Shown: positions 1-52,142 of the stretch, in pieces | How positions within the stretch are numbered: the first letter of the stretch is position 1 | How the letters are laid out: the number at the start of each line of letters is the position of its first letter | NCBI GenBank assembly: GCA_001938485.1 | Contig: MQRK01250014.1 | Location: 1-52,142 of the forward strand | DNA: 52,142 bases | Source of the DNA: Girardia tigrina | Taxonomy: Eukaryota | Reading direction: 5' to 3' | Program-made: the position numbers and the translations under genes | The notes under the pieces: model-generated | What the model was told of the DNA's origin: nothing | The model's database searches: none | What the model saw: the letters and a program-made list of their open reading frames with translations, nothing else

Positions 1-108
1 CCGTACAAGATCCTCAGGTTCATTTCGCCACACCAGGTTGAAATTCAATTTTCGAATGGGGTGAAAAGAAGGCGCATTGAATGGCTCAAACGCTGGCCAG
101 GTTCTTGA
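1..108 (+). mobile_element. C-terminal end of a Ty3/Gypsy integrase (GPY/F region), followed by a polypurine tract and probable 3' LTR
   Basis: Frame 1 reads PYKILRFISPHQVEIQFSNGVKRRRIEWLKRWPGS*. It resembles the IRNVEWLKPF integrase end near 51380. It is followed directly by the purine run AGAGGGGGAGAA (~109-120). Confidence 0.7.
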
Positions 109-1187
109 AGAGGGGGAGAATTATGTGTGATTGATTAATTATTAAATAATGTTTGTTTTAATAATATATAGTTTTTGTACGCGGTTTAAAATATAGTTTT
201 GATTTGATGGATTTCAATGAAACGAAAAACGTAACTATGTATTTTTATATACAATTTAACACGTTCATGGTTGTAGACGAGTTGACTCTTCTAAGATTGA
301 CTTTATGATGCATAGTAAGAAGTTAACTTGTCCCCTGAAAAATGCATCGTATCACTGGAATAAATGGCTCCAATAGAAGAAGGACTAATTCATAAAGTAG
401 AAAGAATAACCATTAATTATAGACATAAATTTGACAAATAAAAGCGGAGATATAAAAATTTCTCTAGCAGAAATGTAACCGCGAAAGTTTTATTAAAAAT
501 TATTCAAGAAAAGATTTAAAATTGACATTTTAATCACAGAATGTTTTCAAAATCTTTTAACATAGATAAGTTTAACTTTCATGAAAATTTTTATCATTCC
601 GAAACCTTTTAAATATAAATTTTTTTCTTTGAATTCACGAATTCAGAAAGGAATAAAAAACAATAACTTTTACTGTTTATAAACTATTTCATCTTCATGG
701 AGTAACTTTACGCGCTAAATCTGAAAAACCATTTAAAGTATTATAATCACTGTTAAAGTAGTTTCTCTATAACTAAAGAGTTATGAAGACAGATGTATTT
801 TAAGATTTTTCGTGTCATGTAAATATCTTCATAACGAGATTGTATCTATAATGAAGAAAATAACATATCTTAATGACTAAATTACTGTGAATTTACAATT
901 TTATTAATGGATCAAGTTTAACAGATTCTATAGAAAATAATAATTCATGCATAACGAAAGTGTGCATTGTTGATAAAACAATTATTATTACACTTAATTT
1001 ATCTTGCTTTCTTTAATTTCAATTTTAGTTTTATAAAATTTAATGTTAGTTTTTCAAATCTTCAACTTATATACTGTAATTTGTCTATTTATTATGTGCA
1101 TTTATTGAGCTAAACCGAGTAAGATGGAGACACCGCTGCCAGAATGCTTCATTGATTATTGCTTAGTGTAGTGACTAAGTCACCAAT

Positions 1188-1192
<5 letters not shown>

Positions 1193-1234
<42 letters not shown>
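1193..1234. repeat. (TA)n microsatellite; others at ~10801-10821, 22075-22186, 23302-23330, 25543-25563 and 27277-27340
   Basis: Read directly from the sequence. Confidence 0.95.
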
Positions 1235-1237
<3 letters not shown>

Positions 1238-1304
1238 TAAAATAATAATTAGAATTGATTAAATAAAAAAATCAATAAAAAATATACATCTGTTTTCATT
1301 TAAT

Positions 1305-2379
1305 TAGGGCATTTCAACATTCATTAAGGGCCCTCTATAATATGTTATTTTTATTATTAAATTAATTATAATATCGATTATATCGATATCAAATGAAATA
1401 TGGTATAATATAAATGGAAAATATGTGAATAGAATGAAGCAACATCGTTCTCGATTACTCGTTCTATATAATGGGTACTGGGCTGCTGTTCCAAATGCAG
1501 TTCAGATTCCAAAATTTTCGATGTTTACGACTACGAATACATCAAAAACATTAACAATTCCGGTAATATCAACTCTGATTTAGCTGATTTAGCTGCATCC
1601 TCATTAATCATTACTGAATCATGTTGAAATTTATATACAGAATGTACTTTGACTCGTAAGAGGGACCTAAGAGTTTTGTGTTGTGAGTGCCCGATATCGG
1701 CGAGTCGCGCTTAGATTTATAGAAATCACGAAAAATGCTATTCATTTTGTTAAAGGAAAAGATCACGTATTGTTGATTTGTTCAGAGTAACAGATCTCTC
1801 TTATTATAAAATAAAATTTGATGAATATTTACCTCTTATTTTCTGATTTTGTTCTGCGTATAACAAATGACGATCATTTGAGGAATATTTCGTGAATGTC
1901 GTATGAAGATTTATTAAGCGTTCTCAAATAAAATTATTCAATTCTTGTCATTCTTAGTATTTGGAAAGGACACCAAATTTCCTTTTTTCTGGTGTTTCAT
2001 GTTTATTTTGCTTTTCCTTAGAGGACTGATGATGTTCCAGTAATAAATATCCATACTTTTATTTTATTTTATGGTTTTCTAGAATAAATTTTAATTTTCC
2101 CTAGTAAAACCTTAAATGCCCTTAATGAATGTAAAAAAAATGTAGGTATGTTTTTTAATTTGTTTGTGTGTATATGTGTATGCATTTGTGTATGTTTTTA
2201 TCTTTTATCCTTTATATATAAAAATTTAAAAAAAATTTATAAAATAAATTTATAAAAAATTAATACCCTTGGCAAATGAAAATCAGGCAATATTTTATTG
2301 GTTATTTTTCATTTTTCTTTGTATGCCTTGTCGTTTATATATATATATATATTCCCTTAACGAATGTAAAAAGGCCCTA
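1305..2379. mobile_element. Non-autonomous or decayed TIR DNA transposon, superfamily uncertain
   Basis: ~26-bp imperfect TIRs: TAGGGCATTTCAACATTCATTAAGGG (1305) and CCCTTAACGAATGTAAAAAGGCCCTA (2354-2379). A partial internal copy lies at ~2119. No clean TSD. Confidence 0.55.
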
Positions 2380-2889
2380 ATATAATATAAACGGGTGTAG
2401 AAAGCTGAACAACAAATTTCGCCATATTTCCTACAAACGACATATGCGGATTTTATCCTCTCCATCCAAACTCTTCAAAATTTATTCTTCAAAATTTACA
2501 AATCGAATCTCCTTACAATATTTTGATATCAATTAACTGTGATTTTTGTCATATCTTGGATTATATCTGTCTTATTTGACTCAATCGTAGAGATTAATGC
2601 GGTATTTGATTATTGCGAATTGTTGATATTGTAATATGATTTGTTTGTTATTATCGTTATTATTTTATTTGTTTTATAGTTAAAACTAGGCTCATTTGTA
2701 GCATTACATTTAACCAGTTAGCTTAGTTTTACACTTAGAAACCGAAATTATAGGCAATTATAAATAGTTAAATATCTCTGTTTGTCGCTTGGTTAAGCGT
2801 ATGAGTAAATTAGTGCATAATCATCTTTTACAATTAATTATTTAATTTCGTCTTACAATTCTCTTGTCAAATCTTTAAATACGCAATGA

Positions 2890-3280
2890 TGCCGACACTA
2901 TAAAAAGCGAAAGTAAATCACTTTAGCAGAAAAATTCAATATTATCAAGGCAGTGAAACGTAAAGGCAAAAAGACTTCTGCTGCGAAGAAATTTTGAATT
3001 CCGCTAAATATCCATTCTTCAATCCTAAGTCAGAGAGATAACATCATAGAAGAAGGATTCAAAAGTAGCTCTTTATCTATTAGGATAAAAATTTGAGAAG
3101 TGAAGTATAACGATAATTAACAAGCGCTTTTGCAGTGGCTCACATAAATCATCCATCAATGACCGAGATAGTCAAATAGTTTTCTGAATATTATGAACAT
3201 CCATACTTCAAGGCCAACATATGACATCGATTCCACAAAGATCATCATGGAGTAACATTACGTGCTAATTACTGAAATCA
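2890..3280 (+). pseudogene. Tigger/pogo transposase N-terminal remnant (CENP-B/psq HTH)
   Basis: Manual translation gives KRK*ITLAEKFNIIKAVKRKGKKTSAAKKF*IP...SSILSQRDNI, and later HHGVTLR. Several stops are present. Confidence 0.6.
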
Positions 3281-3896
3281 TAATTTGGTTCTCTGGTCCC
3301 AAAGAGTTTTTATGATTTATAAATAGTGTTTCCAAATCAGTTTTTATACTTTATTTCAGTATCAAGTACTAACTTTCCAATAAGAAATGGACAATAGTAA
3401 TTCATATCCCCAAACAAATACTCACCTTTTTAATACAATTTCCGCTTACAAATAGATTAACACTAGAACACCCAAACTGTTATTTTTGACCACTAGACAA
3501 CTTAAAACCGCGCCCACTTTAACATAATGATTCTTATCAACTTGATATATTCAAGCTCCTATCTAGCTAAGTTTTCCAAATTAACAAAAATAAAGTCGAC
3601 AAGAATTATCGTTTCACAATACGTGCAGTGTAAAATAAATTTGCGACCACAAATGACCGTTTAACTGGATTAGTGTTCAGTAACTTCCTTGAATGTTATA
3701 GTCAGTTTTCATGTTATAAATATTGTAAACTAAACATAATTTTATTTATCATTTAATTATAAATAAATTAAAGGTTAATTACAAATTTTGAATTAGGAAT
3801 TTCTCCGAAATTTTTAATTTAATTGAAAAAACAAGGAGGCATAAAAAACCATTATTTTTTGTGACTTTCCATTAATTTTGTCTTCTGTAATTTCAG

Positions 3897-4100
3897 TTGA
3901 AAAATTGTATTGGACTGATTTGCAAGAAACAAAATACAAAGGATAATAAAGAAGCTTGTGAGAAACTCACAACCATGGTGAAAAGAGCTTGCAAGTACTA
4001 CCCGAAATATTCGCAAAAAGCCAAACGATTGGTGATAATATTCATAAAATTCATCGAAAATCGACTCGAGAAAATATCAATTCAAAATGCTCTTTTGCTG
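3897..4100 (+). CDS. Candidate internal exon of an unidentified host gene
   Basis: A 204-nt open frame bounded by a pyrimidine-rich tttcag acceptor and a gtttgt donor. The next acceptor (ttttaacag) is at 4154. No recognisable homology. Confidence 0.3.
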
Positions 4101-5423
4101 GTTTGTTAATGTTTATATTGATTGTTATGAGCTATTTAACTTCTATTTTAACAGCTGCGCGCCTGTGCCAAGCAGATTTATCAGTGACATAAAGAAATAA
4201 TAACAAGAAATAGTTTGTTATAAAAGTTATTTCAATAAAATCCCCAATTGAAAAGAGAACATCGTGTACCTTTATTCTTGTAGTAAAATAAACAGTTAAA
4301 AATAATAATCAACGATTCATATTAAACAGATGAGACGTCTTCAGAATGAATGTGATCAAAAATTGTATAAATAAAAATATAATTTGAGCACATTTTAATA
4401 GCAAAGCATTTTAAAAATGATTTTATTAAAACTGTTATCATTGAGCCTTCTTCATTTCATTTATGAAAAAGATAAGTTTACTCATTTCCAATGGAAGCAC
4501 AAATGCAATAGGAAAACATTTCAAGTCGGCAGTCATTAAATTCCTATTAAATATAACTCCTATTTTAACTTTATCGGACTTGGAAATTTTCTTCCACACA
4601 AAATATTGATATTTATTTGAATTATCAACAGTATTAAATGATTGTGAGGAGTTAGTGGAATTCAGAGACGTATTGGAGCCCATACCATTCAATAAATCAT
4701 TGTTCTTCCATGTTTTTATATTTTCCAAGATTCGATCCGATAGTATCGAAACAATTAAATTTGCCTATCAATAGAATTTAATTTAATTTTTTTCTAAAGA
4801 CAGAATAAATAAAAATATAAATAAAAAAATATTCATGTACCCTGAAATCTCGTTATAAGCCTTAGGCTTAGTAGAGAAAAAAGGGTTTTTTTTGGCTTGG
4901 TAGAGGCTTAGTATTGTTGATGTCTTGAATGTAAAATTATATATAAATATATGAAATATATATAAAATATATACCACACGGTTGTGAAGGTGCCGTACGG
5001 CAGTTGGTGATGGTTCTGTGGTGTTTTTGATGAATAATGAGAATAATATTTTTTGAGAATGTTTATTTTTTTTTGAAGCCTGAGACTCCTCTTTCGATCA
5101 TTCCTGGGAATGAGAGATTAGTACGTCTCATTCCCCGGAATGGTGTCGAATTTTGGGAGCCTGTAACGGTGCCTGAAAACTGTATAAGAAAATGAATTAT
5201 AAGATTTTAAAAAAATGGATGTTTCGGGATCCACTTTCGATCATCCCTGGGATTGATTTCGAATTTGGGATCCCAAGTTTTTTAGTAAAATATATATAAA
5301 TAAAAAAAATATATATTTAAAAAAAATTAATTAAAAAAATATATCAACTCTTACTTGGAGTTTGTTTTGCAAAAAAATGAACATTTTGAAGAAAATTCCC
5401 CTTTTTGTTGATAGCTATTAGCT

Positions 5424-5607
5424 ATCGGCCGATTGGACGGCCTTAATGGAAAAATAAATTATCGGCCGTAATGGCCTAATAGACTTTTATGTTACGGCCT
5501 CAATGTCCTGAAAGTGAACATTAACGGCCTAATGGCCCAATTTGATTTGTTTTATGGCCTTAATGGCCTTTAATTAAATAATTTATTTATCTGGCCAAAA
5601 GGCCTAA
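5424..5607. repeat. Cluster of dispersed (C)GGCC(T)TAATGG motifs, probably the subterminal array of a nested non-autonomous element
   Basis: About a dozen GGCC-cored copies within ~180 bp of otherwise AT-rich DNA. Confidence 0.55.
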
Positions 5608-6250
5608 ATTATAATTTTAAATAAATTTTTTTTTAAATATTTTATATCTATAATATTTTATATATATAGCTCTAGTATAAATAGAGCAATATTTTTATAT
5701 AAAAGGAGGAAGAGAAAAGAAGAAAATTTGGAAAAAATTAAAAGAAAAATTAAATTCCTGTATAGGATTTTAAAATTATTTTATGCTGTATAGCATCTAA
5801 TATTTTCGCCTCCAATCATTCACAAAGTTGTACAATCCTTTGCTCAAGATTGTAATTGTATATTGAAATAAACGATTATTGAAAAAGTTTTGTTATTTAC
5901 TGGAATCAAGAGTTCATCGAGATTAAACGTTGGGTCAGATTATTGAGCGCCGAACACCAAACAAAATCCTTCTGATTTTGTGTTCAAATTCAATTCAAAT
6001 TAAATATCCAACAGTAGAGACTTAGTAAAGAAATTAGAAAAATTAATTAAAAATGTTTTTTTTTATTTTAATATAAAAACTTAAATCTGATCTTTATCAT
6101 CTTCTTCATCACTTCCAAAGTTTCTCTCATCCGTTAAAATATCAATGAGTTGATCACGAATTTCATCATTGGTTTCCATGTCATCATCGTTATCATCTGG
6201 GTCTTCTTCGGAGACTTGATCAATTTCTTCATCATCACCGTAGAATTTGA

Positions 6251-7340
6251 TTATAGTCTTTTTGAAACCACTTCATTCCATGCTTCTAAAATCCATTTCG
6301 TAATTTCTTTGTATGATACACGCTTTAAATTTCCAGATTTTGTGTAATTTTTGTAACCGTTTATGAGCCAATTTTCCCACCTGCTTCGAAGACGTGATTT
6401 GAACGATTTATTGACACTGATATCTAAGACTTGTAGTTTTTTAGTTAGACCTCCTGGAATCATAGCAATCAAAGTACCACTGCGATGGAATTTTTCCTTG
6501 GCGTTATCAGTTTTGTGACCAAGAGCACCATTGAGAATAAGGAATGATTTACGATTGAACATTACATTGTTTCACTTCATCCAAATTGCTTCCTGCCAAA
6601 GTAGAATTTCTGAAGCAGTCATACATGATTTTTCATTTGCCGAGACGATGACATTTGAAGGATGATTGAATTTAGGAATTGTTTTGCGAAGAAAAATGAT
6701 ATAAGCTGTAAGTTTTATTCTACTTGCTGTTACGCAAAGAACAACCGTGAAGCGTGAGTATTCAGAACCTGTAGTGGTAACACGAATATCAGATAACCCT
6801 TGAAAATCCATGGTGAATTTTGATGGCATATGAAAATATACTGAAACTTCGTCCATATTTCCAATATGATCAAGTGAATAGTTGTCTTTATGTTGAGTTA
6901 CGAAATCAATGAAAGATTTCATTTTTTGTTTCCAATCATCTGGGAGTTTCTGACCGACTGATGTCACTGCACGGCGAACAACACCATTTTGTTTCATGAA
7001 ATTGGAAACCCAACAGCAAGATCTTTTGAAGTCATTAATTTTCATCCAAATTGTATGTGCTTTTGCTTCACACTTAATAACCGTTCCAGACACTGGATGA
7101 CCTTCTTTACGCTGTGCAGCAAGCCAGGTCTTCATATGTGCCTATATTGCTGGGTATTTTGCTGATCCTTTTCTTCTTTTTCGCAGCTTCTATTTCTACT
7201 TGTTGTTTTTTCCATCGCCTAATTTGACTAATGTTTACTCTAAAGTGCTCAGCAGCTTTTGCTAGAGAATTATCGACTGCAAACTTGACAGCTTCGAGCT
7301 TATAATTCAACGTATAAGAATGTCGTTTTTGTGATGACAT
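6251..7340 (-). pseudogene. pogo (POGK-like) transposase, frameshifted into three ORFs
   Basis: Brinker-type DBD (KRHSYTLNYKLEAVKFA), CENP-B-type HTH, and DDE motifs IGNMDEV and IPGGLTKKLQVLDISVNKSFK. ORFs are 7107-7340, 6572-7135 and 6251-6562. Confidence 0.9.
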
Positions 7341-8099
7341 TTTAATTACCCTAAACTTTTTAAATTAATTATTCAATAACATGGATTTTATATTAAAAAT
7401 TAATTGCGAAGATTTTAGATAAAAATTCAGGTAGCGACTTAGTTAGAAAATAAATTAGAAAGCGACTTAAATTAGAAAAATTATGATGACCGAAATTATT
7501 TACTAAACCTCGGGCTTAGTAACTAGTAGAGGCTTATAATGAGATTTCAGGGTACGCTATTTTATATAAATTTGTGTTAATGGTAAAAACAAAAATATTA
7601 AAATGGGTCATGTTCCTAAAAACTATCAATAGTATCAAGTATGATGAGTTGATTAATTTTCTTTTTGCTGACAAAATTTACATAATTTAATAATATAAAT
7701 AAGTGTAAATTTTAAAAATATCATTTTTAAATTATAAATGTTGCATAAGAATATTTTAAAATAAATTTTGAAAACAAATTGATAAGTCAACGGAGATTTA
7801 TTTTTAAATCAAAAACCAACTTGCCGCAATTTCCCAGTTCAGCTAAACAATCGACATTAATCTGATTTGCTAATTCTCCACACAATTTTTGTTATATAAT
7901 TGAAATAAATTATAATTTTTTAATTGATTTGAAATAAAAAGGTTTTTAATGATTAGAACTAAATGTCTTAATAGTTTAAAACGAAAGTATAACTTTAAAA
8001 TAAATAAGATGAAATTAAATATTAAGTTTTAAAAAAATAATCAGGATTCAAAAATTAAAAGATTATTTAAAAAATAATATCGACGAATCAATTATTAAA

Positions 8100-8840
8100 T
8101 AATATTATTAATAAAAAATTTTTTTTATAAAAACAACCACGTTTTTCAAGCATTACCAATGCACTAAAAAGAGGAAAATAATTTTTTTCTAGACATGTGA
8201 GAAATTTTATACNNNNNNNNNNNNNNNNNNNNNNNNNNNNNNNNNNNNNNNNNNNNNNNNNNNNNNNNNNNNNNNNNNNNNNNNNNNNNNNNNNNNNNNN
8301 NNNNNNNNNNNNNNNNNNNNNNNNNNNNNNNNNNNNNNNNNNNNNNNNNNNNNNNNNNNNNNNNNNNNNNNNNNNNNNAATTGTATTGTCATCGGAAGCA
8401 AGCCTGTATAAAACTTCATTCATGAAAATAAACGAAAAGATTGCTATTTAATACAGTGTATAAATTTGTAGATAATCGTAAGTGGTTTTTTGAAAAACAA
8501 ATTAGAAAAAAATATTTTTTTTCAAATTTTTTTATCAAATTGTATTATCATCGGAAGGAAGCCTGTATAAAACTTCATTCATGAAAATAAATGAAAAGAT
8601 TGCTATTTAATACAGTGTATAAATTTGTAGATAATCATAAGTGGTTTTTTGCAAAAAAAATTAGAAAAAATTATTTTTTTTTAAAATTTTTTTTATAATA
8701 TTGTATTGTCATCGGAAGCAAGCCTGTATAAAAAAATTCAGCTCAATTGGATGACTGAAAGTGGTCGAAAAATCAATCGCAAGATTTGTTCCAGACAAAC
8801 AGACAAACAGACAAGAAAACAAGCTAATAAAAACGTGGTA
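8100..8840 (-). mobile_element. Helentron-associated non-autonomous element (HINE/DINE-1-like)
   Basis: Subterminal inverted repeats CCACGTTTTT (~8137) and AAAAACGTGG (~8829), a (CAGACAAA)n microsatellite at ~8792-8813, an internal ~160-bp tandem repeat and an AT-rich terminal palindrome. Inserted in an A/T run without a TSD. Confidence 0.75.
8379..8732. repeat. ~160-bp tandem repeat (two full copies plus one partial, probably more in the gap) inside the HINE
   Basis: The unit starts ATTGTATTGTCATCGGAAGCAAGCCTGTATAAAA, at ~8380, 8539 and 8700. Confidence 0.9.
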
Positions 8841-9829
8841 AAATAAGTTTAAACTTTGTGTCTAATATAATTATTTAATTGTCATATTATGACTGTTAAT
8901 ATTGACGTAACTAAGAATAAAGAAAACGGCAAGGACGATAATCATTTTATGCTAATGCACAAAGCTTAGACAAAGCTTAATGATTAGAACTAAATGTCTT
9001 AATAGTTTAAAACGAAAGTATAACTTTAAAATAAATAAGATGAAATTAAATATTAAGTTTTGAAAAAATAATCAGGATTCAAAAATTAAAAGATTATTTA
9101 AAAAATAATACCGACGAATCAATTATTAAAAATAAGTTTAAACTTTGTGTCTAATATAATTATTTAATTGTCATATTATGACTGATAATATTGACGTAAC
9201 TAAGAATAAAGAAAACGGCAAGGACGATAATCATTTTATGCTAATGCACAAAGCTTAGACAAAGTGGCTAAGTGACTTTTCGCATGAGTCCCTCACATAC
9301 GCAATGTATACAACAGATTTGTTAAATGTGAAAACATTGATAATCTACTTTCTCAAAGTAAATCATCTAAGATAAATAAAGTGCCTAAAATCACATAAAA
9401 CACGAAATGACCACAGAAAATCGAAAACAATAAATGTATTAAATGACCATATGCAAGATGGTGTTCGTATCAAAAAGGTTAAATGGTATTTGAAGATTCT
9501 TGTAAAAGAAGTTAATCTCACCAAGAAATTTAGAAAACTGGTTGATATAAACATATAGATTTTGTACTTTGGAATTCGACAATCGTGAGGAAATTTCTTT
9601 CCAGGCAACATTCAAGTAACGTTTTAGTAGCAGATGGTCAAATATGGTAATTGGATGAAATATTTGTAATAAACTGTACAGTTCGAATATTTAAAAGAGC
9701 TATACATCAGACTCATCTGTAAATTGTAATTTGAAGGTACTGGTCCCCTTGTTTTTAGAAGATTATGTGAATTTTTAAGAATGTACCAATTTTCTGTAGG
9801 TAACTTGTATTTAAATTTCAAGAGGATAT

Positions 9830-10908
9830 CGAATTTTAATAGATAAAAACTCTTGACACAGTTGTTCAACTTCATCGAATGCTTCGAATTTGCAGCCTTT
9901 CAAGAAGTATTGCATGGATCGGAAGAGGCCATAGTCGGATGGAGCGCAATCAGGACTGTAAGCAGGATACGGCAGGATTTCGACTCCATCCAACTCTGAA
10001 TCTGCCCATGGTCTTCTTGGCGGTATGGGGCTTGGCATTGTCTTAATGAAGCAGTGCACGTTTTTGGTTGATTAAGACAGGGTACTTATCCTTGAGCTTC
10101 TCGTAGAAACGGTCCAGCTGTTGAATATAGAGCTCTGCATTGATGGCCTGACCGTTCTGAACCAACTCAAAGTGCACGACTCCCTCAAAGTTCCACCAGA
10201 CGCACAACATTATTTTCAAGTCAAATCGATCTTGTTTTGGAACTGACGACGTTGCATGACCCGGTGGAACCCATCGCTTGTCTCGGTTGTGGTTGACCAA
10301 GTAGATCCACTTCTCGTCCGACGTCACAATTCGTTTCCGAAAACGGTCATCTCGTGGATTCTGTAGCAGTTGTCAGCAAATTTGGACTCTTTTATCGACC
10401 TGTGCTTTGGTGAGTTTGTGTGGTTCTCGACACAGTTTCTTGTGCACAAAATCGAGTTGCTTCAAATAAAAATGTTTGGTTGACTTGCCAACTCCAAGCT
10501 TAAATGCCAAATCGCCAGTGCTTGACGAAGGCTTCATATCTAAGTCTGCTTGCAAGTCATCGTTATCCAATTTTGTTGGTTGTCCAGAACGAGGACTGTC
10601 ATTCAAGTCAAAGTTGCCTTTATTGAAACTCTTGAACCAGTCAATTGCCGTACTTTTTCCGACTGTTTTTATACCTTCAACTTTGCAAATTGCCTTGGCA
10701 GCATCTCGTGTTGTCAAGCCTTTCTTCCAATAGTGACGCAGCAACACACGGATTTCAAGCTTTGTAATCTCGTAGTCCATATAATGATATAAATAAATCG
10801 ATATATATATATATATATATATCAATATCAAATTAATAATGGCAAAAAGAAATTTGAAAAAAATTGTATTTTCCTTATTGACCGGGAACTTCAAGGACAA
10901 CATAATAA
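9830..10908 (-). mobile_element. mariner (DD34D-type) transposon, degenerate and 3'-truncated
   Basis: HTH region, REPHKL (a WVPHEL variant), TSDEKWIY, MLCVWWNFEG and YPAYSPDCAPSDYGLFRSM. Probable 5' TIR at ~10880-10906. Confidence 0.9.
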
Positions 10909-11103
10909 TACCACAAATTACAACCGGTATACAGTATTTTGTTAGGTTTCAAGCACTTTTGTCTATAGACTGAATGGAACCCAATTTAGTTTCTCAGGGA
11001 CACTATAGACAAGAAAATCTGATTAGCTTGCACAACAGACCCTGATATTAATAACAATACTTTATAATAATAATAATTAATCTTCAATTATTAATAAATT
11101 ACC

Positions 11104-11279
11104 TTCTTTAAGGCTTTATTGAGCTGCTCCTCCCAAATGAGATTATTCTCTACAGTTGGTTTGGTGAGCAGATTGTGGGAGAAATTATTCTGTATGTTGT
11201 TCATCAGATTCTCGACATATAGAGAGTAGTTTTCGGGCTCCATTGAAGGAAGCTCCAAAGGTTCATGTGGCTCACTCAT
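11104..11279 (-). CDS. Candidate first coding exon of an unidentified host gene
   Basis: MSEPHEPLELP...NKALKK ends at an AAG|GTAATT donor-like site. No recognisable homology. Confidence 0.25.
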
Positions 11280-11764
11280 TTTTAAATTTTCATAATTTAT
11301 GATCAATACATTGAAATCTAATAATTCAAATTATTTATTTATCAATCGTAGAAAAGGAAAATAGTGAAAATTTTTAAGATAGAAACTATCTAATTTGAGT
11401 TTATCACTTGATGTAGAATTGAAAAATATATACGCATTATTAATGAATATAAAAAAATATTTGAAATAAAAACATTTTCGGATATCAATAATTTTAAAAT
11501 TTCCAAAAGAATAGCTGACCCATTAAAACAATTGAACAGATAATTGATGTTCGATTCGGAGATTTATATATTACGTTTTTTAAATGCTGTCATACTTACA
11601 TGGTAGAAATCCACCCAGTCCTATTTTCAATTGTTCCTATTTACACAATGCTTTATAATATCGCAACCAATTTTTCTGACTTTGTTACACTTTTTAACCA
11701 GTTACTTATTCCGAAATAGAAATCTTTAATTCTATTGCGTAAGAAAATTATTTATGTTTATTAG

Positions 11765-14232
11765 TTTATGTACTCACATTGGTGAAATTCACCCACACCA
11801 AATTCTATTTTCAGCATGAATGTGTAATGAGCAAATAACGTTTGTGTTTGTACCTTCTCTATTCTCCAATCGAAACAAGTATTTTCTTTCAACTTGCTTT
11901 TATTACATACGATGTGTCATAATATTCAAATAGTACTTTTGTTAGAATACGATTTGGTAAAATGCTGTTATCAAAATGAATAACTTTTTAATATCTTTAG
12001 TAGTTCTTTAATGTTTAAAGTACATATATCTTTACTCTCTCACTTTGTTGCCCTTACTTTTTCCGCATGATACAATCTTCAATTCGTTTTTAGAAAGGCC
12101 TCGTACTTCTCGAACATCGAAACGTCTACCATTGGAGATTATTGTGGGCCACCCTGTTGAAGATGATGATGACCAAGTCAATGTAAAAGTAAATGAGCGT
12201 TGCGAGCGTTGTTGAGTTCAGAAAATTTTTGAATGTACAATCGTATCAAATTAATAGTTAAACAATTACGTTCCGTAAAATATTGTTATAGATATGTTAA
12301 AATAAGATTTTCAGAAATTTAATGTAAAAATAATTTATGTAAAAAATAAAATAAATTTTATGGTAAGTTTATTAAAAGATTTATTATAAATTAAAAAAGT
12401 TAATTTCAAATTTGATGAAAATATTTAATTGAAATAAAATGAAAAGTAATATAAAGTTTAATATTTTATTTGCGAAATGAAAGTAAACTAAACTATTTTT
12501 GTAACTTTTTAATCGAAGTAAATTAAAAATGTAATTGTAATTTTGTTTTGGAAATTTTAATTATAATCAAAATATAATTGTAAAACTATTACATCGATTT
12601 AAATGAAAATGCGGTTTTAATTTTATTTAGGAAAACGTAATTATTAATGGAAATATAATTTTATTTTTTATGTAAAAAAGGAAGTAATTTAAAAATTGTT
12701 AAATTAAATGAAATTGCGGTTTTAAATTCTATTTTCAAAATATTATTAAATCCAAAGTAATTTTTAAAACTATTATGAAAACGAAATGGAAAATGCTATA
12801 GTATAGAATTGGGAAATTTAATTGAGGAACAGGTAAATTTAAAGGTACAATAAAATTGAAATTTAATAAAAGACTCAACAAAATCTTTGTGACAAAATTT
12901 TAATTCACTTTATAATTTTTTATTAAAAAAAATATAGAACTTTAATTCGTAAAAAATACAATAACCATATTTAAATTTATATCAATTCTTATTTATAATG
13001 GTTTGTGCAAAACTTCCTCGAAAATATTTGTTTAAAAAACTCAAATTGTGGTAGAAATAAAATTTTGTGTTGATGACAACGTCTTTTGATCAAGAACCCA
13101 ATAATGACGAAGAATGTATGCGTACACTTGCGATTCAATGATCCCCTTCGCCGTGATCCAAATGGTTGTATGGCTCCATTGAGAGATGCTGCTTCATCAT
13201 TTATCAGATCTCTTAGGGAATATGTGACCGCATCAAAATATTTAAGTGTGGACGAGCAATTTTTTGAGCTCCATGGAAGGGTGCGCTTTCGTCAATATAT
13301 GCCATCGAAACCTTGCCAATATGACATAAAATATTTTAGCTAACGGAGTCTGCTGTTTCAACGGTCTTATTTATGTAGGTTGAGGTACAATATCCGATGA
13401 GCGAACTTTTACTTCATCATTTTCAGAAGCTATTGTCATGCGTCTCATGGGACTTTTCCTCAACAAAAGGCCGACATATCAAAGCTGATAATTGATTCTT
13501 CTCTGGAAAACTGCTTGTTCACAACACCACTTATATCGGCAAGATTCGGAAGAACAAACTTTGCCTTTCACTCAGGATAAAGACAACAACTGGTAGATAT
13601 CGTGGTAACACATACTTTGTCCACAACGATTCCATGGCATTGGTCTCATATTGGGATAAAGATACTGCTCCTGTAATTCTTGTTAACTCCCTTTACAGAG
13701 GCAACGAGACGTCTGATTTTAACCTGAGAACCGTTTTATTCTACAATGAACACAAGGGAGGAGTGAATAATCTTGACACAAAGTTCGTTCATTCTCATGC
13801 AAACGAAAATGCCAACGACGGCCGTTTGGTATTGTGTGCGATATATTTATGTCATAAACTGAATGTATTTGATTGACAAGTCAGCTGATTCCTCAAAGAA
13901 AACAAACCACTATACGTTTTTGAAAAATTTTGGATATCTGCTAGTTGATGAACACATACAACGATGCTCAATGTTCCCTAAGCTGAAGAACTCAACAAGC
14001 CAAGCCATGGATACAAAGCTGAAAATCCAATCATTTTGAATATCAATATGAGTAAAACTCAGCGATGCAAGATATGTCCGAGTTATAAATACAGAAAGAC
14101 CAGCAATTTATCTTTTCAGAAATAAAACAACGGATATACTGAGTGTTTTCTCATCGATAGAACATTTAAATACACTATAGATAAAGAATAAAGCTGAATG
14201 GGTGAAAATCACCCATGCGCGTACACATAGGT
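11765..14232 (+). mobile_element. piggyBac-family element, degenerate; transposase remnants at ~13080-14100
   Basis: LSVDEQ...GRVRFRQYMPSKP.(K)Y and YNEHKGGVNNLD motifs. Degenerate inverted ends TATGTACTCACATTGGTGAAATTCACCCA (~11768) and TGGGTGAAAATCACCCATGCGCGTACACATAGG (~14199-14231). An AT-rich insert lies at ~12250-13060. Confidence 0.8.
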
Positions 14233-14539
14233 ATAACTATTTTCGCCGTACGACAACAGTTACTACGTTACGATACATTATATTGCAAAATAAACTCCTT
14301 TTTATTCATTGTGGTTACATATATATTAAATCAAAAAATTATTTTACTGTTTCATGTGATACAATTTTTTATATTTGTCAATTAAACTTATTGGTTGCAT
14401 TTATTTTCATAAACTACCATTTTGATCGCGAACATGGACAGATTTATTAAAAAGATGTAAGTTGGTAGACGTCGTAACCTGACGATTCTACTGTTCTCGA
14501 ACCGATTGAAACTGCTACCGAAAACATCGCATCTACTTC

Positions 14540-15523
14540 GACAGTGTCAATACTAGTTTTCTAAATTTCGTTCTGAAAAATTTCATCTGAAAGATGCACC
14601 ACGCTCCGGTCGACCAGTTGAAGTTGATGGCGACAAAATAACAGCACTGATCAAATCTAATCCACATATGACGACAAGAGAAGTTGCAGAGACTCTGGAA
14701 ATATCAAAATCAAGTGTTGGAAGTCATTTAAAGAAAATTGGATTCGTCAGTAAACTCGATATGTGGTTACCACATGAACTGAAAGAAATTCATTTGGTGA
14801 AACGTATAGACATTTGCAATTCCCTTTTGAAGCGAGAACAAAGTGATCTATTTTTGAAGCGCTTGATTACGGGTGACGAAAAATGGATTGTTTACAACAA
14901 TGTGGAACGCCGACGATCATGGACAAAACGTGGTGAGCCTGCCAAAACGACCCCAAAAGCAGAAATTCACCAAAAGAAGGTTATGCTTTCCGTCTGGTGG
15001 GATTTTAAAGGAATTGTGTTTTTTGAACTCCTTCTGAGGAATGAAACCATCAATTCAGACAGATATTGTGGTCAGCTGGAGAAATTGGCTCATTCAATTC
15101 AACAGGAACGTCCTGAATTGGCAAATCAAAAAGGAGTTGTAATTCAGCATGATAACGCAAGAGCGCATACAAGTTTGACCACTCGCCAGAAACTCTTATC
15201 ACTGGGTTGGGAGGTTTTGCCGCACCCATCGTATTCTCCAGACTTGGCCCCATTGGATGTTCACTTATTTAGATCACTGCAGAATTCCTTAAACAGAAAA
15301 AAACATTCGCCAGTGATGATGACATCAAATCGTCCCTAGACGGCTTTTTTGCTGACAAAGGCAAAGGTTTTTATGAATCAGGAATAATGAAGCTACCGGA
15401 AAGGTGGAAGAAATTGATTGAAAATAATGGAAAATATATCGTGTAAAAATATTTGTGCATCCATGTCATTTTTTGATAATAAATATTTTAGTAAAAAACG
15501 CAATGACTTTTTGGCCAACCCAA
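14540..15523 (+). mobile_element. mariner (DD34D) transposon, 5'-truncated; ORF 14668-15339 with a C-terminal frameshift
   Basis: WLPHEL, ITGDEKWIVY, HDNARAHT and HPSYSPDLAPLD motifs. The 3' TIR ...CGCAATGACTTTTTGGCCAACCCAA is followed by TA. Confidence 0.92.
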
Positions 15524-15699
15524 TATATATAGACACGTATTTGTATTTTAAAGTTTAATTATTTTAATTTACTCTGATATTAAAATCTATCCCGGTATAT
15601 GAAGCGTAAAATTAATTTTAGAGTGTTAAGAAAAATTTAATGAATATAATTCATGGGAGTTATGGACAGAGTAATTCGAAATGATTGCAGTTAATCAGC

Positions 15700-15960
15700 A
15701 GGTGAGAAGGACATATTTATGTTTTTTCTATTTATGCTAAGTGTATCAGTGCTCAGTATTTATATGGAACTTTTGGAGGAAAAATAAAGTGTATGCGAAG
15801 TTTTTCTAGGTTTAAATGCTGCTTACGGTGTGAGATCTCGTGAAGTGTACCGTAAACTGAAGGAAATAGAACTATCCGACTTTGATACAATCGATGAATA
15901 TCCTGCTGAGGTATCTAGATTAGCGAAGAAATTTCAGAACTTAGTGCAGTTTAGCTTGTC
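15700..15960 (+). pseudogene. Possible decayed LTR-retrotransposon gag remnant
   Basis: LNAAYGVRSREVYRKLKEIELSDFDTIDEYPAEVSRLAKK resembles the Gag major-homology region. Confidence 0.35.
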
Positions 15961-17929
15961 ACCGAATAGTTTTCGTTGTCTCTGAAAGATGATTTGAATA
16001 GTTACAGTTAGTTTATTGAAAGTCTTTACTTACAAATCTAGCTCATTTTGGGATATCGTCTAAGCTGAACAGTTAATAATCAAGGCAAAGTACGGCGAAA
16101 AATCGGCACCGACAATAGGTTTTATAATGTCTGCCACTAAAAACGTGCACGTATTTTCTTTGTCAATGCACGAAATTATTAGGTTTACCGTAAGATTACC
16201 ATAATATTTGATTGACCCACTGTTTGTTGAGAGTAGTAGTGTTTGACAAGGATGCGGATTTGATTGACACGTTAAATTGAAAGAATACTAAGATCAATTC
16301 CTGATTCTACTAAAAAATTGAAGATTTGATGGTTGATCTTAGATAAAATGGAAAAAAATAGATTTTTGATGTCCCAAGAAGGCTTTATTTAAAGAGGTTT
16401 CAATAATCGGGACTATTGCAACCTGTTGTAGTTTTTCGCCAGCTTAACGGATCTGAACTATTTATCCCAGTAATACCCGTAGCTTCATCATCAATTGTTT
16501 CTGTATGTGACAGAGAAAGCACTGAGATGTGTCATTGTATGACATTCCATCTGAGAGCGTCGGCCAAGCTAAGAGCATTATTAATTATAAATATTTTCTG
16601 ATGCAACTAGATCAGAGATCGAATCCGATTGATTTCATTGAGATTTTGATTCGAATAACGAATACTGAAGCCAATAATTCGTCATTTCTTGGTCTTTTAT
16701 TTGTAGATAAAACGAGGGAAAACAAGAAAAACCCTATTAGACCGATTGATCCCTTCAACCAATCTCTACAAAGGAATTACTTCAATTTTAACACAAATTT
16801 AAAAAAAAAATTAGTTGTTATTGGGTTACTACTTAAAGTCAAATCTGATTTTATTTATAAATATTTTCTCTAAATAACAGGTTCTTTCTGTTATTTATTG
16901 ATATTTTTTATTAAAAGCTTAGTGAAATTAAGAAATTAAAATATCATATGCCTTTGGATAATTCATAACATACAAAGCATAAAAATAAAGGATGTTGATT
17001 TACGGTCATTACAAACACTTAACACCACAAAAGACAAAAGTGATTTTTTCCTCTGATAATTTTAAGACAATAATTCTTATCGACTTAATTTTTTCAAGTT
17101 CCAATCTATATTCTTATGGTCTATCAAAGTAATGAAAAATAACAAAAGACATTCTATATGGATTGTCTTGAAATGGGGACGGTTAAATTGTCTTGCGATC
17201 AGAAATGCCTGCTTGGATTTTTAGAGTTATTTAGAATGATCCTGGTTGACGAAAAAAATGTTAATATTAGTATTTTAGGGAACATGATGAATTATAAAAA
17301 ATCGGCACCGACAATAGGTTTAAATTAAAGGAAGAGTGAAAAAAACCACTGGTTTACAACAAAGCAATTTTAATAGTAGCAGCACTAAAGAGTCCTTGAA
17401 AGGAAATTTCCTTTGTCACATGTTTTGTCTAGCATTCCTAGACGCTAAAAAATTGAAATCATGCGAAATAAAGATGTGGTTTTACCAAATTATTAGACAT
17501 ATATCGGGAATTTCTTGATGACAATTACTACAATTTAAAAAAGAATAATCTAGAGTGACTTTATATATCCCCAGTTTTTTAAAACGTTTTGGATTATGAA
17601 TGTGAAATATTTATAAAAGCACTCCAAAGCACTAAAGACTTGAAGGATGAAATTATTACGGAGTTAAAGAATTCGATAAATTATTCGATAAATGATTTTA
17701 AAGAGGGTTTGTTTGACGAATTGTTAGAAAATCTTCTTCAACACAATTATAGGATTTATCAAGTTGACCAACAATGATTTCGCTTACAATTTATTCTTAT
17801 TTATTAAACACATAACAGTGTTGAACAAGGTTACTGTTGGGCCAGTCTGTGTAATAATAATATCAAAACAAAATAAAAAACATAAAAAAATAATAAAATA
17901 GAATATAAAATAATAATTATTGTAAGTAA

Positions 17930-18280
17930 CGTATTTCACCCATAAACAAATTTCACCAAATAAACAACCTCTTCTACCAATCAATCGAAATGGATTAAAT
18001 GGCTGTGGATTCGGGTCTAAACTGAAGATCTTTAAGTTTCTCTCACAATGATTTTGGCGAATCTGTTTACAGACCTCCTCCACAAGACTGATATCCAGTA
18101 GTTTGTTGGCTGCGTTCACTGATATTTTCATCAGAACTTCGAAAACTTTTTCTATCGGAAAGCATCTATATATATCACACTCAAATTCATCAGTTAGGGA
18201 GTCAAGTTCCGTTTGTCTCATACAAATGTCAGTTTTATTCACTTTTTCAGTATCAAATTTTGATCATTTCGCCGTGATCA
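17930..18280 (-). CDS. Unidentified protein-like open frame (host exon or pseudogene)
   Basis: ORF 17784-18242 has balanced composition over its first ~105 aa, then runs into AT-rich low-complexity sequence. No family recognised. Confidence 0.25.
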
Positions 18281-20029
18281 TTTCGCGGCTATGGAACATC
18301 AGTCAATGGTTGGTGGTTTATTATTAAAACAATTTGTCTCATTAATTTAAAACTTTGACCAATTATTATTTTTACCGAAACAACAAGTAGTAATAAATAT
18401 ATTAATAAAAAAATCATTCTTAAATAATTATTTTCTCTTAACATTTAAGTTTTTTTAAATATTAGTTGGGTGGCTCATTGCATAATATCAATATTGTGAT
18501 CATTATTTAAAAGCTTCAATCCGGATGAAAATTTTTTAATAAAAACAAAATTCATCCATAAAAAATATATTTGAAGACAATGTATTTCGTCGGATCAACC
18601 GTCATCTTCAGGTCACTGATTAATAATTATTAATATTTAATTTCTCTGAGTATAAATGCAAAAATAATGATTGTGTAATCAATTGAATGAAATCGCTCAA
18701 TCAAAAATTCTTGATAATCAGATTTAGACTGCCGATTGAACATTGATTTTAGGGTAACGTGACGGAATTAACAATGCTTCACACGACACTCATCAATGGC
18801 ATTGTTAGCATACATTCACGTGCTTTCATATCTGGTTCGATTTTTTTTTATTAAAACATCATTTTTTGTATTTAACTAAGTAAATATATAGAAATGTTTT
18901 GTGTAATTATGAATAAGTGAAACTCTCTTGTTGATTGTTATGGATTATGAGTTCTGTGGTTATAAAAACAGAAATTTATTTTAAAATTTCGAAGCTTCAA
19001 GTTTTTATTTAATTTTCTAGATTTTAATTTTGGTTATTTAATTTTAGATTCTGGCTTTTAAATATGGAATTTTTATTCGAAAGTTAAAAATATTTGTTAG
19101 CAGAAAGCTACTGTAAAAGTTTAAATACAAATATGAATAAAATATAAAAAATAATAAAATAAATAATTGGAGTATCGTAGAAAAACGAAACGTAATTCTC
19201 ATGTAAGAGTAAAATAAATAAACCCCATAAGGTTGCATGGACAAACGGAACAAGATACTCATATGAAACTCTTTCTGGTTGTACTAAAATGGTTATCACT
19301 GCGATTTTTTAACCTACAAATAATTTAATAACATACTTATTATTATTTTATTTATATTTTTTATAACTTAAAATTATTTAATAAATGTTAGTTGAGTTAA
19401 TATCGTTTTTGACATTTCGAAGTCGAATTCATTTTTATTAGAACAAATTAATTATTTTTATTATAAACAAACGCAAATAAATTTTTAGATTCCTTTTTAA
19501 AAGTCGATACGCCGACATTTATTTTAATTTTAAAATTCTGATCAAAAAATTGATATTTGTAAAGAACGCAAACTAGATAACAAAATTTATTAGATAAAAT
19601 ATTGCTCGGGGTTCGATAACCGATTTGAATAGAAATCTTAGCTCTTTTATATTAATGCAATATTATATAGTATTATATAATATGACCTTGGATCAGTTGA
19701 TGCAATTGAAATTGATCTTGCAATTGCATATTCCGGTGATGTCATGACATAAAATCACCGGAATTTGAACTCTAGTGATGTCATGAGATGAGACATCATT
19801 GAAGTTCAATATTATTGAATGTGGTGAAGAATGACATCACCACAATATTTAATTCGATTTATTTTAATAGTTTTTAGATTATCAAATTACTTTAAAATTA
19901 AAAAAAACATTTATTTTATCACAACCTTATAACTTAAAATTAATTCGATTTAATCTTTTTTATTAAATAATAATTATTTTAAAATAAAAAAACACTTTTT
20001 ATTACAATTTTATTGTGATTTCTAATCTA

Positions 20030-20440
20030 TAATGACTCGCAAAACTGTCTTTCAGAATGCGTATCCAAATTTGAAGTCAGAATTGAAAATTCATCCTTTA
20101 CGTCCACTGATTTTCTATTCTGACACGATTTCAAATGCTTACAAACTTTACTCGTCCGAATTTGTTGCGTGATCTCACTAATCCAAGTAAGGAGATGACC
20201 TATGTCTCTCCAATGTACGAATTCTGACATCCTTGACATAAAAATTTATAAACAATATTAGATCGCACACCCAAATCTGTTTTTGATTTTAACGAGAAAA
20301 ATGCTTTTACCTTCGAAGTTATAGACACAAATTTTATATCGTTGTTAAAGCAATTAAGTAAGCCATGTCTAAATTTTAAAAGAAATTTCACAATATGGCA
20401 CTTTCATAGTTGGTCTTGGATCTATCTTGATTTTACACCT
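20030..20440 (-). mobile_element. Penelope-like element fragment (GIY-YIG endonuclease)
   Basis: FFSLKSKT...SNIVYKFLCQGCQNSYIGET*GHLLTWISE...VCKHLKSC...FSIL is the Penelope VY..C..C..YIG.T pattern. Confidence 0.85.
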
Positions 20441-22069
20441 TTCAATTTAATCATACTTGTCTGGGTTCTTTTTTGTGAACTGTAAATTTTTGATATTTTT
20501 AAATTAAAAATCATATTTATATTTGAGATAAATTAAAAATAATGTTCTATTAATTAAAATGAAATTACTTTTTATAAAAAAAATTAAGTTTATAGATAAT
20601 ATTTTTACTAATTAAAATGAAATAAGGTTTCATAAAAAAATATGGTTTATAGGTTATATTTTTACTAATTAAATAGGAACAACTTTTCATAAAAATTAGG
20701 TTTTAAAAAATCACAATTAAAATAACAGCTTAGGAGTTAAAGAATATTGTAGAGAAGATTTTGATATAACTTGTAACACTATTTAAAATTAAAATCATAA
20801 TTGATGTGGACAATGCCACCGATCGATCGCATGCTAAAATGCGACAGCGCAATATTTGCTCGTCGATCAATAAAATTTACCATATTTCGGTGGCGTTCAT
20901 ACTTTCGAAGGGTCGCCANNNNNNNNNNNNNNNNNNNNNNNNNNNNNNNNNNNNNNNNNNNNNNNNNNNNNNNNNNNNNNNNNNNNNNNNNNNNNNNNNN
21001 NNNNNNNNNNNNNNNNNNNNNNNNNNNNNNNNNNNNNNNNNNNNNNNNNNNNNNNNNNNNNNNNNNNNNNNNNNNNNNNNNNNNNNNNNNNNNNNNNNNN
21101 NNNNNNNNNNNNNNNNNNNNNNNNNNNNNNNNNNNNNNNNNNNNNNNNNNNNNNNNNNNNNNNNNNNNNNNNNNNNNNNNNNNNNNNNNNNNNNNNNNNN
21201 NNNNNNNNNNNNNNNNNNNNNNNNNNNNNNNNNNNNNNNNNNNNNNNNNNNNNNNNNNNNNNNNNNNNNNNNNNNNNNNNNNNNNNNNNNNNNNNNNNNN
21301 NNNNNNNNNNNNNNNNNNNNNNNNNNNNNNNNNNNNNNNNNNNNNNNNNNNNNNNNNNNNNNNNNNNNNNNNNNNNNNNNNNNNNNAAATCCAATTAAGA
21401 AAGTTTTTTTTTAAAATTAAAGTCAAAAAAATTAAATTAAATATCACTTTAAAAACTCTTAATTGGTTGCTACTGCTGATGCGATTTAGTGAACACTACA
21501 ATAATGTTTATTGAATTTAATTGTCAATGGAAAAGTTTTAATAAAAAAAATAATTTATTGAATATTTTAAAATCAAGTTCTAAAATAAAAATCATAATGT
21601 TTCATTGAAGTTAATTGTCCACGGAAAGTCTTATTAAAAAAATAATTTATAATTGAATGATTTAAAATTAAAGAAAAAATTATTTAGGAATTGAATTTTT
21701 ACAGGACGTGTCCATTAAAATATTTTTAAAGATCTAAATTTAAATTTCAATTAATAAACATTGTAAAAATTAATAAAACAAAAACAAAATATGATTTATA
21801 AAAAAACAAAAAGTTAAAAAAACAAAAGTATTAAAAAACAAAAGTTAAAGAGAGACTGGATAAGATTATGTACTCTGATTGTGCTTTTGATAAACGGTTT
21901 AGGCAGATATTAGACAAAGAGTATCATTGGGTTCGTGATTTAAATCCAAAGTCATTATTCGCAAACTTTATTTCTAATACAACTTTCATTATTCAAAAAA
22001 AATTATGAGGAACAATATTTCAGTTACATAAACCAGATTTTAAAATTCTAAATATAAATAATATCGATG

Positions 22070-22107
<38 letters not shown>

Positions 22108-22157
22108 NNNNNNNNNNNNNNNNNNNNNNNNNNNNNNNNNNNNNNNNNNNNNNNNNN

Positions 22158-22185
<28 letters not shown>

Positions 22186-22189
<4 letters not shown>

Positions 22190-23299
22190 CAGCGTGTAAA
22201 AATTGTTATTTTATTTGCGAAGCATGAGTCAGTGACTTTAGTAAGAAGAGAATTTAAACGACTTAAATGGAAAAATATTCCAATCGAAAAAAGTATTAGA
22301 AGCATCTTCAAAAAGTTTGAAGAAACAGGAAGCATTCTAAATGCCCCAAAATCTGGAAGACCACCAATTGATGATGAAAAGAAAAATGAGATAGCAGAAC
22401 ATTTTAAGCAAGAAACCCAGTCTTCTATCAGGAAATCGTTGTCAACTCTGAATTGCTCTTATGGAACTGTTCAAAAAGTATTACGAAACGACTTTAAAAT
22501 GTTCCCCTACAGAATTCAAGCCACGTGACTTCTGTATGAAGAAGATTGCACTCTTAGACGTGTTATGTGTGAAACGTTAATTCAATCGATATATGCAGAT
22601 GAAAATTTTCTAAGTAACCTGATATTCTCTGATAAGTCAACTTTCCATCTTAACGGTTTTGTAAACAGACATAACTGTCGCATTTGGGGCACTCAAACAC
22701 CAACCGAAACATATCAGAGGTCACAGACTAGTGAAAAAGTTAATGTTTGGTTGGGGTTGCCTTGAACTCGTGTTTATGGGAACTTTTTTATTGAAGGAAA
22801 CATAACAGCTGCGCTTTACCTGGATATGTTAATAAGTTGCTTTATATCATCGTTATTAAGAACATGCAAACGGAAGATGGAGCACCTGCCCATTATTCAC
22901 TGATTGTGCGACAATTTCTGGGTGAAGCGCTTCTACAACGTTGGCTGGGACGTTGTGGTCCATATGTATGGCCGGCCAGGTCAACTGATTTGAAACCACT
23001 CGATTTTGTTGTGTGGGGGTATTTGAAGAATGAAGTGTATAAGAGAAAACCAGAAACAATTCAGCAACTTAAAGATTTTATTTGTCAAGAAGCGGCAAAA
23101 ATAAAAGGTGAAATGTGTCAAAATGCCATTAAGTCTTTTCATGGACGCCTTAAACATTGTATTGATGTCGATGGTTATTCTGTTGAATATTATTAAATTT
23201 TAGTAAATGCTTTTTTGTTATTTGAAATCATTTTTTCATAATGTTTTGCCAAAAAAAGTTATTGCAGTTTAAAACCCGGTAGTTACTTTATGATCACCT

Positions 23300-23301
<2 letters not shown>
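22186..23301 (+). mobile_element. Tc1/mariner superfamily DD41D (rosa/Visitor-type) transposon, degenerate
   Basis: N-terminal HTH with FEETGS..PKSGRP, then IFSDKSTFHLNGFVNRHNCRIW. There are exactly 41 residues between the D of DGAPAH and the D of PLDF. The 3' end GTTACTTTATGATCACCTTG is followed by (TA)n. Confidence 0.9.
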
Positions 23302-23333
<32 letters not shown>

Positions 23334-23745
23334 TGGAATTTAGAAATCTATTTTTGAAAATTTTTTAATCAATCATTTTTTTCCAACTTTGCACTTAAAC
23401 TCATTTTCGATGACAATTTAATATACAGGGTGCCCTGTATCAAACCAAAGGAGTTGATGAAATCAAAGTGTATTTAATTAAACACGTGATAAAGGCAAAT
23501 AATTATATTTACATAAATAAGTGTAATGGAAAGAGAAATTGGGTCTAATTTCCATTTCAATTAATTTTATTGAATAATTATATAAAGAAACGAGTAATAT
23601 TTATTAAAAACACAACAGACACTAGAGTGTTAATGAATATAATTAATTGTCAAATTTGGCGATATATAAATACATAGATTGCGTTCGTGGATTCATAATT
23701 GACAATAAGTATCTTTCTGGCCAAGTCAAAATGAGTGAATCGAAA

Positions 23746-24075
23746 TTAACACATGGAAATTGTTGTACAAACGCAGATTTCTCTGTTTAGTCTGTTACTA
23801 AACATTATTCGAGTGAACTCACAATGCAAGTGGTTTAGGTGCCAGTAGTTTGATGGACATTCATCGGCGAGAGTACCCAGTGAGACGAATTTCCGGTTCC
23901 AGATAAAGCAGAAAACCTGGCAAATGGATAGTGATCCGGTTGGATGCGTCACAGAAAAACAATTCGGAAATCAGCTTGTAGATTTTTCCAATGCAACTAA
24001 AGTCAGCGGATTTCGATTTATCCAAAATACTAAGGCATTGAATAGAAACAAAAGAATTATATTATTTCGACATAT
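23746..24075 (-). pseudogene. Possible small secreted Cys-rich (Ly6/three-finger-like) gene remnant
   Basis: A hydrophobic leader (IILLFLFNALVFWI), a stop, then C..CQVFC..ECP..HCEF..ICVCTTISMC. The call rests on Cys spacing only. Confidence 0.25.
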
Positions 24076-24699
24076 GAGGTCACATCATGCTCTGTTGTTG
24101 GCTATTTGATCCTATCTGAAAGGGGGAAAAGTGTTGGATCCTCTCAGGGAGAGAAATGAGAGTAAACCATAAGTTGTCACTGAAAGTTTTATGGATCGCT
24201 AAACTCGATGTATTTTTAATATTCAATCACAAAAATTCATCAATGTTTGTATCAATTGTTGGGAGTGATAAAAAAATTATTTACATTCCTAAGTTTCATT
24301 TTTGTCATTGTTATTTCTTTTGATATGTTTGATATTTTCTATTAAAATTTATATGTAAAGAACATTTTTATTTAAATGAAGTAAGTTAGTTGAAGGCGTT
24401 AGAAATAGGCGAAATTGTAAAAAAAGAGAGAATTTGCTAATAATAATATATTAATAAAAATTGATAAATCGATTTATTTTATGAATTCTGTCGTGAAATC
24501 TTTGGGAATAAACGCGATAATCGAATCTTATCTCAAGAAATACTATCACAAAATCAAAACTATCTAGAGTCATTTGACTCGTTAGTCTCACTGGAGTCTC
24601 AGACAAATCGAAACGTATTTCAAAGTTGTAAATAATATCGAAAGAGTGTTGAATGAATGTTTAACGCTGATTGAAGGGTGTAAATCGGGCGATCAAAAC

Positions 24700-24952
24700 T
24701 ACAACAAAATGACCGAAGAAAATCTCGCGAGCGTCAAAACCGTCCAACCGGGTGCTCTAAGTGATGATAGCAAAACCGACGAGAAAGAATTCTTAATCAA
24801 TCTAATCGATTCCCTAGATCACGTAGATTTCAATGGCGAAGTAACAGCAGCGTTAAGAGTGACCGACGGGGTGCTGGTTGTAATCGACTGTGTTAAGCGT
24901 GTTCGTACAGACTGAGACCGCGTTGTGCCAGGCGATCACAGAGAGAATCAAA
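24700..24952 (+). pseudogene. EEF2: Elongation factor 2 G-domain fragment
   Basis: [35 protein letters not shown], then after a frameshift [15 protein letters not shown]. The canonical sequence is [55 protein letters not shown]. The DSPG motif is mutated. Confidence 0.92.
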
Positions 24953-25563
24953 GTACGTGAGCTCTTCTCTTGTATCTCTCTCTCTCGTCCAAGTGTCTCC
25001 GCGCTCCAATTATTATTAGCTGCACCGCATCCACCCTCTATACAATCAACATTGGCAATTATCAATTAATTCTTTGACTTCTTTTTTCAAAGTTGTACAA
25101 TGAAGAAATAAAGTTGAAGTTGCATTTTTAATAATCGTACTTTTGAATCGTTAGAATTGAAAAGGTTAAAAAGAATATTATTTGTATTTCTGCGAAAGCA
25201 TGCACCCATAAATTATTCCGTGTTCGAAATCGCTGCACTTTAATCAAAACTGCCAACATCCAAATGACAAATATCGCGATACAGTTCAAGAATCCAAATA
25301 ATTGCAATTTAAGCGGCTATTGTCCGATAAGATGGCCATATTTGACGGTGAATGTCATTCACATTGTCACGTGGGTCACGAAGAATATCCAGAACGTCAT
25401 GAAACATAATCCAAGATATAATAAGCGATAAATTTGATGTTATGTGCAGGTTACAGCTGAATTTGCAAAGAAAGTACGTATAAATCCAACCATCTGATTG
25501 TTTGATTCATTATTATTGAATGGATCAATAATAATTACTTTCATATATATATATATATATATA

Positions 25564-27272
25564 CAGTCAAAGTTTTATTTTACGAAATTTTAATTAACGA
25601 AAACGTCTATATTACGAAAAATATATTTTAAAGGTTCACGAAATTTTGTTTTAATATACAGTTTAACGAAATTTTTTTAACGAAAGACTAAAACCCATGA
25701 CTAGCCGAGTGAATAATCAAAAGCAAACAAGAATACATGTAAGTATTGATGAAAAAATTAAAATTCTAGATTACAAGTTACTGAATCCCGATGTTACACA
25801 ACTTGGATTGGCAAAAAAATTTAATATTTCGCTTGGAACAATCAATTCAATATTAAAAAAAAGAAAGATCTACGGAAAATATGTGAAAATAAAAGAAATG
25901 CAAAAAATATTACACAAACAAAAGAAATTAACCCAAAATTATTCAATGTATTATTCGAATGGTTTGATCGTAAAAGATTAATGAATCACATTTTGACAGA
26001 TGATTTATTGACCGAAAAAGCACTGTCAATCGCCAATGCTTATAATTTTCAATCATTTAAAGCATCAAATACATGGATGAGAAAATTTAAACAGCACTTT
26101 CTAATAATCAATAAAACCGTTTGTGGAGAAGCAGGATTGGTCAAAGTGGATGACTTAAAGAACAGTTGGAGTGATTTTGAACACATGAAAGCAGAATTTG
26201 AATCAAGGAACATATACAATTGTGACGAGACATCTTTGTTTTTCAAATACCCGACCAAAAAAACACTTGTTTTATCAAAAGACGACAGGGCATGCGGTAA
26301 ATTTGCTAAAGACCGCATAACTTTGCTTTTTTGTGCAAATTTATCTGGTCAAAAAGAAATACCATTACTAATTGGAAAGGCACAGAGACCACACGGGTTT
26401 AAACACTTGAATTTGAATGACCTTGGGTTGGATTATAAAAACAGCAAAAAGGCTTGGATGACAAGCACTATTTTCTTTAACTGGATGAATCAACTTAATG
26501 ACAGAATGCAAAAAAAAATAGGAAAATTTTATTAATACTGGAGAATGCACCAGTTCATAATATCAACAGTACTTTCTCAAATGTTCAACTATACTTTTTG
26601 CCACCAACAACCACCTCACAGATTCAGCCGTTAGATCAAGGTATAATTCGCTCTTTCAAGGCCAACTATCGTAAGTTTTTCATGCGAAATTTAACATTGA
26701 ATGATGAAAAAGATGGTACATGCTATGCAAATTTGCTTAAAAACACAAAACTTAAAGATATTTTATCGTTGATTATTGAAGCATGGAATTGTATGAGTGC
26801 CGAAACAATCACAAACTGTTTTAATAAATCATTTAACAATTGTTCAAAAAATACAGTTGACATAATAGATGATGATATTGAAGATACTCAAGAAAATCAA
26901 CTTGATGTTGACTTTCCAACTTGTAATGAATACATCGAACATGATGATTTAAACAGTGAAAAAATTTGCATAGATGAAATACAACCAACCGAAGAAAAAG
27001 TCTCAGAGGAAGAGGAAGAGAAAGAAAAACTAGTTAGTTATAATGAGGTGATCTAATATATTAATTTAGTGGAAGCTTATATACTGCAAAACAGTTGTAC
27101 CGATTTTATTAATCTTGAAAAAGTTAAAGATATTATGAAAACAAAAAAAAGAAAAGGTATGAAAATCACGGATTATTTTAATAAAAAAATTCAATAAATT
27201 TCTAAATTTTCGTTATTTTTTGTTACGAAAGACCAAAATCCGTGTAAATTGATTTTCGTTAAACCGAACTTT

Positions 27273-27277
<5 letters not shown>
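25564..27277 (+). mobile_element. Tigger (pogo-like) transposon, full length, with a frameshifted transposase (25697-27197)
   Basis: TIRs CAGTCAAAGTT...ACGAAA and TTTCGT...AACTTTGACT(A) within (TA)n. psq HTH, FKASNTW, IYNCDETSLF, KKAWMT and LPPTTTSQIQPLDQGIIRSFK motifs. Confidence 0.93.
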
Positions 27278-27335
<58 letters not shown>

Positions 27336-28072
27336 TATATGATCGTGGCAGATGGTTACGACAATAAGCATAAATAAAGTTACTTTAATTACGTGCTTAA
27401 TTAAATAAATATAATCCTTTGGTTTATGTAAATACAGATTTGTTTGCCTTCATCACTTGTTTAATTTAATACATTTTGGTTACATAAAATCCTTAGGTTT
27501 TCCACTGAGCACCATGTATATCAGCAGTAAAAAATCAGTGATTTTAAGATGACTGTAAAACCTTCAAAATATATTATCATATAAATATATATAGAAATGT
27601 GGTACATTGTGTTATAATTAAATTTATTGTTATTTTATATTTAAAATTAAATCGTGAATTAAATATAATAGGAGGTAATTAATTTAGTTCGCTGATCAAA
27701 ATTTAAATGGTCTTAAAAATTATTTTGAATTGAAATTGTAAGTAGCGTTTATGTCACTTTCATTATTATCAAGTTCCGAAGTCATAATTTAACACCACAA
27801 AATTTATTAATATCAACAATTCATATATTTAGACAAATTTCTTTCGCCCAAAATTAATCTATAAATTTTTTTCGATTAAATTTTGAAAATTTGCTAAATT
27901 TTAAACTTTCAAATATTTTTTTTACAATTTTTACGAAATTTAAACTTAAAAATAATTCAAACATTTTTAAAAAATTTTATCATAAAAACAAATTAATTTA
28001 AATTTACAATAAATCCTTTTATTAAAAAATTATTTCTGAAAATATTAATCCGTTAATAATCTATTTTAAAAT

Positions 28073-29043
28073 TTATTTAAACTTATTTCATAACTGTTAT
28101 TAAAATATATCAATTGTTATGACTGCAAGCATATTTTAAATAAGTATTTAATTTTTGAATATTTTACTTTACATTTTAATTTTTTAATTTAATTTTTTCT
28201 AAATTTTCAAGTTAAAAAAAATTAATAAACCATTTTGGTGAAATGCAAAATTTAACTAACCCCTCATAGAAATCAAAGTGGAAATTTTAAAAATTAAGTA
28301 GAATAATAATTATGCTTTGAATTTGAAAATATTCTTTATAAATTTATTTTCTTTAAAATATTATTATAGTAAAAAAATGAATGGAGTTAAACAGATAACA
28401 CAGTGTTTTAAAACATAATAATTTATTTGGAATTTAATAAAAATTTTAAAATCAATTAAGGATATGACTAAAAAATTACATATTTTAAACATAAAAAATT
28501 GAATATTAAATATAAAGTATTTTTTAAAATTTCAAAAATACTAAAAATAAATTACAACAGGTTTTTTTTATTAAAAAATTCAAAAAATTAAAAAAGCAGA
28601 AAATAATTTTTCATTTGAAAAACAAAATTTTAAAAACATTATAAAAGGTTAAAATAAACAACAAATTTAAAAAATAAATACTTCCATTAAAAACTAAATA
28701 AACGTAAATTAATAATTTTCATAAATGTTTTAAAAGTAAATAGTATTTAATTTGAAATTTAAAAATTATTTGAAAATAGAGATCGGCGGATTAATGATTA
28801 ATTAAGCAAAATGTCGAAAAATTTGCTTGAAAATTGTTTAAAAAAAATTTCAAAAATACTAAAAATTTAAAAAATTTCACCAAAATGGTTTATTATTTTT
28901 TTAACTTGAAAATTTAGAAAAAAATAAATTGAAAAATTAAAATGTAAAGTAAAATATTCAAAAATTAAATACTTATTTAAAATATGCTTGCAGTCATAAC
29001 AATTGATATATTTTAATAACAGTTATGAAATAAGTTTAAATAA
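28073..29043. repeat. Near-perfect ~170-bp inverted repeat (28073-28244 and 28874-29043)
   Basis: For example, CAATTGTTATGACTGCAAGCATATTTT pairs with AAAATATGCTTGCAGTCATAACAATTG. Confidence 0.9.
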
Positions 29044-29202
29044 TGATATAATTTGAGTTAAAATGAATTCCGAAATTGATGTTGCAACCACTTCTCAAAA
29101 ATTATATATAATTAATTAACTTTAATATTAATTTTTTAATATTAACTTTAATTATTTGGATTAGTAACTGCAGTGGTAGTTATTTTAGTACAACCGTATT
29201 TC

Positions 29203-29535
29203 TTACTTGTTCTCGTTGCTGTATTCTATGAAATGTTCGTTTGGATAATTGCATTTCGTTGCGCATGTCGGTTGAAAAGTGCCTTTCATTTCATTGAACA
29301 AAATATTCAGCGGAATCCCATCTCGTTTACGCAATTCAAATGTGGCGATATCCCAACCGAGAAAATGATGGCACGCATCTTTATCTGCCGGGAAAACTTC
29401 GAGCGATAGCGCACTCTTTATCGATGTTATGATAAATTCAGGCACCAATTTTAAATTGGCTGAACAAATGACTTTCAGTTGTTCATTTTTATATTGGCTT
29501 TTGACTTCACGATCGAATTTTTCCCACATTTTCAT
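29203..29535 (-). CDS. Unidentified ORF or candidate host exon (110 aa)
   Basis: An ATG-initiated ORF with protein-like composition in very AT-rich surroundings. Its stop overlaps a GTAAGA donor-like motif. Confidence 0.3.
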   Translation of the reverse strand: MKMWEKFDREVKSQYKNEQLKVICSANLKLVPEFIITSIKSALSLEVFPADKDACHHFLGWDIATFELRKRDGIPLNILFNEMKGTFQPTCATKCNYPNEHFIEYSNENK

Positions 29536-30779
29536 TATTTTTGTAAATTTATTTCCATATATTTAAATCGACGCAAAATTATTTATTCAAAATTGGATTA
29601 AATAAACAAAAATGTCAATTATAAAAGAAAAAAATGATATGGCAATCTAAATTTACGGATAACTTAAAATCGATTACCTCGATTTTTGTCTTTTATAAAT
29701 AATAAATTTAAATAATTATCTATATCAAGGGTCTCCAAACTACGGCCCGCGATATAATTTTATCCGGCCCGCGACACAATTCCTCAAATGTAGACAACTT
29801 ACACTGAATAAAAAAATCAAATAACGATTTGCAATAATTTAAACTTAAAATGAATTATTATTCATTAATAAATATAAAAAATAATTTTATTATTAATATT
29901 AACAAGAAAAATTTTAAACATGTAAATATACTTATATATTAAAATCACATATTGTTATTTATAACTTAATTTCGTTTCCAATTTTAGTCAAACTATTCAT
30001 CGGAAATCTACCCCCATCAGCATCTCCAATCGGAGTTTAAAAGAATTTTATTAAAAATATTGGTTAAATTTAATTAATTTTATTATGTAAAAATTTTTTT
30101 ATCTTACTTTATTTTGGCAACAGTTTTGAAAGATAAATACATTATTTCTTGATTTTTCAAATTAGACAAATTACTTATATATTTTCGTTGCGAAAGTAAT
30201 TTTTTTCGATATTTTTCGACCGATTTTAATTATCAGAACGCTAAACTTGATGATACATCGATTTCTTTTTTTCGATTTTCCATTTGTGTATCTCACAAAT
30301 TTTGTTTTTTAATTAATTTATAAATTTTACTAATTTAAATTGAAGATGGATTCTAAAAAATAGTCATATGAAGAGAAACGAAAATTGGATGACGAAGGGT
30401 GTATTTTTAATGATGAATGGGGCATAAAATACTTTTTCGTGCAATTAAAAACATGGGAAAAGATGTTTGTGTAGTATACACTGAAACAATAGCTGTATGG
30501 AAAGAATATAATATACGTCGTCACTATGACACAAAACATGCTGAAAATCTAAAAAAAATCTACTAAATCTTTTCCCAATTTAAAGAAAAAGAGCGGCTAA
30601 ATAAATTTTAATCATTATCTCAAGCTTTACAATTCCAACAGAATTTTTTATGAAACAGAAAAAGGATAATGAAAACTATACCTTGGCAAGTTACAAAATT
30701 GCGTATGTGTTGGCTAAAAGAGGAAAACCGTTCATTGATGGAATATGATTAAAGATTGTATCATGGAAGCAGTGACTGA

Positions 30780-31400
30780 TGTTGTGGTTCTGGGGTTTTC
30801 AATACATGGGAACATATCTTGTGAACTGAGCCGTTTGGTTTTGAGCCCCCAGGTTATCGGTAACCAACCATAAGATACTCTTATACTAATGCAGCCTCTG
30901 CATGTGTATTTTAACTCCTAACCTCTCGATGTCTACGATCAAAACTTACCTCTCAACCCCCATTACATCTGCACGTAGTGATAGGTGATGAGGACCTTCC
31001 AGGTTCCAGATCTACTCAGGTTTACGACCAGATAGACCAGATCAGCTCTAATGGGTATAATGTGATGTTGGAACTGTTTGATACTATTACATTAATGTGT
31101 TAACCCCAGGACGTGTGATAGTGTATCTTATCGTGATATGTTAGACCCCCGGAGCAGGTATGAAAACTATGACAACAATCCACCATTTACCATTTTAACA
31201 ATTACGAATTATTTATAAAAGTGTAGATTCGAATACCCTAACGCACATCCTCCATTCATGTATGTGATCTTGGTGTTAAAACATCGTGATATGAAAAAGA
31301 AAGAGATGCTAAGTAAATTTTAAAACAATTTGTGCGACCTATATTTTAAAATAATGTATCAGCAACTCATATTAACCCAATAAAATTTATTTTGCAAAAC
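30780..31400. mobile_element. LTR-like non-coding segment interrupting the hAT transposase
   Basis: Begins with TGTTGTGG exactly where hAT similarity stops. No partner LTR or TSD was found. Confidence 0.45.
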
Positions 31401-31411
31401 ATTTAAATACA

Positions 31412-32010
31412 TTATTTATACTCTTGCGAAAAAAAATTTGCGAATCTTACTGGAATTGTTTTTTGATGTACATTTTCAACTTCAGTACATAAAGAAACAT
31501 TATATTTTTCCATAAATGAAACATTTGGTTGAAATAAAAGATCATCATATGTGTCAATTGTTACTTCTGCACAATAAAATACTTCTGCTCGATAAGGAAT
31601 ATTTAAATTTTCATTTATATGTACATCGGTAACTTCGTGTATAATTTCTCCATTCGGAACTGAAATTAGATTTCCACTATTCAAATCAATTGAAATCCCT
31701 TTTAACTGTTGGAGTAGATCCATTCCAATTAAAAGTTTTTCAGGATATTGACCACTCACTAACACATTAGCTTCTATAATTCTATTTCCAATTGCAATTT
31801 GAACTTTAACATATCCTTCAATTACAAGATAGTCTCCAGACACTGATTGTAATTCTTCAAAAATTGGCAAAATATTTAATTTTTCAGACGATAATAACAT
31901 TGCTTGATTTATTATTGTGACAGAAGATCCAGTGTCAATTAATGCTAACGTTTTTCTATTATTAAATAATACCGCTAAAGTCGGTCTCCTTCCTGACTTT
32001 GCTTTGATCA
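31412..32010 (-). CDS. Retropepsin aspartic protease plus Gypsy post-PR spacer, in the same ORF (31412-33154) as the Env C-terminal half
   Basis: RPTLAVLFNNRKTLALIDTGSSVTII...LLIGMDLLQQL, with the catalytic DTG at 31936-31928. Confidence 0.92.
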
Positions 32011-32450
32011 TAGAAACATAGTTGCTGGGTACTCCCCATTGATTTCTTTTTTCTATATTTTCTTCACCCTCTTTAAAGGTTCCCAATTCTGAACTGATTG
32101 GTTTCATTTCTTCTAATTTGAGAAATGGATAAGAAGACAAAGAATGAATACTTGGAGGTGGGGTAAAGAATCTTCCCGCTTGTGTTTCACATTCGTTTAA
32201 TGTTTGCATCTGATTTTCATAGTATACACATTTCTTGTTCGTTGGTTGTGCTGTCATTTGACTATCAGGTTCATTATTTTTATTGCCTTTTTTATCATCA
32301 CCAGAGTTACTCGGATCACTATAAGAATCTTCTGAACTTGTCTTAAATTGTATACTTTTACTACTTCGCTTAGAGTCATTTTGACTTTTGTGTTTCTTGT
32401 ACTGTTTCACAGTCGATTTTAATGTATTAATATCTTTGTTACGATGATGA

Positions 32451-34291
32451 ATTATTAGAAATTTAGCTATAGTTGGTATACATCCTACAATCAACTGCCA
32501 TGAAATTCCAACCATTGTATATAATCTATATGTTGATAATATCTGAGTTAGAACCACTTTAATTATGATATATATCACATAAACACCAATAAGACCTGCA
32601 CAAGCTTGACAAAAGAATACAAATCTTCCCCAAATTTTTTTCATAGTATTCATGGTTGCTCTCTTATAATGATCAATACTCAAAAAATTGTCATAATTAA
32701 CTTGATCAACACCTCCTGGTAATACAGTGTCTACAATTTCAGTTACAACTCTTTCTCGTTTTGACGGAAATAATAAATTTCTTCGAGCATCCTCTACCTC
32801 TTCGGTTGAGTATATTCCATTTGAAGATATTTGGTTTAAAGACGTAAAATTAATTGAATACTCTAATTTAGTGAGTTCTAATTTTTCCACATTCTTCACT
32901 TCTTTATTATTTGGTAATGATATCCATGTATCTGGATTTAACCGATATAATGGAGCTACAATTTCATTACAATTTAAGACTTTAAGTTTCGTACCATTTT
33001 CGACTAAAACTCGAGTTATAGGTTCAACATATCTCAATTCTCCTTGAAACATTACAGGAAGCTCATTTGTGCATACATTGTTTTTAATCAATTGAACTGC
33101 AACTTCCTTACATTTAAGTAAACATAGATTCTCCCAATACTCTTCAAAATACACCGTTTTCTGAAATTAACATTGGAGCGACTAAATTTGGATTTGTGAA
33201 GATTAATCCTAAACGATTTCTGAAAATTTCTCTGTTTAGTTTACAATCATTTAATATAACTTCACTATACATAATTTCAATTGTAAATTGATTAAAATGA
33301 AAAGCAAAATCGATTTTGTTATTTAAATATTGAGATATTTTTATATCTGCATTTTTCACTATTCCAGCATCAGGGATTTTCTCTTTTGATACATATAAAC
33401 TTTTATAATTTGTCGTATAAATCATTTTTCCACAAAGAGTTTGTTGATCCTTTTTAATAAATTGCATTCCATCTGAAGTAAGAGAGGACATTAAAACTGT
33501 CGCCAATTTCCTTTCCAATACAGGATATGCTTTTCTTGTTTGGGCCCTTTTAGGCTTTAATATATCAGGTCTTTCACGAATTTACATACCTTGGGCTTCA
33601 GTAAATTCTACTGATTTCAAAAATGCTAAATTACAATCTTTATAATTGACTTTATATAATAATACTGATTCTCCAGTCTGGCAACTAGTTTGCTGAAAGT
33701 TGCAAAAAGGATGTGACTGCAATTTTCCTGTAGCTTCATCAAATATACCATCAAAAGTTCTCAATTCTGTCTGATACTCTTCTGAAATCATTATCTTTTG
33801 TATTATCTTTCCACCCAATTTTACAGCTTCTCCTTCGCAATCAGCATTGGCTTCCATTGTACCTTTTCAGATAACAGATTCTCTCATTATTGATCCAACT
33901 TTTGCAGCTAATTTTAATGTTTCATCAATTTTTAATTCTTTAGTCTGAAAGGCTGCCTCACAATTTTCGGGTAATATTTCTACTGGCCTTGGTATGGCAT
34001 CAATCTTAATCAAAGAAGTGTGACTCCATCTTCCACAATGAAATACATAAGTTGCTTTTTTCACAATACATTCTCTCACTTTTGCTCTACGAAATCCTGA
34101 TTCTTGATACAAGTGATACAATACATTAACCTTTTCTTTAATATGTAACGGGTAAGCTTCCGCACACTCAGCAACATCTAATAACGAATACGTTTTTCCA
34201 CTTCAGTTTGTGAACAATCATAAGCTACAAATGCTTGAGCTTGGTTCATTCCTAATATAATAAATAAAATTAAAGTGAACCACCACAATTT
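32451..34291 (-). pseudogene. Env: chuvirus-type (class III, gB-like) fusion glycoprotein with signal peptide and C-terminal TM; several frameshifts and stops
   Basis: Signal peptide LWWFTLILFIILGMNQAQA|FVAYDC. Motifs ECIVKK..FHCGRWSHTS, LCGKMIYTTNY, YLNNKID..MYSEVILNDCKL, KCKEVAV..CTNELPV..PITRVLVENGT..C and GIYS..R..LLFP. Hydrophobic segment at 32623-32451. Confidence 0.85.
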
Positions 34292-35073
34292 AGAACTATT
34301 ATTAATATTAAATTCATGTTTAGTTTTATCATTATTAATACTATCAATGTCTTTGATTGCTTTTTTCAAAAATGATTTATCAATTTTTGAAGTGTAAGTA
34401 TCTTGAACTGTCGCAACATTTTCCTGTTTAATATTATTCTCGACATCTTCAACATCTATATTCATGCACTGTATTGAAGGTTCAATTTTAATATCTTTAT
34501 CCACTGAAAGAGGTAAATCTAGACTCAAATTACTCGTAATGTAAATATCATTAATTTCTTTATTTGTGGCATTAATTTCATCAATAAAAAAATTTTTGAA
34601 TCTGGTTCATTTCACCATCTAAAATTACATAATCATAAATATAATTCTCGTCTTCTAATTATTGATTTCTATAAAACAATTGAACTGATCCGGATATCTT
34701 AATTAAGCTTTCAATCTTTTCTCTCAACTTTTTTACTTTAGCACACCAATTTTCAGCTAAGTAAACTACATCTTTTCCTAGAATATTCAAAGCCAAATAC
34801 ATTTTTGGTATATTCAAATTTTTTTTTATATAATACATGGCAAACTTTTTTAATAATTCTTTTATTTTTACTCCAAATTTTGTTACTTCATGAATTCGTG
34901 TCACCAATATTGGCTTTAAAAAACTTACTAATCTTTCTGAGACTGTAAAGGTATCAATTTCTTTTAATAAATCAATAATTTTTTGTTCATTGTAGAATTC
35001 ATTCTTAAATTCATTAATAAGACTCAATGTAATTTCTTTTATACGTGTCTCTGTTTCCAATTCATATTTTAAT

Positions 35074-35298
35074 TCAAGAAACTTGTATTTTAACATCAAC
35101 CATATTTTTCTGAGAAGGTAAAATGCCATAAGCAATTAAATATTCTCCATTTTCTAAAATCTGATTATTAAAAGTTAACATAATATTCTTACTTTCCATT
35201 TTAGATATAACTTCCTCCATTAAATCTTTAACCTTACTCTGCAACGATAACTCAAGTAAAATAATTTCTTTTCCACAACTACTAACAACAATAGGCAA
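35074..35298 (-). pseudogene. Ubiquitin-like (beta-grasp) domain within the retroelement polyprotein
   Basis: IILLELSLQSKVKDLMEEVISK...MLTFNNQILENGEYLIAYGI aligns by eye with ubiquitin [22 protein letters not shown]...[20 protein letters not shown]. No C-terminal GG. Confidence 0.6.
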
Positions 35299-35302
35299 CT
35301 TT

Positions 35303-36908
35303 TCAAAAACTAGACTGTCTTAATTCTTTTCCAAAAATCCGCATCATTTCCTTAGCTTTTACATTGGAATTTTCACTATTATATAAATGATCTGACAATA
35401 ATTTTACTAAACTTTCTTTTTTCTCGATATTTAAACTAATTTTGGAGACTTTTCCAATATTTTTAAATAATTTGTTCACAGTTTCTTTACTCAATTCCAC
35501 TTGATTTGATACTCTATTAATGAGAATTCTTATTTTATCTACTTCTAATTCATAAACCTTTGTACATACAGGTTTATCATCAATCATAAATTCAGTTGCG
35601 TTTTTACTTGTTTCATGATGTCTTTTCCTTGATTCATCTTTACTAGCTGATTTTGTTAACATCGATGATTTACTTTTAGTATCGCCCATTCGAACAGATA
35701 ATCTGTCAAATTGTGTTCTCAACTCATCAAATTCAGTTTTCCTTGTATTGTTAGCACTATCATCATCTGATGATAGATAATTAACATCCGCCGTTTGTCT
35801 TGGAATTTTATATGTTTTTTTCAAAATTGAAGGTGAATATTGCTTTGCAGTTGATCTACAAGTTCTGGCTAGGTGTCCAAACTTTTTACATTTTTCGCAT
35901 TGAATTTGACAATTTATATTAACTCTATCGCGTTGTGGCGATGGTGTTAAAGATCTGGTATTAAATCTACAAACATTTGCTGTATGACCTCTTTTCCCAC
36001 AATTATAACATGTAATAGTATTTGCTGTATTGCTTGGGAAGGTTTGTTCTTTAAACCAACACTGATTACTTGCATGGCCTAGTTTATTGCAATTAAAACA
36101 TCTGGGGATCTTTTTGTCAACATTTTTTCGCACAAAATTTGGACTAACATTACGAAAATTTGATCTGGGGATATTGAACTTCTATTACCACTATTAAAGT
36201 TATTGTTTTGATTAGTTTGAGGTCTGTATTTTCGATTGTTGTTTATTTGTTAAGGTCTTTTTATTTTTGGAGATGAATAACTATCGCTTTCTCTTTCAGA
36301 ATCGCTTTGTCTTAGGATCGATTTTTGTAGTCGTTCGAAAGATTTCATCTCAGTTGCAAAAACTGAACGAGTTGGAACTGCATTTGAATTCATTTCGATT
36401 TTCATTGCTTTTTTCACTAACTCATCAAATTTGGCATATTCAACTAAACTCAATGTAGCTTTAATATGATTCTGAACCCCAGACCAAAATTGATCCTCCA
36501 CCAGTTTTGATGTCTGCTCTGTCCATTTTTTTGCGATCACCAAAAGCTTTTTCTGCAAGCAAATTCACTTACGGATTCATTGGCATTTTGTATTCTCGTA
36601 TAGAACTTTTTGCGTAAAATTTGTCCAATGTCTCCACTGATTAATTTTTCTACAAGAGCATCCTTTATTTTTGACCAGTCAACAACTGTCCTTTTATCAA
36701 TCTGAGTATAAGCTTCTCTGGCTGCCCCTTTTAGGTACAAAGGCAATCTTTGAATCATAGTTTTATCTGACCAACCGTACGCCGAAGCATACATATAATA
36801 ATCTGTCATAAAATCAACGAATTCAACAGGATCTCCTCCATATTGATTTACTGGTAATCTTTGAAAATTTGCAATATCATTATTATTTTCACGATTCTCA
36901 TCTGCTAT
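35303..36908 (-). pseudogene. Ty3/Gypsy Gag (capsid plus three CCHC zinc knuckles), frameshifted
   Basis: YGWSDKTMIQRLPLYLKGAAREAY and RIQNANESVSEF, then CFNCNKLGHASNQC, CYNCGKRGHTANVC and CEKCKKFGHLARTC. Confidence 0.9.
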
Positions 36909-38789
36909 TTAACTTTTTTATTACGTAAATTATACTTCGACAGTTTTATTTTCTTTCAAATATTAATAAATTCAAAATCTTCAAATGTTTTCAATTTAAA
37001 ACCAGCGTCGGCTCACCAAATATTATTTTGGGTATTCGAAAATATTCTTTTGTTAACTACTTTAAGCAAGCTTTCAAATATAATTATCTGACTCCTTTTC
37101 AAATGGTTCTTCCTAACTTTGTAATGAATATAGTAATTTGATGAACCCTCTCTTGAAGGTTTCAATTTCTTTTGAATGAATCTCGTCGGAGATTATTTTT
37201 CAAATATTAGCAATAGTAATAAGTCAAAGGAATTCTGTTTAAAAAAAACTTTATTCAATTGAATTACAAAAATTCTTCCAATACAACGTATAAATAACAG
37301 TGGAGGATTCCAAAATATTTCGAACAATTTTCTTCTAAAAATTTATGACTTCTACTTAATTATTAGTTTTACAAAATTTATGAGTTTATTGTTTCAGTTT
37401 GGGGTATTTATACCCATTTTGATACAAAAAATTAAATATTAAATAAAAATTACTTATATTAGTTTTTTAAGAAAATAAAATTTAATTTTTTAAAAAAACA
37501 TTAATTTAAAAAAAAAATAAAAATTTATTTAAATTTTCAAAATAAATTGTAATCTTGCAATTATAATTTGTTTAACTGGGCTTAAATGCCCATTTATTTA
37601 AATCTCCTTTTAAATTGTGTTTCTAATTCGATATTTGAAGAGAGACTAATCCCAGCCTAATTGCTGTTTGATTAGTCCTCCTTTAAATAAAAATAGTGGG
37701 CATAACTGCTCATTTCATTTTTCAACAATCCTGGGTAAGGATTTATTTATTTTTTTAATTTTATTATTTTTTTATAATATATAANNNNNNNNNNNNNNNN
37801 NNNNNNNNNNNNNNNNNNNNNNNNNNNNNNNNNNNNNNNNNNNNNNNNNNNNNNNNNNNNNNNNNNNNNNNNNNNNNNNNNNNNNNNNNNNNNNNNNNNN
37901 NNNNNNNNNNNNNNNNNNNNNNNNNNNNNNNNNNNNNNNNNNNNNNNNNNNNNNNNNNNNNNNNNNNNNNNNNNNNNNNNNNNNNNNNNNTTTCAAAGCC
38001 TTCAATGGTTTTTTCCAACCAACACAGGAGTGCCCCCTTAATGAACGGGCCCCTGCTAGGGAGGAAAAACTCGTTGACAAAGTGCTAAATAATAGTAATT
38101 AATTTTTAAAAAAAATAAAAATATAATAATAATGACAAAATAATAATAATAATAGTATTAATTAATTTATAATATTCAAAAAAGTCAAAATAATAACAAT
38201 AAATCTAATAAAAATATAGCAATAATTATAAAATAAATAATAATAATAATAATAATAATAACTAAATAGTTATAATTTTAATATAATAAATAATAGTGCT
38301 AAAATAATATTATTTATATTAATAATATTACTTATACAAATACAAATTATTCCTATTAACTACATTGAGTCCCTGAGCACTGAGCTCAAACAAAAGGGAA
38401 GTTACAAAGGGATTTATCACCACATTTTATTTATATTTTTTTGTTATTTATATATATATATATATATTTAATTTAATTTTATCTTTTAGGAGGGTAAGAA
38501 TTATATTTTTAAATTTTAATTAATAATATATATATTTTTTTCAGATCCTTAACAGTTGTGGAAAAGTTCTTTTCCGTTTCTTTCAACTCAGACATGAAAT
38601 TGATATTTTCCTTACCGAGAAAGATCACTCTGAACCACTTTTGTCAAATCGTGAATGGCTCTAGAAGTTGGCAATTTTTGCAGATTTGGTAAATCATATG
38701 AACAATTTAAATTCAAAATTACAAAGTGAAAATAATTTAATTTGCGATTTTTACACAAATATAAAAGCATTCAGAGCAAAGTTGCTAGA

Positions 38790-39347
38790 AAGCCTCATAA
38801 ACAATACATATGCAATGCTGTGCAGAATTGTATAAAACGTACCAAGGGACATTTCTTTTGCCTTTCATAAATATAGTTATCGAAGACCTTATGAAGAGAA
38901 CTCACACATTTGACAGAACATTTATTACATTCACATTTCTTATCATCTTTATGATGATCAATAGTATTACTTTCACTATAATCTATCAATCAATTTTCAA
39001 TATCTCTCATTATAATCTGAACTATACTTGAGAAGATTATTTTATTTAAAAATATTTAATTTAAAATTTAATTGGCTGAAATAAAATATTTTTATAGTCA
39101 TTTTTAAACATTAATTTGATTTTAATTATTTAAAAATTTACAAAAATAAAATCAATAAAATTATTTAAAAATTGCAATAATAAAAATTTGAATATTAAAT
39201 CTAAATTTAAATAAATTAGTTTCAGATTATAAAAAAATAAATATTGATAATCCATCTGGTTAGGAGAGGCACAATCTCAAATCAACATACAACATTTAAA
39301 CATGCAAACACTACACAAACACATCCACACACCAAATATTCCTCATA
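38790..39347 (-). mobile_element. LTR fragment related to the LTR of the 46.7-51.5 kb Gypsy family, inserted in the hAT transposase
   Basis: The reverse complement starts TATGAGGAATATTTGG...TGTATGTTGATTT...CCAGATGGA. This parallels TGAGGAATATTTTAG...TGTATGTTGATTT...CCAGAT at 46755. Confidence 0.6.
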
Positions 39348-39621
39348 GATCTAAAACAAAAATTTCGGAAACGTTTTGCTAAACTGGATGCAAATGCTGC
39401 GGAAATAAGGTTTTTTTCAAAATCCGTTCGATTGTGATATTGAAAATATTCCAACCCATTTTCAAATGGAAGTAATTGAACTGTAGGTAGAGGAACGTAT
39501 TAAAAATAAATATAAGGAAGAAAACTTGATTGATTTTTATAAAAATTTGGATTTGGACCACTTTCCAAATTTAAAAAAAATTTCTTGCCAGTTTATTTCT
39601 ATGTTTGTGACGACTTGTGTC

Positions 39622-40310
39622 CCCGATTGTGTCCCAGCGTTCAGCCAGCGTATTGCTGCCTCAATCGACAAGAGGCGTGTCTTTCGGGGACCTGTCGCTC
39701 CAAGCTGAAGGCAGAAGACTGCAGCATCCATCGTTGTCATATCACTACACGCAATCATTTGGAAACTGTGGGCCAGCGATTGAATCAAGTATTCGTCTAG
39801 TAAAGACTTGATGCCGACCCCCNNNNNNNNNNNNNNNNNNNNNNNNNNNNNNNNNNNNNNNNNNNNNNNNNNNNNNNNNNNNNNNNNNNNNNNNNNNNNN
39901 NNNNNNNNNNNNNNNNNNNNNNNNNNNNNNNNNNNNNNNNNNNNNNNNNNNNNNNNNNNNNNNNNNNNNNNNNNNNNNNNNNNNNNNNNNNNNNNNNNNN
40001 NNNNNNNNNNNNNNNNNNNNNNNNNNNNNNNNNNNNNNNNNNNNNNNNNNNNNNNNNNNNNNNNNNNNNNNNNNNNNNNNNNNNNNNNNNNNNNNNNNNN
40101 NNNNNNNNNNNNNNNNNNNNNNNNNNNNNNNNNNNNNNNNNNNNNNNNNNNNNNNNNNNNNNNNNNNNNNNNNNNNNNNNNNNNTTGTTCGGGTTGTGTG
40201 GGATTGCTATTCTCGAACATTTGGAGGGTCTGAATTTAATTCCTATTATGTTGGTCAACTCAACCGCCTTATCCACCATTTGTTGCATGTGATACTGATT
40301 GTCCGCCAGT
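39622..40310 (-). mobile_element. Non-LTR retrotransposon RT C-terminal fragment (R2/NeSL-like), spanning a gap
   Basis: LADNQYHMQQMVDKAVELTNIIGIKFRPSKC (post-YADD, GL.FNP.KC-type), and after the gap GVGIKSLLDEYLIQSLAHSFQM. Confidence 0.65.
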
Positions 40311-41107
40311 ATATATATTGATTAATGCCGTCATCAATCTGGGTCAAACATACACTCATTCATTTCACCATACACACTATTTCGGTTGTGACCTATTACA
40401 CAACAATACAAAGATCACACCTCAAACATTCCATACATAAATTACACAACATTCAATTATTAGTTTCGATAATAATTCTCCTCACATATATAATTATTAA
40501 ATCAAGCTGAGTTATGGCTTTTCAATTTCGCAAAAAGTAAGATGGAACCAATTGCACCAGTAAAACGTAAAAAATTATGGAGGAAGAATTCGTTAATAAA
40601 AGCAATTGATGATGTTTTGTGTTTCAATGTAATTTGAGTGTTGATTTGTGATTATGTTAGATGCTTGATATATATTATTATCTGAACTAATTTGTGTTAA
40701 ATACTCAAATTTATGTTTAATATATTATGCTTGTTTATTTTTTTGGTAAACAAAAATTATTAGTACTAACACCAAAGATTGCGGTAGTAAATACCCTTGT
40801 AAAGCTTCACCACACTAGCTTTCTATAGATCGATGTTTTATGTAATATTCGTATTTCTTTCGTGCTTCGTTTTTCTGGGCAATTTCCATGGCAATTGAAA
40901 ATAATTTACCTTCGTATTAAACGTTTTAAATGCATATATGTTATTAAAGTTTATTCAGATTGAGTGAAAGATAATCCTAATTGTATGTTGTAAATATTGT
41001 GTGAGTTTCTTCAAAACGCAAGCTAATTTCTTCGTATAATCAAGTTAGAAATAGTTTAAACGTTTATTACGCTTGGAGGGGATTCCGTGCCTCCACGTTG
41101 TTTTGGA

Positions 41108-41488
41108 CAGATAACGGTAGTAATCGCCTTTCATTTTTAAGAAGAACACTTTAGCTTCACCGCCATTTGTAGCCACCAACAAGAACTCATCGAGTAAGGC
41201 TATTATATCAGCGCAAACTTCATTCAATTCTCTTTCAATTTGACTTCGGTAGGCTTTAATCAGTGGAAGTCGAGAAGGATCTTTTTGTTCGATGCTACTC
41301 ATCATCCTCCACCACGCTCTCCGATTTCCGATTACGTTTTTATATGCTACGGATAACAAGTCACGCTCATCCATGTTTAATTCGCCAGTCATTTTAACGA
41401 CATCTCTCATCGCATTAACCACTCCATCATATTTCTCAGCCCGTTCAGCTAATTTAGCTCTATACACTTTCACCTCTCTATCAGCCAT
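41108..41488 (-). pseudogene. 14-3-3 protein, intronless N-terminal half, truncated after YYRYL
   Basis: AKLAERAEKYD, ERDLLSVAYKNVIGNRRAWWRMMSSIEQK and KVFFLKMKGDYYRYL. Similarity then stops and the ORF ends at 41045. Confidence 0.92.
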
Positions 41489-42714
41489 TTTATCAATTTA
41501 TTCTTTTTGTTCGTTCGATTAAATTATTTCTTTTGTATTTAAAAAATTGGATTGAAAACAATTGAGATTGACACAAAGACCTTTTATTATTTTTTTTTAA
41601 ATTGACAAACTTTTTTAAAATTGTGAGAACAATTCACACAAAAAAAACTCCCCCCACACACACACAACAAACAGACATTCACCAATCATTATTTACATAT
41701 CAAACATGCATACACACTGCATTCATACATAAAAAAGAAATTACCAGTGATTGATATGGAAAACAATGAGGCTCACAACCCGCTCGCCATTCAAAATATC
41801 GAGACAATCAATCACTCGTTTCGAATTTTGATTGGCGATTACATAATTTAATTGCTTGTCACTGCTGGATGATAATTAATTTTCCAATTTCTTTGTTAAA
41901 ACTTTTTAATTAGTTATGAATATATGAAACCTTTTAACGAATTTTTCTATTTAAATTCAGTGCCATGATTATGATTNNNNNNNNNNNNNNNNNNNNNNNN
42001 NNNNNNNNNNNNNNNNNNNNNNNNNNNNNNNNNNNNNNNNNNNNNNNNNNNNNNNNNNNNNNNNNNNNNNNNNNNNNNNNNNNNNNNNNNNNNNNNNNNN
42101 NNNNNNNNNNNNATTTATTATATGTTTTATTTATAAATTTTTGAAACTGGCAAAAAAATGTTCGGTCAAATTGACAATTCTCCGTTCCAACGCTAAACGA
42201 AGATCGTTTAAACGTTTAGAAAATTTTAAAACGTGCCCACGTCTAGATACACCATTCTCACTAGCTAGACCTCCTGCTAATCGTCCAATATTTTGAAACA
42301 ATAGTTATTAAATGGAATTTTATGTTATTGTTTTGAATATATTTTCAAAATTTTCACTATCATGTAATTACAATTATAATTTTATATGTTCATATTATTA
42401 ATAAACTTATCATTTATCTGTGAATTCACTGATTATGTGTTTTTAATATCATAATTTATTTATGTGACCAGCGGGACTATCTTCCGATGCACCATCCGGC
42501 CCGCGTTGTCAAAAGTTTGAAGACCCCTGATCTATATTATGAAGTTTCCAATTTGTTTTTCTGTTGTGATGACGATGAATAAACTGGAATTATGAACTGT
42601 AGTTTTATCATGTCACATTGAGTTGATTGTGAACGCAAACTTTAAAGACAGTGGTTATTTTACTTCTCTAGTTGTAATTTGTTATTTTCAGAATGGATTT
42701 TTCAGAATGGATCT

Positions 42715-44121
42715 TCAAGTTCGAGTTTGGGGCGCGTTTGCAGAAGCTGTCTGTTCAAGAATAAGTCCTCGCCCCATTTTCCAAATGATGTTTTGATAAA
42801 GTGTTCGAGGTCCCAACTCTTCCTCCATCTCCAAATCCTTCAGCCGTACGATAGTGCTTTCAAGTAGGTACAACAACCGGTCTAGTTCCTGCACATTCCT
42901 GTTATTCAGCGGTCTGAAATACCGGATTTCCTCATGAATGGATGCATAGATCCGGCCTGGACCTCCATATCTGGCATCGAGCTTCCACAGGCTTTCTTTG
43001 TAAGCTGCTGCACTGAATCCAAGACATTCTATTAGGTTCAGCGCCTCTCCTTTCAAATATTTCCCCAGGTACAGCAACTTCTCAAGATCCGATGCGGAGG
43101 TTTCATCCACGCATAATTTAAAGGCCGCTTTCCAAGCTTCATACTCCTTGTTGGTTCCTCCAAATACGGGTAATTGGATGCGCTCCATTCTGTCCAAGCT
43201 CCTCCCTTTTCTCGAAGAGCTGACCGAATCTTCTGAGCTATTCGATGATGCATCCTCCGAATCTACTTTCTCTGACTTCTGCAGAGAATGTATCTTTTTT
43301 GATTCCCGTCCTGAAGTTAATTTTTCTTTCACTTGCATTCGCTTTTCATATAAAACCGTCAACGCCTCCTCTCTCTGGTCCAGTTTCTCCATCTCTTCCT
43401 GCAATTTGTCCGCATTCTCCAGATCCCCGGCCTGATCGTAATGCTCCATTAGTACCTTGAAACTTGCTAATAAATCCTCGTTTTTATCTTGATATTCCTG
43501 ATGTAAACCCCACCATTGTACATTAGGGATGTCAGAATCCAATAGCCGTTTATAAGCGAAGGTTAGTGGCCGTTTGTCATCTCTTTTTTGTAGGACCAAC
43601 TTCCGGAAGTTCATTGAACTGAGTTGCCCTGATTGTTCCAGAGTGATCTGTGGTTCCTCTTCTGGTAGATCCATTCCACCCAGCAATTTTTCCACACATT
43701 CAATTTTAGCGTATTTGGAGAGACCGCACTCAACTATTGACTGTTTATTCTCCAGAAACTTCCCCTGGAATATCAATTGTTGAAAATGAATGGGTACTCT
43801 CTCTTTTTCCCATATTCTTTCTTTAATATTTGTTATCGTACTGACAGCCCCATTAATGCTTATAATCCGTCCATCCATCAATCGAATGAAGACGGGCATG
43901 AGATTTTTCGCATCAGAATTAACTTTTGCTTCAAAGAGGTCGTAATTTGTTTTATTATCTCTGATTGAGGTTAATTCGTTTGATGAATCGAATTCACTGA
44001 ACTCGATCGATCTCTCACTTGTATTTTCTTTCTCTCTTCCGTCCTCGAACTCCTCGTGTCTGTCGTGTATTGTGCGTGTTACATGTCCTCTCGCGTTCGG
44101 TCTGAGTACCTCAGGCACCAT
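42715..44121 (-). mobile_element. BEL/Pao Gag ORF (468 aa, 3'-truncated) with an N-terminal ubiquitin-like domain
   Basis: DUF1759-type core MERIQLPVFGGTNKEYEAWKAAF..EKLLYLGKYLKGEALNLI..YKESLWKLDARYG. PBS-like TGGTGCC at ~44120. Ubl at 43899-43675. Confidence 0.88.
43675..43899 (-). CDS. Ubiquitin-like domain (75 aa) ending in di-glycine, fused in frame to BEL Gag
   Basis: MPVFIRLMDGRIISINGAVSTITNIKERIWEKERVPIHFQQLIFQGKFLENKQSIVECGLSKYAKIECVEKLLGG|M. About one third identical to ubiquitin by manual alignment. Confidence 0.9.
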
Positions 44122-44552
44122 ATTATCTTTCTCGTGAGTACTTCTCTCGCGTGCTCACTTTCTGGAAACAAAGCGAAAATATTTCTCACTCGCGTAGAGC
44201 GATGCAACCCACACGCCAACTACCAATACACACGCATTCTCAACGCGACACACACGTGGTCTGGCTCGAGGACACTCTCCACAATCTGTCTCAGATAACT
44301 GTGCTCGCTCTCGCACTCATTCTTCCGATCGATCAATATCTTTCTATCAAGGAACGCCGCGATCGTCTCTTTCTCTCCAGCTCTTTCTTTCAACGACGAT
44401 CGAGACAGATTACTTCCATCAATTTCGGTGTCCTTATCACCATAGATATAAATCAATCGACACATGAGATTTGCTTGATCGATCAAACATATTAGTGGAA
44501 TTTTATTATTATTAATTTTATAAATTTTAATGATTGTTCTATGGAACTCTAT

Positions 44553-45128
44553 CGGTGAAAGAATCAATCTCTTAAGATTGCCGAGTCTCTGACAAGCCTT
44601 TATGGCATCACTGATTAATTTGATTCTGTTTGCGTGTAGCTCGAGTGACGCCAAAGGGTGCCCGCGAGTATTGGCGAGTTCACTAAATCCCGTTAGATCA
44701 CTAATCGCATTATACGATGCATTTAATTTAACCAACTGTCGCAATTGAGATAATCCTTCCAATTTTTTTATTCGATTCGCCGATAGATTTAACGTTCTCA
44801 AATGAATCAGTGAATCGAGACCGCTAATTTTCGTGATCGCATTCGACGACAAATCCAGATGCTTCAAGTTACTCAGATTATCCAATCCTCTCATAACAAT
44901 GATTGAATTATAGGGTAAATTCAATGTCGAAATGTTCGGTCTCAATCGAACATTCAAGACGTCTTTTATACCGCAATCGATAAAATTCTCTTCGATAACG
45001 TTTTCCGATTCGAATTGCCCCTAAGAAAGCATTTCATTCTTACTGATGGATACTTCGTTTGAACAATCGACTGAAGTAAAATTCGAAGAATTATGACACT
45101 GTTCTGCTTTCATTGAGTATAGTTCCAT
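44553..45128 (-). pseudogene. LRRCC1: LRRCC1/VFL1-like centriolar LRR protein, N-terminal part only, intronless, with one in-frame stop (45023-45021)
   Basis: FIDCGIKDV..TLNLPYNSI..LKHLDLSSNAITKISGL..LRTLNLSANRIKKLEGL..LNASYNAISDLTG..LELHANRI..LKRLIL follows the recalled LRRCC1 N-terminal LRR layout. The SDS22-type LRR call is secure; orthology is inferred. Confidence 0.7.
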
Positions 45129-45146
45129 ATTGTCAAACCGGCCATT

Positions 45147-45383
45147 GATGATCGTCACGAGTGCGTTATCCTGTAGCAGCTGTCGGTTCAAATTCAGTGG
45201 AACATAAGTACTCTCGAATATACCACGAACAAACCTCAACCAACTGGGCAACAACTTCTCTGCGCGGTTCATTATGAGGACTTTCCAACTGTATAGAGAG
45301 ACTCCGAAAGCATTTCCGCTCTTTCGTGAGATTTCATACAGAATCTGCTCAAGATTCGTAACGAATAAAATTGATTCAATATC
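45147..45383 (-). pseudogene. TRAP1: TRAP1/Hsp75 (mitochondrial Hsp90) middle-domain fragment
   Basis: GVSLYSWKVLIMNRAEKLLPSWLRFVRGIFESTYVPLNLNRQLLQDNAL matches the TRAP1 pattern V.LYSRKVLI....[28 protein letters not shown]. Confidence 0.88.
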
Positions 45384-45513
45384 GTTTAACTCATTATTAT
45401 CATTAATTTTATTATAAATAAATAAATATACAATATAAATTTTATTAAATATTAAATAACACTCTATCGACGAAGGATAGAGCCGGTCTGAGCGCGGTTG
45501 CTCCAAACAGAGC

Positions 45514-45595
45514 AACCACGCTCTGCTACCAATTGGAAATAATTTAAAATTACTTTTGTTGGGGCCAAGTATTAACGTTCGGGACCAAATAGGAC
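45514..45595 (-). promoter_or_regulatory. LTR 3' end (...TTCCA), 2-nt spacer and 18-nt tRNA-iMet primer-binding site
   Basis: The minus strand reads TTCCA-AT-TGGTAGCAGAGCGTGGTT. This is complementary to the ...CTCTGCTACCA 3' end of animal initiator tRNA-Met. Confidence 0.85.
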
Positions 45596-45596
45596 C

Positions 45597-46392
45597 AAAT
45601 CTGTGCTAGCGAAAGATCTATCCATTAGGGATGTTAGGGATTCGTACGTGGATGACATCATAGTAGATCTAAACAGAGTCAGTAGTCAACAGGTGTAAAG
45701 TGTGCTTGAGAGTTTTGGACTACTGGTAAAACCAGCTGAAAAGCTGTGCGGAGGCAGAGTTCTAGGGCTGCGGATATATGAAGAGAACTGAGTGACGAGA
45801 TGGAAACAGGACAATTTTATACAAGAAGTTAGTGCAGAGTCGAAGAAAAGGGAGATTTTTTCGTGGTACGAGCAAGTGACCGGATATTTCCTGATTGCAG
45901 GTTGGTTAAGATCAGCTTGTAGTTTTTTGAAACGTATGGTGAGTGAGAGGAAGTGGGACGAGAAAATAGATAAGACAAGCATGAATATTTTAAATTACAT
46001 CACGAAGTGACTGGACGCTTATGATCCGGTGGGTGGAGTGTTGGACATCCCAAAGACAAATGAAGGTCGTGTGTGGTGTGACGCCAAGAGTTTGGCTATT
46101 GGGGTATGTTTGGAGCTAAACCACTCAATCATGGAAGATAATTGTTGGTTGTGGAAAAAATACTATATCTTTCATATAAATTTAGCGGAATTAGAGGCAG
46201 TGTTGAAAGGGGTGAACGTGGCATTAGCATGGGATGTGAATGAAATAGAGATATTGTGTGATTCGGCTACAGTATGTTCGTGGGTGAAATCTATTGTCAC
46301 GAGTGATAAACGGGTTCACGTGCACTGACTTTTGAAGTATTGGTAAAAAGTCGTTTGTTTTTGTTTAGCAATTAATACAAGAATGTGAAGTC
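45597..46392 (+). mobile_element. LTR-retrotransposon RT-RNase H fragment, degenerate
   Basis: SYVDDIIV, FGLLVKP, RVLGL and AGWLRSACSFLKR. RNase H motifs VWCDAKSLAIGV, HINLAELEAVLKG and CDSATV. Confidence 0.85.
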
Positions 46393-46752
46393 CAAGGAGG
46401 AATGGAGTCGGATGATCTGGAGAAGACATTTTCAGATAGATTTAGACAAAAAAGATTTGAAAAAGGAGTCCTCACCAGATTTTGTAACAATCTATTTGAC
46501 GCTGAGACCGATACAGAGAGAAAAGAGGTTAGACAATGGTACGAGGAGAAATACTTTCAGGTGATAGAAGAACTGGATGATTTAACTGTACTCGGCATAA
46601 AATTGGAAAAAGAAGATCAAATTCAAGAAGTAGACAACCATCTCAAAGACCTAGAATTGAAATATGAGGATATTGAACATATAATGCATGCAAGGGAAGA
46701 AAAAAAGTTGATTAATGCTGAAAGTGTGAGAAATAACGATGGGAGCGCAACA
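46393..46752 (+). pseudogene. Probable BEL/Pao Gag N-terminal helical fragment, preceded in frame by QGG
   Basis: RQKRFEKGVLTRFCNNLFD parallels LQKRDDKRPLTFAYKRLLD in the 44121 Gag. It is cut off by the LTR at 46753. Confidence 0.45.
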
Positions 46753-47221
46753 CGTGAGGAATATTTTAGATTGTTTGAATGTGTAAATGTGTTGATGCTG
46801 TATGTTGATTTAAATATGTTGAATTTAGAATGGTGATTCTCCAACCCAGATAGAAATTGATATTTTTTTATTAAATTTAAAGTAATTGACTATTCGAACA
46901 TAATTAAAATAATCATTTTATAAGTTCATATCTTTAATTTCAGAATTAAAATTAAGTTTAATAATTTTAATAATTATTTTAATAATTATTTTGGGATTTA
47001 TTGAACAATGGTAAAAATTAATATTTTTAATTAATAATTTTTAGAGGTTAAATATTTTAAAAAATAACGTAGAAAAATTGTTCAAATAATCATGATTAAA
47101 AAAAGAAATAAGAAAAACAATTAGAAAGATGACAAACGATGACAGACCTTCTGAGAGTTTTAATGATTCTAAATGTAATTTCAATAAAGATTCAAACGAG
47201 ACTTGTTTAAATGTTCTTAAT

Positions 47222-48260
47222 ATGGCGACACACGACCACGTAACACCAATTATTAAGGGACCGGAGACATTCGATGGGTCAGAAGCATAATTAGAAGAAT
47301 TCATAATAAGCTTTGAGAGATATTCAAAGATTTTGGGATTTAAGATAGAAAGAAAAGCAATATTAGTTACAGCATTCATGACCCCAGAAGCGATAAACAA
47401 ATATGAGAAAACACAAGAAGGCAGTTTGGAAACAAGAATGATAAGTGCATTCTCGAAAGAGAAAAATATTTTAGAGATAATGAAAGAGCTTGTAGAGATT
47501 AGAATCGGGGATAAAAATCCATCAGAAGTATTTAAAAAGATTGATGATCTAGTGGAAAAACTAGTTGAGAAAAAACTAGGAAAAAAGGAACTTTCAGATC
47601 TAGCGTACGACAATGTCGTCGAAGATAGAGAAGTAAGAAGAGAAATGAATCTGAGAAATGCTACAAAAGTAGAAGATATAAAAAAATATCCAGGAGAAAA
47701 TTTACGAATTTGAGCTGAAAGACAGGAATATAAGAGTGGACGCATACACAACAAAGGAAAATAAAGAATGCAAGAAAGTAAAATATAGAACAAGAAGACC
47801 GAGACCAAGATACGAAGAGAGAAAGAACGAAGAACCAAGAAGAAATTTTAATGCGAGAAGGATCATATGTCGGGCCAGCTATGAACAAGGACATGTGAGA
47901 TGGGAATGCCCAAATGTTAAATGCAACCATTGTAATAAGAATCTAAGAACACAATGTTATGGGAATCCAAGCAGATTTAGAGAACACGAACAATCTGGAA
48001 GAGAAGATACAAGGATTAGAAGAAATGAACGAAAAGAATACACAAACACACGGTACAGAGGTCGGATTGGATATTAGAATAGAAGAGACCAAGTAGCAGA
48101 ATTAGAAGACTCCGATGACGAGTGGAATAGAATGTCGGAAAGACCGAATAAAAAAGAAAGTCTAACAAGAAGAGAAAATATTACAAACAAGAAAAATTTC
48201 AGAGACGAACAGGGGAATGATTATGCACGGTCACAGGGAGAAGTGATCAGTGCACTTCAC
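47222..48260 (+). pseudogene. Gypsy Gag with degenerate zinc knuckles
   Basis: IKGPETFDGSE, then CRASYEQGHVRWECPNVKCNHCNK. Stops and frameshifts are present. Confidence 0.75.
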
Positions 48261-48300
48261 TAAGAAACGAATTTATGTGTATGTTTGACTATATGAATGA

Positions 48301-51300
48301 TTGTTTGTATGGGATGCTGTTGAAAATATTCCTCGGGAATTGTGTATATTAGATGGTGAAAACGAAATAGAAAATGAGAAATGTGACAGTTTGATCACAG
48401 AAAAAGATGAAGTGAGAAGCACAGAAATAATGAAAATATCAAAATTTAAAATAGAATACGAAGAACTGAAAGGGAGACCTAGTATAGAATTTCAAATAAA
48501 GAATAAAAAAGTACGATGTCTATTGGATACGGGAGCACGAGTCAGTGTAATTAAAATAAACTTACTCAATAATATGGAAAATATCAAAATAAAAGAGACA
48601 AAAAGACGTAAACACTGTGCTAACGATACGGAACTAGTAAATTAAGGAATAGTACAACTAAAGATTAAGATTGAAAGAATACAGAAAATAGTGGACTTTT
48701 TTGTAGTAAAAGATTTAAACCCGAAATGATTGCAGGAATGGATTTTTTAAATAAATTCAGCATAAAACTAAAGAAAGAAACAGGATACAACGAAGGAGTG
48801 ATGGTAATACGCGATACTTTAACTGATGGAGACAGACTTAAAAGAATAAGGAAAATATACGCAGATAAGATAGATGAACCATTAATGAAATTACTAATAG
48901 AATATAAAACGATATTTATGGCGGACAAATGGGATATCGGGAAGACCACATTAACTAAGCATAACATTAAAATGCAAGGAGAACCAATATTGGTAAAACC
49001 ATACCGACAGCCAAAACACTTTGAGGAAAAACTAGACGATATTATCAAGAATTACGAGGAAAATGATATCATTGAAAAATGTAGTTTGCCGTGGAACTTT
49101 CCGCTAAAATGTATTGTATGGAAAAAAGACAAACAGGATATCCGAGTATGTGTTGATTTTCGACAATTAAATAAAGTCACAATCAAACCAACATTTACAA
49201 TGCCAAATGTAGAAGAAATGCTAAATACATTAAATGGAGCGAAATACTTCAGCACGATCGACTTGGGGAGTGCATATCATCAAGTCGAATTGGAGAACAA
49301 TTCAAAATTAAAAACTGCATTTTCGACAAAGAACGACCAATATTGTTTTAAAAGAATGAAATTCGGAATTGCATCTGCTCCAGTGACATTTCAAGAACTA
49401 ATGACAAGAGTGTTAGGAGAATTAAACTGTAAAGAAGGAATTGTATACCTGGACGATATTCTAATCTTCGCAAAAGACAAAGAAGAACATTTCAGACGAG
49501 TCGAATACATTTTTCAAAAGATTAAAGAATCGGGCCTTCGGATAAACCCTGAAAAGTGTCAATTCATGGTAGAAAAGACAAAAGTTTTAGGATATGTCGT
49601 GAGCAAAGATGGTATAGAGACGGATAAAACGAAAATTGAAGCAATCGACAAATTTCAAAATCCTTCATGCATTAAACATTTAAGAAGATTCTTGGGGCTA
49701 ACGAACTATTATAGAAAATTTTTGAAGGATTATGCAAAATATTTAAAAATACTGAAAGGGTTATGTGGAAAAAATAAAGATAAAAAATTGACATGGACAA
49801 AGGAATGTGACGAAGCATTTCAGACATTAAAAGATAAAATGACAAAAACACCGATACTTGCATATCCAGATTTCGAAAAGGAGTTTATACTGGATATAGC
49901 CTCCAGTTTTGATACAATCGGGGCAGTACTGGCACAGAAGGATGCATACGGAAGGGAAAGAGCAATTGTATATGGATCCCACAGGATGAACAAATACGAA
50001 CTGAGATACTGTATTACAAGAAAAGAATTATTGGCAAACTGTTACTTTACCCAACACTTCAAGCACTTCTTTTACGGAAAGAAGTTTTTGCTTAGAACGG
50101 ACCATAAGGCCATCACATTCATGATGACAACGAAGAACCCAATAACTCCACAATTCCAAACTTGGGTAAACTTCCTTAGTGGACTAGACATGAGGATGGA
50201 ATACCGCAAGGGCGAAAAACACACTAATGCAGACGCAATTTTGAGAAATACATGTGAACTATGTGTACAATATCAGACAATGCACGATGACGCTAAAAAA
50301 GGAAAAGTTAAAACTAGAATCCTTTCCTTAACTGAAGATTCAGAAGAGTTCATTTGGCAGACGAATGATAAAGAAATAGAACAGATTAAAGAAAATATTA
50401 GAATGTGAAAGACAAATGAATGGCTTCTAAAAAACAATATAGTGACGACAAGAAATAACAAATATTGGATCCCTTTGAAGAAGAGAACAGATTTTATAGA
50501 AGATATACATAAAATGTTACGCTACGCAGGAAGTAAGAAAGTTTACAATTACATAAAAAATGACTTCAATATGTATGAAATGAGACAACAAATAAAGAAC
50601 ATCGTACAAAGTTGCGCAAACTGCCAGAAAAGGAAGACGCTGACGGCATAAACGAAAGAGAAACACATTAAACAATCTGTCGACGAACCATTTCAAAAAA
50701 TTTACATGGACTTTTGCGGACCATTCAGAAGGACTATGAATGGATACCAATACATTTTAGCAATAATCGATCAATTTAGTAGGTAAATCAGTTTGACCGC
50801 AGTGGCACACCAAGACGAGAAGACTACACGGAAGGTACTATTGGAAAAATGGATTTGGAAATTCGGACTACCAAAGAAGATACACGTTGATAGAGGGAAA
50901 ACTTTTGAATCAGCACTCTTTAAAGAAACGACGAAAAGATTTAAGACGGAGATAGTCTATTCAAGTCCTTATCACAACAACACTAACGAAATCACAGAAA
51001 GACAATTCAGAACAATAAGAGACGCCATAAATATACGATTAAATGATGAAATGCATAGAGATTGGGTAGAAATGTTGGCGGAAATAGAATTCATGTTAAA
51101 CGGTGCAATCCAAGCAACAAATGGAATATCTCCCTCCGAGATAATCTTCGGAAGAAAACTAAGACATTGGTGGAAAACTACAACAGAAGGAAAAATTCGA
51201 GAAAAAGCAAATAAAAAAATAATTGAAACAAAACGAATATTTCAGGTCGGAGATAAAGTCTTGATAAAGAAAGTTCACCCATCAAAAGATGATGACCGTT

Positions 51301-51431
51301 ATATGGGATCAGCTAAAATTATAAAGCAAAGACACGAAAGAAGTTATGAGATACAACTAGAGGACGGCAGGATCTTGATCAGAAATGTAGAATGGCTAAA
51401 GCCATTTAAACCGAAATATTTTATATTTTAA
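48301..51431 (+). pseudogene. Gypsy Pol: protease, RT-RNase H (ORF 48726-50408) and integrase
   Basis: CLLDTGARVSVI, RVCVDFRQLN, FSTIDLGSAYHQ, VYLDDILIF, FLGLTNYYRKF, RTDHKA, CANCQK, HVDRGKTFES and ERQFRTI. Confidence 0.95.
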
Positions 51432-51569
51432 ATTGTTTGAATGTGTAAATGTGTGGATGCTGTATGTTGATTTAAGTATGTTGAATTTAGAATGGTGATT
51501 CTACAACCCAGATGGAAATTGGTATTTTTTATTAAATTTAAAGTGATTGACTAAAATAAAATAAAACCA

Positions 51570-52142
51570 ATACTCGAGCGGAACGAATAGACAACGGGAG
51601 ACTAGGAAATGCTTCGGATGTGTAATGGAGGGCCATATTAGGAGAGACTGTACAGAAAGAAGACAAATCAAATGCTATGGTTGTGGACAGCAGGGGCATG
51701 TAAGAAGAAGGTGTCCGAATATCGAATGTAAACGGTGCCATAATAAAGGTCATCGGGAGGACGAATGTTACACCAACTTAAACAGGAGAAGAAACCAACA
51801 AAGATCAACGAATAACAATTACCAAGGANNNNNNNNNNNNNNNNNNNNNNNNNNNNNNNNNNNNNNNNNNNNAAGAGGAGACAATAGAGGATCAGTAGCG
51901 AACATTGAAGAAGAATATGAAGAATCGGTAATAGAGGAAGATTACCCAAAAGACAGAGCCTCGACAGAAGTGGAGCCAGTCGGGGCAATAATCTAATAAA
52001 TATAAAGGACTCCCAAAATATCTGTATTTATAGTAAAAGTAGTATAACAGATATTATAGACGTAATGAGTGACAAATCAAAAGATATTAAAGCGGTAGAA
52101 TGGAACGTAAATGATAAAGTTCGGAAGTTTATAAAAAAAAGA
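51570..52142 (+). mobile_element. Gag zinc-knuckle fragment of another related Gypsy copy
   Basis: CFGCVMEGHIRRDC, CYGCGQQGHVRRRC and CKRCHNKGHREDEC. Confidence 0.8.

Follow-up and report, generated by a model that had tools for sequence, protein, structure and literature searches.

Retroelements with an envelope gene in frame between gag and pol have been published, namely the planarian Burro (PMC6431247) and the GAG-ENV-POL errantiviruses (PMC13524379), the latter belonging to more than one clade (PMC13524379). As described in the available text of Chary and Hayashi (eLife 2026, PMC13524379), the Platyhelminthes elements with an HSV/gB-type Env, especially Smed_errantivirus_1 and Smed_errantivirus_2, combine this envelope with a Ty3/gypsy Pol. 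That paper (PMC13524379) also cites Sacco et al. 2022 for nematode non-canonical ERVs, metaviruses in which Env precedes pol. The Gag-Env-Pol layout itself is therefore already known, and a sequence-only reading of the DNA considered here, which held that no described element had it, was mistaken on this point. The window, a stretch of 52,142 nucleotides from Girardia tigrina, contains a decayed, 3′-truncated copy of a large envelope-bearing Ty3/gypsy family.

Results

The window copy and its parts

Stops or frameshifts interrupt the copy at about ten places, and on the minus strand it ends at 31433, where homology to the other copies stops; contigs from an independent run continue beyond this point with other sequence. 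RT, RNase H and integrase are absent from the window and, like the membrane protein predicted behind integrase, are seen in other copies only. The parts of the window copy, in the order of the element, are as follows.

37027–38554, minus strand: 5′ LTR of about 1.5 kb, placed by homology to other copies; its own 3′ end is decayed
37001–37018, minus strand: decayed tRNA-Trp primer-binding site, 8 nt behind the LTR
36253–36908, minus strand: Gag capsid region in two frames (PF03732, E = 1.2e-4)
35840–36121, minus strand: nucleocapsid with three CCHC knuckles (PF00098, three stretches)
35077–35319, minus strand: ubiquitin-like (Ubl) domain 1, without a C-terminal Gly-Gly (PF11976 in copy L035; predicted ubiquitin fold)
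34805–35070, minus strand: four-helix domain of about 85 aa, no family assigned (AlphaFold model of L035)
34575–34805, minus strand: Ubl domain 2, broken by a stop (PF00240 in L035; predicted ubiquitin fold)
34232–34288, minus strand: predicted internal signal peptide (sequence pattern, dN/dS)
32633–34231, minus strand: chuvirus/gB-type glycoprotein ectodomain with two stops and two frame changes (PF24664)
32450–32632, minus strand: hydrophobic anchor, a strong segment and a weaker second one (KD19)
31991–32449, minus strand: Lys/Ser-rich tail leading from Env to the protease (same ORF as the protease in 28/34 copies)
31697–31990, minus strand: retropepsin (PF13975, E = 6.5e-7; PF00077, E = 4.9e-5)
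31433–31696, minus strand: post-protease segment, dUTPase-like by position as in Burro, with no Pfam match

Profile matches across the window place the parts named by the sequence-only reading where it had put them: Retrotrans_gag (36540–36908, minus strand, E = 1.2e-4), zf-CCHC in three stretches (35306–36181, minus strand, E = 5.4e-11), ubiquitin (E = 0.008) and Monjiviricetes_fusion (PF24664). The last of these, which bears out the proposed chuvirus/gB-type glycoprotein, is matched in three pieces covering profile positions 36–125, 247–369 and 377–641 of 653, with E-values of 4.6e-11, 1.1e-10 and 3.9e-47, respectively. The gag-asp_proteas match and the C-terminal half of the glycoprotein share one frame, as had been noted for a 580-codon ORF at 33154–31412, the full stop-to-stop extent of which is 33166–31412 (minus strand, 584 aa).

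The LTR is bounded by position 38554, where homology to other copies begins, and by about 37027, where solo or 3′ LTRs end; the LTRs of other copies run TG...CA. Four-base-pair target duplications flank both solo LTRs with both ends seen (L136 and L023), and a purine tract precedes the 3′ LTR at three of the four loci examined. The primer-binding site of copy L109 has 18 nt complementary to the 3′ end of tRNA-Trp(CCA), CCA included, as judged from tRNA genes of the same genome; the PBS-like motif noticed earlier in the window is indeed its decayed counterpart behind the LTR.

One frame and one order throughout the family

The same genome yielded 88 matches to the window element, most of them colinear across glycoprotein, TM and protease. 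The recurrent order, at 51–92% identity, is Gag, Ubl, signal peptide, chuvirus/gB-type glycoprotein, TM, protease, RT, RNase H and integrase, in an element of about 15 kb and some 3,300 codons (Gag start to last TM spans about 9.8 kb in L031). The two Gag capsid pieces form a single ORF in 7 of the 10 other copies covering their junction, the signal peptide is in frame with the Gag block in 25 of 28, and the Env tail and protease share one ORF in 28 of 34. Lower values are obtained over two long spans with scattered breaks, the capsid-nucleocapsid (4/12) and RT-RNase H (4/18) junctions. From the integrase end to a second signal, 16 of 28 copies are open, the others having a stop (four), N (five) or a split (three).

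None of the copies retrieved, each being broken or partial, keeps the frame open all the way from Gag to the last TM. Single natural ORFs nevertheless overlap end to end along the element: Gag to glycoprotein start (775 aa), signal peptide to protease (833 aa), glycoprotein to RT (913 aa), RT to integrase (557 aa) and RNase H to last TM (965 aa, the longest N-free ORF observed). No programmed stop or frameshift was found: break positions are common to at most four copies at a median coverage of 16–37. Between subfamilies, dN/dS is lowest for the first signal peptide (0.03–0.08), the most conserved part tested, followed by the glycoprotein (0.04–0.14), the Ubl block (0.10–0.18), the second signal (0.12–0.26), the Env-protease tail (0.23–0.41), the FN3 region (0.23–0.44), the spacer (0.34–0.55) and the stalk/TM2 region (0.34–0.83), the least constrained; these ratios indicate purifying selection on every part of the element. 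Together with the shared ORFs across copies, they uphold the earlier proposal of one ancestral Gag-Env-Pol frame.

The order PR-RT-RH-IN in other copies, the LTR, PBS, PPT and target duplications, and the RT itself place the family in Ty3/gypsy (Metaviridae). Against solved structures, the RT matches that of Ty3 best (E = 2.9e-44), ahead of caulimovirus-type (5e-28) and foamy (2e-12) enzymes. The RT tree and the glycoprotein tree, the latter made by a quick method, have 6 of 7 subfamily groups in common. Public relatives, retrieved by a HMMER search, carry the parts in this order within one polyprotein; a weak search for longer homologues with the window ORF found none.

Signal peptide, glycoprotein and anchor

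The first signal peptide has a basic n-region, a hydrophobic core (KD15 of 1.8–2.7 in the 11 copies listed) and small residues at −3/−1, a pattern also present in stand-alone glycoproteins of about 650 aa. The ectodomain behind it matches PF24664 with E = 3e-79 in copy L026. It is followed by some 60 hydrophobic residues in two segments (KD19 of 2.0–2.4 and 1.4–2.1 in 25 copies), and then, in most of these 25 copies, by 8–12 basic residues. The second segment occurs in the stand-alone glycoproteins too; should it span the membrane, Pol would lie on the luminal side. A furin site (R-x-K/R-R) in the inter-domain loop of the glycoprotein was sought in 27 copies and found in none.

Two Ubl domains around a helical domain

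The "helical spacer" of the sequence-only reading is helical, but it consists of a domain of about 85 aa followed by a second Ubl domain that had been overlooked, so that the models give the family two Ubl domains flanking a helical one. In copy L035, Ubl domain 1 matches PF11976 (E = 4.2e-9) and is predicted to have a ubiquitin fold (Z of about 12), and Ubl domain 2 matches PF00240 over stretch 196–237, with a predicted ubiquitin fold (Z = 12.9, r.m.s. deviation 1.4, 76 aligned). A role as host-deubiquitinase cleavage signals was rejected, as the domains lack Gly-Gly ends.

The helices of the intervening domain are modelled in L035 at a pLDDT of 85–93. Its best PDB match is the LEDGF integrase-binding domain (E = 0.14), an identity that is unsupported: there is no LEDGF Pfam match, and host LEDGF-like exons miss the profile. 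Atlas returned low-recognition HEAT-like matches alone, fold searches of the region were filled by the Ubl domains, and the domain gave no Bcl-2 match in eight members at E up to 1.

A predicted FN3 membrane protein after integrase

Past integrase, the frame continues with a second signal-peptide-like segment, which is weak and contains Pro, three domains of predicted fibronectin type III (FN3) fold and a TM helix. Pfam fn3 matches were obtained in 8 of 14 members (best E = 2.4e-6), and the model of the region (pLDDT 80) has fibronectin FN10-12 as its top Foldseek match (E = 3.8e-11). A hydrophobic signal-like segment also follows integrase in five of the six public relatives reaching well beyond it. 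The post-integrase ectodomains of four public relatives are weakly alike (E = 9e-5 to 0.02); their homology to the FN3 ectodomain is unsupported (profile probability at most 1.3%). We found no published description of such a membrane protein, which is known here from predicted folds: FN3 is mentioned neither in the main text of PMC13524379, where polyprotein, ubiquitin and fibronectin do not occur either, nor, after integrase, in the available text of PMC6431247.

Comparison with described elements

The family shares with the flatworm gB-type errantiviruses the Ty3/gypsy Pol, the order, and an Env (PF24664) lying between a signal peptide and a TM (PMC13524379, available text). Over the first 85 residues of domain I, the window copy and Smed_errantivirus_1 are identical at 56 positions as aligned by eye, close to the 63.7% that separates Smed_errantivirus_1 from Smed_errantivirus_2 (PMC13524379). 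The published elements are intact, intact ORFs being their inclusion rule (PMC13524379), whereas the copies here are decayed. We read these breaks as decay and not as another lineage. Nematode non-canonical ERVs, likened to the family by description alone, come from another host phylum and reportedly have a continuous gag-env-pro-pol frame.

Burro/GYPSM1, a planarian giant gypsy (Arkhipova and Yushenova 2019, PMC6431247), likewise has three CCHC knuckles, a Ubi2/SUMO-like domain (PF11976), a PR-RT segment and, joined in frame to gag and pol on either side, an env akin to the fusion glycoproteins of mononegaviruses. As far as its available text goes, it differs in size (>30 kb and 4,873 aa versus about 15 kb and ~3,300 codons) and in its MATH, BIR and ankyrin domains, of which the pieces scanned here gave no Pfam match; conversely, two Ubl domains around a helical domain are unlike Burro. 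Burro also has a BCL-2-like domain before env, for which the sequence of the helical domain gave no match in the eight members scanned. Anakin (Dezordi et al., PMC10084718, available text) has the same glycoprotein family but a BEL/Pao backbone, and neither the RT, closest to Ty3, nor the Gag of our family is of BEL/Pao type.

Discussion

A probable membrane-threaded polyprotein

We consider it likely that Gag, the two Ubl domains, the glycoprotein, Pol and the three FN3 domains were made as one ER-threaded polyprotein of about 3,300 residues, with a topology predicted as follows. The internal signal peptide would send the glycoprotein into the lumen, and the anchor would bring the chain back to the cytosol, leaving PR-RT-RH-IN as a cytosolic loop. 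With the second signal peptide would begin a type I protein comprising three FN3 domains, a stalk and a TM helix, which probably assists the fusogen in attachment or adhesion. Because signal peptidase acts on the luminal face of the membrane, its cut would keep Gag bound to the signal anchor, and would not release it as the sequence-only reading supposed; the peptide stub would hold the Gag block on the membrane. Pol, proposed there to be tethered to the Env tail, is predicted to be held at both ends, because of the signal-like segment after integrase. Gag, Env and Pol would thereby collect in equal amounts on one membrane with no Gag-Pol fusion remaining; budding would take place there, with capsid and enzymes set free by the protease of the element. 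Pol may enter particles via Env, or may be packaged through RNA, as in foamy viruses. We offer more tentatively, as somewhat short of an even chance, that the envelope comprises two proteins made as a single chain: a class III fusogen ahead of Pol and, behind Pol, an attachment protein of FN3 domains acquired by capture. Pol would in that case be a cytosolic loop fixed to the membrane at either end and packaged without Gag-Pol fusion.

That env reached its position by a one-off nested insertion or misassembly is already refuted. Such an origin would fit a fragmented assembly of 255,254 contigs and a badly broken window copy, but the Env tail lies upstream of 28 of the 29 best protease matches (with the TM in 26; the remaining match, of 332 bases, shows none), none of 29 Gag matches has a protease within 1.5 kb, and the same order recurs in public proteins from other sources and in print. 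Gag joined directly to protease, the arrangement that would have spoken against the sequence-only reading, appeared at none of the 29 matches of either kind, and neither did any other result named there as refuting it.

The frame could instead be continuous while the proteins come from several RNAs, through splicing or internal starts that yield Gag or an env-less Gag-Pol, the membrane proteins being separate as in ordinary errantiviruses. A single polyprotein gives equal Gag and Pol, whereas an excess of Gag is usual among LTR elements, and classical errantiviruses express Env from a spliced RNA. Against this, the linkers (tail and spacer) are under selection as protein, and in nearly all copies the Gag block runs in frame into the signal peptide. 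Contigs of two RNA-type runs show no recurrent joint across env, a weak test. Runs X6 and X8 contain pieces of the family but cannot demonstrate transcription; among the contigs listed, none bridges the whole TM-protease junction. We regard expression from several RNAs as improbable. An unlikely variant of the single polyprotein has the first signal often skipped, or the anchor crossing thrice or dipping into the membrane, part of the product then being a cytosolic Gag-Env-Pol acting like Gag-Pol. The two-segment hydrophobic region agrees with it, as do gB-type ectodomains between two TM domains in some elements (PMC13524379, available text), but the first signal peptide is canonical and highly conserved, the basic cluster comes after the second segment, and both segments recur in stand-alone glycoproteins.

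How Gag, Env and Pol meet once a signal peptide splits Gag from Pol is left aside in the available text of PMC6431247 and PMC13524379. The conserved anatomy predicts an answer, with two signal cuts, a cytosolic Pol loop and all parts in equal amounts. Descriptions of retroelement envelopes give them as single proteins; a conserved FN3 protein as second surface component would depart from this, and would be a candidate determinant of cell binding and of tissue choice in what is an abundant family. If true, the two-protein envelope would add a third design for reverse-transcribing particles, one nearer to the polyprotein logic of flaviviruses and to the fusogen-plus-binder entry of herpesviruses than to retroviruses; the whole flatworm-type GAG-ENV-POL group may share it.

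Organization of the element in the window

The element under study lies on the minus strand among the following features of the window.

25543-27298: Tc5/pogo-type transposon with terminal inverted repeats
28073-29043: non-coding element with 148-nt inverted repeats
30300-31430: fragment at the truncation point, by eye presumably hAT-type
31433-38554, minus: truncated copy of the Gag-Env-Pol element, with its LTR from 38554 to 37027
41048-41497: 14-3-3 fragment
42718-45020, minus: 479-aa ORF that combines a BEL/Pao-type Gag (DUF1759, E 1.5e-13) with a clear ubiquitin domain (E 2.2e-11); a leucine-rich-repeat ORF lies immediately upstream
46761-51542, plus: further gypsy element with RT, RNase H and integrase, bounded by 120-nt direct repeats of 91% identity

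The BEL/Pao-type Gag represents a second LTR lineage with a ubiquitin-like domain (Ubl) in Gag, and the RT of the plus-strand gypsy element is only 34% identical to that of the Gag-Env-Pol family.

In the Gag-Env-Pol element an LTR and PBS precede the Gag capsid and three CCHC knuckles; a Ubl region and then a signal-peptide-like segment lead into the glycoprotein, behind which come a hydrophobic anchor, a tail rich in Lys and Ser, and the retropepsin. All parts named in the sequence-only reading were found in the order it gave, with Pfam support from Retrotrans_gag, zf-CCHC, PF24664 Monjiviricetes_fusion, in three colinear pieces, and gag-asp_proteas, which shares one 584-aa frame with the C-half of the glycoprotein. 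About ten breaks interrupt this copy, and its homology to other copies runs out at 31433, its end. The block read as Ubl and spacer resolves into Ubl, helical domain and Ubl. The helical domain (34805-35070, and in other copies) aligned weakly with the LEDGF integrase-binding domain (E 0.14), a likeness that later checks did not back.

In other copies the LTR ends are TG...CA, 4-bp duplications flank two solo LTRs, and the PBS matches tRNA-Trp genes of the same genome. The ORF end is followed after ~2 kb by a purine tract and the 3' LTR; since the stretch from Gag start to ORF end measures ~9.8 kb in copy L031, the whole element is about 15 kb long. The family RT is closest to Ty3. At locus L023 (locus bases ~2370-4420), the post-protease region of another copy is interrupted by a solo LTR of the family with a 4-bp duplication.

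Gag, Env and Pol in one frame

The glycoprotein-to-protease ORF has at least 88 matches in the same genome, a lower bound from 75 scored of 7,564 candidates, many of them full-length, at 51-92% identity. Among 50 loci mapped for order (10 of the first 20 plus 40 fetched stretches), none was inverted. Junctions lie within single ORFs from post-nucleocapsid to Ubl (10/10), Ubl to helical domain (14/15), spacer to signal (25/28), signal to glycoprotein (30/33), TM to tail (28/32), tail to protease (28/34) and post-protease to RT (12/23); two are low, capsid to nucleocapsid (4/12) and RT to RNase H (4/18). In one copy, an internal deletion removed the N-half of the glycoprotein and left the TM. 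Because these loci had been chosen by env-side queries, a second search was made from the element ends. The best 29 protease matches have the Env tail upstream in 28 cases (26 with TM) and Gag in none, while 17 of the best 29 nucleocapsid matches continue into the Ubl block and none has a protease within 1.5 kb. Gag joined directly to protease, the arrangement at odds with the sequence-only reading, was therefore seen from neither end.

None of the fetched copies is intact. Six natural, mutually overlapping ORFs together span the element. Breaks across copies amount to 359 stop events and 161 frameshifts, some counted twice since the tallied regions overlap; no position is common to more than four copies at a median coverage of 16-37, and the scattered breaks are therefore decay rather than a programmed break. 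dN/dS is low across all domains, with both linkers below 0.55. In the RT tree and the glycoprotein tree, the latter made by a quick method only, the genome's copies form one clade, 6 of 7 subfamily groups are common to both, and the window copy groups with copies L002, L004 and L005. The proposal of a single Gag-Env-Pol polyprotein is well supported by the overlapping ORFs, the lack of a recurrent break and the low dN/dS.

The layout itself, at first thought undescribed, is already published: PMC6431247 describes planarian Burro, in which gag and pol flank a mononegavirus-like env in the same frame and which has three CCHC knuckles and a PF11976 domain, and PMC13524379, which cites Sacco 2022, describes gB-type elements of the order GAG-ENV-POL from nematodes, bryozoans and flatworms. 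Counted by eye, the window copy's glycoprotein is identical to that of Smed_errantivirus_1 at 56/85 residues, the first 85 of its domain I stretch, exceeding the 46% that the best public protein of full length reaches over the C-half. This similarity makes a planarian-type flatworm the likely host.

A predicted second membrane protein after integrase

In other copies of the family the frame runs on beyond integrase. A basic stretch and a signal-peptide-like segment lead into ~285 beta-rich residues that carry N-glycosylation sequons; behind these come a stalk rich in Ser and Thr, a TM helix and a short tail. This segment has 109 matches in the genome, and the frame is open into it from integrase in 16/28 copies. 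It occurs with the glycoprotein within the same elements (L021, L031, and L143 with L142) and begins in L014, which belongs to the same subfamily as the window copy. Pfam fn3 scores are weak (8/14 members); a structure model of the ectodomain (pLDDT 80) matches three tandem fibronectin type III (FN3) domains (E 3.8e-11), with a whole-chain TM-score of only 0.35 and differing domain angles. Fibronectin is not mentioned in the accessible portions of PMC13524379 or PMC6431247, and no description of the FN3 tail was found in the literature searched; figures, Repbase reports, Sacco 2022 and Grohme 2018, outside that search, may bear on the point. The second membrane protein and the predicted anchoring of Pol at both ends are the part for which no description was found in that literature.

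In public long relatives, too, a single protein has the parts in the order Gag-Env-Pol. A signal-like segment follows integrase in P0002, P0003, P0084, P0151 and P0026, with a terminal TM in the first four, and P0098 ends at integrase; comparison demonstrated no homology of their post-integrase ectodomains to the FN3 ectodomain. P0151, of 4,844 aa, additionally carries ankyrin and C2H2 matches and one extra signal-like segment, and P0010 has a weak Bcl-2 match before the glycoprotein, as in Burro. P0003 (HBK71150.1), a 2,627-aa Gag-Env-Pol polyprotein labelled by NCBI as a Flavobacteriaceae hypothetical protein, is likely animal DNA within a bacterial genome bin.

Predicted topology and assembly

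If both signals work, the chain would cross the ER membrane with Gag in the cytosol, glycoprotein in the lumen, Pol in the cytosol, FN3 domains in the lumen and the tail in the cytosol. This model is weakest at a second hydrophobic segment downstream of the TM; because this segment also occurs in stand-alone glycoproteins and a basic cluster follows it, the sequence favours a single pass at the predicted glycoprotein anchor. Signal peptidase cleaves on the luminal side, so Gag, rather than being released as first proposed, would remain on a membrane stub and Pol would be fixed to the membrane at each end. The link that joins Gag to Pol in ordinary retroelements would then be lost while the chain is being made, and the simplest reading would be co-assembly on one membrane followed by release by the element's own protease. 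Two to six retropepsin motifs per chain are present in the public relatives P0002, P0004, P0005, P0008, P0013, P0084 and P0151, and such tandem proteases could pair inside one membrane-tethered chain.

Follow-up and report, generated by a model that had tools for sequence, protein, structure and literature searches.

A ubiquitin-like domain ending in Gly-Gly before Gag in BEL/Pao retrotransposons of Girardia tigrina: a predicted processing site for host deubiquitinases

BEL/Pao retrotransposons in the genome of Girardia tigrina carry a ubiquitin-like domain (Ubl) that ends in Gly-Gly directly before Gag, and this arrangement is present in 14 lineages of the host genome. The domain is under purifying selection and lies inside a longer reading frame, downstream of leader sequences captured from host genes. 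We consider it probable that a host deubiquitinase (DUB) cuts after the Ubl di-glycine and so frees Gag from a disposable captured leader, as captured ubiquitin does for pestivirus proteins; the cleavage is a prediction. The copy described here lies in a 52,142-nt stretch of contig MQRK01250014.1 (the window) and belongs to a family that we call family A.

The family A Ubl occupies positions 43675..43899 on the reverse strand of the window (75 amino acids; Pfam ubiquitin, E 2e-12; fold and identity agree) and has an L-L-G-G end. As an earlier note on this DNA had described, it contains equivalents of ubiquitin I44, G47, K48, K63, V70 and L73, about one-third of it is identical to ubiquitin (26 of 76 positions, or 34%, for host ubiquitin), and its terminal KLLGG stands immediately before MDLPEEE and a BEL Gag. 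The Gag region (42757..43674, reverse strand) comprises an N-terminal helical part and a DUF1759 domain (approximately 42,817-43,164; Pfam E 1e-13). In an AlphaFold model of the window protein the Ubl adopts a beta-grasp fold and Gag is helical, while residues 73-93, which include the tail, are of low confidence and unstructured. Ubiquitin gave the best Foldseek matches to the modelled domain, with a target TM of about 0.9 and an rmsd of 1.2-1.5 A. Sequence and model together give the protein the structural features of a cleavable type I Ubl fusion, a beta-grasp fold and a di-Gly that lies exposed where Ubl and Gag join. The di-Gly (43675..43680, reverse strand), which abuts the Gag methionine, is the predicted host-DUB cut site on the basis of its conservation among copies and of the model.

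In the structure search the domain was 28% identical to human NEDD8, used as the reference, compared with 31-36% to ubiquitins. An origin from FUBI, suggested by the similar tail, was discarded, as only 12 of 72 positions match host FUBI compared with the 26 of 76 that match host ubiquitin. A private chimera with a nearly identical host Ubl gene was likewise set aside, given that the Ubl is common to many family copies and has only this level of identity to host ubiquitin. Canonical ubiquitin is near-invariant, ends in LRLRGG and carries R42, R72 and R74. Family A lacks all three arginines, has a Leu before the GG and a Phe at the Q49 position, and does not belong with it; the sister families F1 and G show these canonical features fully or nearly so.

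The window copy is a decayed element. Upstream of the Ubl on the same strand lie a leader linker (43900..44222), which is frameshifted in this copy and in frame in others; a captured fragment of an LRR gene with adjoining linker (44223..45020; Pfam LRR_4, E 3e-12), common to family copies; a captured HSP90 middle-domain fragment (45138..45383; Pfam HSP90, E 3e-15), missing in several family A copies; the primer-binding site (PBS; 45516..45531); and the last 27 or so nucleotides of the 5' LTR (45534..45560). Homology with other copies ends at 45,560, and the rest of the LTR is gone. The PBS is complementary to the 3' end of a tRNA-Met-like genomic sequence of initiator type with a visible CAT anticodon, and it has 13 genomic matches compared with none in the control; ARAGORN called no gene at the two loci tried. 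A stop codon near 45,021 and frameshifts near 44,237 and 44,118 break the frame, and the copy ends at about 42,755 without Pol. The 468-aa ORF from which the earlier note had started does hold both the Ubl and DUF1759, but its beginning is private: a Met at 44,121 in the Ubl frame occurs in one of 23 copies examined, the window copy alone, and the ORF arose through decay of this copy. A single open frame runs through HSP90 fragment, LRR fragment, linker, Ubl and Gag in copies L043, L044 and L045, and the Ubl is therefore internal. Apparent open frames of 2,052 and 1,458 aa consist mostly of runs of N and were left out as evidence of length.

Other copies establish the elements as BEL/Pao. TG...CA LTRs, the PBS, a PPT and a target-site duplication (TSD) all occur, with LTR pairs 89-98% identical and accompanied by a PPT in copies elsewhere and with a 5-bp TSD at a family C solo LTR. 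The family A locus L035 has Gag, RT, Peptidase_A17 (the Pao RNase H) and integrase in BEL/Pao order; the sister locus L070 also has RT-Peptidase_A17-integrase, and L055 has RT followed by Peptidase_A17. A protease is encoded by the autonomous copies L061, L057 and L070. In five of the family A loci scanned (L031, L036, L040, L043 and L049) a CCDC149 fragment takes the place of Pol, as it does in protein P0126, and many such non-autonomous copies keep Ubl-GG-Gag. Protein P0127 is comparable, with a CFAP58 coiled coil at its end.

As the Ubl Met1 is kept in only 6 of 18 lineages and the GG of several families is followed directly by Ser rather than Met, neither the Ubl nor Gag is self-starting. 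Among ten loci with a detectable PBS, the frame from PBS to ubiquitin is free of stops in six (95-156 codons), where each other frame contains 5-13; the remaining four have 2-16 stops in the ubiquitin frame. Upstream of the PBS, the LTRs hold swapped pieces of host genes, among them 14-3-3 (also at L164), RPB10, LSm3 (E 6e-12) and VAC14 (E 3e-17) and a weak BTB match (E 1e-3), and in several copies these are in frame with the Ubl. Protein P0278 is one uninterrupted ORF that runs from an RPB10 start through HSP90, ubiquitin and GG to Gag. The window carries such cargo in a sister family C solo LTR (41074..42189, reverse strand), which is bounded by TG...CA and the 5-bp TSD and contains the first 130 or so codons of a 14-3-3 ORF, start codon included; although the piece looks like a gene of the host, it is cargo of the LTR. 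Of six family A copies of the HSP90-less variant, just two have an open frame from PBS to LRR, owing to variation in a (TA)n tract, and a leader AUG could serve as the start there instead. Either candidate start, an LTR AUG or a leader AUG, sits far upstream of the Ubl. Of 16 leader and LTR peptides submitted to Pfam, ten had no match and two more had a chance-level match only. The possibility that the AT-rich tract downstream of the PBS is an intron was considered, and inspection by eye showed no clear splice signals. HSP90 middle-domain fragments, representing differing parts of HSP90, recur in leaders (L060, L062, L063, L066, L068, L043 and P0130); that of family C has a pN/pS of about 0.35 in private and shared variants alike.

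The arrangement extends well beyond the window copy. The host genome is AT-rich and 1.43 Gb in size; a search of it gave 1,613 candidates, of which 150 were scored, and about 100 of these matches belong to family A and carry the Ubl, so that its absence from other copies, the first ground on which the earlier note would have abandoned its proposal, is not observed. Weaker matches are other BEL families, each with its own ubiquitin-GG before Gag. We also took a census of 90 loci picked without reference to ubiquitin, 70 by DUF1759 and 20 by Peptidase_A17. Excluding 34 without a Gag N-terminal match and two with short upstream sequence left 54 with such a match and readable upstream sequence. 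A Ubl profile match was obtained in 49 of these and a tail was recognized by eye in four more, while the last proved to be a spurious Gag match; a ubiquitin-type tail therefore lies just before Gag in 53 of 54 loci, a count that includes four identical duplicates and that rests on a Gag profile built from ubiquitin-bearing families, which could miss BEL families without ubiquitin. The Gags of five families compared are only 27-31% identical. CCCH zinc fingers stand where CCHC knuckles are usual in the Gags of some sister families (L066:6095-7942, L067:3409-4386 and P0127).

Outside this genome, a search with a Gag-only profile found a Ubl directly before Gag in 6 of 151 proteins, and a seventh protein begins at a KLKGG junction. 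One of the six is 93% identical to family B, and the other five are 35-60% identical to their best host-genome loci. In the more distant relatives that carry a name (Mya, Haliotis) there is no Ubl, and the protein begins with a Met that closely precedes the first helix of Gag. In a quick Gag tree, rooted at the midpoint only, 31 rows without ubiquitin form one clade (SH-aLRT 96) and the ubiquitin-bearing lineages are not resolved; a single origin of the latter is compatible with this tree, as are several. Only polyubiquitins were among the 120 matches listed for a homologue search with a ubiquitin-plus-Gag alignment; a search with the window protein returned one distant BEL protein, which lacks a Ubl, and a metagenome DNA scan gave one locus whose match is confined to the ubiquitin part. 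The ESM Atlas yielded only DUF1759 clusters (score 0.79), a lead at best. Six of nine listed sequencing runs share 5-23% of words with the query, two of them recorded as RNA, which is not evidence of expression.

The junction is strongly conserved. GG|M is kept in all 39 family copies selected by their Ubl, and the two glycines are kept in 29 and 28 of 30 copies selected by their Gag. To count residues across families we used one representative per lineage, 14 from the host genome and five from outside. Among these 19, G76 is kept in all, L73 in 18 and G75 in 17, and the core-fold residues K27, Q41, L50, F4, G10 and I13 are conserved like the tail. K48 and K63 are each kept in 13 lineages, H68 in 10, and I44, V70 and R74 in only nine. 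The glycine codons at the junction show synonymous differences between families. Loss of the GG is seen in single copies, which end in RRG, RDG, KGV, KEG or REG. In two lineages an upstream polyubiquitin remnant reads GS or GV in place of GG in all 15 readings, while the unit adjacent to Gag retains it.

Selection was assessed by comparing variants shared between copies, which have passed through replication, with private variants, which are mostly decay. In four families pooled, the Ubl has 19 nonsynonymous and 46 synonymous shared variants compared with 148 and 87 private ones (p=2e-6), and for family A alone the test gives p=0.0065 in the Ubl-selected set and p=0.09 in the Gag-selected set. 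The Ubl is thus under purifying selection. Several pairwise dN/dS values of the Ubl between close copies, for which the earlier note had asked for a figure below 1, are 0.4-1.2 and speak against it. The leader shows no shift in amino-acid changes between shared and private variants (p=0.49), yet stops are absent from its 108 shared changes in family A and make up 18 of 311 private ones (p=0.005). Amino-acid change in the leader is therefore near-neutral while stops are purged, a pattern to be expected where translation of a peptide is required and its sequence is of little consequence.

In some families the ubiquitin has been renewed from the host. Compared with units of one host polyubiquitin gene, the ubiquitin DNA of families C, F1 and G shows 0-5 base differences in its first four 38-nt windows and 2-9 in its last two. 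Elements whose Gags are 85-99% alike bear ubiquitin of either 91-92% or 63-67% identity. The cassette has therefore been patched from host ubiquitin while the junction stayed fixed. The view that divergence reflects long residence rather than a fresh capture fits family A, the most diverged lineage seen, but not its sister families with 91-96% native ubiquitin, which were patched recently. A search of this genome gave 3,445 ubiquitin candidates, many of which are element-borne. Many short polyubiquitin genes of one to three units were also recorded (L072-L101; 27 distinct unit sequences in 30 loci), some of which may themselves be mobile.

The window contains further elements. A fragment of sister family E (46391..46658, forward strand; 90% DNA identity to L069) starts at the GG|M junction and lies among gypsy remnants. 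A decayed gypsy element (47,291-51,431, forward strand) with Gag, protease, RT, RNase H and integrase is accompanied by 120-nt direct repeats at 46,761 and 51,423. On the reverse strand, a gypsy-like element (31,412-36,908) encodes, in this order, a CCHC Gag, a weak Ubl-like domain without GG (about 34,600-34,800), a Monjiviricetes-type fusion glycoprotein (Pfam E 4e-47) and a protease that shares a frame with the end of the glycoprotein; a genome search with it gave 1,479 candidates, of which the 150 scored had E below 1e-20.

These observations suggest the following route to Gag. Translation would start at an upstream AUG, either a host start codon that was captured into the LTR or a leader AUG, and the variable leader of host-gene fragments would be translated and later discarded. 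A host DUB would then cut after Gly-Gly and release Gag with a fixed N-terminus, which Gag presumably needs to be free. The captured leader upstream of the Ubl is the likely reason for a cut site. From known biochemistry, cleavage of the near-native F1 and G fusions is near-certain; for family A we are less confident. Cleavage of human FUBI is reported to be limited to USP16 and USP36 by the nonpolar residue that precedes its GG and by hydrophobic surroundings of I44 (PMC10611586), so that GG alone is insufficient, and family A likewise has Leu before its GG, together with the Phe at the Q49 position. With its KLLGG tail and without R42, R72 and R74, family A would need a permissive, FUBI-type DUB. 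As host FUBI ends in SLKGG, such an enzyme probably exists. The residue after the GG is mostly Met or Ser, and Pro, which according to PMC9703124 leaves ubiquitin fusions uncut, was never seen in the families examined. A Met at this position says little, because it is probably just the old Gag start.

Five other readings of the domain were weighed. Fusions with a near-native LRLRGG tail should be cut, which argues against the Ubl remaining attached to Gag as a folding chaperone or UFD-type turnover tag. Such roles, which we regard as unlikely, would suit a core fold conserved like the tail, the atypical tail of family A and the ability of internal ubiquitin to direct degradation (PMC9703124). 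They would not require a GG, however, yet G75 and G76 are among the most conserved residues, while the upstream ubiquitin remnant has lost its GG and the Ubl-like domain of the gypsy element in the window has none. Instead, the GG might serve conjugation of the released leader-Ubl, as a decoy that would disturb host ubiquitin signalling and make Gag release a by-product. Several families do keep 91-96% ubiquitin refreshed from host polyubiquitin, and N-terminally extended ubiquitin can be conjugated; but the ubiquitin E1 reads R42, R72 and R74. The conjugatable decoy proposed in the earlier note is consequently improbable for family A, which lacks these arginines, and quite unlikely overall, with R74 and K48 variable across the 19 lineages and a DUB required for the cut in any case.

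Cleavage at or near the junction by the element's own aspartic protease, encoded in the autonomous copies, is very unlikely: neither a ubiquitin fold nor L-x-G-G would be needed, and many family A copies with CCDC149 for Pol keep Ubl-GG-Gag, though the protease could be supplied in trans. Recombination with abundant polyubiquitin mRNA might also have rewritten the junction with no selection on the protein, and the recent host-derived patches in families C, F1 and G fit this idea. It is largely refuted by the patches being nearest to host sequence in the 5' two-thirds and least so in the tail, by families only 34-55% identical to ubiquitin that keep the GG with different glycine codons, and by the depletion of amino-acid changes among shared variants. 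Engineered Gag-ubiquitin fusions can substitute for late domains, and the window copy has equivalents of I44, G47 and V70, so the Ubl might help particles to assemble or be released by recruiting ESCRT or another ubiquitin receptor. This second suggestion of the earlier note has lost ground and now seems extremely improbable, as I44, V70 and H68 are retained in only about half of the lineages, an envelope domain was not found in the loci scanned, and a cleavable GG would remove the tag. The earlier note's remaining suggestion, processing by a host DUB, is the best supported of its three as a predicted cleavage, and none of the findings it had listed as adverse (a Ubl missing from other copies, a nearly identical host gene, an unconserved GG) was made.

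A wider version of processing by host DUBs is more tentative, and we put it forward as a possibility about which we are divided. Both ends of Gag production might be outsourced to the host, which would make this the first retrotransposon clade with host-DUB-dependent capsid maturation. The 5' ends of host mRNAs (14-3-3, RPB10, LSm3, VAC14 and a BTB-like gene) swapped into the LTR would provide the start codon; reading would pass through U5 and the PBS, and the renewable ubiquitin-GG cassette would let host DUBs trim the leader. Family A would have drifted to a FUBI-like, non-conjugatable tail cut by a restricted DUB alone, perhaps timing or localising assembly.

If processing by host DUBs is correct, a mobile element depends on a host deubiquitinase for its maturation, and the tolerance of these elements for many in-frame captures of host genes is explained. 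The natural series of ubiquitin variants at one junction (34-96% identity) offers a probe of DUB requirements, and the many ubiquitin candidates that lie in elements are a warning for genome annotation. We found no description of Ubl-GG-Gag retrotransposons in the full-text literature; Repbase reports and most subscription journals were beyond the scope of that search, and a brief mention is possible. Sporadic mutants of pestiviruses provide the known cases of captured ubiquitin as a processing signal; what sets the present case apart is its fixed, selected and repeatedly renewed state in a retrotransposon clade.

A captured host fragment, YLR075W (presumably RPL10), has been recorded in a Schmidtea BEL element, BEL1-I_SM. 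It lies at nt 346-589 of a single ORF (PMC3597677), and neither the main text nor the supplement rows of that paper report ubiquitin for this element, supplement file 1 being outside the search; the main text of a BEL/Pao survey (PMC3118150) does not mention ubiquitin. With BEL/Pao elements as described by de la Chaux and Wagner (2011) and Abrusan et al. (2013), the present families share LTRs, PBS, PPT, a DUF1759 Gag and the PR-RT-Peptidase_A17-integrase order. Ddi1 and Ddi2 are similar in that a Ubl is described as joined to a retroelement-type domain, the retroviral-like protease, but they have no Gag and no cleavable junction. Both are host genes with an integral Ubl.

Ub-eL40, Ub-eS31 and FUBI-eS30 are, like the BEL/Pao proteins, linear Ubl-GG fusions; host DUBs process them, as is predicted here, and FUBI shares with family A the nonpolar residue before GG. 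They are, however, host genes with an N-terminal Ubl, whereas the BEL/Pao Ubl is internal. Cytopathic pestiviruses are reported to use captured ubiquitin as a polyprotein processing signal (PMC8310069). In strains such as BVDV Osloss, CP1 and CP Rit, host ubiquitin or a Ubl stands before NS3, often with other host fragments such as S27a upstream, and cellular hydrolases cut to give an authentic N-terminus (PMC8310069, PMC13517609), much as we predict for Gag. Each of those inserts arose independently, at the level of a strain of an RNA virus, whereas the BEL/Pao arrangement is fixed across 14 lineages of LTR retrotransposons, where the domain precedes the capsid protein and has diverged to 34% identity in some lineages and been refreshed in others. 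The BEL/Pao Ubl-Gag would thus appear to work like the pestivirus inserts and the ribosomal fusions while being a member of neither group.
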